NCBI GenBank assembly: GCA_029100545.1
Contig: JAQXPH010000021.1
Span: 10,613-74,612 of the forward strand
Source of the DNA: a bacterium
GTDB taxonomy: Bacteria; Bacillota_I; Bacilli_A; RF39; UBA660
Direction: 5' to 3'
Length of the DNA: 64,000 nt
The notes below the pieces were generated by a model. It was not told the origin of the DNA, ran no database searches, and saw nothing but the letters and a program-made list of their open reading frames with translations. How positions within the stretch are numbered: position 1 is the stretch's first letter; the number at the start of each line of letters is the position of its first letter. This document shows positions 1 to 64,000 of this stretch, one piece after another. The position numbers were made by a program, and so were the translations under genes.

Positions 1-512
1 TTAAATTTACCGTCGATTCCTAAATATGCTATTTTTCCATAACTATTTCTACCATCATAAACACGAGATAAAGGAATACTTCCCTCGCTAAATTCACTAA
101 TTCCTTGCCAACCAGAAAATTTAGAATAACTCTTATCTATTTCTTCTTCAACAAATTCTCCTTCAAGATTAAGGTATTTAAATGTAGTATCAATCCAAGA
201 TACACTTCCATCTTTACCAACTATTGCAAATCCATATTGATTAAAATCGAAAGCAACATCATATCGAAAAGGTAGTAAAACATTATCAGATTCTCTTACA
301 TATGCATATTCACCATTTTCTGTTTGAACAACTTTAAAACCATTCACAAATTCATTGCTATCATCAATTATTTTTTCAGATTTTATATGAATATTAGTCT
401 CATTTGGTGTATTTTGATTTATGGTATAGCAAATATTTCTTGTACGATCTCTAACGATGAAAATACTGCAACTACGAATGACATTGATAATTTTTGTAGG
501 CATTTTACCCAT
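1..512 (-). CDS. WG-repeat-like protein, truncated by the left window edge
   Basis: The minus-strand frame is open from ATG (510-512) to position 1 with no stop, so it is not in the ORF track. Translation MGKMPTKIINV...NGFKVVQTENGEYAYVRESDNVLLPFRYDVAFDFNQYGFAIVGKDGSVSWIDTTFKYLNLEGEF shows the recurring aromatic/G/W pattern of WG (KWG) repeats. The listed + ORF 324-527 is its antisense shadow. Confidence 0.55.
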   Translation of the reverse strand, partial: MGKMPTKIINVIRSCSIFIVRDRTRNICYTINQNTPNETNIHIKSEKIIDDSNEFVNGFKVVQTENGEYAYVRESDNVLLPFRYDVAFDFNQYGFAIVGKDGSVSWIDTTFKYLNLEGEFVEEEIDKSYSKFSGWQGISEFSEGSIPLSRVYDGRNSYGKIAYLGIDGKF

Positions 513-571
513 AATAAACCCTTCTAACGCAAATTATTATATCATACTTTTTTGATTTTTATTATTTTTTA

Positions 572-718
572 TTAAATTTCCATTTCAAAATCATCTTTTT
601 CATTTTCATAATTGTGATTTTTACTAAATTCATAAGTGTCTTGCAAATCTTCAATAATTCCTAATCTCTTTCTTAATGATTCTTCTACATCAATTTCTTT
701 CTTGATAACATTTATCAT
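572..718 (-). CDS. small acidic hypothetical protein (48 aa)
   Basis: Hand-translated ATG..TAA ORF MINVIKKEIDVEESLRKRLGIIEDLQDTYEFSKNHNYENEKDDFEMEI. No recognisable RBS or family. Confidence 0.2.
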   Translation of the reverse strand: MINVIKKEIDVEESLRKRLGIIEDLQDTYEFSKNHNYENEKDDFEMEI

Positions 719-751
719 AGACACCAACCTTTCTTATGATTTTTTCCAAAC

Positions 752-779
752 GAAAAAAATCAATCAATTCGATTGATTT
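752..779 (-). terminator. rho-independent terminator downstream of tRNA-Thr
   Basis: Hairpin AAATCAATC-gaatt-GATTGATTT followed by a T-run when read on the minus strand. Confidence 0.5.
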
Positions 780-819
780 CTATATATCAAAGTTCGAATA
801 GTTCGAGCAGATTTTCCTA

Positions 820-893
820 TGGTGCCGAATACAAGAATTGAACTTGTGGCTAAAGCTTACCATGCTTTTGTTTTACCATTAAACTAATTCGGC
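820..893 (-). tRNA. tRNA-Thr (anticodon GGU), CCA encoded
   Basis: Reverse complement GCCGAAT-TA-GTTT-AATGGTA-AAAC-A-AAAGC-ATGGTAA-GCTTT-AGCC-ACAAG-TTCAATT-CTTGT-ATTCGGC-ACCA folds as a cloverleaf by hand. Confidence 0.85.
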
Positions 894-994
894 ATAAGAT
901 AATTATATTATTAATTATATAAAATGTAAACTTCAAAATATAATAGATTTATTTATAGCTAAATGATATAATTAGTATAATAAGAGGTGGAAAT

Positions 995-1501
995 ATGAGA
1001 GAAGCTGTAGGTTCAAGTTGGATATTTTTTATAGTAATAAGTTTTACACTTATATTCGCCGGTTTTTTAGTTATGGCGTTAAGTTATTCAAAAACATATA
1101 AATTAAAAAATGAGCTTACTTCAATAATTGAAAAATATGAAGGTTTAACACAAACTGACACATCAGGAAATAAAGTAAGTGGTTCAATTAATATAATGAA
1201 TACATATCTTCAAAATAGTAATTATATTGGAAAAGGTACTTGCTATGATGGTACTAATACAATGTATGGTTTTAATTTAGATGATACAATGGCAAATGTT
1301 GCTAAAGAAAATGAAAAATACTCATACTGTGTAAAAGTAATGACAAACACCAAAACATGTGAAACATTGTTTAGAGTTACCCTATTTTATGAATTTAATA
1401 TACCAGTACTTGGTGATTTATCAAAATTTAAGGTTTCTGGTCAAACCAATGAAGTAAATAATGCATTTATTAATGATATTCAAATTAAATGTGTTAATTA
1501 A
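995..1501 (+). CDS. hypothetical membrane-anchored or secreted protein (N-terminal TM, Cys-containing ectodomain)
   Basis: ORF track. RBS AAGAGGTGG lies upstream and a hydrophobic N-terminus (SSWIFFIVISFTLIFAGFLVMAL) is present. Vaguely TadE/pilin-like, but no family is recognised. Confidence 0.55.
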   Translation: MREAVGSSWIFFIVISFTLIFAGFLVMALSYSKTYKLKNELTSIIEKYEGLTQTDTSGNKVSGSINIMNTYLQNSNYIGKGTCYDGTNTMYGFNLDDTMANVAKENEKYSYCVKVMTNTKTCETLFRVTLFYEFNIPVLGDLSKFKVSGQTNEVNNAFINDIQIKCVN

Positions 1502-1511
1502 TATATAAAAT

Positions 1512-1536
1512 AAAAACCCCATTAAATGGGGATTTT
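1512..1536. terminator. bidirectional rho-independent terminator
   Basis: AAAAA-CCCCA-ttaaa-TGGGG-aTTTT. It serves the + ORF 995-1501 and the minus-strand tRNA operon. Confidence 0.65.
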
Positions 1537-1547
1537 GTTTGTATTAC

Positions 1548-1623
<76 letters not shown>

Positions 1624-1626
1624 AAA

Positions 1627-1703
1627 TGGCGGTTCCAACGGGATTTGAACCCGTGATCTCTTGCGTGACAGGCAAGCGTGATAGGCCGCTACACTATGGA
1701 ACC
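1627..1703 (-). tRNA. tRNA-Asp (GUC), CCA encoded
   Basis: Reverse complement GGTTCCATAGTGTAGCGGCCTATCACGCTTGCCTGTCACGCAAGAGATCACGGGTTCAAATCCCGTTGGAACCGCCA. Confidence 0.9.
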
Positions 1704-1705
1704 AT

Positions 1706-1783
<78 letters not shown>

Positions 1784-1794
1784 ATATTTCAACT

Positions 1795-1887
1795 TGGCGG
1801 GGGAAAAGGGATTCGAACCCCTGCGCCGGTTACCCGACCTCCTGGTTTTCAAGACCAGTCCCTTCAACCGGACTTGGGTATTCCCCC
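1795..1887 (-). tRNA. tRNA-Ser (UGA), long variable arm, CCA encoded
   Basis: Reverse complement GGGGGAATACCCAAGTCCGGTTGAAGGGACTGGTCTTGAAAACCAGGAGGTCGGGTAACCGGCGCAGGGGTTCGAATCCCTTTTCCCCCGCCA. Confidence 0.9.
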
Positions 1888-1907
1888 ACTTTTTCAAGTG
1901 CAATTTG

Positions 1908-1937
1908 ATTATAGCATAAATTATTTTAACTTGTCAA
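1908..1937 (-). promoter_or_regulatory. sigma-A type promoter of the Ser-fMet-Asp-Phe tRNA operon
   Basis: The minus strand reads TTGACA-18 nt-(TGc)TATAAT just upstream of tRNA-Ser. Confidence 0.6.
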
Positions 1938-1957
1938 TCAACTTTTTAAAAAAATAC

Positions 1958-1986
1958 TTGCATTATGCAAAAAAAAAAGATATAAT
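1958..1986 (+). promoter_or_regulatory. sigma-A type promoter of tRNA-Leu
   Basis: TTGCAT-17 nt-TATAAT, about 35 nt upstream of tRNA-Leu and divergent from the tRNA operon promoter. Confidence 0.6.
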
Positions 1987-2020
1987 TAAATAGTCTTATC
2001 AAATTAAGACAAGTGCCTTT

Positions 2021-2109
2021 GCCCGAGTGGCGGAATAGGTAGACGCACAGGACTTAAAATCCTGCGAGTATAAAAGCTCGTGCCGGTTCAAGTCCGGCCT
2101 CGGGCACCA
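2021..2109 (+). tRNA. tRNA-Leu (UAA), long variable arm, CCA encoded
   Basis: GCCCGAGTGGCGGAATAGGTAGACGCACAGGACTTAAAATCCTGCGAGTATAAAAGCTCGTGCCGGTTCAAGTCCGGCCTCGGGCACCA. Confidence 0.9.
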
Positions 2110-2120
2110 TTAATAAAATC

Positions 2121-2146
2121 ACTCAATTAAGTTTGAGTTTTTTTTA
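2121..2146. terminator. terminator between tRNA-Leu and the convergent S1-domain gene
   Basis: ACTCAA-ttaagt-TTGAGT followed by T8. Confidence 0.6.
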
Positions 2147-2162
2147 TACAAAAAAATAATAA

Positions 2163-2519
2163 TTATTCATTATTATTCTTAATTTCTGATAGTTTTTCAC
2201 TTATCCAAGTATTTAAATGATTTTTAAGAGGTAAAAAACCAAGTCTTGACTCTTTAATCTTACTTTTTGAATTAGATTTATAATTAATATTTTTTATTGA
2301 TAGTTTTAAATGATGATTAAACTCATCTACCTCTAAAATCTGTGTATAAATAATTTCCCCAATCTTTAAGAAATCATTTATATCTTTAACAAAATCATTT
2401 GATATTTCTGAAATATGAATTAATCCTGTATAATTTGAATCTATATTTACAAAGGCTCCATACTTCTCTATTCCAGTTACTTGGCATTTAACGATACTAC
2501 CCGATCTATAATCTGCCAT
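2163..2519 (-). CDS. S1 RNA-binding domain protein (YugI/GSP13/CvfD-like)
   Basis: ORF track. The S1 fold pattern GSIVKCQVTGIEKYGAFVNIDSNYTGLIHISEIS is present. I moved the start to the ATG at 2519 (MADYRSG), which follows GGAAGAAGG; the track starts at an upstream TTG. Confidence 0.8.
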   Translation of the reverse strand: MADYRSGSIVKCQVTGIEKYGAFVNIDSNYTGLIHISEISNDFVKDINDFLKIGEIIYTQILEVDEFNHHLKLSIKNINYKSNSKSKIKESRLGFLPLKNHLNTWISEKLSEIKNNNE

Positions 2520-2588
2520 AAAACCTTCTTCCAAATAAATTCTATCATATTTTTAAAAAAAATGATATACTAATATTTAGTGATATAT

Positions 2589-2813
2589 ATGGAAGAAAAA
2601 ATTTTAAAAATAATTGAAAAAATACGTCCATATTTAAATATGGATGGTGGAGATATTGAATTTATAAAATATGAAGACAATTATATTTACATAAAATTAT
2701 ATGGTGCTTGTGCACATTGCTTATACCAAGATAATACTATTAATGAAAATCTTTTATCTTTTTTTAAAGATGAAATTCCTGAAATTAAAGGGATAATTAA
2801 TGTAAATTTTTAA
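2589..2813 (+). CDS. NifU C-terminal-domain (Nfu/YutI-like) Fe-S protein
   Basis: IRPYLNMDGGDIEFIKYEDNYIYIKLYGACAHCLY contains the CxxC motif. The start is either the ATG at 2589 or the GTG at 2580. Confidence 0.8.
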   Translation: MEEKILKIIEKIRPYLNMDGGDIEFIKYEDNYIYIKLYGACAHCLYQDNTINENLLSFFKDEIPEIKGIINVNF

Positions 2814-3717
2814 TCCAGGAAATGTCTTCTAAAGGGGCATATGATGAAATTAAATCATATGCTTTTTTTAAAAATATTTCATAATCACAATTTTTAGAAA
2901 TAATACCAATTAGTTTTTGACTATCTTCATTTGAATTTATAATACTATCATAAATATCAAAATAATATGACGGATATAAAAGTCTTGCAAATAACATATT
3001 ATATGAATATATTGATAATTTAACACTTTTTAAATATGTAATAAGTTCTGTAAAAGCATCTTCACCAGCAAAAAAATAACTTTTTATATATTCTCCAACA
3101 TCTCTTACTTCTAAATCAAAAATAAAATTTAATGGATTAAAATAATTTAATCTATAATTTGGATAAAAAATTCTTTTTCTACTTAAAACTATTTTATCCA
3201 TTAAAGATAATCCAAATTTTTTATTAACATTATTAACAAAATATATAGCATTTTCACTTAGTCCTATATAATAATCTATACTACTTTTAATAATATTATT
3301 TGTTTTTATTTCTTTAAGTTGCTGTTCAATATAATCAATTTTACTTGACCATAAATAACTCCAATTATTTCGATATAAATTATTTTTACTATCATTTAAA
3401 ACCAACTTTTTATTATAAGTTATCATATCAGATATTGAAATAATTTCATCTTTATTTGTTACTTTAACTAATATATAATTTACATCTTCTATTTTAGTTA
3501 AATATTCATTATTTATATTTACCAAAATATTATGACACTGTACTCCTTTTTGTTTAAGTTCTAATGTACAATTTATAATATCTTTTAAATCCTCATTAGT
3601 TCTTTTATAAAAGAGAAAATAATAATCTTCACTATTTAAAATAAAATGATATACATCTTTTTCTATAAATAATTTTTCAATTTTTATATTATAATAGTAT
3701 TCAATAGTTTCTTTCAT
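2797..3717 (-). CDS. CotS-family / YutH-like spore-coat kinase-fold protein (probably non-catalytic)
   Basis: Length and pattern fit (WSYLWSSKIDYIEQQL, aromatic-rich C-terminal half), and it sits beside yutI/yutD-like genes as in Bacillus. No HGD catalytic motif was seen. Confidence 0.45.
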   Translation of the reverse strand: MKETIEYYYNIKIEKLFIEKDVYHFILNSEDYYFLFYKRTNEDLKDIINCTLELKQKGVQCHNILVNINNEYLTKIEDVNYILVKVTNKDEIISISDMITYNKKLVLNDSKNNLYRNNWSYLWSSKIDYIEQQLKEIKTNNIIKSSIDYYIGLSENAIYFVNNVNKKFGLSLMDKIVLSRKRIFYPNYRLNYFNPLNFIFDLEVRDVGEYIKSYFFAGEDAFTELITYLKSVKLSIYSYNMLFARLLYPSYYFDIYDSIINSNEDSQKLIGIISKNCDYEIFLKKAYDLISSYAPLEDISWIKNLH

Positions 3718-3758
3718 ACTAAATTATATAAAAAAACTTCAGCATTAATACTGAAGTT

Positions 3759-4517
3759 TTATTTATTTTCAAAAATTTTAACTAATGCGTCAAACACATT
3801 TTCACAAGATTTCATAAAAGTTTCTTTAATTTGATTAATTTCATTATTATTTATTTGACCTATGTTATTATCACTTAATGCTTGATTTAAATTATTAACA
3901 AAAGGATTTATTTGCTGCATTTGCATAATATTTTGAGTACTAGGTTCAACAACACTTTGCATTGGATTTATATTATTAATATCCTGTGCAATTGGATTTG
4001 GCATAGTTGGACTAACCATATTAGGCATTACCGGAGAATTAACACTTTGACCAATAGAAATTGGACTATCCATTATATTTTGCTCAACTGGTGTTTGAAC
4101 TGGTGCTACTGGCTCTTGAACAGGCATTACTTCAGGTGTTACTGGTGAAACTTGTGGAGTCTCAGGAACTGGAGGCTTATAAGCATTTTTTAATACGTCA
4201 AAAGACGCTACAGGTAATGTAAGTTGAGTAAAGAAATCATCTTGAGCAGTCAAATTTTCTGGAACAGCTAAATATATAAAATTATTACCACTTATTATTG
4301 ATTTTAAATTTTCTTTAACACTACTCCACTCACTTTGATCATATATTTTTTCAAGTTTATTTCCAATAAGTTTACTTATACAAATTATAGGAAGTCCCAT
4401 AGATCCATTCATTTCATTATCAAAAACAATGTAATTTGCACTTACGCCTTGAAAACAAGTTATTAAAGGCTTTTCAAAAACATTACCACTTACTAAACTT
4501 ACTTTTATTTTACTCAT
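3759..4517 (-). CDS. hypothetical protein with a globular N-domain and a P/V/Q-rich low-complexity region
   Basis: ORF track. Segments such as KPPVPETPQVSPVTPEVMPVQEPVAPVQTPVEQ and NPMQSVVEPSTQNIMQMQQINP are present. No TM segment or signal peptide. Confidence 0.6.
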   Translation of the reverse strand: MSKIKVSLVSGNVFEKPLITCFQGVSANYIVFDNEMNGSMGLPIICISKLIGNKLEKIYDQSEWSSVKENLKSIISGNNFIYLAVPENLTAQDDFFTQLTLPVASFDVLKNAYKPPVPETPQVSPVTPEVMPVQEPVAPVQTPVEQNIMDSPISIGQSVNSPVMPNMVSPTMPNPIAQDINNINPMQSVVEPSTQNIMQMQQINPFVNNLNQALSDNNIGQINNNEINQIKETFMKSCENVFDALVKIFENK

Positions 4518-4561
4518 CTATATCAATCCCTTCTTATGATAAAATCATTATAGCAAAAATA

Positions 4562-4843
4562 TTACTTATTTTCAACTTTTTTGAGTATAAAATATCTACA
4601 CCCATAAGCACAGTATTTTTCAATATATTCTTGCACATTTTTTATATCATTTATTTTTTTAAAATTTTTATTATCTTTATCATTAAAACCCTTTAGACGT
4701 AACTTACCATATGCCCAATCACCAACTATATAATTAAAGTCATCAAAATATTCAGTTATTTTATCTTTTAATACTTCTTCATCAATTGCATCTTTTTCAT
4801 TTTTAATTACATCATATGTTTTATCATTTATTGTTATTTTCAT
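4562..4843 (-). CDS. yutD: YutD-like protein (DUF1027)
   Basis: IVGDWAYGKLRLKGF motif. The start is set at the ATG after AGGGGGA (MKITIND). Confidence 0.7.
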   Translation of the reverse strand: MKITINDKTYDVIKNEKDAIDEEVLKDKITEYFDDFNYIVGDWAYGKLRLKGFNDKDNKNFKKINDIKNVQEYIEKYCAYGCRYFILKKVENK

Positions 4844-4853
4844 TAATATCCCC

Positions 4854-5651
4854 CTAAAAAACAAAAATAGTTAATAAGAATATTGCTAAACCTAATGTCG
4901 CAACTATCGATAAAACTAATAAAATATCAACATAACCATTACCAGATGACAATGTTGGTTTAGGATTTTTATAATCATATACTGCTTTATCTAATAAATA
5001 ATCCTTATTTATTGCATTTTCATTTATATCAAAATAATTATATACTTTTTTATTTACTTCATCAAGTTCATCAGCAGATAATTTATTTATATCTTCTAAA
5101 GAATATTTTAATATCTCATAAGCATCAATATTAAGAGTTTTCTTTGGCTTTTGTGGTTTATGATATTTACTTGATTCCATAACTTTTGAAAAATAATTTT
5201 CAATTTCATTAGGATCTTTTGCCATCAAATAATTATATGATATTATTAACATATTTGAAGAATTAGGAGTATAAAGTAAGTCTTTAAAATTGCATTCTAT
5301 ATCCTTACTAATTTCCATAGTCTTATTTTTTAAAGCAAACATATCAATAAGCATCTTTTGTAAATTAATAAAATCTTCAGAGTTTTCATTCTCATAATAA
5401 TTTTGAAAAGTTTTTTTAAATTTATCTACATTTATATAATTATAGCCATATTTTTCTAAATTATCATTTAAAGCTTGTTCATTATTTAAGTAAAATGGAT
5501 TTAATATATCTAATTCATCATAAATAATCATTAATAATCTTATAACTACAACCATAAATGAATTAAATTTTACTCCCTCAATAGAATTTTTATTATTTAA
5601 ATAATCATTTATAGCAATAGTAAATGCTTCATTCACAAAAACATTTTTCAT
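4854..5651 (-). CDS. hypothetical tail-anchored membrane protein
   Basis: ORF track. The start is moved to MKNVFVNEAF after GGTGAGAG. The only hydrophobic segment is at the extreme C-terminus (ILLVLSIVATLGLAIFLLTIFVF). Confidence 0.6.
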   Translation of the reverse strand: MKNVFVNEAFTIAINDYLNNKNSIEGVKFNSFMVVVIRLLMIIYDELDILNPFYLNNEQALNDNLEKYGYNYINVDKFKKTFQNYYENENSEDFINLQKMLIDMFALKNKTMEISKDIECNFKDLLYTPNSSNMLIISYNYLMAKDPNEIENYFSKVMESSKYHKPQKPKKTLNIDAYEILKYSLEDINKLSADELDEVNKKVYNYFDINENAINKDYLLDKAVYDYKNPKPTLSSGNGYVDILLVLSIVATLGLAIFLLTIFVF

Positions 5652-5683
5652 ACTCTCACCTATTATTAAGTATAGCACAAAAA

Positions 5684-6340
5684 TTATTCAATTGGAATAT
5701 CTAAAATTGCACCCTCTTTTATATAACTATTACCATAAAATGAAGGTACTTTTCCTTGAATAACTTTTGAATTTAATAATAAATCATATTTTTCTTTATG
5801 TTTTTCGATATTTAAAGGTATAGTAATTAAATAATTTATTTCTAAATGTAAATAAATTTCTATTAAAGCATTGTTTATTCCAAAATTTGTAACTTTAGTT
5901 TCAATATTAGCCAAAATGGAATTAGTAAAATCATATTTTATCATTATTTTTGGTCCTATGTTTGCAAGTAGTATATTATCACTACTTATAAGAAATGGGA
6001 CTTCAATTATATCTTTTTTAATTATTGTTTTTTTTAAATTATTTACATAATTATTTAAAATATCATACGACTTATTTAAATCATAATCAACATATACTAT
6101 CTCATTATCACTATTTTGAACAATTTCTAAAAGATTATTAAAATTATCATTATATATATTATTAATATTTTTAATTATGTTACTATCAAGTTCTTCTTTT
6201 ACTTTTTGATATGTATAACTTTCAAGTTTTGGGTTAATTTTTTTACTATAAACACTAAATAAAATAACAAATAAAAATAAGATTAAAATGAATGAAAACA
6301 ATATATAATATTTTCTTTTAATCTTATTTTTTAATTTCAT
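5684..6340 (-). CDS. yunB: sporulation protein YunB
   Basis: N-terminal TM followed by IEVPFLISSDNILLANIGPKIMIKYDFTNSILANIETKVTNFGINNALIEIYLHLEINYLITIP, the YunB pattern. Confidence 0.7.
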   Translation of the reverse strand: MKLKNKIKRKYYILFSFILILFLFVILFSVYSKKINPKLESYTYQKVKEELDSNIIKNINNIYNDNFNNLLEIVQNSDNEIVYVDYDLNKSYDILNNYVNNLKKTIIKKDIIEVPFLISSDNILLANIGPKIMIKYDFTNSILANIETKVTNFGINNALIEIYLHLEINYLITIPLNIEKHKEKYDLLLNSKVIQGKVPSFYGNSYIKEGAILDIPIE

Positions 6341-6356
6341 AATAAATAATATGCTT

Positions 6357-7175
6357 TTATAAAAAAGATTTTACTAATATTATTGCTCCAGCAATAAAAG
6401 CTATAATTAATAATAATATAATTATTTTAACAAAGATAGATGATTTTCCATCTTCAATATCAGTAAAGTCTTCAAAATCTTCCTTATTAAATCTAGTAGA
6501 TTTAGTAAAAAATGAATTTTCCATTGATGTTTTAACTTCTTCATTGTTTTCTTTAGAAACTTCTTCAAAAATAGTTTCTTTAGTTATTTCGTTCTCATCA
6601 TCTTTATCAATAACTTCTCTTATTGTTTGAGTTTTATCACTACTTTTTAAATCTTCATATAAATCTAATGGATTATAATCATCATTTTTAAGTGATTTTT
6701 CATTAATAGTAATTGTATTAATTAAATTTTGTAATTCTTTAGCAGTTTCTTCTTTTATTGAATGATCATTTTCTTCAGTTTCTTTAAAATCTAAACTATT
6801 TAAAATATCAAATTGTGTATTTCTTAATTTCTTATTTCTTTCTTCAGCATAATTATCTTCTTTATCTTCTTTTGCTTTATCTAAAATAACATTAATATCA
6901 TATTCCTTAGTTTCTTCAACTTTTTTAACAGGAACTGTCTCAGTATCAATTTTTATTGATTTTCTTTTTGGAGTATCTTTATAATGAGTATCTAATATAC
7001 TTTTAATTTTTTCTACATCAATATTTCCTTTATTATCACCAATAACAGTAGCATTACTTTTTACTTCAAAATTATCAAGTTCTGTTTTACTTATTTGTTT
7101 ATATAGTTCCTGATTCCTTGAAGTTCTACTTATAACCTTACCTTCCTCGTAATATTTATCTACTCTATGTTCCAT
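6357..7175 (-). CDS. acidic (E/D/K-rich) tail-anchored hypothetical protein
   Basis: ORF track. No signal peptide and a single C-terminal TM (IFVKIIILLLIIAFIAGAIILV). Confidence 0.6.
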   Translation of the reverse strand: MEHRVDKYYEEGKVISRTSRNQELYKQISKTELDNFEVKSNATVIGDNKGNIDVEKIKSILDTHYKDTPKRKSIKIDTETVPVKKVEETKEYDINVILDKAKEDKEDNYAEERNKKLRNTQFDILNSLDFKETEENDHSIKEETAKELQNLINTITINEKSLKNDDYNPLDLYEDLKSSDKTQTIREVIDKDDENEITKETIFEEVSKENNEEVKTSMENSFFTKSTRFNKEDFEDFTDIEDGKSSIFVKIIILLLIIAFIAGAIILVKSFL

Positions 7176-7235
7176 AAAACACCTCTACCATTATAATAAT
7201 AACACGTATATTTTAAAAAGTAAATTATATCATTT

Positions 7236-7844
7236 TTATATTTTCTCACGATTTTTTGAATAATTACACCCACAAAAATTTTGTCTATATAAGTTAAATT
7301 TTTTAGAGTACTCTATTGATTTTTTATATCCATCTTCTTTTTTAAAATCACTATATAGATATTTTATATTATATTTTTTTTCTAAATCTGAACCTATTTC
7401 ATTTAAAATATAAGAATTTTTATAAGGACTTACTGAAAGTGTTGTGCAAAAATAATCATATTTTTTTTCTTTAGCTACTTTACATGTCTTTTCCATTCTT
7501 AAATAATAACATCTATAGCATCTTTTTCCACCTTCAGGACAATTTTCAAATCCTTTAGCAATTTTCTTAAATTCTTCATTTTCATAATCACAATCTAAAA
7601 AATCTATTTTATTTTTAGTTTTAACCTTTTTTAATAAATTAATTTGTTCATCTTTTCTTTTTAAATATTCCTCTTGAGGTTCAATATTAGGATTATAATA
7701 AAATACTGTTATATCAAAATAATCAGAAAGTATTGAAATAACTTGAGTTGAACATGGCGCACAACAGCTATGAAGTAATACCTTTGGAATATAATCTAAA
7801 TTTCTTATAGTTTGTTTTAAAATTTCATTATAATTTGTTCTCAT
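7236..7844 (-). CDS. queH: epoxyqueuosine reductase QueH (DUF208)
   Basis: LLHSCCAPCS, CYRCYYLRMEKT and FCGCNYS cysteine motifs. Confidence 0.85.
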   Translation of the reverse strand: MRTNYNEILKQTIRNLDYIPKVLLHSCCAPCSTQVISILSDYFDITVFYYNPNIEPQEEYLKRKDEQINLLKKVKTKNKIDFLDCDYENEEFKKIAKGFENCPEGGKRCYRCYYLRMEKTCKVAKEKKYDYFCTTLSVSPYKNSYILNEIGSDLEKKYNIKYLYSDFKKEDGYKKSIEYSKKFNLYRQNFCGCNYSKNREKI

Positions 7845-7907
7845 AAAATTTCCTTCTTAAGTATATTAACACTTTAATAATAAAAATACTATAAAAAATT
7901 ACTAAAA

Positions 7908-8627
7908 TTAATCATGAGTATTTTCACCATATTTTTTAAAAATGAAATTTGAACTACTACTATCTAAATAAAGTATTCCTTTTTCATCCAAGACGGAATA
8001 AATTTCTTGATATTTATTTAATTTATCTATATTTACTAAATTAATATATACTGTATTTCCATCTTTCATTCTAAGTAAAAATCTTTCATCATCAATTACA
8101 GTATCTTCATATTTATCAATAGAATATTCAATTTCACTAATCATTTGATAATTACTATCATCTATTTTAGATAATGAATTAATTAAATTTTTATATATTT
8201 CACTTGGTACATAATTAACTAATATTGGATATCCAATATATTCATTTATATTATCTATTTCTTCTCCATTTGACAAAACAATTTTTTTTGTAAGTAAATT
8301 TAAAAATAATAATTTGTTTTCTTCAATTTCAATTTCAATTGTACCATTAAAATTTCTTTTTATATATGCTTTATTTATTAAAGAGTTTTTTTCTAAATCT
8401 TTTTTTATTTTATTTGTACTTATTTTAAAAATTGAATCTTTATAACTAATATTTGCATCAGCAATTATTTGAGTATCATTTAATATATTATTTCCTTTAA
8501 TACTTATGTTTTTGATAGGCATTTTTAAAATATAATATATTAAAGATAATATTAAATATATAAATAATAGTAAAAAAATTAAACCCATTAATCTAATTTT
8601 TTTATGTTTCTTATTATTTTTTTTCAT
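7908..8627 (-). CDS. ftsQ: cell division protein FtsQ/DivIB
   Basis: N-terminal TM plus POTRA-like IKNISIKGNNILNDTQIIADANI. Its ATG overlaps the murB TGA (ATGA). Confidence 0.8.
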   Translation of the reverse strand: MKKNNKKHKKIRLMGLIFLLLFIYLILSLIYYILKMPIKNISIKGNNILNDTQIIADANISYKDSIFKISTNKIKKDLEKNSLINKAYIKRNFNGTIEIEIEENKLLFLNLLTKKIVLSNGEEIDNINEYIGYPILVNYVPSEIYKNLINSLSKIDDSNYQMISEIEYSIDKYEDTVIDDERFLLRMKDGNTVYINLVNIDKLNKYQEIYSVLDEKGILYLDSSSSNFIFKKYGENTHD

Positions 8628-9499
8628 AATGAAGACCACCTTACTATAATAGGTTCTACTTCTAACGAAATTCCATAATTTTCAAATACTTTAATTTTAA
8701 TAAAATTAATTAATTCTATTACATCTTTAAAAGAAGCATTACCATTATTTACAATAAAGTTTGCATGTTTTTTACTAATTTTAGCATCATTTATATGATA
8801 TCCTTTTAAATTAAGAGTATCAATTAATTTTCCAGCACTTACACCTTCTGGATTTTTAAATATACTTCCCACGCATTTTTCATTAAGTGGCTGACTATTT
8901 AATCTTTTTTCATTATTTTCTTTCATATCTTTTAAAGTTTTTATTGGATCACCTTTTTCTAAAATAAATGTTACTGACAAAATAATATAATCATTTAAAT
9001 TAGTAAATCTATAACCATATTTTATTTCACTTTTTAGTATTTCTTTTACTTCAAAATCTTTTGTAAGTACTTTAACTTTATATACATATTCCATCATATC
9101 ATGATTATAACAACCAGCATTTCCCATAACTGATGCACCAACAGTGCCTGGAATAAGTGAAGCAAAATTTAAAGACACTAAACTTTCCTGAAGACATACA
9201 TTATTTAAAAAGCCTAACTTTACTCCACATGAGGCAGTTACAAAGTTATCATTTATTGTGATTTTATTTAGATTATTAAGTCTAATTACTACACCATCAA
9301 AATATGAATCATCTAATATAACATTAGAACCATTACCTAATATATAATATTTAATTTTTTCATTTTTTAAATATTTAAGTAAATTTATTAAACAATTTTC
9401 ATTTTTTACTTCAATTAAATATTTACATTTTCCTCCAATACCAAAAGTAGTATATTTTTTTAAATCTACATTTTCTAAAACATTTCCATATTCATTCAT
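8624..9499 (-). CDS. murB: UDP-N-acetylenolpyruvoylglucosamine reductase MurB
   Basis: KKYTTFGIGGKCKYL and GNGSNVIL motifs, and the length fits. Confidence 0.92.
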   Translation of the reverse strand: MNEYGNVLENVDLKKYTTFGIGGKCKYLIEVKNENCLINLLKYLKNEKIKYYILGNGSNVILDDSYFDGVVIRLNNLNKITINDNFVTASCGVKLGFLNNVCLQESLVSLNFASLIPGTVGASVMGNAGCYNHDMMEYVYKVKVLTKDFEVKEILKSEIKYGYRFTNLNDYIILSVTFILEKGDPIKTLKDMKENNEKRLNSQPLNEKCVGSIFKNPEGVSAGKLIDTLNLKGYHINDAKISKKHANFIVNNGNASFKDVIELINFIKIKVFENYGISLEVEPIIVRWSSL

Positions 9500-10581
9500 T
9501 ATAAAATTTCCTTTATTTCATTATAGATAATATCTGAACTACTTATCATATTTATTTTTTCCAAATTTTTTTTCATTTCTTTATATTCTTTACTACCATT
9601 AATTAAATCATTAACTTTATTATATAATTTATCTATATTTAAATCTTTTTCCTCAATTAAAATAGATAAATCTTTGTCTTTTAAATCTAATGCATTATAA
9701 TATTGATGATTATTTGCAACATTTGGAGATGGAATAAGTATTGAGGGAACTTTTGAAGCAATTATTTCTGACAAGGTACTAGCTCCTGCTCTTGAAATAA
9801 TTAAATCTACATTTCTAAGTAGTCCTGACATATTATCTAAAAATGGTATTATCTTAATATTTTTAGAAAATGTTTTGCCATTAATAAAATCTTTATAATA
9901 ATTTTTACCTGTTATATATAATACTTCAAAATTATCATTTTCGTTAACTTTAGATAAAAAACCTAAGAATATATTATTTATACTTTCACTTCCTAATGAT
10001 CCAGATACTATTAAAAGAAGTTTTTTATTTTTGTGTAAACCTAAACTTTCTTTAGTTATTTCTTTTGTTTTTAAAGCATTTTCTCCTGCTGGATTACCCG
10101 TATAAATACATCTTTTTGCTTTAGTAAAAAATCTATTACTATTTTCATAAGAAGTACATACTAAATCAGCATTTTTAGATAAAAGTTTATTTGTTTTACC
10201 AGGAATACTATTTTGTTCATGTAAAATAGTTTTAATGCCCATTTTTTTGGCAACATAAATAACCGGCATTGTAACATATCCACCCGCACCTATGACAACA
10301 TCAGGTTTAAAATCTTGCATTATTTTATAACACTTATTAATGGCTTTTTTTATTAATATAATATTTTTTAAATCTCTTAAAATCATTGTTTTACTAAAAC
10401 CATATATTTCAAGTGGAATATATTTAATATTTAAATTTGGAATAATATCTTTTTCCATTCTATTATGAGTTCCAATATATAAAATATTTAAATTTTTTTC
10501 TTTTTCTTTAAATTTATTAATAATTGCTAAAGCTGGATTAATATGACCCCCAGTACCACCTGCGCTTACTATAATATTCAT
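9499..10581 (-). CDS. murG: undecaprenyl-PP-MurNAc-pentapeptide GlcNAc transferase MurG
   Basis: MNIIVSAGGTGGHINPALAI and RAGASTLSEI motifs. Confidence 0.92.
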   Translation of the reverse strand: MNIIVSAGGTGGHINPALAIINKFKEKEKNLNILYIGTHNRMEKDIIPNLNIKYIPLEIYGFSKTMILRDLKNIILIKKAINKCYKIMQDFKPDVVIGAGGYVTMPVIYVAKKMGIKTILHEQNSIPGKTNKLLSKNADLVCTSYENSNRFFTKAKRCIYTGNPAGENALKTKEITKESLGLHKNKKLLLIVSGSLGSESINNIFLGFLSKVNENDNFEVLYITGKNYYKDFINGKTFSKNIKIIPFLDNMSGLLRNVDLIISRAGASTLSEIIASKVPSILIPSPNVANNHQYYNALDLKDKDLSILIEEKDLNIDKLYNKVNDLINGSKEYKEMKKNLEKINMISSSDIIYNEIKEIL

Positions 10582-10759
10582 AAATAAATCACCTATCTAT
10601 CTAATTAATATTATACAAAAATAAGTACTTTTTTACAATTATTATGTTTATTGACTAAATATATAAAAAATATACATTCTTCTAATTGACATTTTTTTAC
10701 AAATTTAAAATAACTAATTCAACGTTTAATGCACATATTTTTTTTCATAATAATATTAG

Positions 10760-11152
10760 GTGATTATTTTGGATAATATTTCAATATGGCAAAAAAATTC
10801 TGAAAATAATATAAATAATAATATGTTTCAAACAATAAAAACTGATATTTTAATTATTGGTGGAGGTATTGCAGGTTTAGTCGCAACCTATATGTTATCA
10901 GAAAATAATCAAGACATAACCTTAATTGATAAAAAATTGCATTCAATAAGATATTATAATGATTATATAATTTATACCTTAAATGAACATAAATTAACAA
11001 AAGCATAAAGTTAAATTAATTTGTCCTCATTTAAAATGTAATTTAATATTTAATGCAAAGAAAAGACATGGGATTGCCCATGTCATAGTTCTAGATTTGA
11101 TATAGATGGTAAATTAATTTACGGACCATCTACTAAAAATATTGATAAATAA
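10760..11152 (+). pseudogene. remnant of an FAD-dependent oxidoreductase with a C-terminal Rieske [2Fe-2S] domain (internal deletion plus frameshift)
   Basis: The N-terminal ~60 aa are intact (SIWQ...DILIIGGGIAGLVATYML), then a stop occurs at 11006-11008. From 11022 CPHLKCNLIFN is read, and after a frameshift KTWDCPCHSSRFDIDGKLIYGPSTKNIDK* follows. That is the CPH..C / CPCH Rieske signature. About 350 aa of the middle are missing. Confidence 0.7.
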
Positions 11153-11644
11153 TTATTCAATTATACATATTTCATTATTTTTTAGACTTTTTTGAACATC
11201 AATAACTCTTTGATTTGAGGATCCTTTCCATTTTAATGTAGGATTATGTAAATTATTTATAAATTGTCCATCAACTAAAACATCTATATATTTAAGTACT
11301 TCTTTATCTTTTAAATCTTTATCGAATAAATATCCACTCCACACCCAAAGATTTTTATTGGGAAATTTTTCTTTGAATGCTTTAGCAAGAGCTGTTGTTC
11401 CATCAATATTATTTGGATGCATTGGTTCTCCTCCTAAAATTGAAAGGCCAACAATATAATCTTTATCACAAAGATCTAATACTTTTTTAATTGTTTCTTC
11501 AGTAAAATCATTTCCACCATTAAAGTCCCACGTTTCTTTGTTAAAACAGTTTTCACAATGGAATGCACAACCTTGCATAAATATTGATACTCTTACGCCG
11601 GGTCCATTAGATATATCCATTTTTCTTATTTTATTGTACTTCAT
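11153..11644 (-). CDS. nrdG: anaerobic ribonucleotide reductase activating protein NrdG
   Basis: GPGVRVSIFMQGCAFHCENCFN radical-SAM motif. Confidence 0.92.
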   Translation of the reverse strand: MKYNKIRKMDISNGPGVRVSIFMQGCAFHCENCFNKETWDFNGGNDFTEETIKKVLDLCDKDYIVGLSILGGEPMHPNNIDGTTALAKAFKEKFPNKNLWVWSGYLFDKDLKDKEVLKYIDVLVDGQFINNLHNPTLKWKGSSNQRVIDVQKSLKNNEICIIE

Positions 11645-11646
11645 TT

Positions 11647-13800
11647 TTAGGCATCCTTATTATCTATATGAATTACCCTTTCTTTTATTTCTTGAGTTCT
11701 ACCTTTATTCCAGAAATTTGTTCCAATATAACCACATGTTCTTCTTGCAACATTTAGTTTATTGTGATCTCTATTTCCACAATTTGGACAATACCATTCT
11801 AAATTATCATCAATTAAAATTTCTCCAGTATATCCACATTCTTGACAATAATCAGATTTTGTATTTAGTTCAGCATACATAATATTATCATAAATATAAC
11901 TTATTACTTCTAAAACAACATCTAAATTATTTTCAAGATTTGGTGTTTCAATATAACTTATTGCTCCACCTGGAGAAAGTTTTTGGAACTCACTTTCAAG
12001 TTTTAACTTAGTAAAAGCATCAATTTCTTCGAATACTGGAACATGATATGAATTTGTAATATAATCACGATCTGTTATACCTTTAATTGTACCAAAACGT
12101 TCTTTTAAACATTTAGCAAATTTATATGTTGTTGATTCAATTGGAGTTCCATAAACAGAATAATCTATTTCTTCTTCTTCTTTCCATTTTTTACATTTAT
12201 CATTCATATATTGCATAACTTTTAAGCCAAATTCTTTGCCTACTGAACCATCCGTATGAGAGTGTCCAGTCATATATTTAACACATTCATAAAGACCAGC
12301 ATAGCCTAAAGAAATAGTTGAATATCCATGATGAAGTAATTCATGAATACTTTGACCTTTTTCAAGTCTTGCAAGGGCACCATGTTGCCATAATATTGGA
12401 GCTACATCACTCGTAACTTTTGAAAGTCTTTTATGTCTTATCTGAAGAGCTCTATGACATAGTTCAAGTCTTTCATCAAATATTTTCCAAAATAATTCCA
12501 TATCCTTATCAGATGAAAGAGCAACATCAGGTAAATTTATTGTTACAACTCCTTGATTAAATCTACCATAATATTTTGGATTACCTTTTTCATCAACATA
12601 TGGAGTTAAGAAGCTTCTACATCCCATACATGGATAACATTGTCCATTACCATTTTTATCAATTTTTAACTGCTTCATAATTTTTTCAGAAATATAATCT
12701 GGTACCATTCTTTTAGCAGTACATTTAGCAGCAAGTTCAGTTAAATAATAATACTTTGTTCCTTTTTTAACATTATCTTCTTCAAGAACATAAAGAAGTT
12801 TTGGAAATGCAGGAGTAATATAAACACCTTTATCATTTTTCATTCCCTCAATTCTTTGTTTTAAAACTTCTTCAATAATCATAGCAAGTTCATCTTTATA
12901 TTCATCAGTTTCATTTAAATACATACATACACTTAAAAATGGAGCTTGACCATTAGTTGTAGTCATTGAATTAATTTGATATTGAAAAGTTTGTACACCA
13001 TCTGTTATTTCTTTCTTTAAATCTTCTTTAGCATACTTTTCACAATCTTCTTTTTTAAATTTTCTTTTCTTATATTTTTCTAAATATTTTTCATAACTAC
13101 TTCTTACAAAAGGTGCTAAATGAGTAAGAGTTATAGTACATCCACCATATTGACTTGATGATACTGCTGTAATAATTTGAGTTGCAATTGTCATTGCTGT
13201 TAAAAATCTATGAGGTTTTTCAATCATAACTCCATTAATATTTGTACCATTTTGAAGCATATCTTCAAGATTAATTAAATCACAATTATGTAATGCATTT
13301 TGAGCAAAATAATCAGCATCATGAAAATGAATAATACCTTCATCATGAGCCTTTACTATATCTTCTGTAAGTAAAAATCTTCTTGTAATATCTGTTGAAG
13401 TAATTCCTGCTAAATAATCTCTTTGAGTTGTTACAACTCTTGCATTTTTATTAGAATTTTCTGTATTCCAATATTCACTTTCTCCATCAATCAATTCTTT
13501 AATAGATAAATCTGTCGTATTACTTTTTCTAACAAGTTCTCTTGTATAACGGTAAGTAATATATTCTTTAGCTAAAGCATATTTTCCAAGTGCCATTAAT
13601 CGATATTCAATAATGTCTTGAATATCTTCAACAAGCATTCTTTTTTTCTTTAAACCCTCTATATATTTTATAATATTTTTAATTTGAATATCACTAACTC
13701 TGTCCTCTTCAGCGACTTCCTCATTTGCCTTTTTTATAGCTATTTCAATTTTTTCTGGACAATAATCAACTATATGTCCATCACGTTTTACTATTTTCAT
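11647..13800 (-). CDS. nrdD: anaerobic ribonucleoside-triphosphate reductase NrdD
   Basis: ATP-cone N-terminus, C-terminal Zn site CQECG..CPNCG, and glycyl-radical motif RRTCGYIG. Confidence 0.95.
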   Translation of the reverse strand: MKIVKRDGHIVDYCPEKIEIAIKKANEEVAEEDRVSDIQIKNIIKYIEGLKKKRMLVEDIQDIIEYRLMALGKYALAKEYITYRYTRELVRKSNTTDLSIKELIDGESEYWNTENSNKNARVVTTQRDYLAGITSTDITRRFLLTEDIVKAHDEGIIHFHDADYFAQNALHNCDLINLEDMLQNGTNINGVMIEKPHRFLTAMTIATQIITAVSSSQYGGCTITLTHLAPFVRSSYEKYLEKYKKRKFKKEDCEKYAKEDLKKEITDGVQTFQYQINSMTTTNGQAPFLSVCMYLNETDEYKDELAMIIEEVLKQRIEGMKNDKGVYITPAFPKLLYVLEEDNVKKGTKYYYLTELAAKCTAKRMVPDYISEKIMKQLKIDKNGNGQCYPCMGCRSFLTPYVDEKGNPKYYGRFNQGVVTINLPDVALSSDKDMELFWKIFDERLELCHRALQIRHKRLSKVTSDVAPILWQHGALARLEKGQSIHELLHHGYSTISLGYAGLYECVKYMTGHSHTDGSVGKEFGLKVMQYMNDKCKKWKEEEEIDYSVYGTPIESTTYKFAKCLKERFGTIKGITDRDYITNSYHVPVFEEIDAFTKLKLESEFQKLSPGGAISYIETPNLENNLDVVLEVISYIYDNIMYAELNTKSDYCQECGYTGEILIDDNLEWYCPNCGNRDHNKLNVARRTCGYIGTNFWNKGRTQEIKERVIHIDNKDA

Positions 13801-13862
13801 TTTTTACCTCCACTTCTATTTTAAAACTACATTAAATATATCACAATTTATAATAATATAAA

Positions 13863-13876
13863 GTTGCATTTGCAAC
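13863..13876. promoter_or_regulatory. palindrome GTTGCA-TT-TGCAAC in the nrdD / crp-fnr divergent intergenic region (candidate operator)
   Basis: Perfect 6-2-6 inverted repeat read directly from the sequence. The binding factor is unknown. Confidence 0.3.
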
Positions 13877-13917
13877 ACTTTTTAAAAAATGATAAAATTT
13901 TACTAAAGAGGTGTAAA

Positions 13918-14559
13918 GTGAAAAAATTATTTGATAATATTTGTGAAAAAGATAAAAAAAAACTAGAACAAAATTTAGAGGCAATCACCTATACTTTTCA
14001 CAAAAATCAGAGCATTTCAAAGTATTTGAAAGATCATATAATTGGAATTATTTTAAATGGAAAAGCAAAAATAATTCATACAGATTATAATGGTAATAGT
14101 TTAGTCGTTGATGAATTATATGAAAATTCTATTTTTGGTTCTAATATATCATTTTTATATAATAGTGAATATGAAATTATTGCTTATGAAGAAACAAAAG
14201 TATTAATATTTGATTATGATTTAATTTTAAAATATGATTCATCATCTTATTATTATAATCAGTTTTTAAAAAATTTAATTGAAATTATAAATAATATTAT
14301 TGAAGAAAAAAATAATCGTTTACAAATTATTAGTAAAAAAACAATCCGAGATAAATTACTAGAATACTTTAATATAGAAAGTAAAAAGCACGGAAGTAGT
14401 ATAGTTTATTTGCCATTTACTTATGCTGAACTTGCCGATTTTTTAGCAATTGATAGAAGTGCTATGCATCGTGAACTTAAAAATTTAAAAGAAGAAAATA
14501 TAATTGATATTAAAGGTAAAAAAATAATTTTACTTTATAGGCATTCATTTATAATATAA
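13918..14559 (+). CDS. Crp/Fnr-family transcriptional regulator
   Basis: cNMP-binding-like N-domain and a C-terminal HTH (YAELADFLAIDRSAMHRELKNLKEENII). The start is set at the GTG after AAGAGG; the track extends to an upstream TTG. Confidence 0.8.
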   Translation: MKKLFDNICEKDKKKLEQNLEAITYTFHKNQSISKYLKDHIIGIILNGKAKIIHTDYNGNSLVVDELYENSIFGSNISFLYNSEYEIIAYEETKVLIFDYDLILKYDSSSYYYNQFLKNLIEIINNIIEEKNNRLQIISKKTIRDKLLEYFNIESKKHGSSIVYLPFTYAELADFLAIDRSAMHRELKNLKEENIIDIKGKKIILLYRHSFII

Positions 14560-14616
14560 TTACTTGAAAATATTATCTAAACTAAAGTATAATAATTATG
14601 AAAAGGAAATGATTTT

Positions 14617-15978
14617 ATGTTTGAAAACAAAAAAATTCATATGATTGGTATTGGTGGTATATCAATGAGTGGTATCGCAGAAATTTTGCTTTCTTTTGGA
14701 TGTAAAATAACGGGCTATGATGCAACGAAAACCAATATAACTAATCATTTAGAAAAAATAGGAATACCAGTTTATGATAAATGTAATATTTTAAATGTTG
14801 AAAATGCTGATATTATAATTTATACTGCTGCTATTCATGAAGATAATGAAGAATTAAAATATGCTAGAGAAAATAAAAAAGTTGTTTATGAAAGAAGTAC
14901 TTTTTTAGGTTTACTTATGAAAGAATATGAAAATGTATTATGTATAAGTGGTACTCATGGAAAAAGTACTACAACTGGAATGGTAAGTAATATATTTTTA
15001 AAAGCAAATTTAAATCCTACAATTATGATTGGAGCTATTCTGCCATCAATTAATAGTAATAATAAAGTTGGTAGTAAAAAATATTTTATCGCTGAAAGTT
15101 GTGAATATGTTGATAGTTTTTTAGAATTTTTTCCAACAAGCGAAATTATTTTAGATATTGATGATGATCATTTAGATTATTTTAAAAATATTGATGGAAT
15201 TATTTCTTCATTTAATAAATTTGCAAATAAATTAAATAATAATGGAAATTTAGTTGTAAATAATGATGATTTAAATACATTAAAAGCAACTAATAATATA
15301 AATAATAAAATTACTTATGGTATAGAAAATAATTCAAAATATATGGCTAAAAATATTATTTTTGATAATCTTGGTCATCCTACTTATGAATTATTTATTG
15401 ATAATCAAAGTCAAGGACAAGTTTCATTAAGTGTTACAGGTATACATAATGTTTATAACTCACTTGCCGCTATTGCATTAAGTAATATATATATTAAAGA
15501 TTTAAATATTATAAAAGAAGGATTACTTTCTTTTACTGGAGTTGGAAGAAGATTTGAATTTATTGGAAAATATAAAAATACAAATATTTATGATGATTAT
15601 GCTCACCATCCTAGTGAAATAAAAACAACCTTAGATTCTGTTAAAAAAACTAAACATAATAAAAGTTATGCTATATTTCAATCACACACCTATTCTAGAA
15701 CTTATGAACATTTAATTGAATTTGCAAATATTTTAAAAAATTTTGATAATATTATAATAGCACCTATATATCCTGCAAGAGAAACAAATATTTATAATGT
15801 TAAAGAAGAACAATTAGTTGAGTTAATTAAAAAAGAAAATGAAAATGTTTGGTATATAGACTCATTTGATAAAATTATTGATTTTATTAAAGAAAAAGTT
15901 CAAGATGATGATTTAGTTATAACAATAGGTGCTGGTCCAATTAATGAAGTTGCTAAAAAATTAGCATTGGAGGAATAA
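14617..15978 (+). CDS. murC: UDP-N-acetylmuramate--L-alanine ligase MurC
   Basis: IHMIGIGGISMSGIAEIL and GTHGKSTTT motifs. Confidence 0.92.
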   Translation: MFENKKIHMIGIGGISMSGIAEILLSFGCKITGYDATKTNITNHLEKIGIPVYDKCNILNVENADIIIYTAAIHEDNEELKYARENKKVVYERSTFLGLLMKEYENVLCISGTHGKSTTTGMVSNIFLKANLNPTIMIGAILPSINSNNKVGSKKYFIAESCEYVDSFLEFFPTSEIILDIDDDHLDYFKNIDGIISSFNKFANKLNNNGNLVVNNDDLNTLKATNNINNKITYGIENNSKYMAKNIIFDNLGHPTYELFIDNQSQGQVSLSVTGIHNVYNSLAAIALSNIYIKDLNIIKEGLLSFTGVGRRFEFIGKYKNTNIYDDYAHHPSEIKTTLDSVKKTKHNKSYAIFQSHTYSRTYEHLIEFANILKNFDNIIIAPIYPARETNIYNVKEEQLVELIKKENENVWYIDSFDKIIDFIKEKVQDDDLVITIGAGPINEVAKKLALEE

Positions 15979-16490
15979 TGAATAAAAGAAAAAATGGGCT
16001 AATAGTTTGGATAGTTTTTGCAATTATTATTATTTTAGCTCTCTTTTGTATTTTTTATTTTACTCAATTAGAAAGAAAAAAAGAATTTGATAATTTATAT
16101 AATAAAGATTATTATTTAAGAGTTAATTACGGTGTTATTGAATCCAAAGGAAATAATTTAAGAGATTTAGGTGTATTTTTAAAAGAAAATGATGTTGAAA
16201 AAAATTATTACTTATATATAACAAAAGATAATATTTTATATACTTATTTTACAGATTCATATTATATATTTGATCCTTTAAATGGTTATTATGTTGAATA
16301 TAAAATCAATTTAGAAGAAGATGTTGTTCAAAATATATTAAATGATATAAGAAGTAAAAAGGTTAATAACTTGCTTAATAAAACAGAAAGTGAATATAAT
16401 ATTATTAGAATTGATAATGAAAATTACTATATTAGTAAAAAAGATTTACAACTAATTTTTCAAAACTATGATATAATTTTAGACATTTAA
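15978..16490 (+). CDS. hypothetical N-terminally anchored membrane protein
   Basis: ORF track. Its ATG overlaps the murC stop. One TM (LIVWIVFAIIIILALFCIFYF). Confidence 0.55.
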   Translation: MNKRKNGLIVWIVFAIIIILALFCIFYFTQLERKKEFDNLYNKDYYLRVNYGVIESKGNNLRDLGVFLKENDVEKNYYLYITKDNILYTYFTDSYYIFDPLNGYYVEYKINLEEDVVQNILNDIRSKKVNNLLNKTESEYNIIRIDNENYYISKKDLQLIFQNYDIILDI

Positions 16491-16503
16491 AAAAAGCATA
16501 TTT

Positions 16504-17496
16504 TTATGCTTTTTTTAAATATTGTAAATAATCATCTAATATTTTAATAATTTCATTTTTATTAGTTTGACTACATATTTTATTTTTAATTTCAGCATTA
16601 TTTGGCATATTTTTTAAATAATATAAGAAATGCGTTCTAATTTGAATTACTGCTTGTTTTTCATTTGAGTCGATTACTAAATTATTTAAATGTTTTTTCA
16701 TCATTACAATTTTTTCTTCATAACTAACATTTTTAGGTATAATTCCATTTTCAAGATAATCGTTACATTCTTTAATAAGCCAAGGATTTCCAAGAAGTGC
16801 TCTACCTATCATAACAGCATCACAATTTGTTTCTTCAAGCATTTTTTTTGCATCATAACACGAATGTACATCACCATTTCCAATTACTGGGATACTAACA
16901 CTTTCCTTAACTTTTTTTATTAGATTCCAATCGCTATGACCTGAGTAACCCTCTTTTCTAGTTCTTGCATGAATAGTAATTGCACTAGCTCCAGCTTTTT
17001 CAGCAAGTTTTGCAACTAAAGGTGCATTAATGGAATTTTCATCCCAACCACTACGAATTTTTATAGTAACAGGCACATCAACGTTTTTCTTTACAGTTTT
17101 AATAATTTGATATATTTTATCTGGATCTTTTAAAAGTGCACTTCCTGCTTGTGATTTTACCGCTATTTTAGGAACAGGACATCCCATATTTATATCAATT
17201 ATCTTAACATTATATAATTCAACTACTCTTTTTGCAGCATTAGCAAGTGTCTGAGGATTTGAGCCAAAAAGTTGAACTGCCACAGGAATATTAATTTTGT
17301 CAATTCCCTTAAGCATATCTAATGTTTTTTTATTATCTCTAACTATTGCTTCTGCACTAATTAATTCTGTAACAGCTAAACCTAGTCCAAATTCTTCACA
17401 TAACTTAATGTAAGTTGGATTAGATATTCCTGCCATAGGAGCAAGAACTATTTTACTATTAATTTCAACATTTCCTATTTTAAAACTCATAAACAC
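16504..17496 (-). CDS. dusB: tRNA-dihydrouridine synthase (DusB-like)
   Basis: LAPMAGISNPTY, DINMGCP and the TIM-barrel pattern. Confidence 0.9.
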   Translation of the reverse strand: MFMSFKIGNVEINSKIVLAPMAGISNPTYIKLCEEFGLGLAVTELISAEAIVRDNKKTLDMLKGIDKINIPVAVQLFGSNPQTLANAAKRVVELYNVKIIDINMGCPVPKIAVKSQAGSALLKDPDKIYQIIKTVKKNVDVPVTIKIRSGWDENSINAPLVAKLAEKAGASAITIHARTRKEGYSGHSDWNLIKKVKESVSIPVIGNGDVHSCYDAKKMLEETNCDAVMIGRALLGNPWLIKECNDYLENGIIPKNVSYEEKIVMMKKHLNNLVIDSNEKQAVIQIRTHFLYYLKNMPNNAEIKNKICSQTNKNEIIKILDDYLQYLKKA

Positions 17497-17556
17497 TCCT
17501 AGATAAATTTATTATACATTATTTATTTTTTATATCAAGAAAAAAGTCCATACGGA

Positions 17557-18117
17557 CTATAAATCAAAATAAGCATCATCATCATTATTTAATAAAAATG
17601 CACAAGCGTCATCTTTATCAATATGAAGTTCATAATAACCTTCTTCTGTTACTTTAAAAAAACATTCCATAGTACCTTTTTTTTCTTTACCTACTTTAAC
17701 AAATACACTTTGATCATCTTTTATATTGAATTTTTCAGCACAATCTCTACCAATATGAATATGTCTTTGAGCAATAATACAACAAGGTAATGTAATACTT
17801 CCTTTTTCTGTTTCAATTGTAATCAAGGCTGCTTCATGCAAATCAGAACTTTTTCTAACTGGAGGCTTTACATTTAATTTTAATGCATCAGAAAATGCAA
17901 TTTCAACTTGATTATAATTTCTCATTGGCCCTAATACTTTAACATTTTCAATTTTCTTATCGCCATTTTTTATAGTAACTACTTTATTTGTTACAAATTC
18001 ATTTGGTTGTTTTAAATTTTTAATTATTTGATAATCATCATCAAAAAGCTTATCATAAATTTCCTTAGTTAAATGAACATGACGATTACTAATTGCAATT
18101 TTAACACTTTTTTCCAT
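17557..18117 (-). CDS. pduL: phosphate propanoyl/acetyl-transferase PduL
   Basis: Duplicated motifs ISNRHVHLT and AQRHIHI. Confidence 0.85.
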   Translation of the reverse strand: MEKSVKIAISNRHVHLTKEIYDKLFDDDYQIIKNLKQPNEFVTNKVVTIKNGDKKIENVKVLGPMRNYNQVEIAFSDALKLNVKPPVRKSSDLHEAALITIETEKGSITLPCCIIAQRHIHIGRDCAEKFNIKDDQSVFVKVGKEKKGTMECFFKVTEEGYYELHIDKDDACAFLLNNDDDAYFDL

Positions 18118-19078
18118 GTTTTCTCCTTATAAAATTATACAAATTAATTAATATATAACTAATACAAAAACTACTAAAATATACTACAATAAATAATAAA
18201 GGAATCATAATAAATGAATAATAATTACGTATTAAATAATTTTTAGTTAAAAATTCAAATATTATCATACTAATCAATAAAACTAAAAATAAATATTTTG
18301 AATAATTTTCATAATTAAACTTTCCTTTGCAATTAAGTAATAAATAAAATAAAGAAATAGAATAACTGACAATTAATAAATTACTATTATTTATTAATGT
18401 ATTTCTAAAATATAAACCATTATTTGATAATAAATAAGTTATTATTATTAAATAAATAAACATAATAATATTTATTATTATAGAAAACTTTTTTATTTTC
18501 TTAGTATTTAATTTATTTTTATTTAAATAAATAAGTTCACCTATAATAAAATATATTAAATTATTTATAAATGGTAAATTAAAATCAACAACTATAAATG
18601 GTCCAACCAAATTTAACACTAGATATATTATAATTAATATACTTAGTAATTTAATCTCATCTTTATTAAGACTATCAACTAACTTATTTACAAAAGGATA
18701 AAATATATATAAACATAATACTATTAATAAAATTTTAGCAACTGAATTAATTGGACTTAATAAATATAAGTAAAAATTAGTTAACTTAATATTATATATA
18801 ATCATAAAAATAATAGTAAATAATATATATAATAAGAATATTTTAATAATATCTTTTATATAATCTTTTAAATTAAATTTTTTATTATATAAATATAATC
18901 CTAAAATCATTATAAATAAAGGTAGTCCACATTTACTAAACACTACACATATTAATGAAAATATAAAAGAAAATACTCCATTATTTATATATATTTTAGC
19001 AAAATAATTACTTATTAGAGAAATCATAATAAGTAAAACACTCCAAAAATAAATTTTATCTAATTTTATATTTTTCAT
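18101..19078 (-). CDS. polytopic integral membrane protein of unknown function (about 10 TM)
   Basis: ORF track, extremely hydrophobic. The ATG at 19078 (MKNIKLDK) is preferred over the upstream TTG. Possibly acyltransferase-3-like, but not supported by motifs. Confidence 0.55.
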   Translation of the reverse strand: MKNIKLDKIYFWSVLLIMISLISNYFAKIYINNGVFSFIFSLICVVFSKCGLPLFIMILGLYLYNKKFNLKDYIKDIIKIFLLYILFTIIFMIIYNIKLTNFYLYLLSPINSVAKILLIVLCLYIFYPFVNKLVDSLNKDEIKLLSILIIIYLVLNLVGPFIVVDFNLPFINNLIYFIIGELIYLNKNKLNTKKIKKFSIIINIIMFIYLIIITYLLSNNGLYFRNTLINNSNLLIVSYSISLFYLLLNCKGKFNYENYSKYLFLVLLISMIIFEFLTKNYLIRNYYSFIMIPLLFIVVYFSSFCISYILINLYNFIRRKHGKKC

Positions 19079-19079
19079 A

Positions 19080-19175
19080 TTAATCAATCATATATGTTAT
19101 TACTCTCGCAATTGAAATTCCAAATAAAATTATTGATAAACTAAATACAAGACTTTTAATAATCTCTTTTTTCAT
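19080..19175 (-). CDS. small hydrophobic peptide (31 aa), candidate
   Basis: Hand-found ORF MKKEIIKSLVFSLSIILFGISIARVITYMID preceded by GGAAAGGA. It stops 1 nt before the ATG of the downstream membrane protein gene. Confidence 0.35.
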   Translation of the reverse strand: MKKEIIKSLVFSLSIILFGISIARVITYMID

Positions 19176-19186
19176 ATATTCCTTTC

Positions 19187-19801
19187 CTACAACTTTATTT
19201 TATTAATATTAATTATTTTATTATCCTTAATTATAATAGAATAGATATCAATATCATTTAACATACCATCATAAATTACATTATCATTATACTCTAAAAT
19301 TAATTGATCTTCAAGATTATATAATACTTCACAATATCCTATTAAATAGGATAATATACACCTTCTATGTGTAAATATAGCTACTTTATTTGTATTATTT
19401 AAATGAATTATTCTTTCAATTTCATCATTAATTCTTTTTTTTAATTCATTTATAGACTCACCATTACCATTTTTTATATCAAAATCATGTTCCTGCATAA
19501 AATATATATTTTTTAATTCTTCTAAAGAAACATTATCATTTTTTTGAGGATTAAATTTATCTGATAAATAAATATTTTTATTTAATCTTTTTCCTAAATA
19601 TGAAGCAAATATTTTTGCACTTGGATCAGTTGAAGAATAAATAGAATTAACTCCATTAAATAGACTTATTAAAGAAAGTCTTATTGCATAATCTTTATTT
19701 TTTTCAACAAGAGGAATTTCAATTTTTTTCTTGTCATATTTTATATTATTATAAATTAAATTATTTTCAATTAAATTATTACTAACTAATATAATTTCCA
19801 T
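19187..19801 (-). CDS. histidine-phosphatase (PGM-superfamily)-like protein lacking the catalytic RHG
   Basis: The fold pattern is retained (IYSSTDPSAKIFASYLG, GESINELKKRI, VAIFTHRRCILSYL), but the N-terminal LVRHGE position reads LVSNNL. Confidence 0.5.
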   Translation of the reverse strand: MEIILVSNNLIENNLIYNNIKYDKKKIEIPLVEKNKDYAIRLSLISLFNGVNSIYSSTDPSAKIFASYLGKRLNKNIYLSDKFNPQKNDNVSLEELKNIYFMQEHDFDIKNGNGESINELKKRINDEIERIIHLNNTNKVAIFTHRRCILSYLIGYCEVLYNLEDQLILEYNDNVIYDGMLNDIDIYSIIIKDNKIININKIKL

Positions 19802-20652
19802 TAATTATCCTCTTTTAGAAGTTTTGCACTAATAAAATAACCAATTATAAATAAAATAAGTCCAACAGCAAATTCAATTACTTTAATTTTATAATTAAAT
19901 ATTAAAATAATTATATTAATTATTGAGGCAATTACAAAACCTACAATTGCAAAATATGTTTTTATTTTATGTTTATTAAGTAAATATTCCATCAATTTAC
20001 TTACAATAATTATTCCAAGAAGCATACCAATTCCAAATACAATAATTATAAAAATATTAGGATTTAAATTAGTTAAATGCATTGTATCAGAAATTAGTGA
20101 AAGAAGTGGCGTATAGTAACCTAATATTACAAGTATTGCAGATCCACTTACTCCAGGAATAATCATAGTACCCGCAGAAACTAAACCCACTAAAAAGATT
20201 TTTATATATCCCATTAAATTAGTACTTATAATTACTTCACTACTATTTCCCATAAATGAAAGGCTAATTAAAAGTAATGCTCCAATAATAGTACAACCTA
20301 TATTAATTGGACTTATCTTTTTTTCTGTTTTTTTTACAATTAATTGAACTCCACCAAAAATTAAACCTGTAAAAAATAATAAAGTTGCAACTGGATATTT
20401 TTTTAAAGTTATATTTAAAAGTAAACAACAACATATTGCTGAAGCAATAACGCCTAATGCAAAAGAAATAATAAATGTTTTATTTTTCTTAAAAGAAGAA
20501 AAGAAATTATTAATTATATTAATAATTTTTTCATAAATACCCATAGTCATAGCTAATACGGAAGAACTAATTGGAAAAATTATACCAAATCCAATTACAA
20601 ATCCTTTTAAAAATATTATGATTGCGTTTTCATTATTTTTAGTTTTAGTCAT
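19801..20652 (-). CDS. DUF368 family membrane protein (candidate undecaprenyl-phosphate translocase type)
   Basis: IIPGVSGSAILVILGYY plus an N-terminal PISSSVLAMTMGIY half-repeat. Confidence 0.75.
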   Translation of the reverse strand: MTKTKNNENAIIIFLKGFVIGFGIIFPISSSVLAMTMGIYEKIINIINNFFSSFKKNKTFIISFALGVIASAICCCLLLNITLKKYPVATLLFFTGLIFGGVQLIVKKTEKKISPINIGCTIIGALLLISLSFMGNSSEVIISTNLMGYIKIFLVGLVSAGTMIIPGVSGSAILVILGYYTPLLSLISDTMHLTNLNPNIFIIIVFGIGMLLGIIIVSKLMEYLLNKHKIKTYFAIVGFVIASIINIIILIFNYKIKVIEFAVGLILFIIGYFISAKLLKEDN

Positions 20653-21718
20653 CTTTTACCTCAATTTTTTTAATTTCAACTCTATTAATTGAATCAAATT
20701 TCTTTGTAATTTTTTCAGTAGTAGTTGTAAGTTCATCAACACTATTATTTACAGCTTTAATATTTTTTGAAAGTTTTTCCCAACGTTCTTTATATCTTGA
20801 AAATTCAACGCTTAATTTATTTAATTCTTCATGAATTATTTTTGCATATTTATCTCTTTCAATATTTTTAATTATCATGGATATTGTATAAAGCGTTGAT
20901 ATAAGTGTTGTAGGTCCAGTAATCCAAACTTTATTATTATATGCATATGTAATAAGTTCTGGATGATATGCATTTATCTCAGCGAAAATCGCTTCTGCAG
21001 GTAAAAACATTATTGCTTCTTCAGTTGTTACACCAGGTACAATATATTTAGTTTTAATATCATTTATATGTTTTTTTACATCTTGAATAAATAATTTTTC
21101 ATACATATTTCTTTCTTCTTTAGTTTTGGTTTTATCAGTCATTTTTTGATAATTTTCTAAAGGAAACTTACTATCAATTGAAATTGTTCCAAGTGGTGCT
21201 GGAGCAAATAAAATTGCATCGACAACATATCCATTTTCAAACTTATATTGAGTTTTATAAATCCCATTTGAACTGCTACCAAAAGCATTATTTAAAATAT
21301 ATTCTAGACTTACTTCTCCAAAAGTTCCGCGAGTTTTTTTATCTGTAAGTACTCCTTGAAGTGATACAATATCATTACCTAAATCATCAATTTTCTTCTG
21401 GGCTTCATCAATTTTAGAAAGTCTTTCCAATACAGAATTAAATGTTTTATTACTTTTTTCAAAATTTTTATCAAGTCTTTCATTTACCATATCATTAATT
21501 AAAGTAAGTTTTCTTTCAATTCTTTCATTTAACGAATCAAAATCTGAAGTTAAAACTTTAGAAAAATCAAACTTAAAATCTCCAATTGATTTAGTTATAT
21601 CTGTTTCAAATTTTCCTAATTTTTCAATAATATCATTATTATTATTTTTTTTAGTGATTAAAATTATAAGTAAAATTATCACAATTATAATTAAACCAAT
21701 TATTATGTAATCTATCAT
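20645..21718 (-). CDS. rmuC: DNA recombination protein RmuC
   Basis: N-terminal TM, coiled coil, and KKTRGTFGEVSLEYIL...FLPAEAIFAE. Confidence 0.85.
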   Translation of the reverse strand: MIDYIIIGLIIIVIILLIILITKKNNNNDIIEKLGKFETDITKSIGDFKFDFSKVLTSDFDSLNERIERKLTLINDMVNERLDKNFEKSNKTFNSVLERLSKIDEAQKKIDDLGNDIVSLQGVLTDKKTRGTFGEVSLEYILNNAFGSSSNGIYKTQYKFENGYVVDAILFAPAPLGTISIDSKFPLENYQKMTDKTKTKEERNMYEKLFIQDVKKHINDIKTKYIVPGVTTEEAIMFLPAEAIFAEINAYHPELITYAYNNKVWITGPTTLISTLYTISMIIKNIERDKYAKIIHEELNKLSVEFSRYKERWEKLSKNIKAVNNSVDELTTTTEKITKKFDSINRVEIKKIEVKDD

Positions 21719-22119
21719 TTTTCAACCTTTCTCATTATTTGTAATAAAGTATTATCCATTTTAACTGGACTAATATATATTATATTACCATTTTTTAGTT
21801 TAAGTGCAATTCTTTTATATGAAGAAGAATAAAAAGGATGTAAATTATTATCAATATAACATTTTTTTATTTGTTTATATGGTATACGTATTTTTATAAA
21901 ACCAGCTTTTATTAATATATAATTATCCTCTAAAATATATTCTCTAAAATAAAAGAATATCATTAAAGACAATACTATAATTAATAATACTACACCAAAA
22001 ATAAAATAAGTTGCACTTACATTTAAAACTAAAATTATAGTTAAAAATACAAGGCAAATTATAAAATATATTCCAAAAAAAACAAAATTAAAATAGTCAT
22101 AATAATTTTTAATTTTCAT
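21715..22119 (-). CDS. small membrane protein with two TMs and a PH-like C-terminal domain
   Basis: ORF track. The start is set at the ATG after GGGAG. The family call is tentative. Confidence 0.45.
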   Translation of the reverse strand: MKIKNYYDYFNFVFFGIYFIICLVFLTIILVLNVSATYFIFGVVLLIIVLSLMIFFYFREYILEDNYILIKAGFIKIRIPYKQIKKCYIDNNLHPFYSSSYKRIALKLKNGNIIYISPVKMDNTLLQIMRKVEK

Positions 22120-22121
22120 AT

Positions 22122-22790
22122 TTAACTCCCACATCGAATATTATCTACATAAAAATATCCTGTAAATGTTTGTCCTTGTAAACTCGCTTGTGAAGCACTT
22201 AATAAATAAAATTTCAAGTTTATATTCCATGTTTGTGTTGTTCCTGAACCAACATTATCAGAAATAATTGCATCTTTAACAATGACTCTTTTTGCTCCTA
22301 CAGTAGATGTTTTAGGTGTCCAATTAGTATCATATGAAAAATTTAATTCAGAATTATAATTGTTTGTTCCAACATTTTCACCAGTAACTTTTAAAGTTAA
22401 TTCTTTTTGATTTACATCAGTAACAGGAGTATCACCATTACCATAAATTTTACTATCTACATCATATTCAAAAATTATATCATATAAACAACTATAATTA
22501 GTTACATTACCACCCATTATTAAAGTAACATTTAAATTACTATTACTATCAGCAACAACATCACCAGCACTAGCATTGATCATATTAGCAAGTGTTGCAT
22601 GAAGTTCAAGTGGTGTTGAAGTTGAAACAAAAGATGAATTTAAACCTTGTCCTGTTTGGACATTTACGGCTGTTTTATTCCCTACATTTTGAGAAAATGT
22701 ACCAAAATAAGCAAATGATGCACCAGCAACAATAACTAAAAATAAAAATATACAAATAATACTAGTTACATTAATTTTCCCTTTTTCCAT
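22122..22790 (-). CDS. secreted protein with a SipW-type (TasA/camelysin-class) signal peptide
   Basis: The N-terminus ...FLFLVIVAGASFAYFGTFS matches the G-x-x-x-AYF-x signature of SipW-cognate signal peptides. The mature part is Asn/Thr/Gly-rich and looks beta-rich. Confidence 0.45.
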   Translation of the reverse strand: MEKGKINVTSIICIFLFLVIVAGASFAYFGTFSQNVGNKTAVNVQTGQGLNSSFVSTSTPLELHATLANMINASAGDVVADSNSNLNVTLIMGGNVTNYSCLYDIIFEYDVDSKIYGNGDTPVTDVNQKELTLKVTGENVGTNNYNSELNFSYDTNWTPKTSTVGAKRVIVKDAIISDNVGSGTTQTWNINLKFYLLSASQASLQGQTFTGYFYVDNIRCGS

Positions 22791-22832
22791 AATCCATATC
22801 CTTCATATATAATCATACTATATTTTTAAACT

Positions 22833-22870
22833 AAAAAAAAGAACAAATATAAAATTTGTTCTCATTTTTT
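22833..22870. terminator. bidirectional terminator
   Basis: A8-GAACAAAT-ataaa-ATTTGTTC-tcaT6. Confidence 0.6.
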
Positions 22871-22885
22871 GTAAAATATTTTCTA

Positions 22886-24361
22886 TTAATAATATACTAT
22901 TGTAGCAAGAATTAATAGAGCAACAAGCATTAATACTGTAAACATCCAAATATATTTAAACCATGATTTATACTCTATTTTCAAATAAGATAAACCAACC
23001 ATCAATAGTCCACTTACAGGAAATAATACTTGAACAATTCCATATGTTGATACATAAAGTGTATGTATTAATGATATATTTTCAGCATAACTTGCATTTA
23101 AAAATTGTCCAACAACATAACCTGTATATCCTAAATCAGCATGGAAAATAGATGTTACAAATGCAACTGCTGTTGCAATAAATGGATTAAACTTTTTAGT
23201 TAGTCCATAAGCCCAATTAGTTATTGTTGGAATAAATGGGCTCATATATGCTGCAACAAATACTGTATATACTAGTACGTATAAACATACTGGTTTTAGC
23301 ATTTTTTTAGCGCCTTCACCAAAATTTTTAAGGTAATCATTAAATGAAACTTTTTCAACGAATGCAACAATAACTGACATAATTAGTATTATAACCATTA
23401 ACGAAGTAAGTTCAAAATTACCAAATCCAGTAGCTGATGTTCCTAAAATGTATTTAAATAAAGTGAAATCTTCTCCAATATTAAGGCCTGTTAACCAATT
23501 ATGGAATTTATTAAATACAAGTATATTAAAGTTTGTATCCCAACCAATATAGCCTAATACAACAAATACTAAAAGTATTGCAAAAACAACTATCATTGGC
23601 CAAGTAGATACTTTTCCTTTAACATCATCAACTGGATAAGGATCAGCTTCTAAAATACTATCTTCATTTGTCTTTTTCTTTTTAGTTTTTGTTATACGTA
23701 ATACTAATAAAGCTTCATAACCAACAATAGCAATTGCTGCTAAAATAGCACGATAACTTAAACCTGTACTTATTGCTGTACCCATGTAATGATTGATATA
23801 ATATAATCCATCTGTACCATAAGTACATCCAACAATACCTGCAAGAATAGAACCAAATGTTACAGCAAATGTTGTAAGTTTATCAACTTTCATATTTAAT
23901 AAAATAGATATTAAAAATGGTACAAATACTAATATTGCAAAAGTATTTCTTATAAATGAAGAAAGTACAATTAATAAACTTGAAGTAATAACCATAAATA
24001 ATAGTTCTTTACCCTTAAGACGTTTAGCAATATTTTTTACTAATGCTTGATAACTTTTTGTTTTTGATAATACACCATAAAAGCCACCTAGAATGAATAA
24101 ATAAATAAGTGTAGATAAACCAAAATATGCACCATAGTATAGTGATGTTGGAATATCTGTAAGACCTAAACGATTCATTCCATATTCTGCAAATGTTGTA
24201 TTACTAAAATATCCATAAGGGATAATCCAAGTTAAGCAAAATGTAACAAATATTGCAATTAAAAGCCATTTGAATAAATCACCATGTTTGCTTTTACAAG
24301 TTAATACTGCTAAAAATGCTGCAATAGCAAGTACAATAACAATGCCGATAACTATTCCCAT
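22886..24361 (-). CDS. YfcC-family (DcuC-superfamily) polytopic transporter
   Basis: About 12 TM. The N-terminal FVTFCLTWIIPYGYF resembles the YfcC signature LTWIIPAG. Confidence 0.55.
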   Translation of the reverse strand: MGIVIGIVIVLAIAAFLAVLTCKSKHGDLFKWLLIAIFVTFCLTWIIPYGYFSNTTFAEYGMNRLGLTDIPTSLYYGAYFGLSTLIYLFILGGFYGVLSKTKSYQALVKNIAKRLKGKELLFMVITSSLLIVLSSFIRNTFAILVFVPFLISILLNMKVDKLTTFAVTFGSILAGIVGCTYGTDGLYYINHYMGTAISTGLSYRAILAAIAIVGYEALLVLRITKTKKKKTNEDSILEADPYPVDDVKGKVSTWPMIVVFAILLVFVVLGYIGWDTNFNILVFNKFHNWLTGLNIGEDFTLFKYILGTSATGFGNFELTSLMVIILIMSVIVAFVEKVSFNDYLKNFGEGAKKMLKPVCLYVLVYTVFVAAYMSPFIPTITNWAYGLTKKFNPFIATAVAFVTSIFHADLGYTGYVVGQFLNASYAENISLIHTLYVSTYGIVQVLFPVSGLLMVGLSYLKIEYKSWFKYIWMFTVLMLVALLILATIVYY

Positions 24362-24396
24362 ATTCTACCTCCTTACTAAAATTATACTACGATAAA

Positions 24397-24431
24397 AATA
24401 AAAAAAAAAGGAAAAACCTCAAATTTTTCCT
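24397..24431 (-). terminator. rho-independent terminator of lysS
   Basis: The minus strand reads AGGAAAAA-loop-TTTTTCCT followed by T10+. Confidence 0.65.
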
Positions 24432-25918
24432 TATTTATTAATATTTTTCATTGTTGGGAATAAAATTACATCACGTATTGAATCTTGTTCCAAAAATAGC
24501 ATCATCATTCTATCAATGCCAAAACCTATTCCACCAGCTGGAGGCATACCATATTCAAGTGCCTCAACAAAGTCCATATCAATATCATTTGCCTCATCAT
24601 TACCAAGATTTTTTTCTTTAAGTTGCATTTCAAATCTATCAAGTTGAGTAATTGGATCATTAAGTTCTGTGTAAGCATTAGCAAATTCCTTTCCTCCAAT
24701 AAATAATTCAAATCTTTCTACAAATCTTGGATCACTAGGATTAGCTTTTGTAAGTGGACTAATTTCTACAGGATGACCATATAAAAATGTTGGAGCAATT
24801 AAAGTATCTTCAACATACTTTTCAAAAAATAAATTTATAATATGACCAACTGTATGTTCATGTTCAGCAACTTCAATTTTATGTTCGTTAGCTAAAGCAA
24901 GAGCTTCATCAACATTCATTTCTTTACTAAAATCAATTCCAGTTACTTCTTTAATACTATCTACCATACTAATTCTTTTCCAAGGACCGGTTAAATCAAT
25001 TTCGTTACCACACCAATTATAAACCATTTTATTCATTACTTTATTTGCAATTTCTTGAAACATATTTTCAGTTAAATTCATCATACCTTCAAGATCAGAA
25101 TAAGCTAAATATGCCTCCATTAAAGTAAATTCAGGATTATGTTTTGGATCCATACCTTCATTTCTAAAAGTTCTACCTATTTCATAAACAGCTTCCATTC
25201 CTCCAACTAAAAGTCTTTTCAAAGGTAATTCTAATGCTATTCTTAAATACATATCCATGTCTTGAGTATTATGATGAGTTATAAATGGTCTTGCACTTGC
25301 ACCAGTAAGTAATGTTTGAAGTACAGGTGTTTCAACTTCAACAAACCCTTGACTATCCATAAAGTTTTGAATACATCTAATAATTCTAGGTCTAGTAAAT
25401 GCAATATTTCTTGTATCATCATTCATTATTAAATCAACATATCTTCTTCTGTAACGTTCTTCAATATCAGTTAGACCATGAAATTTTTCAGGAAGTGGTC
25501 TTAATGCTTTTACTAAGTGATTATATTCATAACATTTAATAGTTACTTCACCAGTTCCAGTTTTCATTACTTTCCCTTTAACACCCACAATATCTCCAAT
25601 ATCAGCAGTTTTAAATAAAGTATATGTTTCTTCACCAACATCATTTATTGAAATATAAATTTGAATATTTCCTGTTTTATCTTTAATTGAAAAAAATGAT
25701 GCTTTGCCCATCTTACGTATAAACATTATTCTTCCAGCAACAATTTCAATATCTTCACGACTATTAAATTCATCATGGTCAATATTTTCATACTTTTCTT
25801 TGATATCTTTAGCAAAACCAGTTCTTTCAAATTTATGGCCAAATGGATCAATGCCCAAACTTACTAAATTATTTAGTTTATCTCTTCTAACTTGTTCTTG
25901 TTCTGTAAATTCTCTCAT
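24431..25918 (-). CDS. lysS: lysine--tRNA ligase (class II)
   Basis: OB-fold N-domain, FRNEGMDPKHNPEFT, GGIGFGIDRMMM. Confidence 0.95.
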   Translation of the reverse strand: MREFTEQEQVRRDKLNNLVSLGIDPFGHKFERTGFAKDIKEKYENIDHDEFNSREDIEIVAGRIMFIRKMGKASFFSIKDKTGNIQIYISINDVGEETYTLFKTADIGDIVGVKGKVMKTGTGEVTIKCYEYNHLVKALRPLPEKFHGLTDIEERYRRRYVDLIMNDDTRNIAFTRPRIIRCIQNFMDSQGFVEVETPVLQTLLTGASARPFITHHNTQDMDMYLRIALELPLKRLLVGGMEAVYEIGRTFRNEGMDPKHNPEFTLMEAYLAYSDLEGMMNLTENMFQEIANKVMNKMVYNWCGNEIDLTGPWKRISMVDSIKEVTGIDFSKEMNVDEALALANEHKIEVAEHEHTVGHIINLFFEKYVEDTLIAPTFLYGHPVEISPLTKANPSDPRFVERFELFIGGKEFANAYTELNDPITQLDRFEMQLKEKNLGNDEANDIDMDFVEALEYGMPPAGGIGFGIDRMMMLFLEQDSIRDVILFPTMKNINK

Positions 25919-26129
25919 AATATCACCTACACAAGTATTTTAACATAAAAAATACTTATTACCAACAAAAAATAAACAATTATTTTTTTATATCTAATGG
26001 TAACACATCAACTAAAATTAGTATAATTAAAGTTTTAAGTTTATCATAATATTCTTTTTCTTTTATAAATCTTTTAATTTTTCATAATTAAAGGATGATT
26101 TTCATCACCCTTCATATTTTGTTTTTTAA

Positions 26130-26687
26130 TTAAATTTTATAAAGTTTTGTTCTCTTTTTAGTTACATAGTATACGCCAGCGCCAATAACTAAACCAGTTG
26201 CAATAATAATCATTGGAAGACTTGCACCAGTTTCAGGATTTGATGTACCTTGTGAGCCACCATTAATAACTTCAATACTACAATCTTCAGTTGTATTTAC
26301 AGGAACATCAACAGCAATAGTTCCTATTTGAAAACTATCTCCAGTTGCCGTAGAACCATTTTTATCAAATTGACAAGTAATAAGCATTCTTCCTTCTGAA
26401 TCTTTTCCATTATTAGTTGTTGTAGCAACAAACTCACCAAAATCTCCACATGTTGCTGAAGTGATAGCTTTACCTAATCTAAATTTAACAACTTTTTTTG
26501 TTATTGTATGATTTTCAGTATTATTAGTCAAACTAACACTTATACTATAAGTTTTCTTGTCAACACCATTAGTAGTCTCAGTACTTATTGGCAAACTTGA
26601 AACTGTAAGTCTTTCCTCGTATGCATTAACCATTAAAGGCAAACAAAATACTCCCAAAACTAGTAAAAAACTAAAAAACTTTTTCAT
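26130..26687 (-). CDS. small surface protein with a sortase-B-type sorting signal NPETG
   Basis: Signal peptide MKKFFSFLLVLGVFCLPLMVNA. The C-terminus is NPETG + ASLPMIIIATGLVIGAGVYYV + KKRTK (motif, TM, positive tail). Confidence 0.7.
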   Translation of the reverse strand: MKKFFSFLLVLGVFCLPLMVNAYEERLTVSSLPISTETTNGVDKKTYSISVSLTNNTENHTITKKVVKFRLGKAITSATCGDFGEFVATTTNNGKDSEGRMLITCQFDKNGSTATGDSFQIGTIAVDVPVNTTEDCSIEVINGGSQGTSNPETGASLPMIIIATGLVIGAGVYYVTKKRTKLYKI

Positions 26688-26804
26688 CCATCAACTCTCC
26701 TATCTTTATTATGACCTAATTATATCATAAAATTCAAAAAAACAATATATTTTTTAAAAATTTCTATTAAAAAATGTCAATTTGTGTTATCATAAATAAT
26801 ATAG

Positions 26805-28364
26805 GTGAATATAGTGAAGATATTAATTAAAATTAAAAACAATAGATTGCAATTTATCAATAAGAAAAAATTAAATACTGAATATAAAAATATGCTTAAT
26901 ACAAATGTAATTAGTAATAATGAGTTAGTATTTAGTGATGAATATATATTATTAAATCAAAAAATTGTTATAACATTTTTAAACGAGCTTATTAAAACAT
27001 ATTCAATAAATACCTTATCTTTTCAAAATATTGAAGTATTTACAATAATTTATAAATTAATATCAAGAATTAAAATTATTGATTCAATTTATATAGATTC
27101 TGATGAAGTAATGACATATAAATTATGTGAAAAAATAAGTAAATTAAATAATATTAAATATATTAGTTTCGCATATATACCAGCTTATATGTTTGAAATG
27201 CTTGATAAAAATGGTATTATTCCTGAATCAAGAAATGAAATATTGTTTACATCTAATTTTATGGAAACTAATGATTTAAAAACATACTCTGCTATTTTCT
27301 ATAAAAATAGTATTCTATTGGAATTCCCATTATCAAATGAAGATATTGAAGATTTTACTACATTTTGTGATATAAATAGACATTTAAAAATTATTCATGT
27401 TAATAAAATTAATAAATATTTTCTAGAACTTGTACTTAATACTTTAATTAATAATAAACAAAAAAACATTAAAATTATCTTACATGGAGATGAACATGAT
27501 TCACAAGTTATTGATTATCTTAAAAAAAATAATAAAGTAATTAAGAAAAAATATAAAATTTATTTTAAATTAAAATACTCTAAAAAATATATTGAAGAAA
27601 ACATTGCAAGTGAAACAAATAATACTATTCTTAGAACATGTGGTTTAATTATTTTTACAATCGTAATTTTTTCGTTTATTTATGTATTTTATGATAATTA
27701 TAAATCAATGATGAAAGTAAGTAAAATTCAAAATGAAGTTATAAAGTATATTAAGGCTTCAGATACTAAAGATATTGAAAATAATACTCTTTCAAATGGT
27801 CTTCCAATTAAAAATAATTACATTTATTCTTTAAAAGAAATAAATTCCGATGTTGTTGCTTGGCTTAAAGTTAATAATACAAATATTGACTATCCAATAG
27901 TTCAAACACTTGATAATGAATATTACCTTAAATATAATCTTTATCATGAAAAAGACGAAAATGGTTGGCTATTTATGGATTATGATAATGATACTATAAA
28001 AGTTGATGATAATATTATTATCTATGGACACAATAGATATTTAAATGGTGTTATGTTTGGAACACTTAATAAAACACTTTATAAAAATTGGTATACAAAC
28101 AAAGAAAATCAAATTATAAAATTTGATACTCTTTATGGTTCATACCAATATAAGGTATTCTCAATATATATTATTCCAACTACTAGTGATTATTTAGAAA
28201 CAAATTTTAATAATAATGAAGATAAAATAAAATTTTTAAATATGCTTATAGATAGAAGTATTTATGATTTTAATATTGAACTTGATGAAAACAGCAAAAT
28301 TATTACACTATCAACTTGTCAAAGTGATACAACTAGACTTGTTCTTCATGCAGTCTTAGTTTAA
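26805..28364 (+). CDS. srtB: class B sortase fused to a ~270-aa N-terminal cytoplasmic domain
   Basis: The C-terminal ~220 aa carry VAWLKVNNTNIDYPIVQ, IIIYGHNRY and ITLSTCQSD (TLxTC). The TM lies near residues 277-297. The N-terminal domain has an LRR-like periodicity. The start is uncertain (GTG 26805 or GTG 26814). Confidence 0.8.
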   Translation: MNIVKILIKIKNNRLQFINKKKLNTEYKNMLNTNVISNNELVFSDEYILLNQKIVITFLNELIKTYSINTLSFQNIEVFTIIYKLISRIKIIDSIYIDSDEVMTYKLCEKISKLNNIKYISFAYIPAYMFEMLDKNGIIPESRNEILFTSNFMETNDLKTYSAIFYKNSILLEFPLSNEDIEDFTTFCDINRHLKIIHVNKINKYFLELVLNTLINNKQKNIKIILHGDEHDSQVIDYLKKNNKVIKKKYKIYFKLKYSKKYIEENIASETNNTILRTCGLIIFTIVIFSFIYVFYDNYKSMMKVSKIQNEVIKYIKASDTKDIENNTLSNGLPIKNNYIYSLKEINSDVVAWLKVNNTNIDYPIVQTLDNEYYLKYNLYHEKDENGWLFMDYDNDTIKVDDNIIIYGHNRYLNGVMFGTLNKTLYKNWYTNKENQIIKFDTLYGSYQYKVFSIYIIPTTSDYLETNFNNNEDKIKFLNMLIDRSIYDFNIELDENSKIITLSTCQSDTTRLVLHAVLV

Positions 28365-29409
28365 TAATCTCATTGTTTTTCAAAATTCTTTCATCATTAC
28401 TTAAAGATATTGCTCTATTACTATAATCAAGTGCAATATCTTTTTTATTTAAATAAAAAGCACAAATACTATATAAATCATATATAAATCCATTCCAAGC
28501 AAAATCTTCATTTATATAACTTTCACTTTTTTCTTTAATTAAAAATGCTTTATCCAAAAGTTCAATAGACTTTTTATATTCTTTTTGATTATAATATAAA
28601 TTGGCAAGTTCAACATAACTTTCTCTTAAATAAGGCGCTTCTTTAATTGCATTTTCATACCAAAATATTGCTTCTTCTAAATAATTTAATCCCAAATAAC
28701 ATCTAGCCATAAATCTTTTTGAAGCACATCTTTCATCTTTCCACGTTGCATTTTTACATTTTAAATGCTTGTGAAAAGTTTTTATTGCTTTTATATATTT
28801 ATGATAATACATATACTCTCTACCCAAATAATGTAAATTTCGATCATCATTGGGGTCTTCTTTTACACTTAATTCTAAAAGAGGTAAATAATTACTTCTT
28901 GATTTTTTATAATCCTGATAATGATTTAATACAATTCCTTTAATTAAAATTTCTTTTTCTTCTTTTAAAGGTTTCAATACCTCATGAACTGGATGAGTCC
29001 AAATATAATCTTTGGTATGAATTTTATTAATATAAAATGTTGTTGCAGGATTACCATTTTCATCAAAAGACCAGTTATATAAATATCGTACTCTAGTAAC
29101 TCCTTTTAAATAGTCTTCTTCAAGTTTTTTTCGCCACCCTTTTTCAAAACGTTCATCAATGTCAGTACACACATATAAATCATATTTCTTTTTTACCATT
29201 TTAAGAGACTTATTTCTTGCAACATCAAATCTAAATGGATTTATTATTTCTTTTTTTACATGAACACCTAAAGATTTTAATAATTTAACACTATTATCAG
29301 TACTTCCTGTATCAAGAACATAAATATCATCAGCTTCACTCATACTTTCTTGCCATAAAGGAATATTTTTTTCTTCATTTTTGCATATTGCATAAACACA
29401 TATTTTCAT
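28333..29409 (-). CDS. family-2 glycosyltransferase fused to TPR repeats
   Basis: YAICKNEEKNIPLWQESMSEADDIYVLDTGSTDNS (GT2), then TPR-like YLGREYMYYHKY, ARCYLGLNYLEEAIFWYENAI, LANLYYNQKEYKKSIELLDKA. The convergent 32-nt overlap with the sortase gene is noted. Confidence 0.8.
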   Translation of the reverse strand: MKICVYAICKNEEKNIPLWQESMSEADDIYVLDTGSTDNSVKLLKSLGVHVKKEIINPFRFDVARNKSLKMVKKKYDLYVCTDIDERFEKGWRKKLEEDYLKGVTRVRYLYNWSFDENGNPATTFYINKIHTKDYIWTHPVHEVLKPLKEEKEILIKGIVLNHYQDYKKSRSNYLPLLELSVKEDPNDDRNLHYLGREYMYYHKYIKAIKTFHKHLKCKNATWKDERCASKRFMARCYLGLNYLEEAIFWYENAIKEAPYLRESYVELANLYYNQKEYKKSIELLDKAFLIKEKSESYINEDFAWNGFIYDLYSICAFYLNKKDIALDYSNRAISLSNDERILKNNEIIKLRLHEEQV

Positions 29410-29473
29410 TTGTCACCATAATATTTTATGCAATAAAAATATTTATAACCATGAAAAAAGTACTATATAGTAC

Positions 29474-30529
29474 TTAAAAAGAACAATTATATTTTAATAT
29501 ATTTCGATAATAATTACTTATTTCATTATAACTTGTTGGAAAAGATGAATTATATTCTTTATCTAAAATATCATTTGTTAAAAATGAAAGTAACGAAATT
29601 TGTTTATTTTCTTTATCAATTAAAGCATAACCATCTTCACCATTAATTGTTAATTTTCCTTCATTAATTTTTTTAATCATATTGTCATATTCTGCATCAT
29701 TATCATAAGTATTTACTTTTATTCTAACTGATACATTCATACTATTTTTATTATTATCAAAAACAAATTTATCAATAGTATTACCATCCGGACTTGTACA
29801 ATTGAAAATCATTTTTGGATTATTTTCAATAACATAGACAAAAGATGTAATAGTATTATCATGATTATCTTCATCAGTAGCCTTAATATTTATATTTTTA
29901 AAGCCAACACTATTTAAAGAATTCAATACATTATCTTTATCTTCAAATGTAAAATTATAATTATTAGGTGAAGATATAAGTCTTTCAACATTTATACTAT
30001 TTCCTAAAACTAAATATGTAAATTCATTTTTTAAATTTAGGACTACCTTTTCAGTAACAATATCTTCATCCGTCTTTTCCTTAACAACTACTTTAGCAGA
30101 ATATTTTGAATTAGCACACGTAACATAATAATCATATACTCCAACTTTAGAAGTATCAACATCAGATGTATTTAAACTACATTTAGAAATATCTAAATTA
30201 TCAAAATTACCATATTCATCCATACTATCAGGTAAAGAATCACCAACTTTTATTGTAATATTATTTAAAACAAATGCTGGAGTTGTATTATTTTGATGTT
30301 TATTTTTAGCCATATTTAAATAATAATAAACACCATAAGCAACTCCACCCATTAATGCAATAATTAAAATAATAAATAATATTTTTTTAATAAATGAATC
30401 TTTCTTATTAGAATTATTATTATTTTCACTTTTTAAATCATTGTTTTCAATCTTTTTTTGTGGTACCGGTGCATCTAATGTTTCAATTACTTCTACTAGT
30501 GTTGGATCAGTTCCAATTTCATTTTTCAC
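29474..30529 (-). CDS. hypothetical type-II membrane protein (short cytoplasmic N-terminus, one TM, ~270-aa ectodomain)
   Basis: ORF track. TM ILFIILIIALMGGVAYGVYYY. No family recognised. Confidence 0.55.
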   Translation of the reverse strand: MKNEIGTDPTLVEVIETLDAPVPQKKIENNDLKSENNNNSNKKDSFIKKILFIILIIALMGGVAYGVYYYLNMAKNKHQNNTTPAFVLNNITIKVGDSLPDSMDEYGNFDNLDISKCSLNTSDVDTSKVGVYDYYVTCANSKYSAKVVVKEKTDEDIVTEKVVLNLKNEFTYLVLGNSINVERLISSPNNYNFTFEDKDNVLNSLNSVGFKNINIKATDEDNHDNTITSFVYVIENNPKMIFNCTSPDGNTIDKFVFDNNKNSMNVSVRIKVNTYDNDAEYDNMIKKINEGKLTINGEDGYALIDKENKQISLLSFLTNDILDKEYNSSFPTSYNEISNYYRNILKYNCSF

Positions 30530-30567
30530 ACTTAATCACCCTTTACTCTAATTAAATTATAACTTTA

Positions 30568-31884
30568 TTAAATAGTTTTTGCAAGATTTTTAAATTCATT
30601 CCCACGAGTTTCAAATTTATCATATTGATCCCAACTAGCACTTGCAGGTGAAAGTAATACTACTCCATTATTTAAATTATCATTTTTAATTATTTCCATT
30701 GCAACTTTAAGTGTATAACATTTTTCACAATTTATATTTTTTTCTTTTGCATAATTAAATACTTCATCTGTAACTTCTCCAATAGCATAGATTTTTTTTA
30801 CATGTTTTATATAATTATCTAGTTCATGAAAATCTTGATTTCTTTGCATTCCACCAAGAATAAGATATACATCCTCATTAAAAGAATTTAATGCCGTAAT
30901 AGTTGATGTAGGATTAGTTGCTTTAGAATCGTTATAAAATTTTAAATTATTGTTTTGACAAACAAATTCTATTCTATGTTCGACACCATTAAAATTCATA
31001 AAAAAGTCTTTTATAATATTTTTATCTATTCCAAATTCATTTATAACTAAAAGAGCTGCCATAATATTTTCATAATTATGTTGACCTTTTATTTTAATAT
31101 CATCTATGTTAATTATTTTTTCATTTTTTATAAATATAAAATCATCTTTAATAAATGCATCTTGACCATTAAAATATTCTCTTGTTGATTTAATATCTTT
31201 AGTTAACTCTATACTATCTAAATTATTTTGATTAATTATTGCTATATCTTTTTCAGTATGATGATTAAATATATTATGCTTTACATTTTTATAATTTTCA
31301 TAATTACCATGATAATCCAAATGAGTTTGGCATAAATTTGTTAAAACACTTATATCTGTTTTAAAATCCTTAAAATTAATAAGTTGATGATCAGATATTT
31401 CTAATAAAAGTACATCACCATTTTTTATTACTGGAATTACTTCACTTAATGGATAGCCAATATTTCCTCCTAAAACAACTGGAATATTCATTTTTTTTAA
31501 TAATTCATAAATAATAGTTGTTGTTGTTGTTTTACCATTAGAACCTGTTACTCCAATTATTTTTATATTTTTAGGAAGGAAATGATATGCTACTTCCATT
31601 TCATTATAAATTGGTATATTTAATTTATTTGCTTCAATTAATAATTCATGAAATGGCATAACTCCGGGATTTTTAATAACCATATCAAATGATGAATCAA
31701 ATATTTCTAATGGATTATCTGTTTTAATAAATTTTACACCAAGGCTTTCAAGTTCACGAACTTTATCCTCATCCTGATCATTTTTATCAGTAATAACTAT
31801 TTCATTGTTTTTACAAAGTAATTTTGCTACGTTATAACCACTTCTAGCCATTCCTAAAATAAATATTTTTTTATTTTCAAACAT
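30568..31884 (-). CDS. murD: UDP-N-acetylmuramoylalanine--D-glutamate ligase MurD
   Basis: GVTGSNGKTTTT and the C-terminal SPASASWDQY pattern. Confidence 0.92.
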   Translation of the reverse strand: MFENKKIFILGMARSGYNVAKLLCKNNEIVITDKNDQDEDKVRELESLGVKFIKTDNPLEIFDSSFDMVIKNPGVMPFHELLIEANKLNIPIYNEMEVAYHFLPKNIKIIGVTGSNGKTTTTTIIYELLKKMNIPVVLGGNIGYPLSEVIPVIKNGDVLLLEISDHQLINFKDFKTDISVLTNLCQTHLDYHGNYENYKNVKHNIFNHHTEKDIAIINQNNLDSIELTKDIKSTREYFNGQDAFIKDDFIFIKNEKIINIDDIKIKGQHNYENIMAALLVINEFGIDKNIIKDFFMNFNGVEHRIEFVCQNNNLKFYNDSKATNPTSTITALNSFNEDVYLILGGMQRNQDFHELDNYIKHVKKIYAIGEVTDEVFNYAKEKNINCEKCYTLKVAMEIIKNDNLNNGVVLLSPASASWDQYDKFETRGNEFKNLAKTI

Positions 31885-31894
31885 TTTATCACCT

Positions 31895-33646
31895 TTATTT
31901 TAATACTGCTTTAATTCTACGTACACCAGCTGAAGAACTTTCTTCTTTAACAATTTTAAATGTACCTAACTCACTAGTATTTTTTACATGTGGACCCATA
32001 CATATTTCTTTTGATATATTACCTATACTATATACTGATACAATATCAGGATATTTTTCAATAAACATTGCTTCTGCACCAGTTTCAACAGCCTTAGACT
32101 TTGGCATTTCTTCCATAGTTACTGGAATATTTTCACCAATCCATTTATTAACTAAATTTTCAACTTCAATTATTTCTTCATTACTTAATTTATGATCACA
32201 ACTAAAATCAAAACGCATTCTTTCATCATTAATATTTGATCCTTTTTGATGAACATTACCATTTATAACTTTTTTTAATGCCGCATTTAATAAATGAGTA
32301 GCAGTATGATATTTTGTTTCAACTTCACTATTACCAGCAAGGCCTCCTTTAAATTGGCCAACAGAAGCAGTTCTTGATAAATTTTGATGTTCTTTAAATT
32401 TTTCTTCAAAACCTTTTTCATCTACTTTTAAACCTTTTTCATTTGCAAGTTCAATAGTAAGTTCAATTGGAAAACCAAATGTATCATATAAATGAAATGC
32501 TACTTCACCAGTTATATCTTCATTGTTTTTAATAATTTTTGAAAACTCTCTTAAACCTTTTTCAAGTGTCTTATTAAATTTATCCTTTTCATTTTTCAAC
32601 ACTTCATATATAACATTTTCATTTTTACTAAGTTCATTATAATATTTTGAATATTTTGAAATAATAAGACTTGCAATTTGTTTTTCCCAATCTGATTCAA
32701 TATTAATGCCAAGTTTTTTTGCGTGTCTTATACTTCTTCGAATTAATCTTCTTAAAATATAACCTTGACCAACATTAGATGGTTTTATTCCAGCATCATC
32801 ACCAGCAATAAAAACGGAAGTTCTAATGTGATCAGCGATAATACGCATTGATTTTTCATTACCTTCATAAGGAAGTGAAGATATTTTACAAATTAAATCG
32901 ATTACATCCTTCCATATAGAAGAAGCATAATTATCGTTTACTCCTTCAAGTACTGCGGTTACTCTTTCAAGGCCCATACCTGTATCAACATTTTTATTTG
33001 GTAAACTAACTACACTACCATCTTCATATTTATTAAATTCCATGAAAACATCATTCCAAATTTCAACCCATCTTTCATCTTTTGGATCAAATTTTTTAGG
33101 AATTTCATCATTACTACGAAAATAAAACATTTCTGTATCAGGTCCACATGGTCCAGTTTCACCAGCAATCCAAAAATTATCGTCTTTTGTAAGTGCAATT
33201 CTATCTTCATTTATACCAAGTGATTTCCATATATTATAACTTTCTTCATCAAAAGGAATAGTTTCATTACCTGCAAATACTGTAACAGCAAGTCTTTCAA
33301 TAGGAATATTTAAAACTTCTGTTAAAAATTCAAAACTCCAAGTTATAGCTTCTTTTTTAAAATAATCTCCTAATGACCAATTTCCTAACATTTCAAAAAA
33401 TGTATGGTGAGTAGCATCACCAATACTATCTAAATCGTTTGTTCTTATACATTTTTGTGCATCACAAAGTCTTGTCCCATATGGATGTTTTTTTCCCATT
33501 AAATATGGGATAAGTGGCTGCATACCAGCAGTATTAAATAATACTGATGGGTCATTTTCTGGAACAACAGGTGCACTAGGAATTTCTTTATGACCTTTAG
33601 AAACAAAAAAATCAATATATAAATCTTTCAAATTAACACATTTCAT
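31895..33646 (-). CDS. alaS: alanine--tRNA ligase, short form (583 aa, no C-Ala domain)
   Basis: FNTAGMQPL and HHTFFEMLGNWS (class II core). Editing motifs HTATHLL, CMGPHV and GVRRIKAV are followed directly by the stop. Confidence 0.9.
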   Translation of the reverse strand: MKCVNLKDLYIDFFVSKGHKEIPSAPVVPENDPSVLFNTAGMQPLIPYLMGKKHPYGTRLCDAQKCIRTNDLDSIGDATHHTFFEMLGNWSLGDYFKKEAITWSFEFLTEVLNIPIERLAVTVFAGNETIPFDEESYNIWKSLGINEDRIALTKDDNFWIAGETGPCGPDTEMFYFRSNDEIPKKFDPKDERWVEIWNDVFMEFNKYEDGSVVSLPNKNVDTGMGLERVTAVLEGVNDNYASSIWKDVIDLICKISSLPYEGNEKSMRIIADHIRTSVFIAGDDAGIKPSNVGQGYILRRLIRRSIRHAKKLGINIESDWEKQIASLIISKYSKYYNELSKNENVIYEVLKNEKDKFNKTLEKGLREFSKIIKNNEDITGEVAFHLYDTFGFPIELTIELANEKGLKVDEKGFEEKFKEHQNLSRTASVGQFKGGLAGNSEVETKYHTATHLLNAALKKVINGNVHQKGSNINDERMRFDFSCDHKLSNEEIIEVENLVNKWIGENIPVTMEEMPKSKAVETGAEAMFIEKYPDIVSVYSIGNISKEICMGPHVKNTSELGTFKIVKEESSSAGVRRIKAVLK

Positions 33647-34170
33647 TATTTCACCTTATCTAAAATTGCAAATATTTTTTCTTTTAATTTACCTAAATCA
33701 TCATTTGCAACAATAAAATCAAAATCTTGATAATTTTCTAAAGCAATTTCAGTCACATGCGATTGTTGCGCAACTGTTAGTTTACTAGTACCAAACTGAT
33801 TAACTATATAAAATGCATAAACATTATCAAAAGAGTCTTTAATTTCTTCTATTTCATTTGGCATTCTTACATCACTTATAACTAAGTTTTCTACATAGTT
33901 TTGATAAATTATAATATCTTTAATCATATTAGATACCAAAAAATTAGGATCATTTTCTCTCATTACATCACCAAGATGTTGCATAAAATCACGTGGCTTA
34001 TTATTTTCACTACCATCCCAATTTGTAAGTTCTAATGCAAAATTCTTAATATATTTACTATAACTAGTAATTGCACATTCCTCAAGTTTATAAATATAAT
34101 ATTCCTTTATTAATTTTGCAACTTCATTTTTTCCACTTCCTGCTTTTCCAGCTATTAAAAAAATTCTCAT
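33646..34170 (-). CDS. P-loop kinase-like protein (dNMP-kinase-like)
   Basis: Walker A IAGKAGSGKNEV. The size and pattern resemble deoxynucleotide monophosphate kinases. It is translationally coupled to alaS. Confidence 0.5.
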   Translation of the reverse strand: MRIFLIAGKAGSGKNEVAKLIKEYYIYKLEECAITSYSKYIKNFALELTNWDGSENNKPRDFMQHLGDVMRENDPNFLVSNMIKDIIIYQNYVENLVISDVRMPNEIEEIKDSFDNVYAFYIVNQFGTSKLTVAQQSHVTEIALENYQDFDFIVANDDLGKLKEKIFAILDKVK

Positions 34171-34224
34171 AATTCCTCCATCATTTTATTAATTATAATA
34201 CCAATTATTATAACTTAAATCAAT

Positions 34225-36177
34225 TTATTTTTTATATTTATAAGCAATATTATAATAATCATAATCAATTATATATTGACTTAAATTAATTCTATTATTA
34301 ACCATTTTTTTTATTATTGATATATAATCTTCTTCAACATTTTGTCCATCATTTAATATGAATTCTCCAGTTGCCGCAAAATATTTTCCTTTATTTGTTA
34401 CCCATGAACGATTATCAAATATTGCTAGTCCATCTTCTGTTGATAAAATGTCTTTACCAATAATTAATCTTGAATCATATTTAAGTCCAAACAAATTATA
34501 AATTGTAGGTAAAACATCAATTTGACTTCCAACTTTATTAATTTCAACTTTATCCATTGTACTATTATATAAAATGAAATTACTATGATTAATTTCTATT
34601 TTATCATCTTTTTCGTAGTTAGATGCTTCATTAACTTGTTTAACAGTTAATTCGTATGGATAGTGATCTCCAACCAAAGCAATAACCGTATCATCTAAAA
34701 TTCCTTTTTCTTCTAGTTTATTTATTAAATCTTCTAATGCTTTATCAAGTTCCATTTGAGCGGCTAAATATGCTTTTACTGGGCTTGAATATGGTAAATT
34801 GAATGCATCAATTTCTTCTTTATGCTTTTTACTCATACTATTACCTTCAAAAGAATATCCCGCATGTCCAGATACAGTAGCATAAAATACCATAAATGGA
34901 CTATCACTATTTTCATAATCAGAAAAAGTTGCATCAATCATTTCAACATCACTTTGGGGCCAAATTCCACTACATTTAACTTTACTTTCTAGGCCATTAA
35001 AACAAGCTAAAAAATTATCAAATCCCAAAGATTTTAAATATACATTTCTATCCTGAAAATTATACGAATTATTATGATATGCAAAAGTATTATAACCTTC
35101 ATTTTTAAACATATTAGCAATACCCATAGGATAAGTGTTATCTCCACTTCTAAACTTTTTTAAAGATGAAAAATTTGCATAAAGTCCAGTTAATTCTTGA
35201 AACTCTCCGCCAATTGTACTATAAATAGTTGGTGTATAAAAATTTTTAAATACAAAGCCATTATTAACAAGTTTATAAAGTGTTGGTGTAATATTTTTAT
35301 CAACAGCAATTTCATTAAAACTTTCTGCCATAAATAAGATTAAATTTTTGCCTTTAAATTTTCCAGTATATTCATTTTGATATGAACCTGTATCATTTTT
35401 AAAATAATTAGACATCATAACAATTTTATCATTATTTGAATAATCACTAATAATACTATCAAAATCAATATCCAATATATTAGGTTCATAATTTACTTCA
35501 GTAGTTATTTTATCTTTACCATTATTATCAATATTTATTTTTTCATCAAATCCAAATATAAACCTATAAGTATCAACCCAAAAAGTATTAATTATTCCAA
35601 CTTTTTCTATGTTTAATGATGGATTATTTACTTCATAAAATAATTCGTGTGGACTATAACTTTCAGTCTTTTTTATATTTAAACTATATACATAACCAAT
35701 AGAAAATAGAATTAAAAAACATAAGCTAATTGCAATTTTTATATTATTAGTTTTTTTTAACATAATCTTTTTTCGAAGTATAATTGCTAATACTAAAGGA
35801 ATAGCCAATGCAATTATTCCTGGTAATCTTTTTATTGTTTCAATTACAGCTTTGCTTAAAAAAGATGTAACTTGATCTGCAATTTGTAAAATAGAAAAAG
35901 AAATATAAAAATCGAAAAAATCTTTTACAACATATTGTGCGGCAAACCAAATTGTCCAAAATATCAAAGTAAAATAAAAAATAAACCTATTTACTTTTTC
36001 TCTAAATAATCTTGTTAAAATATACATTAATATACTATAGCAAAGTATAAATATTATCATATTAATACTAGATATTATAAAAATTGTTTTATGTAATAAC
36101 ATCCGATAAATAAATTCCATATAAATAAAACTAAAGAAAAAAATTACAAATGTACTATATCTTTTATATTCTTTCAT
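34225..36177 (-). CDS. LTA synthase family protein (5 TM plus an extracellular sulfatase-like domain)
   Basis: N-terminal TMs, then NLILFMAESFNEI and TIGGEFQELTGLY motifs. Confidence 0.8.
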   Translation of the reverse strand: MKEYKRYSTFVIFFFSFIYMEFIYRMLLHKTIFIISSINMIIFILCYSILMYILTRLFREKVNRFIFYFTLIFWTIWFAAQYVVKDFFDFYISFSILQIADQVTSFLSKAVIETIKRLPGIIALAIPLVLAIILRKKIMLKKTNNIKIAISLCFLILFSIGYVYSLNIKKTESYSPHELFYEVNNPSLNIEKVGIINTFWVDTYRFIFGFDEKINIDNNGKDKITTEVNYEPNILDIDFDSIISDYSNNDKIVMMSNYFKNDTGSYQNEYTGKFKGKNLILFMAESFNEIAVDKNITPTLYKLVNNGFVFKNFYTPTIYSTIGGEFQELTGLYANFSSLKKFRSGDNTYPMGIANMFKNEGYNTFAYHNNSYNFQDRNVYLKSLGFDNFLACFNGLESKVKCSGIWPQSDVEMIDATFSDYENSDSPFMVFYATVSGHAGYSFEGNSMSKKHKEEIDAFNLPYSSPVKAYLAAQMELDKALEDLINKLEEKGILDDTVIALVGDHYPYELTVKQVNEASNYEKDDKIEINHSNFILYNSTMDKVEINKVGSQIDVLPTIYNLFGLKYDSRLIIGKDILSTEDGLAIFDNRSWVTNKGKYFAATGEFILNDGQNVEEDYISIIKKMVNNRINLSQYIIDYDYYNIAYKYKK

Positions 36178-36258
36178 ATTCCACCTATTTTTATTATAAC
36201 ACGTATTATTTATATAACATATTTTTTTAATTAAAATTTACAAAAATTTTTTTTATTA

Positions 36259-37878
36259 TTAATAAGTTAATGACTTAAATTTTTTTACGCCATATTTACA
36301 AATTACAAAATATAATATTATTATAGTTAATATAAAAACAATAATTTGTATAAAAATAACTATATAAGCAATTTTATAAAATTTTATCATAATAAGCACA
36401 GAAATAAGTCCTAAACCCATTCCCAAAAATACTGCAATCATTGAACTTAAACTTTGTTTAATTACTTCTACTTCATTTATCCACTTTAATTTTGGATATT
36501 TTAAATTAATTAAAATACCTATCATTGCACTAAGTGTTGGCACAATCAATGTTAAAAGTATAATTAAAAATATATCTAATAACTTCACTTTTAAAAAAAA
36601 TATAAATATTAAATCATTAATAAGCATAAGTGGTATTACCAAAATCACACTAAATAATACTTTTGAAAATATAATATTTTTTTCACTTATTGGTAAACTT
36701 TTTATAATATTTATTTTCTTTCCTTCTAATGATATACTTGATGAAGTAATAGTTGTCATAAAACTCATAAAAATAACCAATTCAAAATATATTACAGGAG
36801 CATATTTAGTTATTGTTGCAAGAGAAATTTGTTCTTGCATATCACTATTAATTAAATTAACAAAATTTTGAGAATTAAAGCAAAAATATAGTGTCATAAT
36901 AAGCATTAATACAATTCCAAATAATGTATTAATTATATATACTGGTGATGAAAAATAATATTTAAATTCTTTTTTTATCAATGAAGTAATTTTATTATTT
37001 ACTTTTATACTACTTTGATTATATTTTTTTGCTTTTTTATTAGTTTTAGTAATTGTTGATTTAGATATAATCTTATAATAATTTATTGTTCCCAAATAAA
37101 CAAAAATAATTAACGGAATTATATTAAATAAAATTAACTTTATAAAAACTAATATGTCAAATTTATTTATTAAAGATATATAAGCATTTATTGGATAATA
37201 TAATTTTGAAATTATTTTATTAATTATTGGAGCTTTAGTAACTATATTATTAACATTATTTTGTATTGAAAAAGTAAAATAATAAATTGCAATAAAAAAA
37301 ATTATAGAAAGAATTGTTTGAACTCTTTTTTTATTTTTAAAATTAACAGATAAGCCTTTAACTATATAGCCAATTATTGAAGCAATAATTATAGGTATAA
37401 TTGGAATTAGTATCATCATTATTAATGATATAAAATAAAAATTTATATTTGGATGTTCAAAATATGAATAAACAACCACAGCAGGTAGAAATATTAATAA
37501 AACATAAACATATTGAAATATTAAAAATTTAAGTAATCTTGTTAAAAAAATCTTTTCTTTTTTTATAGGTAATGAAAAAAGTAAATCATTGTCTTTACAT
37601 TCAAATAAAACTCCTTGTACTTTAAAAAAACCTTGTAAAATTATAAAAGCAGATATTAACATTATAAATAAACTTAAACAAATATATGTTAAGTTAACAT
37701 CATGAAGTGGTTTTGCAAACATATAGGCATATACACCAACTGAATACATTAAAAGTGCAAATAATATTAAAGGAAATAATATTTTTTTAATTTTTGATTT
37801 ATTATCATTTGATTTAATTTTTAAAATATTTAATCCATCTTTTAACAAAACTTTTAATAAAGATAATGTTTGTTTCAT
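36259..37878 (-). CDS. ABC-transporter permease-like polytopic membrane protein
   Basis: About 12 TM, overlapping the stop of the upstream ATPase gene (37875-37878). Confidence 0.6.
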   Translation of the reverse strand: MKQTLSLLKVLLKDGLNILKIKSNDNKSKIKKILFPLILFALLMYSVGVYAYMFAKPLHDVNLTYICLSLFIMLISAFIILQGFFKVQGVLFECKDNDLLFSLPIKKEKIFLTRLLKFLIFQYVYVLLIFLPAVVVYSYFEHPNINFYFISLIMMILIPIIPIIIASIIGYIVKGLSVNFKNKKRVQTILSIIFFIAIYYFTFSIQNNVNNIVTKAPIINKIISKLYYPINAYISLINKFDILVFIKLILFNIIPLIIFVYLGTINYYKIISKSTITKTNKKAKKYNQSSIKVNNKITSLIKKEFKYYFSSPVYIINTLFGIVLMLIMTLYFCFNSQNFVNLINSDMQEQISLATITKYAPVIYFELVIFMSFMTTITSSSISLEGKKINIIKSLPISEKNIIFSKVLFSVILVIPLMLINDLIFIFFLKVKLLDIFLIILLTLIVPTLSAMIGILINLKYPKLKWINEVEVIKQSLSSMIAVFLGMGLGLISVLIMIKFYKIAYIVIFIQIIVFILTIIILYFVICKYGVKKFKSLTY

Positions 37879-38585
37879 TTTTCATCCTCTAGTTCTAAAA
37901 ATACTTCTTCTAAAGATTCATCACCTTTAATATCTTTCATTGATCCAACTTTAACAATTTTTCCATTTTTTATAATTGCAACTTTATCACAAAGTTTTTC
38001 AGCTACATCTAATATATGAGTTGAATAAAAAATAGTTTTATTTTCTTTTATCATATCTTTCATTATTTTTTTCATATCAAAGACCGCTTTTGGATCAAGA
38101 CCAACAAATGGTTCATCCATAATTAATATTTCTGGATCATGAGAAAGTGCCGAAATTAATGCTACCTTTTGTTTCATACCATGTGAAAAACTTGATATTT
38201 CATCTTGTAAATTATCTTCAAGTTCTAGCATTTTTGAATATTTTTGAATATTTTTTTCTCGCACTTCTAATGGTGTTTCATACATATCGCAAACAAAGTT
38301 GATAAAATCAATTGCCTTCATATTTTCATAAAGATCTGGATTATCTGGAATATAAGCCATTATTTTTTTACATTCAATAGGATTGCTTTTAATAGATTTT
38401 CCATTTATTAAAATATCTCCTTCATCAAATTCAATTATTCCCATCATTGATTTTATCATTGTTGTTTTTCCTGCTCCATTGTGACCTATAAAAGCAAAAA
38501 TTTCTCCATTTTCAATATTAAAGTTAACATTATCTAATGCTTTTTTTGTGCCATATTTTTTACTAACATTTTTAATTTCTATCAT
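37875..38585 (-). CDS. ABC transporter ATP-binding protein (ABC-2 type)
   Basis: GHNGAGKTT, SHGMKQKVALISAL, ILIMDEP. Confidence 0.9.
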   Translation of the reverse strand: MIEIKNVSKKYGTKKALDNVNFNIENGEIFAFIGHNGAGKTTMIKSMMGIIEFDEGDILINGKSIKSNPIECKKIMAYIPDNPDLYENMKAIDFINFVCDMYETPLEVREKNIQKYSKMLELEDNLQDEISSFSHGMKQKVALISALSHDPEILIMDEPFVGLDPKAVFDMKKIMKDMIKENKTIFYSTHILDVAEKLCDKVAIIKNGKIVKVGSMKDIKGDESLEEVFLELEDEK

Positions 38586-38640
38586 ATATAAACCTTTCTT
38601 CGTATATCATATCATATTTTATGAAAAAAGATAGATTATT

Positions 38641-39078
38641 TTAACTTAATCTACCTTTTACAATTTTACTAACTAAAGACATATCTGCATTAGTTATTTT
38701 TGAAGAAATAATTTTCATTAAATTTCCCATATCTTTCATTGAAGTTGGTTTAACTTCTTCGAATACTAAATCAATTATTTTATTTATTTCCTCTTCGCTC
38801 ATTTCTTGTGGTAAGTATTTATTTAATACTTCGACTTCATGTTCTAGTTCTTTTACAGTCTCAAGTTTATTATATTTTTTATATTCTTCAATAGAATCTT
38901 TTCTAGTTTTAACTTGTTTTTTTATAACTTTTAAAACTTCTTCATCAGTAAGTTCATGGAAAGCGCCTTTTCTACTTTCAACAATAAATTCACTTTTTAA
39001 CATTCTTAAGACAGATAAGGTAAATTTATCACCACTTTTTAAAGCGTTTTTTAAATCTAAGTCAATTCGTTCTAACAT
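38641..39078 (-). CDS. GatB/YqeY domain protein
   Basis: DLKNALKSGDKFTLSVLRMLKSE... pattern. The rpsU-yqeY pairing is typical of Firmicutes. Confidence 0.85.
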   Translation of the reverse strand: MLERIDLDLKNALKSGDKFTLSVLRMLKSEFIVESRKGAFHELTDEEVLKVIKKQVKTRKDSIEEYKKYNKLETVKELEHEVEVLNKYLPQEMSEEEINKIIDLVFEEVKPTSMKDMGNLMKIISSKITNADMSLVSKIVKGRLS

Positions 39079-39087
39079 AATTACTCC

Positions 39088-39276
39088 TTAATTATGATTT
39101 CTACGGCGTGAATTTTTAATATTTTCTTTCTTTTCATTTCTTCTTTTAACGCCTGGTTTTTCATAGCATTTTCTCTTCTTAAGTTCTGAAGGGACGCCAC
39201 TACGAGCAAATTTTGCTTTAAACTTTTTTAAAGCAAGATCAACATTACCATTTTGAACTACAACCTTTGTCATCAT
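39088..39276 (-). CDS. rpsU: 30S ribosomal protein S21
   Basis: MMTKVVVQNGNVDLALKKFKAKFARSGV...KRRNEKK. The start is set after AAGGGAGGG. Confidence 0.9.
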   Translation of the reverse strand: MMTKVVVQNGNVDLALKKFKAKFARSGVPSELKKRKCYEKPGVKRRNEKKENIKNSRRRNHN

Positions 39277-39302
39277 TATCCCTCCCTTCATTAACTAGCA
39301 TT

Positions 39303-39331
39303 ATTATAACACCTACCACATATTTTGACAA
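39303..39331 (-). promoter_or_regulatory. sigma-A type promoter of rpsU
   Basis: The minus strand reads TTGTCA-17 nt-TATAAT, beginning 5 nt after the stop of bacteriocin peptide B. Confidence 0.55.
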
Positions 39332-39336
39332 GATTT

Positions 39337-39492
39337 TTAGCAACTTGTATGGCTAAATAATCGACGCAATGTTGAGCCTAAATTTTGTCCATAACTATAT
39401 ATGGCAATGATTAATTTTCCTGCAGCAGCAAGCCAACTAGCGCTTACCGCTCCACCAACATATAAAATGCTTTCATCACTATTTAACACCAT
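39337..39492 (-). CDS. double-glycine-leader bacteriocin precursor B (51 aa)
   Basis: MVLNSDESILYVGG / AVSASWLAAAGKLIIAIYSYGQNLGSTLRRLFSHTSC. The track shows it as part of a 65-aa TTG ORF. The ATG at 39492 gives a 14-aa GG leader paralogous to that of peptide A. Confidence 0.7.
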   Translation of the reverse strand: MVLNSDESILYVGGAVSASWLAAAGKLIIAIYSYGQNLGSTLRRLFSHTSC

Positions 39493-39493
39493 T

Positions 39494-39640
39494 TTATCTA
39501 ATATTGCAAGCCTTTGGATTAGAAAAACCATCAATAATTCCTAAAAAAAACGTACTTATTACTGAAATAATAAAAATACCGCTTGCAGTAAATTTAACTC
39601 CTCCAGTATATTTTATCATTTCATCATCTTTTAAAAGCAT
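39494..39640 (-). CDS. double-glycine-leader bacteriocin precursor A (48 aa), not in the ORF track
   Basis: AGGAGGtagcATG. MLLKDDEMIKYTGG / VKFTASGIFIISVISTFFLGIIDGFSNPKACNIR. Hand-translated from the minus strand. Confidence 0.7.
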   Translation of the reverse strand: MLLKDDEMIKYTGGVKFTASGIFIISVISTFFLGIIDGFSNPKACNIR

Positions 39641-39652
39641 GCTACCTCCTTT

Positions 39653-40060
39653 CTAAAATATAATTTTTAATATTTTTTTAATTATTTTTGCTTTATTATA
39701 ATAAAATGTTATTTGAACAACTTCATTTTCTTTTAAATTTATATTTGTTTTTAAAGTATATACTTGATAATTTTGATAATTATCATTTAATAAATTTGAT
39801 ATATTATCAATCTTATAACTATATTCACTATTATTTATCTCCATTTTATTATTTAAAATTAATTTGTCAGAGTTTTCTACTAAAATGTTAACTTTAATAA
39901 AACCATTTTCATAAATACCATAAGTATTAAAATTACTATACGATTCTAAAAAAAATGAAAGGATAATAAAAATAATAAATATGACTAAAAATATAATTAA
40001 AAACAAATTATTTTTATATTTAATATTTTGTAAATAATAATATCTACTTTTCATGTTCAC
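39653..40060 (-). CDS. small single-TM protein, candidate bacteriocin accessory or immunity protein
   Basis: 135 aa, TM LFLIIFLVIFIIFIILSFFL, beta-rich C-terminal part. It overlaps the ABC gene stop by 17 nt. Confidence 0.5.
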   Translation of the reverse strand: MNMKSRYYYLQNIKYKNNLFLIIFLVIFIIFIILSFFLESYSNFNTYGIYENGFIKVNILVENSDKLILNNKMEINNSEYSYKIDNISNLLNDNYQNYQVYTLKTNINLKENEVVQITFYYNKAKIIKKILKIIF

Positions 40061-42101
40061 CCTTTAAAGTAATAACTCGATCAAACAAATTATCTTGCTT
40101 TTTATGTGATACATAAATAATAGTTTTTTCTGGATATTCTCTAATGATGTTTTTTATTATTGTTTTTTCCATAAAATAATCCGTTTCACTAAGTGCCTCA
40201 TCTAAAATTAATATTTTACTATTTCTTAGTAAAGCCCTTGCTAAAATAATTCTTTGTTTTTCACCTCCTGATATATTAATCGAATCATTACTTATTCCAA
40301 AATCATATCTTAATTTTCTTTTATTAACAATTAAATCAATTAAACAAATTTTACAAACTTTATTAAAATTACTTTCATCTTCATAATTAAATAAAATATT
40401 ATTTTTTATTGTATCAGTATATAAATTTTCTTTTTGGCCAACATAAATAATATTATCTTTTATTGTATTAAGACTATAATCATTAATATTTATACCATTT
40501 ATATATATACAACCATTATTTAAAGAAAAATCTCTAGTAAGAAGCTTACATAAACTGCTTTTACCACTACCACTTTTTCCTTTAATCATTATTTTTTCAT
40601 TAGCTTTAACTACTTCACTAAAATCTTTTATAATATAATTATAGTTATCATAAGAAAAACTTATATTTTCTATAATAATATCGCCATTAATTAGTTCTTT
40701 ACTTTCACCAATTTTTTCCTCTTTTATATTTATAAAATCACATATTTTATTAAAACTTGCTCGTAAAAAATTATATTTTGGTATTAGTGATACTATATTT
40801 TTAATGGGGCTCATAAAATAAGATAAAAATGTATTGTAAATAACCAAACTAATTAAAGAGAACTTATTATTATAAATTAAATAAAATCCATAAGTATTAA
40901 TTATAAAAAATGATAGTTCATAAAAAATATTTTTAAGTGTTTCAAAAAAATTTATACTTATATTAAAAGAATAATTATCAAAAATCAAATTGCAAATTTT
41001 ATTTTCAATTTTATTTAAAATATTTTCAGTTTCATTTAAATTTTTTATACTATTTATCATATCAATATTTTCTAATAAAATAGTATTAACCTCAGTTTGA
41101 TATTCAATATTTTGTCTAATTCTTTTATATAGATATGGACTAATTAAAATAGAAATTATTATATAAATTAATACAAATATAATTAATATAAAAGTTATTT
41201 TAATATTTATATTTAAAAGAACTATAAAGGAAGCAAGGCAAATCATTAAGTCTAAAAATGCAAAAATAAATATTTGTGAAAATAATTCTTTAATACTACT
41301 AATTTCATTTACTCGCGACATTATTTCACCACTGCTTCTTGATTCAATAACATTTAAAGGAAGATGAAATAAATGATTAATAAACTCCTTAAAAACACTA
41401 ACATCAATATTTTTATTAATATGATTTTCATAATATTTTTTTAAATAATCAAAAATAATTTTAAAGACTATACAAAGTAAAAATATAAATATTAATATTT
41501 TAATTGTATTTTGAAATGCATTGTTTGAAATAAATTCATTCATTACTTTAAAATACATTCCAGATATTATAGTAATAATTGTTAATAAAAAACTACATAA
41601 TAATGCATTAATACATAATTTTTTGTTTTTTATTAAAATTTTTATAAAAAGATTATAAATACTATTTTCTTTTTCTAATAAAATAATTTTATCTTTAGGA
41701 GTAAATTGCAAAACAACGCCAGCAAATATTTTATTAAACTCTTCTTTAGTCATTTTAATCTTGCCTTTACTAGGATCCATTAAAATGTAATTTGATCCTT
41801 TAATTTCATATAAGCACATAAAATGTGTAAGACCATTATCATATTTAACATGTACAATCGCAGGCAAAATAATATTATTTAAATTTTTATCTTCAATTTT
41901 TTTAGCTATAGCATCAAATCCATACTTTTCCGCGGCTTTAAGTAAATGATAGACACTAACCCCCTGCATTGATGTATAAGTATCAAGTCTAATCTTTTCT
42001 ATTGGGACATAACCATTATAAAATTTTATAATAGATTGAAGACAACAAGCACCACAATCTTTTACATCTCTTTGACAAACTATTACCATCTTATTTTTCA
42101 T
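40044..42101 (-). CDS. peptidase-C39 bacteriocin ABC exporter (SunT/LagD/ComA type)
   Basis: C39 residues QRDVKDCGACCLQSI, HFMCLYEI, MDPSKG. Six TM. NBD GKSGSGKSS, ISGGEKQRIILARALL, ILILDEA. Confidence 0.9.
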   Translation of the reverse strand: MKNKMVIVCQRDVKDCGACCLQSIIKFYNGYVPIEKIRLDTYTSMQGVSVYHLLKAAEKYGFDAIAKKIEDKNLNNIILPAIVHVKYDNGLTHFMCLYEIKGSNYILMDPSKGKIKMTKEEFNKIFAGVVLQFTPKDKIILLEKENSIYNLFIKILIKNKKLCINALLCSFLLTIITIISGMYFKVMNEFISNNAFQNTIKILIFIFLLCIVFKIIFDYLKKYYENHINKNIDVSVFKEFINHLFHLPLNVIESRSSGEIMSRVNEISSIKELFSQIFIFAFLDLMICLASFIVLLNINIKITFILIIFVLIYIIISILISPYLYKRIRQNIEYQTEVNTILLENIDMINSIKNLNETENILNKIENKICNLIFDNYSFNISINFFETLKNIFYELSFFIINTYGFYLIYNNKFSLISLVIYNTFLSYFMSPIKNIVSLIPKYNFLRASFNKICDFINIKEEKIGESKELINGDIIIENISFSYDNYNYIIKDFSEVVKANEKIMIKGKSGSGKSSLCKLLTRDFSLNNGCIYINGININDYSLNTIKDNIIYVGQKENLYTDTIKNNILFNYEDESNFNKVCKICLIDLIVNKRKLRYDFGISNDSINISGGEKQRIILARALLRNSKILILDEALSETDYFMEKTIIKNIIREYPEKTIIYVSHKKQDNLFDRVITLKGEHEK

Positions 42102-42295
42102 CTATTTATCCTCCTTTCACCCTACTTATACTCAACAAAAATTATTTTTCCTTTTTATTTTTTTATTTAAAATTATTTTTCTTTAAATTTAACATTTTTT
42201 TACTAAAATAAATAATAAAATTTTACAATTATTAACAGTTATATTTTTTTAACTTAGACAATATAATTTACTATGTATAAGGAGGAAAGAAAGCA

Positions 42296-42790
42296 TTGAT
42301 TAATAAACAAAATTTATGGTTTATAACTTTATTTGCACTTATTTTAATTTTAGGAATTTATTATATTACATTACCTGATAGTGCAATCCCTACTTTTTCA
42401 GCTGATGAAACAAACTTGCAAAGTACAATTGAAGTTAAAGATTCTGACATAATTATTGCTCTTAAAGTTGAAGAAGAAGAAAAAATCTTAAAAGAAATGG
42501 AAGATGCTCAAAAAATATTACTAGATAATGCTGCTACTACAGAAGAAAAAAATGCTGCATATGAAACATTACAACAACTAAACTATAAAAAAGGTAAAAT
42601 TGACGAAATAGAAAAATTAATTAAAGAAAAATTCAATATTAATTCATGTGTTAAAATCGAAGGTAACAAAATAAATATTACGCTATCTTGTGAAGATAAG
42701 GGTGCAGAATTTGCAAATAACATTATTAAAGAAGTTCAATCACTTTATAATAACCAAATGTATATAACAATTAAATTTCAAAGTAAATAG
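42296..42790 (+). CDS. spoIIIAH: stage III sporulation protein AH
   Basis: MINKQNLWFITLFALILILGIYYIT and the C-terminal EEKNAAYETLQQL...IEGNKINITL align by eye with B. subtilis SpoIIIAH (KKQTVWLLTM..., AEGDKINITV). Confidence 0.75.
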   Translation: MINKQNLWFITLFALILILGIYYITLPDSAIPTFSADETNLQSTIEVKDSDIIIALKVEEEEKILKEMEDAQKILLDNAATTEEKNAAYETLQQLNYKKGKIDEIEKLIKEKFNINSCVKIEGNKINITLSCEDKGAEFANNIIKEVQSLYNNQMYITIKFQSK

Positions 42791-42855
42791 GCTTATATAT
42801 TACCTTTTTTTTGCTTTTTTCATAATATATTATGAAGCATAAGAAAGGAAGGCCT

Positions 42856-43065
42856 ATGAAAAAAATGTTATTAACCAAAAGAGAACAAGAAATTTTTGAA
42901 CTTTTAGTTCTTAACAAATCAACTAAAGAAATAGCTGAACAACTTAATATTAGTCAAAAAACTGTCCGAAATCATATATCTAATACAATGCAAAAATTAG
43001 GTGTTAAAGGCCGATGTAATGCGATAATAGAATTATTAAAACTTGGAGCAATTTCATTAGATTAA
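42856..43065 (+). CDS. gerE: GerE-like LuxR-family HTH regulator (single domain)
   Basis: LTKREQEIFELLVLNKSTKEIAEQLNISQKTVRNHISNTMQKLGV. The start is set after AAGAAAGGAAGG. Confidence 0.75.
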   Translation: MKKMLLTKREQEIFELLVLNKSTKEIAEQLNISQKTVRNHISNTMQKLGVKGRCNAIIELLKLGAISLD

Positions 43066-43066
43066 T

Positions 43067-43090
43067 AAAAAAGCCAATAAGGCTTTTTTT
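43067..43090 (+). terminator. rho-independent terminator after gerE
   Basis: AAAAAGCC-aataa-GGCTTTTTTT. Confidence 0.7.
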
Positions 43091-43135
43091 GAATAAAAGG
43101 TAAAATATTAAATATAATTTACTAGGTGATGTAAA

Positions 43136-44038
43136 ATGCTAAAAAGACATGCTATAAAAAAAATTATTATATCTACAGGTACACTTCTTATATTTTTTTT
43201 AATTTATTTTTTTCCAAATCAAAATAACTTTTCTATTCCAGAAGAAGTAATTTATATTGATGAATTAACTTTACCACTTTATACAATAGATCAAAACAAT
43301 TATGTTGCAAGAACAAATATTATAAAAAAAGAAAATGATGATATAAATTATATAATAAATGTTTTAACAAAAGGTTCAATTAATTCAAATTATCTACCCA
43401 GTAATTTTTATTCTCCCATACCAAAAGGTACAAAACTAATTGACTATAGTTTAAATGATGGACTGTTAAAGCTTAATTTTTCAAAAGAATTATTAAATGT
43501 TACTGAAGAAGATGAAGAAAAAATGATTGAAAGCTTAATTTATTCATTATGTGAACTTGATAATGTCAAAAATATTATGATTTTTGTAGAAAATGAAAAA
43601 TTAAATGAACTTCCAAATTCTAAAATAAAACTTCCAACTACTTTAGATAAAAGTTATGGTATAAATAAAGTTTATGATATTAAAAATTTTAAAGATACCA
43701 CAAAAACTACAATATATTATTTAAGTAAATATGAAAATGATTTTTATTATGTCCCGATTAGTAAAATAACTAATAGTGATGAAAAAAACTACGTAGAAAT
43801 AATTGTTAATGAATTAAAAACATCGCCAATATATGAAAATAATTTATTAAGTTACTTAAATGCAAGTTATGAACTAGAAAGTTACGAAATACTAGAAAAT
43901 TCTATTACACTATCTTTTAATAATAACTTAATTGCTTCTTTAGAAGATAAGGATTTAGTAGAAAAAGTTAAATATTCAATTTCTCTTTCTTTAAGAGACA
44001 CATATAATCTAGATAATATTATAATTAATATGAATTAA
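43136..44038 (+). CDS. gerM: GerM-like germination protein (two GerMN domains)
   Basis: N-terminal TM. LNDGLLKLNFSKELL...EEKMIESLIYSLCELDNVKNIMIFVENE, with a second similar half. Confidence 0.7.
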   Translation: MLKRHAIKKIIISTGTLLIFFLIYFFPNQNNFSIPEEVIYIDELTLPLYTIDQNNYVARTNIIKKENDDINYIINVLTKGSINSNYLPSNFYSPIPKGTKLIDYSLNDGLLKLNFSKELLNVTEEDEEKMIESLIYSLCELDNVKNIMIFVENEKLNELPNSKIKLPTTLDKSYGINKVYDIKNFKDTTKTTIYYLSKYENDFYYVPISKITNSDEKNYVEIIVNELKTSPIYENNLLSYLNASYELESYEILENSITLSFNNNLIASLEDKDLVEKVKYSISLSLRDTYNLDNIIINMN

Positions 44039-44077
44039 ATAAAAAAAATAAACCATATTAATTATGGAGATGATTGT

Positions 44078-44395
44078 ATGCCCGTTATATCATTTAAAAA
44101 GAAACTTAAAGGCTATGATGTAAGTATAGCTTTTAATACTTGTTATAATAATGAATGTAAATTAAAAATTAAAAATACCGATGTTTATTTTACTGAAGAA
44201 GAAAATCAAATTAATGAAGTAATAAAAAATTTTGATGAAAAAACTTATCAAGAATATTTAGATAAATATAATATAGTTTTTGTTGCCTTAGCAAAATACT
44301 TTATAGATAAAATACCAAATATTTTTTCCATAAAATTTGAAGATAAAAATCAAAAATTCATATTATATGCAGATGAAATCGAAAATTTTAATTAA
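44078..44395 (+). CDS. hypothetical protein (105 aa)
   Basis: ORF track. RBS GGAGATG. No family recognised. Confidence 0.5.
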   Translation: MPVISFKKKLKGYDVSIAFNTCYNNECKLKIKNTDVYFTEEENQINEVIKNFDEKTYQEYLDKYNIVFVALAKYFIDKIPNIFSIKFEDKNQKFILYADEIENFN

Positions 44396-44411
44396 AAAAG
44401 ACTATTTTTCC

Positions 44412-44440
44412 TTGTAAATAAAAAAAAATTGATATATAAT
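44412..44440 (+). promoter_or_regulatory. sigma-A type promoter of tRNA-Arg
   Basis: TTGTAA-17 nt-TATAAT, 11 nt upstream of the tRNA. Confidence 0.55.
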
Positions 44441-44451
44441 GTAATTGTGAT

Positions 44452-44528
<77 letters not shown>

Positions 44529-44542
44529 TAATTAAGTTTTTT

Positions 44543-44572
44543 AAAAGTAACTTTTTAAAAGTTACTTTTTTT
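44543..44572 (+). terminator. rho-independent terminator after tRNA-Arg
   Basis: AAAAGTAAC-loop-GTTACTTTTTTT. Confidence 0.6.
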
Positions 44573-44661
44573 ATTTAATAATTTATTTACAAGAACAATA
44601 CCTATTGGTAAACATATAAAAAATAATTCATTAAAAAAGTAAGATTTTGTCTTACTTTACA

Positions 44662-46065
44662 TTATTTTATTATATTGCCATCTAAACTAAAACTTTTTGC
44701 ATCAGTTATATTAACTGAAACAATGTTACCTATTTCTTTTTTATCACAAGAAACATTGACAAGTTTCATAGTTTCCGTATAACCATATAATTTTTCTTTG
44801 TCTTTTTCACTTTCACCAATTAAAAGGACTTTAACTACTTTATTTAATAATTTTTCATTACTTTCTTTAGAATATTTGTTAACTAATTCATTTAATCTAT
44901 GTAATCTATTTTCTTTTTCTTCTTGAGATACATCATCTTTCATAAATGATGATGCAGTACCTTTTCTTTCAGAATAAATAAATGTATATGCACCATCATA
45001 TTTACAATAATTTACAATATCTAAAGTTTCTTGAAAATCTTCTTCTGTTTCTGAAGGAAAGCCAACTATAATATCAGTTGTAATAGCTACACCTGGTATT
45101 TTTTCTTTCATTTTATTAAATAATGTAATATATTCTTCTTTAGTATATCTTCGATTCATCTTCTTTAATATTCTATTACTACCCGATTGAATAGGAAGAT
45201 GAATGTAAGGCATAATATTATCATACTTACTTATTACATCAATCATTTTATCAGTAAAATCCCATGGATGAGAAGTAACAAATCTAAGTCTTGGAATTCC
45301 AAGTTTTGCAACATTTTCAAGTAAAGTTGCAAAATCATAACCTAAATTTAAATCTTTTCCGTAAGCATTAACATTTTGTCCAAGCAATGTTATTTCTTTA
45401 TAGCCTGAATCTACTAATGCTTTACATTCATTTAAAATACATTCCATTTTTCTACTACGTTCTCTACCTCTTGTAAAAGGTACTATACAATATGTACAAA
45501 ATTTATCACAACCAAACATTACATTAACCCAAGCACAAATATCTGAATCTCTTTTATAAATTATATTTTCTGGAACAATATCACTATTTGAGTGAACTAA
45601 TATATTTTGCTTATCAAGTTTTTCCATTAATAGTTTAGGTAAATCAAAAATATTATTTGGACCTATTACAATATCAACATATTTGTGATTTTTTTCAATA
45701 TCTTCAACTACATCAACTTGACCAGCCATACAACCCATTAAAATAATAATTAAATCTTTTTTTTCTTTTTTTAAATGTTTACATCTACCTAAATAGCCAA
45801 ACACTTTATCATGAGCATTTTCTCTTATTGCACAAGTATTTAATACTACAATATCTGCATTTGCCAATTCTTCTGTTCTTGCAAATCCTAACATTTCTAA
45901 ATATGAAGATATTTGTTCACTATCATGAACATTCATTTGACAACCATATGTTTTTAGAAAATATTTTTTTCCATCGTATATTTTTTTTATTTCATTATCA
46001 ACATCTAAATAATTTATTTTTGTTTTAGATCTATCTTTTGCAATATCATAATTTGGTTTTAACAT
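44662..46065 (-). CDS. miaB: tRNA-i6A37 methylthiotransferase MiaB
   Basis: KYFLKTYGCQMNVHDSE (UPF0004 domain), CDKFCTYCIVPFTRGRERS (radical SAM), C-terminal TRAM. Confidence 0.9.
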   Translation of the reverse strand: MLKPNYDIAKDRSKTKINYLDVDNEIKKIYDGKKYFLKTYGCQMNVHDSEQISSYLEMLGFARTEELANADIVVLNTCAIRENAHDKVFGYLGRCKHLKKEKKDLIIILMGCMAGQVDVVEDIEKNHKYVDIVIGPNNIFDLPKLLMEKLDKQNILVHSNSDIVPENIIYKRDSDICAWVNVMFGCDKFCTYCIVPFTRGRERSRKMECILNECKALVDSGYKEITLLGQNVNAYGKDLNLGYDFATLLENVAKLGIPRLRFVTSHPWDFTDKMIDVISKYDNIMPYIHLPIQSGSNRILKKMNRRYTKEEYITLFNKMKEKIPGVAITTDIIVGFPSETEEDFQETLDIVNYCKYDGAYTFIYSERKGTASSFMKDDVSQEEKENRLHRLNELVNKYSKESNEKLLNKVVKVLLIGESEKDKEKLYGYTETMKLVNVSCDKKEIGNIVSVNITDAKSFSLDGNIIK

Positions 46066-46270
46066 AAAAAATCACTTCCAACTAAATCGTATTATAGCAA
46101 AATTTATATTTAATTGAAAGGGATTTTGGATAAACTGGGATATTATTAAGAAATTCTTAATAAATAAAGAAAGTTTATAATTATATAGGGATGCATGATA
46201 TGAAATAATTTGTTACCCAAAACCCGCTTTCATTAGTAATTTACCTTATTTAAAAATATATTTCAATACA

Positions 46271-46307
46271 TTCGACAAAACTAGAAAAAACTAGAATTAT
46301 TTCGACA
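46271..46307. promoter_or_regulatory. two Spo0A-box-like motifs (TTCGACA = reverse complement of TGTCGAA), 30 bp apart
   Basis: TTCGACAAAA occurs at 46271 and at 46301. Between them lies a tandem AAAACTAGAA x2. The target gene is unclear. Confidence 0.35.
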
Positions 46308-46327
46308 AAATTTATCCATTTTTTCAT

Positions 46328-46353
46328 AAAAAAATTAATGAATTATCATTAAT
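46328..46353 (-). terminator. AT-rich terminator overlapping the serS stop codon
   Basis: The minus strand reads ATTAATGA-taat-TCATTAAT followed by T7. Confidence 0.45.
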
Positions 46354-47635
46354 TTTTAGGAATAATTTTATCTTTTCCACCCATATAAGGTTGTAATACT
46401 TTTGGTATATTTATACTACCATCTTCATTATAATTATTTTCAACAAAAGCAATTAAAGCTCTTGGAGAAGCAAGTACAGTATTATTTAAGGTATGAACAA
46501 AATATGTGCCATTTTCACCTTTAGTTCTTATACCAAGTCTTCTTGCTTGCGCATCAGATAAATTTGAGCAAGATCCAACTTCAAAATATTTTTGTTGTCT
46601 TGGACTCCATGCTTCAATATCACAAGATTTTACTTTTAAATCTGCTAAATCACCACTGCAACATTCTATAGTTCTTACTGGAATATCTAAATTTCTAAAT
46701 AATTCAACAGTCGCTTTCCACATTTTATCATACCAATTCCATGAATCTTCTGGTTTACATAAAACTATCATTTCTTGCTTTTCAAATTGATGTACTCTAT
46801 AAACACCTTTTTCTTCAATGCCATGAGCACCACCTTCTTTTCTAAAGCATGGTGAGTATGAAGTAAGCGCAATTGGAAGACTTTTTTCATCAACTATTTG
46901 TCCTAGGTATCTTCCTATCATAGAATGCTCTGAAGTACCAATTAAATATAAATCTTCACCTTCTATTTTATACATCATAGCTTCCATTTCAGGAAAACTC
47001 ATAACACCTTCCACAACTGAACCATGAATCATAAAAGGTGGAATAGTATATGTAAAACCTTTGTCAATCATAAAATCTCTAGCATAAGAAAGCATTGCAC
47101 TATGAATTCTAGCAATATCACCAGTTAAATAGTAAAATCCTTCTCCAGAAGTTCTTCCAGCACTTTCTTTATCAAGTCCAGATAAACGCTCCATAATGTC
47201 AGCATGATGAGGAATTTCATAATTTGGAACTACAGGTTCTCCAAATTTTTCAAGTTCAACATTTTCACTATCATCTTTACCAATTGGAACACTTGGATCA
47301 ATAATATTGGGAATTAAAAGCATCTTTTCATGAATTTCATTTTGAAGTCTTTCCTCATCAACAGTAAGGCTTGCAATTTGAGTATTAATTTCATTTACTC
47401 TTTTTTTTGCATGCTCAACTTTATCCATTTCTTTATTTCTTACATATTCACCAATTTTTGAACTAATATTATTTCTTTCACATCTTAAGTCATCAGCTTG
47501 AGATTTAACTTGACGAAATTTTTTATCTTTTTCTTCAATTTCATCAACTAAAGGAAGTTTTTCACTTTGAAACTTCTTTTTAATATTTTCTTTTACTAAT
47601 TCTTTGTTTTCTCTAATTAAGTTAATGTCTATCAT
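46349..47635 (-). CDS. serS: serine--tRNA ligase
   Basis: N-terminal coiled-coil arm MIDINLIRENKELV and the class II core. The start is set at the ATG after AAAGGA; the track starts 12 codons upstream, inside the T-box terminator. Confidence 0.93.
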   Translation of the reverse strand: MIDINLIRENKELVKENIKKKFQSEKLPLVDEIEEKDKKFRQVKSQADDLRCERNNISSKIGEYVRNKEMDKVEHAKKRVNEINTQIASLTVDEERLQNEIHEKMLLIPNIIDPSVPIGKDDSENVELEKFGEPVVPNYEIPHHADIMERLSGLDKESAGRTSGEGFYYLTGDIARIHSAMLSYARDFMIDKGFTYTIPPFMIHGSVVEGVMSFPEMEAMMYKIEGEDLYLIGTSEHSMIGRYLGQIVDEKSLPIALTSYSPCFRKEGGAHGIEEKGVYRVHQFEKQEMIVLCKPEDSWNWYDKMWKATVELFRNLDIPVRTIECCSGDLADLKVKSCDIEAWSPRQQKYFEVGSCSNLSDAQARRLGIRTKGENGTYFVHTLNNTVLASPRALIAFVENNYNEDGSINIPKVLQPYMGGKDKIIPKN

Positions 47636-47855
47636 TTTAATCAATCCTTTCAATAAAAAAACACCACACATTTAAGGAGCAAATGCTGCGGTGCCATCCT
47701 TTATATTACTTAATTATTTTATAACGGAAATTACCCGAAGTTTATTAAACTCTCTAGAAAGTAGATTCATAAATATTTATTTATTAACTTTCATCAACCG
47801 TTAACTTTCTGTAAAATAAAATTATTTATTACTTTTCTTTCATCACTGATTTACA
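47636..47855 (-). promoter_or_regulatory. T-box riboswitch leader, serine-specific (specifier UCU)
   Basis: On the minus strand: K-turn GTGATGAAAG, a specifier context GAA-TCT-A, an AGAGAG motif, the T-box sequence AAAGGATGGCACCGCAGC, and the terminator CACCGCA...TGTGGTG-T7 just before the serS RBS. Confidence 0.75.
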
Positions 47856-47860
47856 AAAAT

Positions 47861-47889
47861 ATTGTAGCATTTACTTTAAATTTTTACAA
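47861..47889 (-). promoter_or_regulatory. sigma-A type promoter of the serS T-box leader
   Basis: The minus strand reads TTGTAA-17 nt-TACAAT. Confidence 0.55.
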
Positions 47890-47948
47890 GATTAAATTTT
47901 CATATATTTACCAGTTGAAATTTATTTAAATTTAGATATAATATAATT

Positions 47949-47962
47949 GAAACATTTGTTTG
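47949..47962. promoter_or_regulatory. LexA (Cheo/SOS) box-like site
   Basis: GAAACATTTGTTTG, located between a TATAAT and the RBS of the Y-family polymerase gene. The AAC-N4-GTT core of CGAAC-N4-GTTCG is retained. Confidence 0.4.
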
Positions 47963-47972
47963 GGGAGGACAT

Positions 47973-49235
47973 ATGGATAATCTATTTAAAGAAAGACATA
48001 TTTTATGTATTGATTTAAAAAGTTTTTTTGCTTCATGTGAATGTGTAAAAAAAGGTGTTAATCCATTTAATTATCCTCTTGTAGTGGCAAATCCTAATCA
48101 AGGTGATGGAGCTATTACTTTAGCTGTTACACCATTTTTAAAAAAACTTGGAGTTAAATCAAGAGGAAGAATTTTTGAAATACCTAAAAATATTAAATAC
48201 GAAATAGTTATGCCACATATGAACTATTATATAAGTAAAAGTAAAGAAGTTGTTTCCGTATATTTAGATTATGTTGCTAAAGAGGATATTCATATATATT
48301 CTATTGATGAGTGTTTTTTAGATGTAACCTCTTATTTAAAATTATATCAAAAAACTGATTATGAACTTGCTAAAGATATATTAAAAAAAGTTTATGATAA
48401 AACTGGGCTTACCGCTACATGCGGTATAGGACCTAATATGTTACTTGCTAAAGTATCAATGGACATTGAAGCAAAGCATAATACTGATTGTATAAGCAAA
48501 TGGACATATGATGATGTTCCTAAAAAATTATGGAAAATTAGTCCTCTTAGTGATATGTGGGGTATTGGTAAAAATATGGAAAAAAGATTAAATTCTATGA
48601 ATATTTTTACTATAGAAGATTTAGCTAAAACTAATCCAGGTATTTTAAAAGATAAATTTGGAATTGTTGGAATTGAACTATGGAACCATGCAAATGGAAT
48701 TGATAATAGTGAAATTAAAGATTTTAATAATATAACTAAAGATAAATCATATTCTAATTCTCAAGTTTTATTCAAAGATTATAATGAAAAAAATATAACT
48801 ATTATAATTAATGAAATGATTGACAATTTATGTGCAAGACTTAGAAAAAATAATAAAGAATGTTTAACTTTTGGTTTAGGAATTACATACTCTAAAAATA
48901 CTCCAGGAGGTTTTTATCATAATATAAAATTAGATAATGCCACAGATAAAATGACTGATTTAATAAAATATGCAAGTATTATTTTTGATCGTTATTATGA
49001 AAACTTACCTATAAGAAAAGTAACTGTTTGTGCTGGAAATTTGAGAAATAAATTAGGAACACAATTAAATTTATTTGAAGAATATGTGGATATAAAAAAA
49101 GAAGATAATATTAATGAAGTTATTGATCAAATAAAAAAGAAGTATGGAAAAAATAGTGTTCTAAAAGCCTCAAGTTTACTTGAAGATTCAACAATAAAAG
49201 AAAGAAATAATAAAGTTGGAGGTCATAATGCATAA
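47973..49235 (+). CDS. Y-family DNA polymerase (UmuC/UvrX/YqjW type)
   Basis: ILCIDLKSFFASCE, SIDECFLDVT, the little-finger region. Confidence 0.88.
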   Translation: MDNLFKERHILCIDLKSFFASCECVKKGVNPFNYPLVVANPNQGDGAITLAVTPFLKKLGVKSRGRIFEIPKNIKYEIVMPHMNYYISKSKEVVSVYLDYVAKEDIHIYSIDECFLDVTSYLKLYQKTDYELAKDILKKVYDKTGLTATCGIGPNMLLAKVSMDIEAKHNTDCISKWTYDDVPKKLWKISPLSDMWGIGKNMEKRLNSMNIFTIEDLAKTNPGILKDKFGIVGIELWNHANGIDNSEIKDFNNITKDKSYSNSQVLFKDYNEKNITIIINEMIDNLCARLRKNNKECLTFGLGITYSKNTPGGFYHNIKLDNATDKMTDLIKYASIIFDRYYENLPIRKVTVCAGNLRNKLGTQLNLFEEYVDIKKEDNINEVIDQIKKKYGKNSVLKASSLLEDSTIKERNNKVGGHNA

Positions 49236-49548
49236 TGTTGAAAGAGGCATTATAAAGTGGTCTCCTTTTAATTCAGTAGTATCTGGTAATGAAATGTTAA
49301 ATAGCATTGTAAAAGAAAAAAATAAAATAGCAATGCCTACTTTATCTGATGAGCAAAAAGAAGTTATAGAAAAAAAATTAATTTTAGCACTTTACAGTCA
49401 AAATATAGTTAATATTTATTATTTTCAAAACGGGAAAATTTTAAATATTAAATCAAATATAAAAAAAATAGACTCTACTTACCATAAAATCTATTTTCAA
49501 AATAAAGTTATCTTATTTGAACAAATAATTGAGATTAACCAACTATAA
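49228..49548 (+). CDS. YolD-like protein
   Basis: IKWSPFNSV motif, and it sits directly after a UmuC-like gene. The start is set at the ATG after TGGAGG. Confidence 0.7.
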   Translation: MHNVERGIIKWSPFNSVVSGNEMLNSIVKEKNKIAMPTLSDEQKEVIEKKLILALYSQNIVNIYYFQNGKILNIKSNIKKIDSTYHKIYFQNKVILFEQIIEINQL

Positions 49549-50398
49549 AAAATCTTGTAAATAAGAAAAATAAAATTAATGCAGTAACAAGTAACACAGC
49601 CACAGTACAAATTATTTTAACATTTTTACTAACTTTTGGTTTTTCGTCTTTGGAATTTCCAGCTTTCTCACCTTCTATAATTGGAGCTGATTCCATAACT
49701 GGTTCAGTTTGATTAATAATTGGTGTCTCAGTTGGAGTTTGCACTGGCTCAGCAGGCGTTTCAACTACAGGAGTTTGTACTGGTTCAGCAGGTGTTTCAA
49801 CAACTGGAGTTTGTACTGGCTCAGCAGGCATTTCAACAACAGGAGTTTGTACTGGTTCAACAGGCGCTTCAACAACTGGAGTTTGCACTGGTTCAGCAGG
49901 CGCTTCAACAACTGGAGTTTGCACTGGTTCAGCAGGAGTTTCAACTACAGGAGTTTGTACTGGCTCAGCAGGAGTTTCAACAACTGGAGTTTGCACTGGT
50001 TCAGCAGGAGTTTCAACTACAGGAGTTTGTACTGGCTCAGCAGGAGTTTCAACAACTGGAGCTTGTACTGGCTCAGCAGGCATTTCAACAACAGGAGTTT
50101 GCACTGGTTCAACAGGCGTTTCAACAACTGGAGTTTGTACTGGCTCAGCAGGCGTTTCAACAACAGGAGTTTGTACTGGCTCAACAGGTGCTTCAACAAC
50201 TGGAGTTTGCATTGGCTCAGCAGGTGCTTCAACTACAGGAGTTTCTACTTGTGCTATTGGCTCTTCAATAGTTTGATTAGCTTCAGGCATTTGAGGCATC
50301 TCAATTACTGGAGTTTGCACTTCATTATTATTTTCAACTTGCTCTTCTGAATTTTCAATTTTTGGTAACTCAATTTTTAAATCATTATTTTCTTCCAT
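49535..50398 (-). CDS. tail-anchored repeat protein, (TPVVE[TAM]P[AV]EPVQ) x14
   Basis: ORF track. No signal peptide. C-terminal TM IICTVAVLLVTALILFFLF. RBS AGAGGT and a TATAAT lie upstream. Confidence 0.75.
   Translation of the reverse strand: MEENNDLKIELPKIENSEEQVENNNEVQTPVIEMPQMPEANQTIEEPIAQVETPVVEAPAEPMQTPVVEAPVEPVQTPVVETPAEPVQTPVVETPVEPVQTPVVEMPAEPVQAPVVETPAEPVQTPVVETPAEPVQTPVVETPAEPVQTPVVETPAEPVQTPVVEAPAEPVQTPVVEAPVEPVQTPVVEMPAEPVQTPVVETPAEPVQTPVVETPAEPVQTPTETPIINQTEPVMESAPIIEGEKAGNSKDEKPKVSKNVKIICTVAVLLVTALILFFLFTRFFIVG
49733..50236. repeat. 14 head-to-tail copies of a 36-bp unit (in-frame coding tandem repeat)
   Basis: The + strand unit is approximately GGAGTTTGYACTGGYTCAGCAGGNGTTTCAACWACA, counted directly in the sequence. 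A partial 15th copy follows. Confidence 0.9.
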
Positions 50399-50466
50399 AT
50401 TATCATACCTCTATTATAATTATGCCATAAAAAAGAAAATATTCCTAGTACTAAATTAATATTTTC

Positions 50467-50817
50467 TTAATTTTTGGGTTTGAAAAATATACAAATTATA
50501 AACGCAAATACAATTGCCGCAGTTATTGCAAGAGAACTTTTACATAAAAGTCCCGAAAATATTCCTAATATTCCTTCATTTTTGAAGCCTTCCATACCAC
50601 CTAAAAAAAGCATATTACCAAAATTCATTATTAAAATAGTAGCTCCCACTCCACATTTTTCTATTAAAGTTGGATAAATACCCAAAAATGCTAATATTGC
50701 ACCAATAACGGTAAATATTGAAGTAATATGTCCTGGCGTAAGTTTAGTATTATCTAGAATTATTTGACCAATCATACACACAAATCCCGCTAGTAAAAAT
50801 GCATTTAAATATATCAT
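50467..50817 (-). CDS. spoVAE: stage V sporulation protein AE (SpoVAEB type)
   Basis: 116 aa, 4 TM, GHITSIFTVIGAILAFLGIY pattern. Overlaps the spoVAD stop. Confidence 0.85.
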   Translation of the reverse strand: MIYLNAFLLAGFVCMIGQIILDNTKLTPGHITSIFTVIGAILAFLGIYPTLIEKCGVGATILIMNFGNMLFLGGMEGFKNEGILGIFSGLLCKSSLAITAAIVFAFIICIFFKPKN

Positions 50818-51788
50818 GATAACACCTCAATTTTTACTGCATGACTAATTGCAGGAACCGTTTGATGTTGATTAACTAAAACTGGTGTATGAAGAGAACC
50901 ACTTCCAACAAGCAAAATTCTTTTATATTTTTTACTTTTTAAAATTTTTGTAAAAAATATAAGTGGTAGACAGCAAGGACCAGATCCTCCTGAATACATC
51001 TGACTATCTAAAAATATTTCACAACCTGCATCCATAATTTTATTTAATTTTTCATGATAAATTGTTTCATAATATTCTTTTAAAATATCTAATCCCACAC
51101 ATCCTAAATCACCTGTTAAAATCAAATCATAATCTTTCATAGTTTCATTATTATTTTTTAAAAAATTATAAATTGTATCTGCACAAGCTGGAGCCATAAT
51201 TGCTCCCATGTGATTTACATCATTTATTCCCAGATTTATTACCTTACCTACTAAGGCCGAAGAAACTTTTATATTAGTTTTATCATTTGACAAAATTGCG
51301 CCTGTACCTGCGGTTACTGTACATGTAGCAGTGGTAGGTTTTGGTGCACCATATTCCACCGGATAACGATATTGTCTTTCCGCAGTTAAATTATGCGAAG
51401 ATGTTAAACAAATAATATTTTTAGCATTTTTACTTTCAATTAAATTAGCCCCTAAAATAATAGAAAGTGGAAAAGTTGCACAAGCTGCATAAACTCCAAT
51501 AAATGGAATATTATAATCCATCATAGTATAGTTTGAAATTGCAATTTGATTTATTAAATCCCCTGCTATTATATAATTAATATTTTCTTGGCTTAAATTA
51601 TTTTTATTAAGTAAATTAAGAATTACTAATCTTTGCATTTTGATTTCTGCAAGTTCAAAAGTTTTTTCTTCAAAATAATAATCATCAAATTTTAAATTAT
51701 AATTTGTTATCTTACTATCTTTTTCTTTAGGACCAACAATAGTGAAATAATCTTTAATATAAACATTATTAAAATTTAAATTAGCCAT
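50814..51788 (-). CDS. spoVAD: stage V sporulation protein AD
   Basis: Thiolase-like fold, IKDYFTIVGPKEKDS...GVYAACATF. Confidence 0.88.
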   Translation of the reverse strand: MANLNFNNVYIKDYFTIVGPKEKDSKITNYNLKFDDYYFEEKTFELAEIKMQRLVILNLLNKNNLSQENINYIIAGDLINQIAISNYTMMDYNIPFIGVYAACATFPLSIILGANLIESKNAKNIICLTSSHNLTAERQYRYPVEYGAPKPTTATCTVTAGTGAILSNDKTNIKVSSALVGKVINLGINDVNHMGAIMAPACADTIYNFLKNNNETMKDYDLILTGDLGCVGLDILKEYYETIYHEKLNKIMDAGCEIFLDSQMYSGGSGPCCLPLIFFTKILKSKKYKRILLVGSGSLHTPVLVNQHQTVPAISHAVKIEVLS

Positions 51789-52218
51789 AAAAAACCACCT
51801 TTATTACACATAAAATAAAAGCTGATATAATTCCATATAATAAAACTGATCCTGCAAGTTTAAAAAAATTAGCGCCAAGACCGGTTATCATTCCATCTTT
51901 TTTATATTCCAAACCACAACTAGTTATACTATGGGCAAAACCGGTTGTAGGAACAATAAGACCACATTTTGTTTTAGTAACCCAATCATCAAAAAAATTA
52001 AGACCAGTAAATAAAGATGCTAAAAATATTGTAATTAAACATACAACACTATAACTTACCTTTACTGACATGCCAAATAATATAACTAGTAGTCTAGAAA
52101 TTATTTGACCAGATAATCCTAGTAATCCTCCTACTACAAAAGCAATTAACATATTTTTTAATTTGTTTTGTTTAGGATACTTTTTTTTAACAAGATTTTT
52201 ATACTCTTCTTTATCCAA
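51781..52218 (-). CDS. spoVAC: stage V sporulation protein AC
   Basis: YKNLVKKKYPKQNKLKNMLIAFVVGGLLG resembles B. subtilis SpoVAC. TTG start. Confidence 0.85.
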   Translation of the reverse strand: MDKEEYKNLVKKKYPKQNKLKNMLIAFVVGGLLGLSGQIISRLLVILFGMSVKVSYSVVCLITIFLASLFTGLNFFDDWVTKTKCGLIVPTTGFAHSITSCGLEYKKDGMITGLGANFFKLAGSVLLYGIISAFILCVIKVVFYG

Positions 52219-52221
52219 AAT

Positions 52222-52258
52222 AAATCACCATTATTATTATTTATTTAAATGGTGATTT
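52222..52258 (-). terminator. hairpin between sigF and spoVAC (weak terminator or attenuator)
   Basis: AAATCACCAT-17 nt-ATGGTGATTT. Only a short T-run follows. Confidence 0.3.
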
Positions 52259-52263
52259 TATAC

Positions 52264-52902
52264 TTATAAAGTCAAAAATCTTTGCATTTTATCTAAACCT
52301 TTTTTTTCATATCTTGAAACCATTACTTGAGTCATAGATAATTTTCTTGCAACTTCACATTGAGTTAAATCTTCAAAATATCTAGACTTAATAATATTTC
52401 TTTCATCCTCTGAAAGCATTTCCAAACTTTCATCAATTAATATTTTATCATCAACCGAAACTTTTTCTTCACTTTTTATAGTATCATATAAACAAACATT
52501 TTCTTCACTATCAAGACTCATTATACTTTGACCTGCCATTACTGCTTCATAAATCTTTCCTTTATCTATTTCAAGGAAATTAGCAACATCATCATAACTT
52601 GGAACAATGCCACTATTTTGAGTAAGAGAAAGTCTTGTTTGTTCAATTAATTTATAAAGTTTTAAAATATCCTTATTTATTTTAAGAGGTCTATTATTAA
52701 CTAATAAATACATTTCTCCATAAATATAATTGTAAGCAAAACTTGTAAACTTAGCATTAAAACTTTCATCATATTGCTTATAAGCTTTTAAAAGACCTAG
52801 AACTCCTGCTTGAAATAAATCTTCCTTAGGATAACCATAAAATTTTTTAGCAATATCATAAATAAGGCCAGCATTTTGATTAATAATTTCTTCTTTATTC
52901 AT
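52264..52902 (-). CDS. sigF: sporulation sigma factor SigF-like (SigB/F/G group)
   Basis: Region 2 DLFQAGVLGLLKAYKQYD...FTSFAYNYIYGEM. Region 4 QCEVARKLSMTQVMVSRYEKKGL. Located between spoIIAA and spoVAC. The ATG at 52902 is preferred over the TTG at 52914. Confidence 0.8.
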   Translation of the reverse strand: MNKEEIINQNAGLIYDIAKKFYGYPKEDLFQAGVLGLLKAYKQYDESFNAKFTSFAYNYIYGEMYLLVNNRPLKINKDILKLYKLIEQTRLSLTQNSGIVPSYDDVANFLEIDKGKIYEAVMAGQSIMSLDSEENVCLYDTIKSEEKVSVDDKILIDESLEMLSEDERNIIKSRYFEDLTQCEVARKLSMTQVMVSRYEKKGLDKMQRFLTL

Positions 52903-52903
52903 A

Positions 52904-53236
52904 TTAAACCTCAATAGTTTTTAATGCTGTAAGTTCATTATCAAGTTTCTTTATATGTAATTTATGTAATTTTTTATTTAAATATTTATTTACTTCACAT
53001 ATGTACATAATGCCCTTATTATTTTTTATTGCAAATTTAGTATTTAATAATGCATCTAATCCATTATCATCAATATCATCAAGATAATAAAAATTATAAA
53101 CTAAATATTTTATTTTATGTTTTAGTAATACAGGAACTAAATAATTATTAACTTTGTAAGATGTAGAACGATTTAATACACCATCAAGTCTTACAAAAAG
53201 TATTCCTTTATCATATTCTAAATTCATTTTTAACAT
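52904..53236 (-). CDS. spoIIAA: STAS-domain anti-anti-sigma factor SpoIIAA-like, with Asp at the phospho-serine position
   Basis: ILFVRLDGVLNRSTSYKVNNYL...LVYNFYYLDDIDDNGLDALL aligns by eye with SpoIIAA VLNLEDLSFMDSSGLGVIL. The start is set after AAAGGAAAA. Confidence 0.65.
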   Translation of the reverse strand: MLKMNLEYDKGILFVRLDGVLNRSTSYKVNNYLVPVLLKHKIKYLVYNFYYLDDIDDNGLDALLNTKFAIKNNKGIMYICEVNKYLNKKLHKLHIKKLDNELTALKTIEV

Positions 53237-53293
53237 ATTATATTTTCCTTTTCTATAAATAATATAGTTCATTTTTATTTAAGTTTAAACAAC

Positions 53294-53352
53294 TTCGACA
53301 AAACATGTCAAAAGTTTTAATTATTATATATTTTTATTATTATTTTTCGACA
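53294..53352. promoter_or_regulatory. two Spo0A boxes upstream of spoIIAA-sigF
   Basis: TTCGACA at 53294-53300 and 53346-53352 (minus strand TGTCGAA), 60-115 bp upstream of the spoIIAA start. Confidence 0.55.
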
Positions 53353-53395
53353 AATTATAATACATAAAAAAAGAAAGTTTAAATTACTTTCTTCA

Positions 53396-53944
53396 TTATT
53401 TAAATACTTTTACAATATCATTGATATGTTTTTTTAATATAATAGTATCTATAATATTAGTTATTGAATAAACAACTAATACTATTCCAATATAGGTTGT
53501 TATTGCAAGAGAGCCTAAACTTGGATTAATTATTATGATGCCACCACATATAATTGATAAAAGAGCACAAATAAATAGTAAAAACCATTTACCTTTTTTA
53601 ACTTCTTTTAAAGATAAAGAAAGTCTTATATCCAAACTTGATTTAGTTATCATAACAATACCTATTAAAATTGGAAATAAAGTTTTTATAATATTAGGAT
53701 TTAATAATATTACAATTCCCACAAGCAATTCAATTATTCCCAAAGATAAGAATCCTGAGATAATAGAAGTATTGTTTTTTTCAATTATAAAATATACACC
53801 ATTTATAATTAAAATAGCTGCAATAATGTATGTAATTGTTTCAAAGGATGTTTTTGGAAATATAATAAATATAAGTCCCATTAAAAGTGTTAATATTGCC
53901 ATTACAATTGAAGAATTTAAAAACTTATTTATTTTTTGAAGCAT
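53396..53944 (-). CDS. HdeD/DUF308 family membrane protein
   Basis: 182 aa, 6 TM, LMGLIFIIFP...ILIINGVYFI repeat pattern. Confidence 0.7.
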   Translation of the reverse strand: MLQKINKFLNSSIVMAILTLLMGLIFIIFPKTSFETITYIIAAILIINGVYFIIEKNNTSIISGFLSLGIIELLVGIVILLNPNIIKTLFPILIGIVMITKSSLDIRLSLSLKEVKKGKWFLLFICALLSIICGGIIIINPSLGSLAITTYIGIVLVVYSITNIIDTIILKKHINDIVKVFK

Positions 53945-54058
53945 TTGTTATTTCTCCTTTCTATTATAATTCTAATATTTTTTTACATACGTGTAAATAA
54001 AAAATCCCTATATTATAATTAATAAAAAACTAAATATTCTCATATTTAGTTAAAATTA

Positions 54059-54928
54059 CTAATTACTATCTAAATAACTTGCCATATGTCTAGCCCATAA
54101 AAAGAAGAAATATGATTTTGGATGAATACCATCGCTTGAAAATGATTCATCATTTAAAAAATAACTATTTTCTAAAAAATCAACATTTTGATCTATTGCA
54201 AGTTTTTTTAATTCTTCATTAAATAGACTTTGATATGAAAAACAATTATCATTTAATATAGCATTACTACTCGTAGGTAAAATAGAATTTATAATTATTT
54301 TAGTATTTGGTAAAGCATTTTTGATGTTTTCTATAGCATTTTTATAATTTTGAATAAATGCTTGTACATTACCATTAAGCATTTTTAAATCATTAGCACC
54401 ATATGCTAAAAATAAATAACTAGGATTTTTTTGAATTAAAGTTGGTAAATCCAAATTCATATTATCTACTCTTCTACCACGATGCCATACTACACTTTCA
54501 TTATTTAAAACGCCATAACAAGATAATCCTTCACCCATAGAATCGCCAACAACAACAGCATTCTTATTAAGAAATATTGCCCTTGCTTGTTCATTGGAAA
54601 TGTTATCAATTTGATATAAATCATCACTAGGAAGATTGTATCCATTATTATTAGAGGTATTATTATCTAAATTATCATTTATTATATTTTCATCAGGATT
54701 TTTTTCTTCATTACTATTAATTACTTCGTTTTCTATGATATCATTTTTATTTTCTTCTTCCGAAGTAGTTTCACTATTAATTATAATTACATCATTATTT
54801 TTTGTTTCATTAACAATTAATACACGATTATTTAATGAAAAAGAATAACTACTTAATAAATAAATAGTTACCGCTAATAAAAAGATTAAAAGAATTATAC
54901 TATAAAATTTTACTACTTTTTCTTCCAT
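54059..54928 (-). CDS. membrane-anchored SGNH/GDSL hydrolase
   Basis: VVGDSMGEGL (block I), YGANDL (block III), SSDGIHP (block V). N-terminal TM and an acidic Asn-rich linker. Confidence 0.8.
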   Translation of the reverse strand: MEEKVVKFYSIILLIFLLAVTIYLLSSYSFSLNNRVLIVNETKNNDVIIINSETTSEEENKNDIIENEVINSNEEKNPDENIINDNLDNNTSNNNGYNLPSDDLYQIDNISNEQARAIFLNKNAVVVGDSMGEGLSCYGVLNNESVVWHRGRRVDNMNLDLPTLIQKNPSYLFLAYGANDLKMLNGNVQAFIQNYKNAIENIKNALPNTKIIINSILPTSSNAILNDNCFSYQSLFNEELKKLAIDQNVDFLENSYFLNDESFSSDGIHPKSYFFFLWARHMASYLDSN

Positions 54929-55019
54929 TATACTTCCTTAACACTATAATAAGTATAAAAATAAATAATAAAAAAAGCAAGTTTTTAACTTACTTATACA
55001 AATAATTTTACAAAAAAAA

Positions 55020-55487
55020 TTATTTATTTTCTAATGCTAAAAAATTATCTTTAATTATACTAGCGTATTCATTATCCATTACAAGTAAGATTAAATTGCC
55101 TTTGCTTTCAACCATTACATTTTCTTCTTCAACTTCAACACATATCCACTTTCTAGGATTTACTTTTTCTTTTATTTCTTCTTTAATACTATTAATATTA
55201 CTAGTATCATCAAGTCTAATTAAAACAACTGAATGCGCTATTGAAGACATAAGTGGTTCACTAGCAAGAGCCTCTTTATAAGAAAAATCTATGTCTCCTA
55301 AATAATACTGTTTATTATCTTCTGTTACATTTATTTGTTCAAGTTTAGGAAAATCACTTGGAACACCAATATATAATTTATCCATAATTTCACTTAAATT
55401 ACCCTCAATATTTTGAACTTTATTTTGACATCCAAAAATAAAAAATATTGAACAAATTATAACTATATAATAACTTATTTTTTTCAT
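55020..55487 (-). CDS. lipoprotein (DUF4358-like)
   Basis: Lipobox IFFIFGC. The size and context match the small lipoproteins found beside MBOAT/DHHW genes. Confidence 0.55.
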   Translation of the reverse strand: MKKISYYIVIICSIFFIFGCQNKVQNIEGNLSEIMDKLYIGVPSDFPKLEQINVTEDNKQYYLGDIDFSYKEALASEPLMSSIAHSVVLIRLDDTSNINSIKEEIKEKVNPRKWICVEVEEENVMVESKGNLILLVMDNEYASIIKDNFLALENK

Positions 55488-55499
55488 ACTACTACCTTT

Positions 55500-56573
55500 C
55501 TATTTAATTGCAAAACTATTATTTATTATTAATGTAGAATACATAAATATTATATCACTATTATCATCAAAATTTAAGTCATTAATTTTATTTAAATGTC
55601 TACTATTTACATATCTTAAGTCTACTAAAGTAATTTTTGAATAATCTTCGATAAGTAATGGAACTAAACTACTTGCAAATGAATCACGAAAAATAATTAA
55701 GTTTTTATTATCCTTATTATTTTGATTTTCAATAAAAAGTATTGGAGTTGCTCCAGATAAAAATATATCATAACTATCTATATTTTTTAAATTATCTTCA
55801 TTATATACTTTTTGATATTCACTCTTTTCATAGTTGTATACTTTTGCATTATTTATTACATAATTTGTATTATAAATTAATGTATCAGGTTTTACGATAT
55901 TATCTCCATACAAAGCACCATAAAATGGATAATATTCATTTTCTATATAATTTTCACTCTTTATTTCTAAATTAAGATTACTTTGAATTTTATTTAAAAC
56001 ATTTTGTAAACATTCTTGTTTCCAATGTATATCAGTTTTATAATATGAATCTAATGTTAAAGAAGATGTAATATCAATCCATTTTAAGTAATCAAGACTA
56101 TATTTTAATTTATTTTTCATATATTCATAATCAATTTTAGGAATGTTTTTATTATCTAAATAATAATTTTTATCTGGAATCATTATAAAATATTTATTTT
56201 GATTTTCATTTAAATAGTTATCATTTATATAATTTATTTTATTAATTAAATTATCAATTGATTTATCATTAATAGCACTATCAATTTGAAATAAATAACC
56301 ATTTTGTTCATATATTCCATTATTTTCTTCCATAAGCATTATTTTTTTTGAGGTAAATCCTTTAAGTTTTTTAAAAGAATCTCTAAAAGGAAATTGATCT
56401 AAAAAATAATTATCTAATTTTTTTGAAAAATCGTTATTAATAGTAATTTTAGGAAATGATACTAAATGTCTTCTTTCACTAAAAGAAATATCTTTATCTT
56501 TTAAAATAATACCTAAAAACATAAATAAAAAAATTGTAAACATAAATAATATTGAATTAATTTTATCTTTCAT
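55500..56573 (-). CDS. DHHW-family protein (AlgX/AlgJ/PatB-like O-acyltransferase partner)
   Basis: N-terminal TM, YKTDIHWKQ (DxHW motif), RDSFASSL. Confidence 0.7.
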   Translation of the reverse strand: MKDKINSILFMFTIFLFMFLGIILKDKDISFSERRHLVSFPKITINNDFSKKLDNYFLDQFPFRDSFKKLKGFTSKKIMLMEENNGIYEQNGYLFQIDSAINDKSIDNLINKINYINDNYLNENQNKYFIMIPDKNYYLDNKNIPKIDYEYMKNKLKYSLDYLKWIDITSSLTLDSYYKTDIHWKQECLQNVLNKIQSNLNLEIKSENYIENEYYPFYGALYGDNIVKPDTLIYNTNYVINNAKVYNYEKSEYQKVYNEDNLKNIDSYDIFLSGATPILFIENQNNKDNKNLIIFRDSFASSLVPLLIEDYSKITLVDLRYVNSRHLNKINDLNFDDNSDIIFMYSTLIINNSFAIK

Positions 56574-56582
56574 AAATACCTC

Positions 56583-57980
56583 TTAAAATCTAAAATATAA
56601 AAATGGATTAGTTGAATCACTAATTATAAATGCAGTACATAAAATTAATAATATAATATAAAAAATTGGTTCTAAAAAATTAATTGCTTTATTAATTTTT
56701 TTATTTTCTTTTAATTTGTTAATTACATTTTTTAAAAGTGGTGTAGATGCAATAATACTTATTATTAAAACAAATAAATAATTTACAAAATAATATAAAG
56801 TTTGGGAATTTATAAAAGATATATTATTAAATCCAAACATATTTTTAAATGCCAATAAAAGCCCTGTTAATGAATCATTATAAAACATTACAAAACCTAT
56901 TACTACAACTATATTTGTCCATAATAAACCAATAATTTTATGCTTATCAAAAAAGTTTAATAAAAACTTTTTTTCAATTATTAAGATAATTCCAAAATAT
57001 AAACCCCATAATAAAAAACAATAACTTGCTTTATGCCATAAACCTGTTAATAACCAAACGATTAATATATTTAAATATTTTCTAATATTATTAACTTTAT
57101 TTCCTCCAAGTGAAATATAAATATAATCTTTAAACCAATTAGTTAATGAAATATGCCATTTGCGCCAAAATTTTGTAAGTGAATTTGTCCAAAAAGGATA
57201 ATCAAAGTTTTCTAAAAAATGAAAACCTAACATTAAACCAAGGCCTATTGACATATCACTATAACCAGAAAAATCAAGATAAAGTCTTAGAATATCTGAT
57301 ATAGCTTTAAGCCATGCTGAAATAATAGTTTGATTTTCAATAAGAGTTAAACTTTGAATAAATTTTCCTAGTACATCTGCTAGTAAAACTTTTTTAGAAA
57401 GTCCAATTACAAAACGACTAATTCCTTTAGAAAACATTTTAAAAGACATATTTCTTTTTTCAATTTCATTTTGAACATCATTATATCTAATAATTGGTCC
57501 TTGAACTAAAGTACAAAACATACTTAAATAAGTTGCATAATATATAATATTTTTTGCACTTTTTGTTTTTTCCTTATATACATCAATTAAATAACTTGCA
57601 TTTTTAAATGTAAAGAAACTTATTCCTAAAGGTATTAGAATATTCAATAAAGATATGTTAGTTTTAAATAATAGATTTATATTTTCAATAAAAAAATTAT
57701 AATATTTAAAATAAAATAAAACTAAAAAATTTATAGTTAAACCAATTATTAAATAAAATTTTCTTTTTTTATCTTTATTTTTTTCAATTAACTTACTTAT
57801 AAAATAGTTAAATATTATAGAAAAAATAAATAATAAAAAATATCTTACTTCACCATAAAAATAAAATATTAAACTACTTATAAGTAATACTATATTTTTA
57901 TATTTTTTTGGAGCAAATATATATAATATTAACATAATTGGCAAAAAATAATATATAAATGTAATACTAGAAAATACCAT
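56583..57980 (-). CDS. MBOAT-family membrane O-acyltransferase (AlgI/DltB/PatA-like)
   Basis: MVFSSITFIYYFLPIMLILYIF, FWRKWHISLTNWFKDYIY, LLTGLWHKAS (conserved His). Confidence 0.88.
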   Translation of the reverse strand: MVFSSITFIYYFLPIMLILYIFAPKKYKNIVLLISSLIFYFYGEVRYFLLFIFSIIFNYFISKLIEKNKDKKRKFYLIIGLTINFLVLFYFKYYNFFIENINLLFKTNISLLNILIPLGISFFTFKNASYLIDVYKEKTKSAKNIIYYATYLSMFCTLVQGPIIRYNDVQNEIEKRNMSFKMFSKGISRFVIGLSKKVLLADVLGKFIQSLTLIENQTIISAWLKAISDILRLYLDFSGYSDMSIGLGLMLGFHFLENFDYPFWTNSLTKFWRKWHISLTNWFKDYIYISLGGNKVNNIRKYLNILIVWLLTGLWHKASYCFLLWGLYFGIILIIEKKFLLNFFDKHKIIGLLWTNIVVVIGFVMFYNDSLTGLLLAFKNMFGFNNISFINSQTLYYFVNYLFVLIISIIASTPLLKNVINKLKENKKINKAINFLEPIFYIILLILCTAFIISDSTNPFLYFRF

Positions 57981-58175
57981 AACTTCACCTAACTATTAAT
58001 CTATAAATATTTTATCATTTTATAATTTATTTTCATATTTGATAATAAGAAATTTTACTAACTATTTACAATAAAGTTTTAAATTTTTTACAACTATAAT
58101 ACTTTACTTTATATACATTATTTCATAAAAAAAGAGTTTTAATTAAACCCTTATATTATTAATTAGTAGTGCAAA

Positions 58176-58328
58176 TCAGTACTTCAATTTTTTCTTCAAA
58201 TCTGTCCAATACCTTTTAGGTATATTACTTTCTGTTAATGCACTAATAACATCAACTACACTAAAATAGTAATCTTCTTTTTCACTATCCAAAATACTTT
58301 GTATTTTCAAATAAATTTGTAATAGTAT
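58176..58328 (-). pseudogene. fragment of a Bro-N/KilA-N-type (phage antirepressor-like) DNA-binding protein gene
   Basis: An open frame without an ATG reads ...IQSILDSEKEDYYFSVVDVISALTESNIPKRYWTDLKKKLKY*. The YFSVVDVI..LT...NP..YW..LK..L pattern belongs to longer proteins, so this copy is truncated. Confidence 0.4.
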
Positions 58329-58469
58329 CTATTTTATTTCCTTTCAAAATTCTACCTTTTTTTTGTTATTTTTTGTACTAAGGCGTTATGTGTTATTACC
58401 TTAGCTTACTCATATTGCTACAAGTCTTCCCCTTTCATTCCACGTACTATGCGAGGTAGGCTCTAATAT

Positions 58470-59294
58470 TTATTTCCAAACAAGATTATATCTTAAATTT
58501 CTTAAAAATAAATCCCATATATTTGCTTTTTTAACATCTTCTTTTACTGTTATATCTACTTCATTAATTATTTTATTATCTTCATTTAATATTTGTACTT
58601 TTCCTATTACATTTCCTTTTTTTACTGGAGCAACTATTTTTTCTATATCTATTTTAAAATTATATTTACTTACTTTATCGTTTACATTTAAAAGTTCTAT
58701 TGCATCATTTACAAGTACTACATCTACATATTCTTTTTTACCTTTTTCTACTTTAACTTTTCCTAATACTTCTTTTTTATCTTTTATTAAATTTACTTTA
58801 TATGTATTAAATCCATAATTTAAAAGTTTTACTGTATCTTGACTTCTTTTTTCAATTGATTCTTCTCCCATTACAACACTTATTAATCTTAAATTATTTT
58901 TCTTCGCTGTTGCGGTTAAACAATAACCTGCTTTTGCTGTATATCCTGTTTTAAGTCCATCTACTCCATCATAAAATCTTACCAGTTTATTTGTATTAAC
59001 AAGCCATATTTGTGAACCATCAGGTTTTTGTAAATATTCTTCATAAACTTTTGTATAATCTAATATTTTTTCATATTTTAAAAGTTCTTTTGCCATAATA
59101 CCCATATCATAACTTGAAGAATAATGATTTTCATCATCAAGGCCATGAACGTTGACAAAATGTGTATTTTTTAGATTTAATTTCTCTGCTCTTTTATTCA
59201 TCGCTTCAATAAAAGATTCTTTAGATCCATAAGTTTTTTCTGCAAGAGCAACTACTGCATCTATCGCTGTTACTAAAAAGCAGTAAAAAAGAGT
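58470..59294 (-). pseudogene. 3' two-thirds of a D-alanyl-D-alanine carboxypeptidase (PBP5/DacB/DacF-type) gene; the 5' part is absent
   Basis: ...DAVVALAEKTYGSKESFIEAMNKRAEKLNLKNTHFVNVHGL, KTG box GLKTGYTAKAG, and the C-terminal domain are present. The signal peptide and SxxK motif are absent, and the frame is closed by TAA codons at 59296-59304. Confidence 0.75.
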
Positions 59295-60906
59295 TTAAAT
59301 TTAAGCTGCTACCCGCACCAAGTATATTAAGTTTAAAATGTAACATTACTTTATGAACGTTATCATCTTCTAGTCTTTCAACATATATAGTATCTATTAT
59401 ACTTCCAAATATTCTAAATACTCCCTCATCATCAACTAAAATTATACTTTTTATTTTTTTATAAAAATTATCTATACTATCTTTATAATTATCTTCTTTT
59501 GAAACCAAAAAATAATCATTCTTTTTCTTTTCTAGAATATCTAAATCAAAATTATATTTTTCTCTTCCAATATTATATTCTTCACTATCTATTTCTTTTC
59601 TAGCTCTCATATTAATTAGTTCTGCCTTAGCACTTTTGATATCTTCTATTTTTTTATCTATATCATTTATTTCTTTAATATAATCTTTATTAACCATTGT
59701 TTCACTTATTACATCATATATTTCTTTTATAATTTCACTTTCTTTATTTAAGAAAATACTCGCCATTTTTTTAAATATATCTAGTAATTCTTCGTAATGA
59801 ATTATTGGTGTATTACAACCATTTACTTTTTCTTTACCATATTTTCTATAATTAGAACACCCCCAATATTTACTCATCAAACCTGTTCTTTTATTCTTAT
59901 AACCACCTTTTATAAAAGTTGCTCCATCATGATAACATTTAATCTTACCAGATAGAGCATATCTCATATCTGTTCTAGTATTTGTTTTGTGTTTATGAGA
60001 ATTCTTATCCAATATCTCATTGCATTTTTTCCATAGTTCTTCCGATACAATTGGTGGACAACTCTCATTATCTTTATATACAATCCATTCATCTGGCTTA
60101 AATCTTATTCTTTTTCTTGAATGATAATCAACAGTAGTTTCTTTATGAGCACAAAAATATCCTTTATATTTTGGATTTCTAATAATTCTTCCAATTACAG
60201 TTCCAGCAAGTGGTTTATTAGTTTTACTCTTTATATTATATTTATCAAATAAATAATGACCTAGTTTAGATGTTCCCATATATTCTTTACTATATTCATT
60301 AAAGATTAATCTTATTAGTTCTGCTTCTTCTTCTACTATCTCTAACTTACCTTTATTTTTTTTATAACCATAAAAATTATCATTACCAGGAACTACTCCT
60401 TTTTCAATACTTCTTTTATATCCAAATCTAATTCTTTCTGATAATTTTCTTATTTCATCTTGAGCAATAGATGACATAATAGTTAAACGAAGTTCCGAGT
60501 CTGAATCAAATGTGTTTATATTATCATTTAAGAAAAATACACCTACATTATTAAATAATAATTCTTGCGTGTATTTTATACTATCAACAGTATTTCTTGA
60601 AAATCTTGATATTTCTTTTGTTAGTATTAAATTAAATTTACCTTTTTTAGCATCATTAATCATTTTAAGAAAATTATCACGTTTATTTACACTAGTACCT
60701 GATATACCTTCATCTACATAACCAGGAACAAATGTCCAATTATCTTGTCTTTTTATATAATTTTCAAAATACATAACTTGATTTTCTAATGAATTCAATT
60801 GTTCTTCATGATCTGTTGACACACGAGCATAAAATGTAACACGAAGTGGTAGTTCAATAAGTTTTTTACCAGTAGCTAAAATATTTCTAATTTGATACAA
60901 ATTCAT
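59221..60906 (-). CDS. large serine recombinase
   Basis: Resolvase domain FYARVSTDHEEQLNSLENQ and SRFSRN, recombinase domain, Cys-rich zinc ribbon (KCYHDG...GCSNYRKYGKEKVNGC), coiled coil. The last ~30 codons run into dac-derived DNA. Confidence 0.9.
   Translation of the reverse strand: MNLYQIRNILATGKKLIELPLRVTFYARVSTDHEEQLNSLENQVMYFENYIKRQDNWTFVPGYVDEGISGTSVNKRDNFLKMINDAKKGKFNLILTKEISRFSRNTVDSIKYTQELLFNNVGVFFLNDNINTFDSDSELRLTIMSSIAQDEIRKLSERIRFGYKRSIEKGVVPGNDNFYGYKKNKGKLEIVEEEAELIRLIFNEYSKEYMGTSKLGHYLFDKYNIKSKTNKPLAGTVIGRIIRNPKYKGYFCAHKETTVDYHSRKRIRFKPDEWIVYKDNESCPPIVSEELWKKCNEILDKNSHKHKTNTRTDMRYALSGKIKCYHDGATFIKGGYKNKRTGLMSKYWGCSNYRKYGKEKVNGCNTPIIHYEELLDIFKKMASIFLNKESEIIKEIYDVISETMVNKDYIKEINDIDKKIEDIKSAKAELINMRARKEIDSEEYNIGREKYNFDLDILEKKKNDYFLVSKEDNYKDSIDNFYKKIKSIILVDDEGVFRIFGSIIDTIYVERLEDDNVHKVMLHFKLNILGAGSSLNLNSFLLLFSNSDRCSSCSCRKNLWI
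59294..59337. other. candidate att site (hybrid attL/attR) of the recombinase element
   Basis: Imperfect inverted repeat TTTAAATTTAA-22 nt-TTAAGTTTAAA (10/11 match) located exactly where dac homology ends. Confidence 0.35.
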
Positions 60907-60924
60907 AGTTCTTAATACCTCCTT

Positions 60925-61125
60925 CTAAATTGGAATTTTAACTATTATATTTTTTACATCTTTATCCTTTTCTTGTAATTTTTTTAGTTTATTAATATCT
61001 TCTTCCAACTTCTTGATAATACTACTTGTATTTGCAAAATAAATTAAACCTTTGCTACAAAGTTCATTCAGTAACTCTTTTTGTATCATTTTTTTTGCAA
61101 TTAGGGTCTCAGGATTATTATCCAA
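60925..61125 (-). CDS. small hypothetical protein upstream of the recombinase (66 aa, TTG start)
   Basis: GAGGAGGAG RBS. Helical and charged (LIAKKMIQKELLNELCSKGLIYF...). It could be a regulator or a directionality factor, but there is no family evidence. Confidence 0.45.
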   Translation of the reverse strand: MDNNPETLIAKKMIQKELLNELCSKGLIYFANTSSIIKKLEEDINKLKKLQEKDKDVKNIIVKIPI

Positions 61126-61162
61126 GTTTTCTCCTCCTCATTTAAACTTATTAGAATAAATG

Positions 61163-61190
61163 AAAAAAAGAACTCATAACTCAGAGTTCT
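61163..61190 (-). terminator. rho-independent terminator of the PfkB-SIS operon
   Basis: The minus strand reads AGAACTC-8 nt-GAGTTCT followed by T7. Confidence 0.65.
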
Positions 61191-61249
61191 ACAAATTAAT
61201 CTCATTTTTATATTTTAATACTTATATAAATGTTCTCCTAAATAATTGA

Positions 61250-63205
61250 TTATAAATCACCTTTATAAAAATATATTTTCATAGCGTTTTCAGAATAATT
61301 AGGTTTTGAAACATCAATGTTGAGAAACTTTCCAATATAATAAATGATAAATTGTGAAGCAATCAACAAATCAAATTCTGCCAAAATACCATCATAATTA
61401 CTTTCAATTATAACATTATTATCTCCCAAATATTTTAATAACTCTTGTTCATACTTTGTTGTTGATTTTTGCTTAAAATATATAGAAATAGAATTATTTA
61501 AGTTTTCATAATTAATAAACCTTCCATGCGAAAAATTCTTCTTTTCATGAATTATACAATTGAATATACCAGATTCAATAATTTTGCTTTCTAAATCATA
61601 ACAAGCTGTATCAGTATAATCACCACGAAACAAATTTAGTGTCCCATGTTCTTTTATATTTATTATTATATCTTTAGTTATTACACTTTCTATTTTTTCA
61701 TTCCAATAATTAATTGACTTTTTTATAAAATTTTCAATATTAATACTATAATTAGTTTTTTCAAGATAGTGTTTTAAGAAGATTACTGCTGGAGCAACTG
61801 CACCTTCAAATGATAAAAATCCACGTTCTTTACCTTTATTGGAAGAAGTTCTATAACTTAAAATATTCTTTTTTAGAATTCCTGTTTTTAATACAATATT
61901 TTGTAATTCTCCTTTAGTAACAATATATATTTTTTTCTTATCTAAATCTTTGACACTTGTAATAATATCGTTTGTTGTACCAGAGTATGAAAATAATACA
62001 ACTTTATTTATATTATTATTATTTCTATATAAAACATCTCTTGGATACATTGAATATGTATTGCATCCGTATAATAAATTTATAATTTTAGCGGAAAAAT
62101 ATGATCCAGCATATGAACCACCAGTTCCAATAAATAAACAATTATCATTTTCATTAAAAGAAATATCTTCAATTTTACTGCTTGCTGAAGAATTGACTGC
62201 ATTGATAATTCTTGTTTCGAGATTGTTAATATTTATATTACATCGTTTGATTTTTTTTCTTTCATTATATATGAAATTATTACAAGTACATTCATTATCT
62301 ATCTTTTTAACTTTAAATAGAGAATTAATGTGGCCCCTTGCTCCCATTTTGGAAACAACTTTAGCTGTTAGTTTGTTTGAGTTTTCATACCATTTTTCAA
62401 ACATATCTTGATCATAAACAAAATTATTTTTTATACAATCTTTTATTATGCTAGAGATAAACGCATCACCAGCGCCAGTAGAGTCTACAACTTTTCCTTT
62501 GCTTTTTAAGTTAAAATTGTATTCTTTTCCATCGCTAATAAAAGTAGCACCATTTTCTCCACGCGTAATAGTCATAAAATTTGGTTTTAAAATATTATAT
62601 AAATCTATATTAGTATTTAAATCTAATCTTTTTATTAAATATTTTGATACTCTTTCATTAAAATTAATAATTTCAAACTTGTTTTTTATCTTATCTATTA
62701 TTTCTTTATCAGACATATTTTCTAATTCAAAATATTGCCCTAAATCAATTATTTTTTTATTACGAGTTTTATCAATCAATATTTGATTTCTACTATTTAA
62801 ATTATCAAATACTAAAATATCATCATTATTAATTTTTTTTATAATATCATCTGTATCAATCAAACTATCTTCATACCACTTTTTATTATTACAAAAAGGG
62901 CATCTTTTTTTTGAAGTAAATGATAATTTATCTTCGTTATCAAAGTATGATACGTGAAAGCATCTTGTTCTCACATCATCTAAAACTACAATATTATTTG
63001 TATCAACATCCAATTTTTCAAGACTTTTAATTGCTATTTCACCTTGCATATCATTACCACATGTACCAAACACTGCAGTATTAATACCCATTTTTGCTAA
63101 ATTAGCAATGATATTGTGAGAAGTCATCCCACCATTTATTCCTAAAAACTTTTCGTTTTTATAATAATAATCTGTTACTAAATCACCTATACTAACTACT
63201 CTCAT
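61250..63205 (-). CDS. fusion protein: PfkB-family carbohydrate kinase (with a Cys-containing insert) plus a SIS phosphosugar-binding domain
   Basis: N-half INGGMTSHNIIANLAKMG, TRGENGATF, DSTGAGDAF. Insert RCPFCNNKKW. C-half LFIGTGGSYAGSYFSA, VVLFSYSGTTNDII. Confidence 0.8.
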   Translation of the reverse strand: MRVVSIGDLVTDYYYKNEKFLGINGGMTSHNIIANLAKMGINTAVFGTCGNDMQGEIAIKSLEKLDVDTNNIVVLDDVRTRCFHVSYFDNEDKLSFTSKKRCPFCNNKKWYEDSLIDTDDIIKKINNDDILVFDNLNSRNQILIDKTRNKKIIDLGQYFELENMSDKEIIDKIKNKFEIINFNERVSKYLIKRLDLNTNIDLYNILKPNFMTITRGENGATFISDGKEYNFNLKSKGKVVDSTGAGDAFISSIIKDCIKNNFVYDQDMFEKWYENSNKLTAKVVSKMGARGHINSLFKVKKIDNECTCNNFIYNERKKIKRCNININNLETRIINAVNSSASSKIEDISFNENDNCLFIGTGGSYAGSYFSAKIINLLYGCNTYSMYPRDVLYRNNNNINKVVLFSYSGTTNDIITSVKDLDKKKIYIVTKGELQNIVLKTGILKKNILSYRTSSNKGKERGFLSFEGAVAPAVIFLKHYLEKTNYSINIENFIKKSINYWNEKIESVITKDIIINIKEHGTLNLFRGDYTDTACYDLESKIIESGIFNCIIHEKKNFSHGRFINYENLNNSISIYFKQKSTTKYEQELLKYLGDNNVIIESNYDGILAEFDLLIASQFIIYYIGKFLNIDVSKPNYSENAMKIYFYKGDL

Positions 63206-64000
63206 TTTAATAATCTCCTTTGTTTGCTTTTATTATCACAAAAATCTTTTAAATTACCGCCATTTTTATATTGTTCAATAATAGGAATTAAATTATTTGT
63301 TAAATATATCAATTCGTCTTGAAATCTTTTTGCTTTTTCGGTTAAAGGTTTATTAAAGTAATTTTCTTTAATCCACATATCTACTTCATTTATCCAAACC
63401 GTTATTAGTGAAAGAAAAATATCATTATCTTGTATACTAAGTTCTTTATCATATCCTAATATAAAAGAATTCATCTTATTATAATTAATACAATCATACT
63501 CAAAACAATATGACATAATAATTCTTCCAACATCAAGAAGTGGTGAATTTACTCTAACTAATTCAAAATCTAAAATATGTGGAATTTCACCATCAAAAAG
63601 AATATTGTCATCAGCAAAATCACCGTGGGTTACAGCAATTGGTATTTCATTAATTATGCTTTTATCTTTTAAGCATCTTAATCCTTTGCCTTGTACTGAT
63701 AATAACTCTAAGTATTCATCACTTACTTCACCTATTTTATTAGATATTTTATTTTGATAGTTATTAAATAATTTTTCAATGGATGGAAGTTTTAAATATT
63801 CACCAATATATTTTGAACTATCAACATTTTTAAAAAGCAAATGCATTTTTGCACATTCTTGTCCTAATTTATGCAATTGCTCATTACTAATATATTCTCT
63901 AGGAACATATATACCACTTATGTAATCAATAATAGCAACTCTATATCCATTATATACAAATACCAATTTATTATCGTGTGTTAAATTAATCTTTTCACAA
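63202..64000 (-). CDS. APH/CotS-type phosphotransferase (kinase fold), N-terminus beyond the window edge
   Basis: HGDFADDNILFD (Brenner motif) and ILDFELV. The frame stays open upstream of the listed TTG to position 64000 (…CEKINLTHDNKLVFVYNGY). Its stop overlaps the PfkB-SIS ATG (ATGA). Confidence 0.75.
   Translation of the reverse strand, partial: CEKINLTHDNKLVFVYNGYRVAIIDYISGIYVPREYISNEQLHKLGQECAKMHLLFKNVDSSKYIGEYLKLPSIEKLFNNYQNKISNKIGEVSDEYLELLSVQGKGLRCLKDKSIINEIPIAVTHGDFADDNILFDGEIPHILDFELVRVNSPLLDVGRIIMSYCFEYDCINYNKMNSFILGYDKELSIQDNDIFLSLITVWINEVDMWIKENYFNKPLTEKAKRFQDELIYLTNNLIPIIEQYKNGGNLKDFCDNKSKQRRLLK

What the first reader, a model, noticed from the sequence alone, without database searches (positions are those of the whole stretch)
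39337..42101. Compact two-peptide double-glycine bacteriocin locus, one precursor missing from the ORF track, abutting rpsU
A 685-aa ABC exporter with a complete C39 peptidase triad context (DCGACCLQSI / HFMCLYEI / MDPSKG) is followed on the minus strand by two tandem small ORFs. Peptide A (39640->39494, 48 aa, preceded by AGGAGG, not in the track) reads MLLKDDEMIKYTGG|VKFTASGIFIISVISTFFLGIIDGFSNPKACNIR. Peptide B (39492->39337, 51 aa) reads MVLNSDESILYVGG|AVSASWLAAAGKLIIAIYSYGQNLGSTLRRLFSHTSC. The two 14-aa leaders are paralogous (M-[LV]-L-x-x-D-E-x-I-x-Y-x-G-G) and fit the GG-leader rule (Glu at -8, hydrophobic residues at -4 and -12). Each mature part is hydrophobic and cationic. Each has a GxxxG motif (GIIDG; GQNLG), as in class IIb two-peptide bacteriocins. 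Each also has a single Cys near its C-terminus, which raises the possibility of an intermolecular disulfide. The stop of A is 1 nt from the ATG of B. I recognise neither peptide as a known family. No immunity gene, no LytTR/histidine-kinase regulator and no terminator is visible, and the rpsU promoter starts 5 nt after the stop of B.
Basis: partly seen in the sequence, partly recalled or inferred. Interest (0 to 1): 0.75.

Follow-up and report, generated by a model that had tools for sequence, protein, structure and literature searches.

The report
Conserved two-peptide export cassette beside rpsU
A small operon in an uncultured, very AT-rich gut Bacillus-class bacterium exports two partner peptides that look like a two-peptide bacteriocin, and they belong to a large, unnamed family that has stayed in one chromosomal spot next to a ribosomal gene across many lineages.

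Summary
On the minus strand lie a C39-peptidase ABC exporter (42101-40044), peptide A (39640-39494) and peptide B (39492-39337).

Both peptide genes are intact and under purifying selection in all relatives examined. They are not orphans. An exhaustive profile search found 187 B-like clusters with no Pfam or NCBIfam model. In about 50 loci, A always directly precedes B, behind the same exporter type.

The GxxxG glycines are near-invariant in both peptides. A C-terminal Cys is kept in 96% of B-like peptides, usually as the only Cys. In one genome with two pairs, both partners of the second pair have lost their Cys tails.

Eighteen related loci carry a third gene after B: a leaderless membrane protein that mimics B, a candidate immunity factor. 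The window has none.

The cassette co-diverges with the genome and sits upstream of rpsU or yabP in 24 of the 48 loci whose downstream gene could be read.

Best reading: a class IIb-like two-peptide bacteriocin, possibly disulfide-linked. Its core-genome behaviour and missing immunity gene keep a self-directed or physiological role open.

The parts
40044..42101 (-). Peptidase-containing ABC exporter (PCAT), 685 aa. Domains: C39 peptidase (Gln10, Cys16, His93, Asp109), six-helix ABC membrane domain, and ATPase (Walker A 508-515, signature 611, Walker B 630-636, His666).
   Evidence: Pfam finds PF03412, PF00664 and PF00005. It aligns end to end with PCAT1 (4ry2, E 4e-84) and ComA (8hf7, E 3e-83), with the catalytic residues aligned. 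TIGR01193 scores 374 bits, below its cutoff of 523.85. NF045998 (Mbov_0121 family) scores 335 bits, below its cutoff of 500.
39653..40054 (-). Small accessory protein, 133 aa (135 aa from the GTG at 40060). It has a basic N-terminus, one transmembrane helix and a strand-rich domain of about 95 aa predicted to be extracellular. Its start overlaps the exporter's stop.
   Evidence: ORF list and public gene calls. It is conserved in 30 of the 41 related loci whose exporter-to-A interval could be read. Five of 11 orthologues hit NCBIfam NF045999 (MAG1140 family), best E 1.7e-4; the window copy scores E 0.05 over the full model length. There is no Pfam or PDB match. Single-sequence AF2 gives a confident helix at 2-38 and low-confidence strands after it.
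39494..39640 (-). Peptide A precursor, 48 aa. Leader MLLKDDEMIKYTGG (39640-39599). Predicted mature peptide of 34 aa: VKFTASGIFIISVISTFFLGIIDGFSNPKACNIR. It is transmembrane-like, with net charge +2, a GxxxG motif (GIIDG) and a single Cys.
   Evidence: The RBS AGGAGG lies at 39650-39645. The family pattern F-x-x-G-x-x-D-G-x-x-x-P-x-x-C holds over 42 unique mature sequences. dN/dS is 0.12-0.19 for close pairs.
39337..39492 (-). Peptide B precursor, 51 aa. Leader MVLNSDESILYVGG (39492-39451). Predicted mature peptide of 37 aa: AVSASWLAAAGKLIIAIYSYGQNLGSTLRRLFSHTSC. It is an amphipathic helix with net charge +3, a GxxxG motif (GQNLG) and a C-terminal Cys.
   Evidence: An exhaustive profile search found 187 clusters. 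AF2 with 102 homologues gives pLDDT 76.5, a leader helix at 5-12 and a continuous helix at 15-47. dN/dS is 0.22-0.26.
42123..42155 (-). Conserved block upstream of the exporter: AAAAGGAAA, about 16 nt, then G-TATAAG-TA, followed by the RBS AGGAGG at 42115-42110. This is a possible promoter or regulatory site for the operon. The sigma factor or regulator is not identified.
   Evidence: Alignment of eight orthologous intergenic regions. The consensus scan found no sigma-70-type site on this strand here. The functional assignment is inference only.
39303..39331 (-). rpsU promoter (TTGTCA, 17 nt, TGnTATAAT). It starts 5 nt after the stop of B and marks the downstream boundary of the cassette.
   Evidence: It scores 11 of 12 matches with an extended -10. 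The block TCTTGTCAAA...GTGTTATAAT is invariant in 10 orthologous loci and always lies within about 12 nt of the stop of B.
39088..39276 (-). rpsU (ribosomal protein S21), followed by yqeY (39078-38641). These are the conserved downstream neighbours of the cassette.
   Evidence: Pfam PF01165, TIGR00030 and PF09424. rpsU lies directly downstream of B in 19 of the 48 loci whose downstream gene could be read (52 tabulated).

Best explanation
The locus is a four-gene operon: exporter, accessory, A, B. It makes and exports a two-peptide, class IIb-like, membrane-active agent.

Proposed steps:
1. The precursors of A and B are translated from adjacent, probably translationally coupled genes (1-nt spacer).
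2. The C39 domain of the ABC exporter binds the 14-aa double-glycine leaders and cleaves after GG.
3. The transporter expels mature A (34 aa, transmembrane-like) and mature B (37 aa, one long amphipathic helix). The small membrane-anchored accessory protein is its likely partner.
4. Outside the cell the two helices pair 1:1 through their near-invariant GxxxG faces. Their single C-terminal cysteines probably form an interchain disulfide.
5. The heterodimer inserts into a target membrane, probably through a receptor, and causes leakage.

Shown by the data: the genes, their conservation and purifying selection, the intact catalytic and leader motifs, the obligatory A-B pairing behind this exporter type, and the conserved Gly and Cys positions.

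Inferred: cleavage and export, heterodimer formation, the disulfide, and killing.

In sister lineages a third gene encodes a leaderless, membrane-tethered mimic of B, which is the likely immunity factor. The window's clade lacks it, so how the producer protects itself is unknown.
For: - Exporter: C39, ABC_membrane and ABC_tran domains, with Gln10, Cys16, His93 and Asp109 aligned to PCAT1 and ComA.
- Leaders: both fit the GG-leader pattern. The family-wide leader logo is MKLxxxELxxIxGG. Distant members weakly hit bacteriocin leader models: lactococcin G alpha and beta, lactobin A/cerein 7B, TIGR01847 and PF10439.
- Pairing: A directly precedes B in every locus with enough flank except rearranged L058. 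The exporter was found upstream in 38 of the 40 loci with enough flank, of 52 tabulated.
- Selection: dN/dS is 0.12-0.26.
- GxxxG glycines: invariant in A. In B they are present in 99% of 102 sequences.
- Cysteine: 136 of 142 B-like representatives keep a Cys in the last 12 residues, and 121 of them have exactly one Cys.
- Natural experiment: in Ca. Onthocola stercorigallinarum the second A/B pair has lost the Cys-bearing tails of both partners.
- Peptide properties: both are cationic (+2, +3). A is hydrophobic and B is amphipathic.
- Third gene: found in 18 loci. Its HMM also detects B peptides, so it is a B paralogue with a membrane anchor in place of the leader. This matches the toxin-plus-immunity logic of class IIb operons and of cibABC (PMC2850506; PMC5295010).
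- Locus dynamics typical of bacteriocin loci: an extra GG peptide in L004, and a leader-swap deletion chimera P0009.
Against: - No activity, processing or export data exist for any member.
- There is no immunity gene in the operon or anywhere in the 64-kb window. The review of class IIb says the immunity gene is always in the peptide operon.
- No quorum-sensing regulator is nearby.
- The cassette is vertically inherited and syntenic next to rpsU, yqeY and yabP across lineages whose exporters are only 32-67% identical. The Spearman correlation between exporter and YqeY divergence is 0.83. Bacteriocin loci are usually variable accessory DNA.
- The window peptides match no curated bacteriocin family.
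- The disulfide idea rests on conservation plus a single natural experiment. In that experiment A2 still carries another Cys inside its GxxxG motif.
Confidence: 0.6

Rival explanations
1. The exported A/B pair is a conserved, self-directed or physiological factor and not a weapon against competitors. Examples would be kin-directed lysis (fratricide or cannibalism linked to sporulation or DNA release, as with pneumococcal CibAB), or a small exported membrane-protein pair needed by the producer's own envelope. Export and cleavage would work as in the main explanation. Only the target differs.
For: - The cassette is present in every genome of the clade examined, at the same position, and co-diverges with flanking core genes.
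- rpsU or yabP lies directly downstream in 24 of the 48 loci whose downstream gene could be read, including nine rpsU cases outside the window clade (L032, L035, L043, L046, L047, L054, L059, L067, L071). Exporters aligned over more than 500 residues in those lineages are only 32-45% identical to the window's.
- No immunity gene is present in the window clade, and four loci lack both the accessory and the third gene.
- Neighbours are sporulation genes: spoIIIAH-like, gerE, gerM, and yabP-yqfD in relatives.
- No hits to plasmids or phages.
- CibABC is a precedent for a core two-peptide bacteriocin used on siblings.
Against: - The sporulation neighbours may reflect only ancestral gene order.
- About half the loci (24 of the 48 readable) sit in other contexts, such as obg or sepF/divIVA, so position is not obligatory.
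- The third-gene mimic in 18 loci looks like classic immunity.
- Duplicated pairs, extra peptides and leader-swap chimeras resemble bacteriocin-locus dynamics.
- There is no expression or phenotype evidence.
Confidence: 0.27
2. A and/or B are secreted signalling peptides (pheromones of the ComC/BlpC type). They would be processed by the exporter and sensed by a receptor encoded elsewhere.
For: The same exporter class processes peptide pheromones, and ComA is among the best structural matches. A few distant family members weakly hit ComC or induction-factor models through their leaders.
Against: - No histidine kinase, response regulator or Rgg-type receptor lies in the operon or beside it in any of about 50 loci.
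- The mature peptides are 34-37 aa, transmembrane-like or amphipathic helices with invariant GxxxG motifs. Pheromones are typically short and unstructured.
- An obligatory two-gene pairing is not a pheromone feature.
Confidence: 0.05
3. The two small ORFs are chance or decayed reading frames downstream of a transporter and make no functional product.
For: They are short, A+T-rich and lack database annotation beyond 'hypothetical protein'.
Against: - The frames are intact in all relatives examined, and dN/dS is 0.12-0.26.
- There are 187 B-like clusters in an exhaustive search.
- 39 of 43 hits to a degenerate DNA pattern are true leader-bearing B genes with an A gene upstream.
- A has a strong RBS.
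Confidence: 0.01

Closest known systems
Class IIb (unmodified two-peptide) bacteriocins, e.g. lactococcin G, plantaricin EF/JK, enterocin 1071 (review PMC2850506)
   Same: - Two different precursor genes are adjacent in one operon.
- Both carry double-glycine leaders cut by a dedicated C39-ABC exporter.
- An accessory gene sits next to the exporter.
- The mature peptides are cationic and helical, 30-40 aa long.
- Both peptides have a GxxxG motif.
   Different: - There is no sequence membership in any curated IIb family.
- The leader is 14 aa, at or below the usual 15-30.
- The accessory is 133 aa and unrelated to the roughly 450-aa LcnD/LagE type by any test run here.
- There is no immunity gene in the operon.
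- Each peptide has one conserved C-terminal Cys. Known IIb pairs are non-covalent (own knowledge).
- The locus is core and syntenic, not variable.
- Activity is untested.
cibABC of Streptococcus pneumoniae (two-peptide fratricide bacteriocin plus small immunity protein; PMC5295010)
   Same: Both are conserved chromosomal two-peptide GG-leader bacteriocin operons. In relatives of the window a small membrane protein is encoded immediately after the second peptide (the 'C' gene of L028, L029, L035 and others). CibABC is also a precedent for a species-wide locus aimed at siblings.
   Different: No sequence comparison with CibA, CibB or CibC was possible here. The window clade lacks the third gene. 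cibABC relies on the ComAB exporter encoded elsewhere and on ComX control, whereas this cassette carries its own exporter and no known regulator.
PCAT1 (Clostridium thermocellum, PDB 4ry2) and ComA (PDB 8hf7) peptidase-containing ABC transporters
   Same: The architecture is the same over the full length, with the same catalytic Cys/His/Asp plus Gln and the same ATPase motifs (E 4e-84 and 3e-83).
   Different: The PCAT1 alignment printed shows limited identity (percentage not computed). The window protein scores below the NCBIfam cutoffs for TIGR01193 and TIGR03796. Its substrates are a peptide pair, not one 90-aa cargo (PCAT1) or a pheromone (ComA).
Mycoplasma Mbov_0121-family PCAT (NF045998) with MAG1140-family small protein (NF045999)
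   Same: The window exporter scores nearly as well against this model (335 bits) as against the generic bacteriocin exporter model. The small accessory aligns over the whole 126-residue MAG1140 model, and 5 of 11 orthologues hit it (best E 1.7e-4). This suggests a shared module of exporter plus mini-accessory in low-GC Bacilli and Mollicutes.
   Different: Both scores are far below the curated cutoffs (500 and 35 bits). I could not inspect the mycoplasma loci, so I do not know whether they carry A/B-like peptides. No function is published for them in the library searched.

Membership tests
Class IIb two-peptide bacteriocin (definition from PMC2850506) | [quoted passage not shown] | tested here: met
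   A (39640-39494) and B (39492-39337) are 1 nt apart on the same strand. The pairing is conserved in every related locus with enough flank.
Class IIb two-peptide bacteriocin | A double-glycine leader of 15-30 residues on both preforms | tested here: met
   Both leaders end in GG, with Glu at -8 and hydrophobic residues at -4 and -12. The family logo is MKLxxxELxxIxGG. At 14 residues the leader is one short of the stated range.
Class IIb two-peptide bacteriocin | A dedicated ABC transporter with a leader peptidase, in or near the operon | tested here: met
   The exporter has C39, ABC_membrane and ABC_tran domains and is the first gene of the operon. Its catalytic residues are intact.
Class IIb two-peptide bacteriocin | An accessory protein encoded with the transporter | tested here: inconclusive
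   A 133-aa single-pass membrane protein overlaps the exporter's stop. It has no Pfam or PDB similarity. Its only link is a weak one to the MAG1140 family. It is absent or truncated in 11 of the 41 loci whose exporter-to-A interval could be read.
Class IIb two-peptide bacteriocin | An immunity gene in the same operon as the peptide genes | tested here: not met
   The rpsU promoter begins 5 nt after B. An HMM of the third-gene family found in relatives hits nothing in the 64-kb window except B itself.
Class IIb two-peptide bacteriocin | A GxxxG (or AxxxA/SxxxS) motif in both peptides | tested here: met
   A has GIIDG and B has GQNLG. These glycines are invariant in the close clade. They are present in 99% of 102 B-like sequences and in all 42 A-like sequences.
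Class IIb two-peptide bacteriocin | [quoted passage not shown] | not testable with these tools
   This needs purified or synthetic peptides and indicator strains.
Curated class II bacteriocin sequence families (NF038034/NF038035 lactococcin G beta/alpha, TIGR03949 lactobin A/cerein 7B, PF10439 Bacteriocin_IIc) | A score above the family cutoff for the peptide | tested here: not met
   The window's A and B have no hit at E<=1 in Pfam or NCBIfam. Among 102 relatives only weak hits appear (best E 1e-5 to 1e-3), which I attribute, without inspecting the alignments, to the leader.
TIGR01193 peptide cleavage/export ABC transporter (bacteriocin_ABC) | A whole-protein score above the curated cutoff | tested here: not met
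   The score is 374.1 bits against a cutoff of 523.85, although the alignment covers 10-679 of the protein. The domain architecture is that of the family, but it is a divergent branch.
Mbov_0121 PCAT / MAG1140 small-protein module (NF045998 / NF045999) | Scores above the curated cutoffs for both proteins | tested here: not met
   The scores are 335 bits against a cutoff of 500, and 13.8 bits against a cutoff of 35. Five of 11 accessory orthologues hit at E<=1, best 1.7e-4. The relationship is distant and does not amount to membership.
New A/B(/C) cassette family defined here | Gene order exporter - (accessory) - A (F-x-x-G-x-x-D-G-x-x-x-P-x-x-C) - B (Y-x-x-G-Q-x-x-G-S-x-x-R-R-x6-C) | tested here: met
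   The window's A and B carry both signatures. The B profile retrieves 187 clusters. 39 of 43 DNA-pattern hits show the same gene order.

The most novel reading that the evidence does not exclude
The A/B pair would be the first covalently linked (interchain disulfide) heterodimeric class II peptide. In sister lineages immunity would come from a membrane-tethered mimic of the B chain. In the window's clade the cassette has persisted as a vertically inherited core locus beside rpsU with no immunity gene at all. That would imply its main role is self-directed or physiological, such as sibling lysis, sporulation-linked killing or an envelope function, and not competition.
Probability: 0.25. Interest if true: 0.8.

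Novelty: new variant of a known kind. Interest (0 to 1): 0.6.

Why it matters
If correct, the finding matters in four ways.
- It defines a large, uncurated family of two-peptide export cassettes in uncultured, very low-GC gut Bacilli. At least 187 B-like clusters have no Pfam or NCBIfam model and no literature.
- Its features go beyond textbook class IIb systems: one conserved cysteine per chain, which suggests a disulfide-linked heterodimer; a miniature accessory protein shared distantly with mycoplasmas; and, in relatives, a candidate immunity protein that is a membrane-anchored copy of one toxin chain.
- Its deep, syntenic, vertical conservation next to rpsU raises the testable question of whether some 'bacteriocins' are really core developmental or kin-directed factors.
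- It gives concrete peptides, with predicted masses, for synthesis and testing against gut Firmicutes.

Tried and rejected
The single-sequence AF2 model was poor (pLDDT 59), so no fold search was run on it.
- Fold search of the B model: not run, because a single long helix gives meaningless matches.
- Accessory profile against PDB sequences and Pfam: nothing significant.
- Single-sequence homologue search with A: found only itself. Alignments were needed to reach relatives.
I replaced it with a hand-built degenerate DNA pattern.
- Literature search for the signature motifs (SNPKAC, GQNFGS, GQNLGS, DGFSNPK): no paper. The IIBacFinder paper has no supplements held. 'Mbov_0121' appears only in two proteome or genome lists.
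- tblastn of A and B against plasmids, and of B against phages: no match, so there is no sign of a mobile-element origin.
- Search of the whole window for a third-gene or immunity homologue and for further GG-leader peptides: only B itself and two obvious chance hits.
- Promoter of the operon: no sigma-70-type site on the minus strand upstream of the exporter. I compared the conserved AAAAGGAAA...GTATAAGTA block by eye with sigma-H, F, G, E and K consensus sequences recalled from memory. None fitted, so no regulator is claimed.
- My first statement that the B-family Cys is 100% invariant was biased by my hand selection of sequences. The unbiased count is 136 of 142.
- The conserved N-terminal 'extension' of B in public gene calls (MVFLIQRLAILDK...) is rejected as real. 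It is the alternate-frame reading of the conserved C-terminus of A.


Full report
**1. What is in the window**

On the minus strand, searches show four consecutive genes.
- A 685-aa ORF at 42101-40044.
- A 133-aa ORF at 40054-39653 (135 aa from a GTG at 40060). It overlaps the stop of the first gene.
- Peptide A at 39640-39494 (48 aa), behind AGGAGG at 39650-39645.
- Peptide B at 39492-39337 (51 aa). Its ATG lies 1 nt after the stop of A.

Five nucleotides after the stop of B begins a near-consensus promoter, TTGTCA-17-TGnTATAAT (39331-39303). It scores 11 of 12 matches. It serves rpsU (39276-39088) and yqeY. No terminator-like structure was found anywhere in 38500-42900.

Divergently upstream lie a spoIIIAH-like gene, gerE and a gerM-like gene. 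The window is 23.5% G+C.

**2. The exporter**

Pfam finds Peptidase_C39, ABC_membrane and ABC_tran. The protein aligns over its whole length with the solved transporters PCAT1 (4ry2, E 4e-84) and ComA (8hf7, E 3e-83).

The catalytic cysteine (Cys16 in DCGACC), His93, Asp109 and the oxyanion Gln10 are all aligned. The ATPase motifs are intact: Walker A 508-515, signature at 611, Walker B 630-636 and His666.

It is a divergent branch. It scores 374 bits against TIGR01193 (cutoff 523.85). It scores almost as well, 335 bits, against the mycoplasma Mbov_0121 family (cutoff 500).

**3. The accessory protein**

The 133-aa protein has a basic N-terminus, one confidently predicted transmembrane helix (residues 2-38) and a strand-rich C-terminal part of low model confidence. 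It has no Pfam or PDB relative.

Five of its 11 orthologues hit NCBIfam NF045999, the MAG1140 family, with a best E-value of 1.7e-4. The window copy aligns over the full model at E 0.05. The start-stop overlap with the exporter suggests translational coupling.

My inference is that it is a miniature counterpart of the accessory proteins that accompany bacteriocin exporters. It is not universal: it is absent or truncated in 11 of the 41 related loci whose exporter-to-A interval could be read.

**4. The peptides are real genes under selection**

The exact exporter occurs on two public contigs, with A called at 48 aa.

A genome scan found five related 'Bacilli bacterium' MAGs, with exporters 93-64% identical. 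Protein searches and context look-ups added more. Every one has the order exporter - accessory - A - B - rpsU - yqeY. The exception is the L015 lineage, which lacks the accessory.

Reading frames are intact in 14 distinct genomes. For close pairs dN/dS is 0.12-0.19 for A and 0.22-0.26 for B.

The rpsU promoter block is invariant. It always starts within about 12 nt of the stop of B.

**5. The peptides belong to a large, unnamed family**

An exhaustive HMMER search of 1.84 billion representatives with a B profile returned 187 clusters at E<=1e-3. Nearly all are 50-57 aa and align end to end.

The family logo is:
- leader: MKLxxxELxxIxGG;
- mature peptide: A-x-[IL]-[ST]-[AG]-x-[LF]-[IL]-N-A ... 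[YF]-x-[IL]-G-[QR]-x-[LV]-G-S-x-[IL]-R-R-x6-C.

Neither the window peptides nor 102 relatives match any curated model, apart from weak hits that I attribute, without inspecting the alignments, to the leader, to lactococcin G alpha and beta, lactobin A/cerein 7B, TIGR01847 and PF10439. No paper in the library contains the signature motifs.

A degenerate DNA pattern for the B core, scanned against metagenome contigs, gave 43 hits. Thirty-nine are true leader-bearing B genes on contigs of 20-28% G+C.

**6. The cassette**

I tabulated 52 loci.
- The exporter was found upstream in 38 of the 40 loci with enough flank.
- An A-like gene always directly precedes B, except in rearranged L058.
- The accessory is present in 30.

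Across 42 unique mature A sequences the pattern is F-x-x-G-x-x-D-G-x-x-x-P-x-x-C. A and B are therefore an obligatory pair served by a dedicated exporter. This is the anatomy of class IIb two-peptide bacteriocins as defined in PMC2850506.

**7. Glycines and cysteines**

AF2 with 102 homologues models mature B as one continuous helix at 15-47 (pLDDT 76.5). A is transmembrane-like: its best 19-residue Kyte-Doolittle mean is 2.14. B is amphipathic. Net charges are +2 for A and +3 for B.

An unbiased count over 142 short representatives shows a Cys in the last 12 residues of 136. In 121 it is the only Cys in the mature peptide. My earlier figure of 100% was biased by my selection of sequences. Thirty-nine of 42 A sequences also have exactly one Cys. 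That set was selected with a pattern that requires the Cys, so the count shows only that extra cysteines are rare.

Candidatus Onthocola stercorigallinarum carries two pairs before rpsU. In the second pair, A2 ends just after its GxxxG and B2 ends at ...KRLFG. Both partners have lost the Cys-bearing tails together.

This is a single case, and A2 retains a different Cys inside its GxxxG motif. I treat the interchain disulfide as a well-motivated inference, not a result.

**8. A third gene in relatives, absent from the window**

In 18 loci a 40-61-aa ORF overlaps or closely follows the stop of B. It has no leader. It has a basic N-terminus, one transmembrane helix with a conserved LP, and a C-terminal [LI]-[FY]-x-[LI]-G-x-x-x-G-[TS]-x-x-R segment that mirrors the core of B.

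An HMM of this family finds all copies at E<=1e-12. Its next-best hits are the B peptides themselves. So it is a B paralogue in which a membrane anchor replaces the export leader.

By the positive-inside rule, its B-like part would face outward. I propose that it acts as an immunity protein by mimicry, either sequestering A or competing for the target. This is inference.

The HMM finds no such gene anywhere in the 64-kb window. Four loci lack both the accessory and the third gene.

**9. Inheritance and position**

Relative to the window, exporter identity falls in step with flanking core proteins. The Spearman correlation between exporter and YqeY identity is 0.83 (n=11, p=0.002).

Of the 48 loci whose downstream gene could be read, rpsU follows in 19 and yabP in 5. 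Nine of the rpsU cases lie outside the window's clade. In those nine, RpsU is only 57-97% identical to the window's, and exporters aligned over more than 500 residues are 32-45% identical. The other 24 loci sit elsewhere, for example beside obg or sepF/divIVA.

A and B have no match in the plasmid collection, and B none in the phage collection.

The cassette therefore behaves as old, mostly vertically inherited chromosomal DNA, not as a mobile bacteriocin island. Even so, the locus shows bacteriocin-like tinkering:
- an extra, unrelated GG peptide in L004;
- a chimera with that peptide's leader fused to mature B and A deleted (P0009);
- a duplicated pair in Onthocola.

**10. Interpretation**

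The best-supported mechanism is leader cleavage and export of two complementary helical peptides. They would act together on membranes as a class IIb-like bacteriocin, possibly disulfide-linked (confidence 0.6).

The main rival keeps the same biochemistry but changes the target to kin-directed or physiological use. It is supported by the core-genome behaviour and the missing immunity gene, and pneumococcal CibABC is a precedent (PMC5295010) (confidence 0.27).

Pheromone signalling is unlikely (0.05). No sensor is nearby in about 50 loci, and the mature peptides are long hydrophobic or amphipathic helices.

Chance ORFs are excluded by conservation.

**11. Novelty and score**

This is not a member of any curated bacteriocin family, and one defining class IIb feature (the operon-encoded immunity gene) is not met. 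It works like a class IIb system, but with new peptide families, a miniature accessory, a conserved Cys pair, a B-mimic third gene in relatives and unusually deep synteny.

I rate it a new variant of a known kind, with interest 0.6. It stays well above ordinary because of the size of the unrecognised family and the concrete hypotheses it opens for testing.

Noticed in passing
L028:7113-7292; L029:5781-5942; also L033, L035-38, L040, L043, L044, L046, L052, L053, L055, L063, L065, L066, L069: A third small gene lies right after B in 18 related loci. It has no leader and consists of a transmembrane helix plus a B-like G-x-x-x-G-[ST]-x-x-R segment. It is a candidate immunity protein acting by mimicry and is absent from the window.
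   Followed up: yes
L074:5553-6141 (Candidatus Onthocola stercorigallinarum; also L075-L077): There are two tandem A/B pairs before rpsU. In the second pair both A2 and B2 lack the C-terminal Cys-bearing tails. This correlated loss fits a functional Cys-Cys link.
   Followed up: partly
L004:7456-7587 and protein P0009: L004 carries an extra 43-aa GG-leader peptide (mature AFYFYLSIVSWFRTLRIKITSRRNYVRF, no Cys), unrelated to A or B, ahead of its A/B pair. P0009, from a 742-nt contig, has that peptide's leader fused to mature B, which implies deletion of A by recombination between leaders.
   Followed up: partly
window 39493-39534 (and proteins P0002, P0003, P0005, P0006, P0008): Public gene calls start B at an upstream TTG, giving 64-65 aa with a 'conserved' N-terminal MVFLIQRLAILDK. 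This is the alternate-frame reading of the conserved C-terminus of A. In other lineages the same effect yields MLDQLNV from YVRPVKCR. It is an annotation artefact that inflates apparent conservation.
   Followed up: yes
window 36259-38585 (-): An ABC ATPase (236 aa) and a 539-aa PF16949 membrane protein follow yqeY here and in L003 and L005-7. In more distant relatives (L012, L014, L018, L025) yqeY is followed directly by yabP-yqfD. This lineage-specific insertion could be tested as a stand-in immunity transporter.
   Followed up: partly
protein P0125 (506-nt ENA contig): A single 102-aa ORF contains an A-like precursor, a short QEEKN linker and a B-like precursor in frame. It is either a natural A-B fusion or a lost stop codon.
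   Followed up: no
L015:698-812; L032:373-387; L033, L044, L053, L063, L066, L069: In several lineages the exporter is followed directly by A with no accessory gene. L051 keeps only a 52-aa N-terminal remnant. The accessory is therefore dispensable or replaceable.
   Followed up: partly
window 42123-42155 (-): A conserved AAAAGGAAA...GTATAAGTA block lies upstream of the exporter in eight orthologous loci. No sigma-70-type -35 element is present, so the regulator or sigma factor is unknown.
   Followed up: partly
window 49535-50398: Long ORFs overlap on both strands, and the plus-frame translation shows a repeated GVSTTGVCTGSAG-like motif. This is probably a repeat-containing gene.
   Followed up: no
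window 44392-44529 (-) vs tRNA 44452-44525 (+): A 45-aa ORF with a GG-like motif is simply the antisense of a tRNA gene. It was a chance hit in the GG-leader scan.
   Followed up: yes

Follow-up and report, generated by a model that had tools for sequence, protein, structure and literature searches.

A SpoIIAA orthologue encoded directly beside sigF, with no spoIIAB between them, in uncultured gut Bacilli

Genes and promoter of the locus

The locus described here is probably the spoIIA locus of an uncultured gut bacterium in the Bacilli, with RF39 as its probable order. In the window, the whole 64-kb stretch of very AT-rich DNA (23.5% GC) that was analysed, five genes follow one another on the minus strand: the gene of a 110-aa STAS protein (52904..53236), the gene of a 212-aa SigF-type sporulation sigma factor (52264..52902), spoVAC (51781..52218), spoVAD (50814..51788), and spoVAE of the SpoVAEB type (50467..50817). 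The original prediction of spoVAC, spoVAD, and spoVAE behind the sigma factor gene is borne out by Pfam matches for all three and NCBIfam matches for spoVAC and spoVAE, with PF03862 (1.6e-24) and TIGR02838 (1.8e-39) for spoVAC, PF07451 (6.5e-98) for spoVAD, and PF03862 (4.4e-22) and TIGR02839 (5e-32) for spoVAE. Its claim that the STAS stop at 52904 and the sigma ATG at 52902 leave no room for spoIIAB also holds: the STAS stop codon TAA (52906-52904) is separated by a 1-nt spacer from the sigma ATG (52902-52900), which is preceded by GAGG 7 nt upstream, and apart from these two genes no ORF of at least 50 aa was found in 52264-53272 on either strand. The STAS start was to be moved from the upstream ATG at 53272 to the likelier ATG at 53236 (MLKMNL), which gives a length of 110 aa in keeping with all homologues. 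Genes for YunB, SpoIIIAH, and GerM are present in the window as well.

The STAS gene product matches Pfam STAS (4e-9) and aligns ungapped to the SpoIIAA structures 1TH8_B and 1AUZ (phmmer against PDB, 9e-8); against TIGR02886, the SpoIIAA equivalog, it reaches 33.5 bits and stays under the curated cutoff of 114.75. Its AlphaFold model (pLDDT 94) shows the beta-alpha sandwich of STAS proteins of about 110-117 aa and has SpoIIAA 1THN_B and 1TH8_B as top Foldseek matches (TM 0.91). Here and in all related loci examined, the gene is immediately upstream of a SigF-type gene. By sequence, fold, and synteny with spoVAC/AD/AE, STAS is a SpoIIAA orthologue. Purifying selection on it is strong: among close, gap-free STAS pairs, to which the analysis was restricted, 12 of the closest 15 listed have a dN/dS of 0.02-0.18. 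STAS is conserved as much as the SpoVA spore proteins, the mean pairwise distances in 49 species being 0.417 for STAS, 0.39-0.42 for the SpoVA proteins, and 0.484 for the sigma factor.

The sigma factor is of the group 3 sigma-70 type, with Pfam Sigma70 regions r2, r3, and r4, and its best PDB match is Geobacillus stearothermophilus sigma-F (1L0O_C, 9e-28), with residues 3-204 aligned to residues 30-240 of this structure. Compared to Bacillus sigma-F, it is shorter at the N-terminus by approximately 27 residues. Among the NCBIfam models, SigF scored highest (133.6 bits), followed by SigG (102.3) and SigB (82.9); the SigF score is under the TIGR02885 cutoff of 321.45, and the SigG score is likewise below its own cutoff. 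Judged from these matches, the protein is a SigF orthologue from a divergent, fast-evolving lineage.

Two Spo0A boxes had been predicted upstream, and both are exact matches to TGTCGAA on the minus strand, the proximal one, with the TTTGTCGAA core, at 53294..53300 and the distal one at 53346..53352. The whole window contains five copies of this motif, compared to 2.0 expected. We compared the region to the loci of 73 species-level genomes, probably of the order RF39, with approximately 20 kb recovered per relative. The proximal box was found in 71 of these 73 species loci, nearly always between positions -58 and -64 relative to the start codon of STAS; the distal box (at about -114) was kept only in the closest relatives, and just 12 of the 73 species possess at least two boxes upstream of STAS. 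Density of the box was 3.8/kb upstream of STAS versus 0.14/kb over all loci, a 27-fold enrichment. A spacing of 4 nt separates the end of the proximal box from the downstream -35-like hexamer of a promoter-like element of the sigma-A type (TTTAAA, 17 nt, TATATT; 53261..53289, minus strand), both hexamers of which are situated within family-conserved blocks (TGTTTAAAA ... CTATATT). Such a predicted promoter with its Spo0A box would drive the STAS-sigma unit. Another hexamer, TTGACA (53306..53311, minus strand), is located 4 nt upstream of the proximal box inside the conserved element TTTTGACA, with the family consensus TTTTGacA. Considered as a -35 at 53311, it is 39 nt from the conserved -10-like hexamer, which is too far; it may represent an inverted 0A-like half-site. 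Between sigF and spoVAC, a terminator-like hairpin (52222..52258, minus strand) consists of an 11-bp stem and a 15-nt loop followed by UUUAUUUU, with a folding energy of -11.5 kcal/mol and a z value of -2.86. A consensus terminator scan did not call this hairpin, probably owing to its long loop; we infer that it acts as a terminator.

The spoIIAB slot and the phosphosite in related genomes

Direct adjacency of STAS and sigF, claimed for this locus in the original prediction, extends far beyond it. In all 73 species loci and in the metagenome contigs L001-L004, the two ORFs overlap or are separated by no more than approximately 16 nt, and in the wider family direct adjacency was found in eight of nine contigs, the ninth (L080) being too short to judge. 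The spoIIAB slot is empty in more than 80 genomes, and the same layout in all 73 related species is more than chance. Across the whole family, the coupling of STAS and sigma is without exception while the flanking genes vary. DUF308, TrkH, LCP, or secreted proteins are encoded upstream of STAS, usually an LCP protein in the close family, and in the wider family the other upstream genes encode homologous secreted, membrane-anchored proteins of 389-495 aa. Downstream, the gene for ProRS replaces spoVA behind sigma in contig L084. Since neighbors on both sides vary, sigF is the only constant partner gene of STAS. A dacF-like S11 carboxypeptidase gene is present a few kilobases upstream in most relatives. 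No kinase is encoded by the genes upstream of STAS in the close or wider family; a SpoIIAB-sized ORF of 136 aa at this position in contig L086 encodes a small membrane protein.

The original prediction had proposed a search for SpoIIAB, and none was found in 64 kb of this genome plus approximately 1 Mb from relatives. Searches by phmmer and jackhmmer with genuine SpoIIAB queries returned nothing below E = 0.03 among 3,120 ORFs (about 1.1 Mb, window plus contigs L001-L077). By Pfam, the single marginal match (L039, E = 0.034) is no ATPase. HATPase, PP2C, and SpoIIE domains were not detected by Pfam in the large ORFs of the 64-kb window. In a published survey, one line derived from KO presence/absence lists spoIIAB and spoIIE as reduced or absent in RF39 (Microb Genom 2024, PMC10868615). 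The absence calls in that source rest on KOfam cutoffs (DRAM, or E <= 1e-23), which STAS of this clade would probably fail as well, so that they constitute weak evidence. As far as the RF39 entry of this survey goes, there is no mention of a SpoIIAA orthologue being retained with a degenerate phosphosite, of the coupling between STAS and sigF, or of the conserved Spo0A promoter.

At the site of phosphorylation, Asp57 of the 110-aa protein matches B. subtilis Ser58 and Asn58 matches Ser59, with DDIDDNG aligned on TFMDSSG (phmmer against PDB). The ungapped alignment thus agrees with the predicted Asp and Asn and places no Ser or Thr at the phosphosite. In the AlphaFold model, helix alpha-2 begins with residue 57, as it does with Ser58 in SpoIIAA. 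The flanking Asp56 and Gly59 are invariant across the family and also fixed in the wider family. Residue 57 itself varies. In a proper alignment of 74 species, with some members of 111 aa, the column reads Glu in 49, Asp in eight, Asn in five, Ser in four, Val and Leu in two each, and Ala, Pro, Gln, and Phe in one each. In the wider family, the residue is hydrophobic in 47 of 137 representatives, acidic in 28, Ser or Thr in 22, basic in 20, and an amide in 16. Conservation of the Asp among relatives, on which the original prediction had asked for an alignment, was therefore not found: it is present in eight of 74 close species and the position is hypervariable in the wider family. Species that retain Ser, some with the full DSSG motif, are likewise without adjacent spoIIAB.

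The original prediction had regarded the Asp as mimicking the phosphorylated, inactive form, and a selected Asp or Glu might lock SpoIIAA in a "phosphorylated" state within a rewired switch. In B. subtilis, S58D behaves like SpoIIAA-P, and 77% of the 74 close species possess Glu or Asp at this position. However, the close family also tolerates Asn, Ser, Val, Leu, Ala, Pro, Gln, and Phe, the wider family with the same layout is mostly non-acidic, and a required negative charge is incompatible with Lys, Ile, or Leu at the site, which renders this explanation quite improbable. The best explanation for the frequent Glu or Asp at the former phosphosite is a generic acidic preference at the first helix turn; it is probably not a selected phosphomimic. 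From the alignments, the position appears to be unconstrained and not phosphomimetic; a phospho-acceptor freed of constraint because the kinase was lost would be the better description.

Possible modes of sigma-F control

SpoIIAA, SpoIIAB, SpoIIE, and sigma-F are regarded as core proteins of endospore formation and serve in textbooks to illustrate how partner switching activates genes in a cell-specific manner. With no spoIIAB between STAS and sigF and Asp at the Ser58 position, the canonical partner switch is unlikely, and the textbook sigma-F switch probably cannot work in this clade. To this extent the earlier suggestion of rewired partner switching stands, without the phosphomimetic Asp that had been part of it. 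We favor, at a probability of roughly 0.55 for the explanation as a whole, that spoIIAB was cleanly deleted from the spoIIA locus in this clade and that a dismantled phosphorylation switch is left, with STAS acting without phosphorylation, most likely on sigma-F. The kinase/phosphatase partner switch of SpoIIAA, SpoIIAB, and SpoIIE would no longer operate; Spo0A~P would turn the operon on, and STAS and sigma-F would be produced together. STAS would bind a protein independently of phosphorylation via its helix alpha-1/alpha-2 face, which SpoIIAA normally uses for SpoIIAB. On helix alpha-1, many residues that are likely to be at the surface vary little or not at all (K28, N30, N31, K39, H40, and K41). 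The likeliest partner would be sigma-F, held or chaperoned until the forespore forms, and STAS and sigma-F possibly bind directly; the alternative would be an anti-sigma factor unrelated to SpoIIAB. More tentatively, STAS itself might be a phosphorylation-independent anti-sigma or holding factor, produced in constant proportion to sigma-F from a single transcript driven by Spo0A and releasing it in the forespore by turnover or transient gene absence. If true, STAS and sigma-F would be a two-protein minimal forespore switch in a large gut clade.

Several other explanations have to be weighed against this dismantled switch. STAS might be kept for a task unrelated to sigma-F, such as nucleotide or small-ligand sensing or regulation of a membrane or transport protein as performed by MlaB, with sigma-F controlled only transcriptionally by Spo0A. 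STAS-only proteins with non-kinase partners are known, e.g., MlaB-MlaF (PMC7367683) and non-canonical cases (PMC8256260), and the invariant D-x-x-G loop corresponds to the proposed NTP-binding loop of STAS domains (Aravind and Koonin 2000, cited in PMC8256260). Covariation of STAS with sigma-F is not distinctive either, given that mirror-tree and partial correlation analysis revealed nothing particular to this pair and that rate covariation was the same for STAS-sigma and sigma-SpoVAC (partial r of 0.39 each). However, such a task does not account for an exceptionless STAS-sigma coupling next to otherwise variable neighbors, and we consider it rather doubtful. Persistence of the canonical switch, with a diverged SpoIIAB and SpoIIE encoded elsewhere in the genome, perhaps together with a second, Ser-containing SpoIIAA, and with STAS as an accessory paralogue, is unlikely. 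It draws on the extent of the search (64 kb here, approximately 20 kb for each relative) and on the clade proteins being far under the curated cutoffs (33.5 versus 114.75 bits for STAS, 133.6 versus 321 bits for SigF), which makes threshold-based absence calls unreliable. Yet phmmer readily detects SpoIIAA (9e-8) and sigma-F (9e-28) of this clade, and a SpoIIAB orthologue should therefore be detectable where sampled. Moreover, STAS is the best SpoIIAA match and occupies the SpoIIAA position beside a slot that is empty across the clade, and the acceptor Ser is not conserved, as would be expected of a kinase substrate.

Finally, the whole sporulation program could be a decaying relic, in which the lost kinase and serine mark stages of erosion and sigma-F control no longer works. 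To our knowledge, the clade has no cultured member and its spores have never been observed. Its genomes are reduced, no spores have been reported, and one prediction tool assigns RF39 MAGs a sporulation probability of 0% (PMC12536801). Decay is very improbable, though, considering the strong purifying selection on STAS, the intact and similarly conserved STAS, sigma, and SpoVA proteins in 49 species, the promoter with its 0A box conserved base for base, and the presence of YunB, SpoIIIAH, and GerM in the window.

A large, abundant, uncultured gut clade retains Spo0A control, sigma-F, and a conserved relative of SpoIIAA, but its operon encodes no kinase and its phosphosite is not fixed. It either activates sigma-F differently or runs a simpler circuit, ancestral-like or reduced, and provides a concrete, testable case for the question of a minimal forespore switch. 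This is also relevant to marker-gene-based predictors of sporulation, which now score organisms of this clade as non-sporulating.

Comparison with known systems

The spoIIAA-spoIIAB-sigF operon of Bacillus and Clostridium shares several features with the locus described here. Its first and last genes are orthologous to those for STAS and sigma of the clade, it occupies the same place upstream of spoVAC, spoVAD, and spoVAE, its promoter contains Spo0A boxes, and the dacF-like carboxypeptidase gene a few kilobases upstream is likewise found in most clade relatives. In contrast, the clade lacks the middle gene, whose product SpoIIAB is both anti-sigma factor and serine kinase, the Ser58 position is not conserved, and clade sigma-F is about 40 residues shorter. 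The B. subtilis spoIIA promoter is sigma-H dependent, whereas that of the clade is predicted to be sigma-A-like, with the 0A box beside the -35.

RsfA of Mycobacterium tuberculosis is a non-phosphorylatable anti-anti-sigma factor acting on the anti-SigF factor UsfX. Like STAS of the clade, it consists of a single STAS domain and belongs to a SigF-type pathway, and it functions with no serine phosphorylation, as we propose for the clade protein. Unlike STAS, it acts via an anti-sigma factor of the RsbW/SpoIIAB type, none of which was found in the DNA searched. Further STAS-only precedents described in the sources cited are MlaB, which partners with MlaF (PMC7367683), and SypA, RbaV, and others of unknown target (PMC8256260). 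These resemble the clade protein in being small STAS proteins that bind a non-kinase partner, possibly a sigma factor. They differ in that none is orthologous to SpoIIAA or encoded together with a sporulation sigma factor, and most proteins of this type still have a cognate kinase and phosphatase.

STAS of the clade is also basic, with a median pI of 9.4, in contrast to its acidic Bacillus and Clostridium counterparts; for B. subtilis SpoIIAA we take the pI to be 5.9. Sigma-F of the clade is acidic (pI 5.5). The basic charge of STAS may be partly due to lysine enrichment in an AT-rich genome. Among the Foldseek matches of the STAS model was also the UsfX-RsfB complex (8IH8).

A SpoIIAA-SigF gene pair and its spread among relatives

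On the minus strand of the window, from 53400 to 50467, an intergenic region is followed by the STAS gene, the sigma gene, a hairpin, and spoVAC, spoVAD, and spoVAE, in a stretch of DNA with a G+C content of 23.5%. A DUF308 membrane-protein gene lies upstream of the short intergenic region. The gene for the SpoIIAA-like STAS protein (110 aa; ATG at 53236, TAA at 52906-52904) is separated by 1 base from the gene for the SigF-type sigma factor (212 aa; ATG at 52902-52900, end at 52264). A terminator-like hairpin (52258-52222) lies between the sigma gene and spoVAC, and the spoVA genes extend 3' of it down to 50467. Besides these two genes, no ORF of at least 50 aa was found on either strand of the STAS-sigma interval, so that the 146-aa SpoIIAB cannot fit, in agreement with the original prediction that there is no room for spoIIAB.

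The STAS protein matched Pfam STAS (4e-9), and its best curated NCBI family was SpoIIAA (TIGR02886), at 33.5 bits, far under the model cutoff of 114.75. Its best PDB sequence matches were SpoIIAA of G. stearothermophilus (9e-8) and B. subtilis, aligning without gaps across residues 2-87. The solved folds nearest to its AlphaFold model (mean pLDDT 94, from 32 family members) were the SpoIIAA chains of SpoIIAA-SpoIIAB complexes (TM 0.91, 28% identity). The sigma protein contains Pfam regions 2, 3, and 4 and scored higher against the curated SigF model (133.6 bits) than against SigG (102.3) or SigB (82.9), every score being under cutoff. Its best PDB match, G. stearothermophilus sigma-F (1L0O_C, 9e-28), aligns only from residue 30, and thus about 27 N-terminal residues are absent from the window protein. 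Judged by these matches and the downstream spoVA genes, the two proteins belong to a fast-evolving lineage and are its SpoIIAA and SigF orthologues.

A protein search at 90% clustering retrieved 175 STAS relatives, and scanning a single genome for each species yielded 73 loci with the STAS family. The records are titled 'Bacilli bacterium', 'uncultured Tenericutes', or 'Mycoplasma sp. CAG:472', and genomes with such titles are presumably those placed by GTDB in order RF39. In each of the 73 loci, as in the four contigs found by exact protein look-up (L001-L004), the STAS stop codon is overlapped by the sigma gene or followed by its start at a distance of at most about 16 nt. Direct adjacency was also seen in eight of nine wider-family contigs (L078-L086), the remaining one, L080, being too short to judge; among their proteins, the phosphosite is variously Leu, Ser, Glu, Glu, Leu, Ser, or Ser. 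Species retaining Ser, including those with a full DSSG motif, likewise have no kinase gene at the STAS-sigma locus. The SpoIIAA and SigF orthologues are coupled, and the kinase gene is missing from its universal position across a large clade.

Phosphosite, promoter, and selection on the STAS protein

The original prediction placed Asp at the phospho-serine position and Asn next to it, which the ungapped alignment bears out: Asp57 falls on the phospho-serine (Ser58 of B. subtilis SpoIIAA) and Asn58 on the following serine. In the STAS model, helix alpha-2 begins at residue 57. Across a 74-species alignment, this column holds Glu (49), Asp (8), Asn (5), Ser (4), Val (2), Leu (2), and Ala, Pro, Gln, and Phe (1 each), and the preceding Asp and following Gly are invariant. 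Searching 1.84 billion representative proteins with a profile returned 496 STAS relatives, the best 150 of which are short STAS proteins of the AT-rich type with an I-D-x-x-G motif like that of the window protein. Of 137 full-length wider-family proteins, 28 have an acidic phosphosite residue, 22 a Ser or Thr, 47 a hydrophobic or aromatic residue, 20 a basic one, and 16 an amide, and the motif Asp and Gly are kept at 93%. The variety in both sets indicates that the position is unconstrained. The proposal that Asp acts as a phosphomimic is thus not supported, Asp being one among many tolerated residues and not a requirement. Acidic residues are generally favoured in the first turn of a helix, and the Glu excess in the close family would fit this preference.

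The Spo0A box (0A box) TGTCGAA occurs five times in the window (2.0 expected), with two copies in the 159 nt between the STAS gene and its upstream neighbour. It precedes the STAS start in 71 of 73 species, almost always at -58 to -64, and its density is 3.8 per kb upstream of STAS versus 0.14 per kb across all loci. Upstream regions anchored on the box have the conserved pattern TTTTGACA-N4-TTTGTCGAA-N2-TGTTTAAAA-N16-CTATATT, followed by a ribosome-binding site. TTTAAA-17-TATATT is a predicted sigma-A-like promoter, and the 0A box ends 4 nt before its -35-like hexamer. The STAS-sigF pair thus has a putative promoter with a conserved 0A box, which, going by earlier work on B. subtilis, would resemble Spo0A-activated sigma-A promoters such as that of spoIIG. 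The distal box at 53346 is common to the closest relatives only. A second perfect pair (46271-46277 and 46301-46307, minus strand, 30 nt apart) is intergenic and lies upstream of a gene for a MiaB/RimO-type radical-SAM methylthiotransferase (44662-46065, minus strand), pointing the same way as that gene; promoter-proximal pairs thus make up four of the window's five boxes.

The STAS protein is under purifying selection: of the 15 closest listed pairs, all close and gap-free, 12 have a dN/dS of 0.02-0.18. In 49 species with all five genes, mean pairwise protein distance was 0.417 for STAS, 0.39-0.42 for SpoVAC, SpoVAD, and SpoVAE, and 0.484 for sigma. Invariant or nearly invariant residues include K28, N30, N31, K39, H40, and K41 of helix alpha-1, expected to face outward, and A62, L64, N65, and K67 of helix alpha-2; we take this side to be the SpoIIAA face turned to SpoIIAB in the published complex. 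The STAS protein is basic (median pI 9.4, net +7), the clade sigma-F is acidic (pI 5.5), and B. subtilis SpoIIAA has a pI of about 5.9. Lysine enrichment of AT-rich genomes may contribute to the basic character of STAS.

Probable loss of the kinase and possible modes of action

SpoIIAB was sought by running phmmer and jackhmmer, all filters disabled, with the B. subtilis sequence and that of G. stearothermophilus, recovered from a PDB alignment, against all ORFs of at least 40 aa. No match under E = 0.03 was obtained among 3120 ORFs (about 1.1 Mb) of the window and 77 loci; a single marginal match was ruled out, as it is not an ATPase. Pfam detected no HATPase_c, HATPase_c_2, PP2C, or SpoIIE domain in the large ORFs of the window. 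Since the clade SpoIIAA and sigma-F are easily detected by like searches, a SpoIIAB orthologue would be expected to be visible in the DNA sampled. One statement in a published report notes that in RF39 spoIIAB and spoIIE are reduced in presence or absent (PMC10868615), where the gene calls are described as using DRAM/KOfam cutoffs or E <= 1e-23. The window STAS gene would probably fail these cutoffs, and the published absence is therefore supportive but weak.

We consider it likely (probability about 0.8) that the canonical switch has been lost. SpoIIAB, and probably also SpoIIE, would be gone, leaving no phosphorylation-driven partner switch, and STAS would act by phosphorylation-independent binding; this full model we favour by a modest degree. 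A dead sporulation programme is argued against by homologues of YunB, SpoIIIAH, and GerM in the window and by GerE and S11 carboxypeptidase near the STAS locus in relatives. As to the partner, sigF is the sole constant neighbour of STAS, both flanks vary, and in one lineage spoVA itself is replaced, which makes sigma-F the most economical candidate. A rate-covariation test of STAS and sigma-F was not distinctive, and direct binding of STAS to sigma-F, as suggested by gene linkage, is a tentative and rather doubtful proposal. Our literature search found no account of a retained SpoIIAA orthologue, a degenerate phosphosite, strict STAS-sigF coupling, or the conserved Spo0A promoter. Reduction or absence of spoIIAB and spoIIE in RF39 has been noted once before, and the STAS-sigF arrangement is a variation of a known system, not a new kind.

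Neighbouring and other loci

Upstream of STAS, the close family usually has a LytR-CpsA-Psr (LCP) gene. The window has no LCP gene there, its place being taken by a cluster (54059-57980, minus strand) of an MBOAT O-acyltransferase, a DHHW protein, a 155-aa lipoprotein-like ORF, and a GDSL esterase, which suggests a cell-envelope O-acylation module. It is common to the window, a 97%-identical genome (L005), and the contig with an identical STAS protein (L004). In five wider-family contigs (L078, L081, L082, L084, and L085), mutually homologous proteins of 389-495 aa without a Pfam match are encoded directly upstream of STAS. A signal sequence at the N-terminus and a membrane anchor at the C-terminus are present in most of them, and a coiled-coil middle in some; the called start in L084 lacks the signal sequence, and the C-terminus in L085 differs. 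Just downstream of spoVAE, a 287-aa protein (49535-50398, minus strand), also without a Pfam match, consists mostly of tandem PVVE(T/A)PAEPVQT repeats, which produce long shadow ORFs on the opposite strand, and carries a C-terminal transmembrane segment.

A dacF/dacB-like S11 D-Ala-D-Ala carboxypeptidase gene, intact in most relatives (380-390 aa), is apparently split by an inserted element (58470-60906, minus strand, reaching past 64000). The window copy comprises residues 113-374 only (59276 to 58491), and residues 1-112 were not found anywhere in the window. A 561-aa large serine recombinase gene (59221-60906) directly precedes the fragment, its 3' end overlapping the break, and the same recombinase (E 2e-281) occupies the same site in a different species (L024, 4657-7117). 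The arrangement suggests a skin-type intervening element inserted in a sporulation PBP gene; a 651-aa PfkB-domain protein and an APH-like kinase are among its likely cargo.

The alanyl-tRNA synthetase (31895-33646, minus strand) has only 583 aa, its ORF ending after the catalytic and second additional (SAD) domains; a typical bacterial AlaRS has about 870 aa, and lack of the typical C-terminal region fits a reduced genome. A C39-peptidase ABC exporter of the bacteriocin-export type (685 aa), overlapping a 135-aa ORF without a family match (39653-42101, minus strand), adjoins a lone spoIIIAH-like gene (42296-42790, plus strand) and gerM (43136-44038, plus strand).

Follow-up and report, generated by a model that had tools for sequence, protein, structure and literature searches.

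A large serine recombinase cassette splits a D,D-carboxypeptidase (dac) gene in uncultured gut Bacilli: a candidate gene-intervening element

The window (the whole 64-kb stretch of DNA analysed here) carries the 3' part of a D,D-carboxypeptidase (dac) gene that abuts a gene for a large serine recombinase (LSR), with a small open reading frame (orf66), a hairpin and two cargo genes beyond it (Table 1). The initial annotation of this DNA proposed that dac is split by an LSR-carrying element, and this is borne out by the Pfam domains, by a homology break at 59261 and by a near-identical strain (L005) that carries both halves. Compared with Pfam, the minus-strand frame at 58470-59294 matches Peptidase_S11 profile positions 104-238 of 239, plus PBP5_C; because the Peptidase_S11 match is confined to these positions, the dac frame lacks the signal peptide and SxxK, as first read from the translation together with its DAVVALAE segment, KTG box and C-terminal domain. 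The stop codons described as closing the frame were found at 59295-59297 and 59301-59303. The 561-aa product was likewise correctly recognised: its resolvase catalytic, recombinase and zinc-ribbon domains follow in the order expected of an LSR (PF00239, E = 3.5e-29; PF07508, E = 1.3e-17; PF13408, E = 6.2e-09), and it carries a YARVST catalytic motif. The window also encodes SpoVAD (E = 6.5e-98), SpoVAC, a SigF-like sigma factor and a GerM-like protein.

Table 1. Features at the dac junction and in the adjoining cassette (window coordinates)
Feature	Position	Strand	Description
dac 3' fragment	58470..59261	-	Asp117 to Lys379 and stop; DAVVALAE, KTG, PBP5_C; lacks start, signal peptide and SxxK
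LSR, 561 aa (MDD5865532.1)	59221..60906	-	Resolvase, Recombinase, Zn_ribbon_recom
attR	59236..59285	-	Core GA, plus-strand TC at 59260-59261, from three-way attB/attL/attR comparison; extent of ±25 bp assumed from typical LSR sites
Inverted repeat noted earlier	59294..59337		Inside LSR coding sequence; not the attachment site
orf66, 66 aa	60925..61125	-	TTG start; 18 nt upstream of LSR
Terminator-like hairpin	61160..61190	-	AGAACTC-N8-GAGTTCT and T-run, just upstream of orf66
Cargo: PfkB-type sugar kinase fused to SIS-like isomerase region, 651 aa	61250..63205	-	Pfam PfkB
Cargo: APH-family kinase, 350 aa in L041	63202..64000	-	Pfam APH; 5' end outside window

With the intact 379-aa homologue P0003 as a tblastn query, residues 112-379 alone were found in the window (59276-58473, 98% identity), and no 5' dac fragment was found within its 64 kb. 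Uninterrupted dac alleles, the comparison suggested at the outset, are known at 94-98% identity; when the window is set against them, similarity to the intact allele L002 ends at 59261, and the insertion point lies between codons Asn116 and Asp117, in the active-site SxN-D motif of dac. The initial annotation reasoned that a split gene should have its 5' part on the same replicon and should regain its frame when the halves are joined. The former expectation holds in part: a 134-aa 5' fragment with a matching attL, MDD5865085.1, belongs to the accession series of the window proteins MDD5865531.1 and MDD5865532.1, but lies on a separate 61.6-kb contig, while in L005 both halves sit on one contig, flanking a 6,575-bp element. 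The 5' fragment with matching attL is present in Logan contigs, too. The latter expectation holds, as joining the L005 halves in silico at the 2-bp GA core gives a protein identical to intact P0003 at 379/379 residues, and in-silico excision in 11 further species yields ORFs of 379-387 aa with SxxK, SxND and KTG. A predicted chimeric 5' fragment of 125 aa was absent from the protein collection searched. The 519-aa ORF at 26805-28364 equals the gene flanking intact dac in length, but is unrelated to it.

The crossover was placed by comparing attB from L001 with attL and attR from L005. The dinucleotide GA (minus strand) is the sole sequence common to attB, attL and attR in L005 and L049; in the window, the B' arm on the dac side extends up to 59259 and the P arm on the element side, ACTGCTTTTTAGTAACAGCGATA, begins at 59262. 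The attP rebuilt from relatives reads ACTGCTTTTTAGTAACAnCGAnA-GA-TGTGGTAGTnnCAAnAAAGCAGT, with outer inverted repeats ACTGCTTT / AAAGCAGT, and its P arm shares only ...CAGC.A..GA with attB. These sites have the characteristics of LSR attachment sites, namely a 2-bp crossover and imperfect inverted-repeat arms without long direct repeats, and a junction like that of the window was seen at ~48 loci. The attB is the coding sequence of the conserved S-A-N-D-A-V-V-A-L-A-E, and attP overlaps the 3' end of the element's own LSR gene. The overlap of the LSR gene with dac DNA is accordingly real, as initially described, but it comprises the final 13 codons plus the stop rather than ~30 codons (C-terminal tail ...GAGSSLNLNSFLLLFSNSDRCSSCSCRKNLWI); across the family, LSR tails are dac read in the +1 frame. 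Other early suggestions about the junction did not survive. The LSR peptide LLLFSNSD, likened to an LLLxSxND region of Dac, is encoded by the attP P arm, and this Dac reads VAMASAND. The inverted repeat proposed as the att site (59294-59304 / 59327-59337, 10/11 complementary) is one of seven comparable repeats in 400 bp, and its arm motif is at chance level (4 copies in the window versus 5.85 expected); because it lies at least 33 bp into the element, in LSR codons (HFKLNI...LNLN), it is not the att core. A pattern for free circular attP matched only a tandem junction in L088/L089 and nothing in JGI metagenomes or IMG/VR; as both are poor in this lineage, the negative carries little weight. 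Among the matches listed, no sample contained both attB and attL.

The small ORF orf66 directly precedes the LSR in 52 dac-type loci; one of these is the smallest element, whose 2,055 bp contain orf66 and the LSR only. It has 209 homologues, matches no Pfam, NCBIfam or PHROG family, and shows no similarity to the LSR. Its AF2 model is a helical hairpin (pLDDT 86) for which the best Foldseek matches are LSR coiled-coil domains, at a non-significant E of ~1.2 and with generic helical hairpins scoring alike. By position and size only, orf66 is a candidate recombination directionality factor (RDF) or regulator. The rdf-int-attR order of the SPbeta sprB-sprA unit equals the orf66-LSR-attR order found here (PMC6957869). 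The hairpin upstream of orf66 is the sole terminator-like site in 58300-61400 (0.5 expected), and its position and structure, though not its stem sequences, are kept in distant elements; it would insulate the orf66-LSR module against transcription from the cargo. A sigma-70 promoter scan around the junction gave nothing above shuffled sequences, and an Rfam scan returned tRNAs only.

The window covers the right end of an integrative cassette that is small, non-phage and continues beyond position 64000. From 59239 to 64000 it is collinear with L041 6907-11674 at 95.4%, and, since another species has a complete copy that is 95% identical, the whole cassette is probably ~9.6 kb long. The sugar kinase fusion, which gives partial NCBIfam kinase and phosphosugar-isomerase matches, falls within this collinear match. 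Complete elements span 2,055-10,277 bp, and the family layout is a fixed orf66-LSR-attP core with variable cargo. When the cargo was compared with known defence systems, the matches were limited to a WYL regulator, a radical SAM protein of pVip-like type and weakly scoring helicases.

Two alternative readings of the junction accommodate these data poorly. Disruption of dac by a prophage or defective prophage, raised in the initial annotation, could be argued from the LSR's match to phrog_95, a family of phage integrases (E = 6.9e-110), and from two family members binned as viral in IMG/VR. However, those IMG/VR contigs are chromosomal fragments with dac pieces, and no relatives above 60% identity occur among 50,697 phage or 72,556 plasmid records. 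When the cargo in the window and the complete L041 and L005 elements were scanned with Pfam and PHROGs, no genes for capsid, tail, terminase, lysis or replication functions came up; with elements this small, we consider disruption by a prophage highly improbable. A simple truncation, pseudogene or assembly artefact, from which no gene could be recovered, would fit the lack of a 5' fragment in the window and the failure of exact-sequence look-up to match the window LSR in the contig index, where P0026 gave no match either. But the identical junction recurs in many independent assemblies, the 5' fragment with its matching attL exists both in Logan and on the separate 61.6-kb contig described above, and the L005 halves join perfectly, which leaves this reading barely credible. 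Both the anatomy of the integration and the assignment of the cassette to its family can be regarded as close to certain.

The cassette belongs to a family that is large and apparently undescribed. In ~48 species representatives, all uncultured gut Bacilli, an LSR abuts a dac 3' fragment starting at residue ~113-117. The family has moved horizontally, with LSR dS of 0.00 between hosts whose dac dS exceeds 1; divergence of the LSR does not correlate with that of Dac (Spearman -0.02), tandem element arrays exist, and the cargo is mosaic. A second, unrelated LSR family cuts dac as well, at the WLVNTNK motif, and a more distant LSR subgroup is inserted in a dac that has spmA-spmB downstream, as in the mother-cell dacB operon. 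So far, every match lies in a sporulation-linked dac with spoIIA or spmAB as its neighbour. Within the window's species, split dac is a minority allele (~8 split versus 50 intact contigs).

The interrupted gene shows no sign of decay. Among 44 dac 3' fragments linked to a junction, 34 reach full length by a cut-off of 250 aa, seven have a second LSR element as their only interruption, two run off their contigs, and the last (L056), at 249 aa, falls one residue below the cut-off; none of the 42 assessable fragments carries a frameshift or nonsense mutation. Between interrupted relatives, dac omega is 0.02-0.09, including L050/L051, a pair that is collinear at 92% through both element and gene and in which the element appears co-inherited. 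Because the split form is in the minority in the window's species, recent insertion could also explain the missing decay.

In L022, L031, L027, L052 and L008, dac lies directly upstream of spoIIAA-like, sigF-like and spoVA genes; by synteny it is the positional orthologue of dacF, and this spoIIA-spoVA linkage in relatives suggests a sporulation role for the split gene. In B. subtilis, dacF is expressed in the forespore, from the dacF-spoIIA operon, and forespore excision would cure the germ line of the element. PDB and NCBIfam matches do not separate dacB from dacF. Upstream of dac, a pattern of the mother-cell sigma-E type ([TG][ACT]ATA..-N13-15-CATA...T; control frequency 0.5% per 70 nt) occurs at a fixed position in 6/14 species, or 7/14 in loose form, while sigma-F, -G and -K patterns occur in 0/14; by inspection, a CATA -10 element near the ribosome-binding site is present in most of these upstream regions. 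No sigma-E-type motif lies upstream of dac in the window's own species, and a scan of 39 loci found no sigma-E, -K, -F or -G consensus ahead of orf66 or the LSR.

Several known systems resemble this arrangement in part. The gin element in gerE of Bacillus cereus, with the LSR GirC and the RDF GirX, is likewise a non-prophage element in the coding sequence of a sporulation gene, encodes an LSR with a small accessory protein, and rebuilds the gene by precise excision, as the dac cassette does in silico; yet gin is 28.6 kb long with three recombinases, a proven mother-cell gene and proven sporulation-timed excision, whereas the dac cassettes measure 2-10 kb and have one LSR, dac as target and an att site overlapping the end of the LSR gene (PMC5595907). 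In Bacillus subtilis, skin in sigK (SpoIVCA and Skr) and SPbeta in spsM (SprA and SprB) also split sporulation genes by means of an LSR, place an rdf-int-attR unit beside the 3' gene fragment, and are polymorphic among strains; these are, however, (defective) prophages of 48-134 kb with RDF genes under sigma-E/K promoters, whereas the dac cassette has no phage genes, no recognisable sporulation promoter and a positional dacF orthologue as host gene (PMC4191935, PMC6957869). Heterocyst elements such as the fdxN element (XisF) share a serine recombinase, in some cases with little else, interrupt genes of a terminal cell, and can interrupt one gene several times; they differ in phylum, programme and targets, and their excision is experimentally shown (PMC4874684, PMC6957869). 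SCCmec, with its CcrA/B/C LSRs, shares small non-conjugative, non-phage cassettes with variable cargo, tandem arrays at one site and inter-species spread. SCC elements, however, insert at the very 3' end of rlmH and leave that gene active, typically encode two Ccr proteins and have no sporulation link. The dac cassette is not of SCC type, as its target is dac and CcrB, although the best NCBIfam match of the LSR (2e-32; XisF follows at 6e-30), reaches 112.5 bits where the cut-off is 900. Every studied LSR element within sporulation genes excises during sporulation or in a growth-phase-dependent manner (PMC4191935, PMC5595907, PMC10747680). In the literature on recombinase-split sporulation genes, as far as the portions covered extend, titles included, dac is not among the named targets.

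We tentatively favour a gene-intervening element of the skin/gin type with dac as a new target gene, excised at sporulation, a reading that we place only just short of an even chance. The LSR recombined attP, at its own 3' end, with attB in dac, exchanging strands at GA; in this reading, together with orf66 as RDF, it could later excise the cassette precisely and rebuild an intact dac. Excision would be timed to sporulation, most plausibly in the mother cell, so that the spore would retain the integrated copy and the terminal cell would produce functional Dac. It is also quite possible, if somewhat short of an even prospect, that these are mobile cassettes without developmental role, for which the conserved SxN codons serve as a broad-host-range landing site, excision being sporadic and for transfer. 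Loss of dac would then be cheap (loss of dacF costs B. subtilis little), and interrupted copies would look intact because the insertions are recent. LSR DNA that is identical between hosts with synonymous-site saturation in dac, the missing LSR-Dac co-divergence, variable and mosaic cargo with tandem accretion, and the targeting of dac by an unrelated second LSR family all agree with such a safe harbour, as do the minority status of split dac in the window's species, dacF-like synteny, the lack of recognisable sporulation promoters at orf66 and the LSR, and the SCC recombinase CcrB as top NCBIfam match. It sits less easily with 0/42 damaged 3' fragments, with strong purifying selection on dac in L050/L051 where the element appears co-inherited, with cargo-free elements of 2-3 kb that offer nothing beyond a recombination unit, with sigma-E-type dac promoters in relatives, and with the confinement of all matches to date to sporulation-linked dac. 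An elaboration of the intervening-element reading is more speculative, and on balance unlikely: that dac is developmentally rebuilt across a clade of small-genome (1.3-1.5 Mb) uncultured gut Bacilli, its SxN and WLVNTNK motifs cut by two unrelated minimal families of recombinase plus small ORF. Excision in the dying mother cell would restore Dac and lysis would free circular cassettes, coupling sporulation to inter-species spread in a germline/soma strategy like that of heterocyst nif elements, with a helical-hairpin RDF mimicking the integrase coiled-coil.

If the favoured reading is true, dac, encoding a peptidoglycan-remodelling enzyme, joins sigK, spsM, spoVFB, spoVR, gerE and yabG among split sporulation genes. 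The 2-kb elements of orf66 and LSR rank among the smallest natural integrase units, with a conserved protein motif as attB, and may offer genome engineering a compact, broadly targetable pair of serine integrase and candidate RDF. A gene in the dacF position with a sigma-E-type promoter suggests, further, that synteny alone may mis-assign compartment in distant Firmicutes. The dac cassettes provide a test case for domesticated switches versus selfish cassettes, and the phenomenon would extend over dozens of uncultured gut species, whose transmission sporulation drives.

The window, of very low G+C content (~23%), holds the 3′ part of a D,D-carboxypeptidase gene (dac). The initial annotation had described a frame with DAVVALAE and KTG, lacking signal peptide and SxxK, that overlaps a 561-aa large serine recombinase (LSR). 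Pfam domains, stops upstream of the dac frame, and a tblastn search in which an intact homologue matched at residues 112-379 alone show that this core observation was correct. The proteins, MDD5865532.1 (LSR) and MDD5865531.1 (dac fragment), lie on a 76,762-nt contig.

Coordinates of features in the window and in relatives' loci (L-handles)
Feature	Location	Strand	Details
dac 3′ fragment frame	window 58470-59294	-	Pfam Peptidase_S11 profile positions 104-238 of 239; PBP5 C-terminal domain
Stops closing dac frame upstream	window 59295-59297, 59301-59303		
LSR gene	window 59221-60906	-	Resolvase, Recombinase, zinc-ribbon domains; overlaps dac frame
GA core	window 59260-59261		
orf66	window 60925-61125	-	TTG start; gene also at 52 related loci
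143-bp dac piece, duplicated in some strains	window 58854-58996; L001:14051-14577; L005:12462-12604; L006:4414-4556		
12-residue repeat protein ORF	window 49535-50398	-	36-bp unit x14.3 (49734-50249), 87% matches; no Pfam match
spoIIAA-like STAS gene, then directly SigF-like gene	window 52264-53272; also L002, L003, L022, L031		no intervening spoIIAB (anti-sigma kinase) gene
Second LSR family, one site	L013:11957-13771; L016:4326-13026; L024, L028, L039, L090		
Terminator-like hairpin	L045:9587-9794		CCAAAAAAACTCCACAGTGGAGTTTTTTTGG
Tandem cassettes	L088:9784-16482; also L089		
Distant LSR subgroup	L057:1809-5535; L091:5355-8323; L055		57-65% identity

Uninterrupted dac is found in relatives, and a probable match for the missing 5′ half could be located, two checks that the initial annotation had suggested. 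Intact 379-aa homologues (94-98% identity; P0001-P0025, ~50 contigs) are common in metagenomes; truncated forms (243/246 aa) that are identical to the window's occur less often, on 8 contigs (P0026-P0030). In the near-identical strain L005, a single contig carries, in this order, a 5′ fragment of 134 aa, an element of 6,575 bp with a 97%-identical LSR at its end, and the 3′ fragment. The dinucleotide GA, with which the Asp117 codon of S-A-N-D begins, is the sole sequence common to the uninterrupted site (attB, L001) and both element junctions (attL and attR, L005), and core-to-core deletion in silico yields a protein identical at 379/379 residues to intact Dac (P0003). Homology of the window to intact alleles stops at 59261, and the dac-derived part of the LSR gene comprises only its last 13 codons, not the ~30 first proposed. 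An inverted repeat at 59294-59337, put forward as the attachment site, was rejected because it lies 33 bp off the core, within LSR coding sequence, and is no better than chance. The reconstructed attP, the element's own joined site, has outer inverted repeats ACTGCTTT...AAAGCAGT, and its left arm encodes the conserved LSR peptide FLLLFSNxD. A contig of 61,601 nt carries a 134-aa 5′ fragment, MDD5865085.1; judging by the common accession series, it and the window proteins probably derive from the same MAG, and Logan contigs carrying exactly this protein contain the canonical attL, ...GCAAAT-GA-TGTGGTAGTATCAATAAAGCAGT. Window positions 59239-64000 are collinear with, and 95.4% identical to, a complete 9,621-bp element in L041, a different species whose Dac is 45% identical to the window's. 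The window's element therefore runs past the window end, and its far end would lie ~4.9 kb beyond 64000 if it equals the L041 copy in length.

Among GTDB species representatives, 80 loci were recovered. In ~48 species, counting LSRs at least 57% identical, the LSR adjoins a dac 3′ fragment (start residue ~113-117), and Dac there shares only 29-60% identity with the window's. Homologues of the LSR with 73-91% identity are plentiful; the variable tails on them, rich in Cys and Ser, correspond to the dac sequence NDAxxALAE translated in the +1 frame. Where both halves share a contig, in 11 further species, in-silico GA excision of elements of 2,055 to 10,277 bp restores 379-387-aa ORFs containing SxxK, SxND and KTG; joining likewise restores another dac type (L061). 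The observation of a split gene, an LSR element and a restorable ORF holds, these belong to a large family, and the integration anatomy is near certain. The family occurs in uncultured gut Bacilli whose labels vary between Mollicutes, Tenericutes and Erysipelotrichaceae and which include Ca. Onthousia; complete chromosomes measure 1.3-1.5 Mb. In the papers covered, dac does not appear among the interrupted sporulation genes listed.

Every member carries orf66 (64-68 aa), a candidate recombination directionality factor, ~18 nt upstream of the LSR; the 2,055-bp element consists of these two genes and nothing else. The SPbeta SprB-SprA unit has the same order, rdf-int-attR (PMC6957869). Most orf66 copies start with TTG despite a strong GAGGAGG ribosome-binding site. 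There are 209 homologues of orf66, which matches no known family; its AlphaFold model is a helical hairpin (pLDDT 86), for which the best Foldseek matches, not significant, are LSR coiled-coil domains (5uae, 4kis). A terminator-like hairpin upstream of orf66 is conserved in structure and position, not in sequence. In the minimal element of L045, a strong bidirectional hairpin directly follows the 5′ dac fragment and would stop transcription that starts at the dac promoter from running on into the recombination unit. Cargo differs from copy to copy and includes GNAT acetyltransferases, a deaminase-like protein and an ASCH protein (L005); a WYL regulator, DHH phosphoesterase, APH-like kinase and PfkB-SIS fusion (L041 and window); and a 2,199-aa helicase and pVip-like radical SAM protein (L088).

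The initial annotation had held out prophage disruption as an alternative. Pfam and PHROGs scans of the cargo found no phage genes, phage and plasmid collections yielded no relative with more than 60% identity, and the prophage reading is rejected. The cassettes are active elements spreading horizontally: LSR and Dac divergence are uncorrelated (Spearman -0.02, 465 pairs), and LSRs 100% identical (dS 0.00) occur in hosts with dac dS >1. Tandem double cassettes also occur, producing an attP-like hybrid junction. In L088, a single dac 3′ fragment is preceded by two orf66-LSR cassettes, and P0165, the first LSR, ends in such a junction; cassettes have accreted here as they do in SCC composite elements.

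Among 44 junction-linked dac 3′ fragments, 34 are full length (cut-off 250 aa), seven are cut only by a second element, two run off contigs, and one (L056) has 249 aa, one residue below the cut-off; frameshifts and nonsense mutations are absent from all of them. Omega of dac between interrupted relatives is 0.02-0.09. This sequence record favours continued dac function through excision; recent insertion is a possible alternative explanation of the undecayed fragments. Collinearity of element and dac at 92% between L050 and L051 fits co-inheritance. Evidence on the compartment points two ways. In several species spoIIAA-like, sigF-like and spoVA genes directly follow the dac 3′ end, which is the position of dacF in the dacF-spoIIA operon of B. 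subtilis; in the window, five genes intervene. Promoter type disagrees with this synteny: a sigma-E-type pattern occurs at a fixed position upstream of dac in 6/14 species (7/14 in loose form; control frequency 0.5% per 70 nt), and sigma-F, sigma-G and sigma-K patterns in 0/14. The motif, ZHATAxx-N13/14-CATAnnnT at ~-60 to -20 from the dac start, is found in L012, L022, L044, L045, L047, L049 and L051, and is absent upstream of dac in the window's own species; by inspection, a CATA -10 element lies near the ribosome-binding site in most of the 14 regions. At the orf66-LSR module, no sporulation-sigma consensus was found in 39 loci. Skin/gin-like developmental excision has somewhat less than an even chance of being correct, and a plain safe-harbour cassette is a slightly weaker contender.

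The distant subgroup of this LSR family splits a different dac paralogue, followed by overlapping spmA-/spmB-like genes (Pfam Gate domain) as in the mother-cell dacB-spmA-spmB operon. The spoIIAA-like and SigF-like genes score well below NCBIfam equivalog cut-offs, and their arrangement may represent an unusual sigma-F control module in this lineage. The repeat-protein ORF adjoins the spoVA genes. The duplicated piece comes from the dac C-terminal region; its second copy, several kb downstream, has been annotated as a PBP5_C ORF of 133 aa. Strains with it also have a variable block of ~5 kb, with TyrS and other genes, which is missing from the window. This may be a scar of an earlier rearrangement at the locus.

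Dac is also the target of a second, unrelated LSR family (415-489 aa), inserted after conserved WLVNTNK, ~10 residues before KTG, in at least five species and one IMG/VR contig, leaving dac in three pieces. Its smallest element (~1.8 kb) comprises the LSR and a 102-aa ORF, and in-silico removal restores NTNK|LVRF...KTG. A sister family of the dac-associated LSR (43-46% identity; L062-L087) is widespread in the same hosts, not adjoining dac. Some genomes carry both, such as OZ007025.1 with L070 (sister) and L040, and other conserved insertion targets therefore probably exist.
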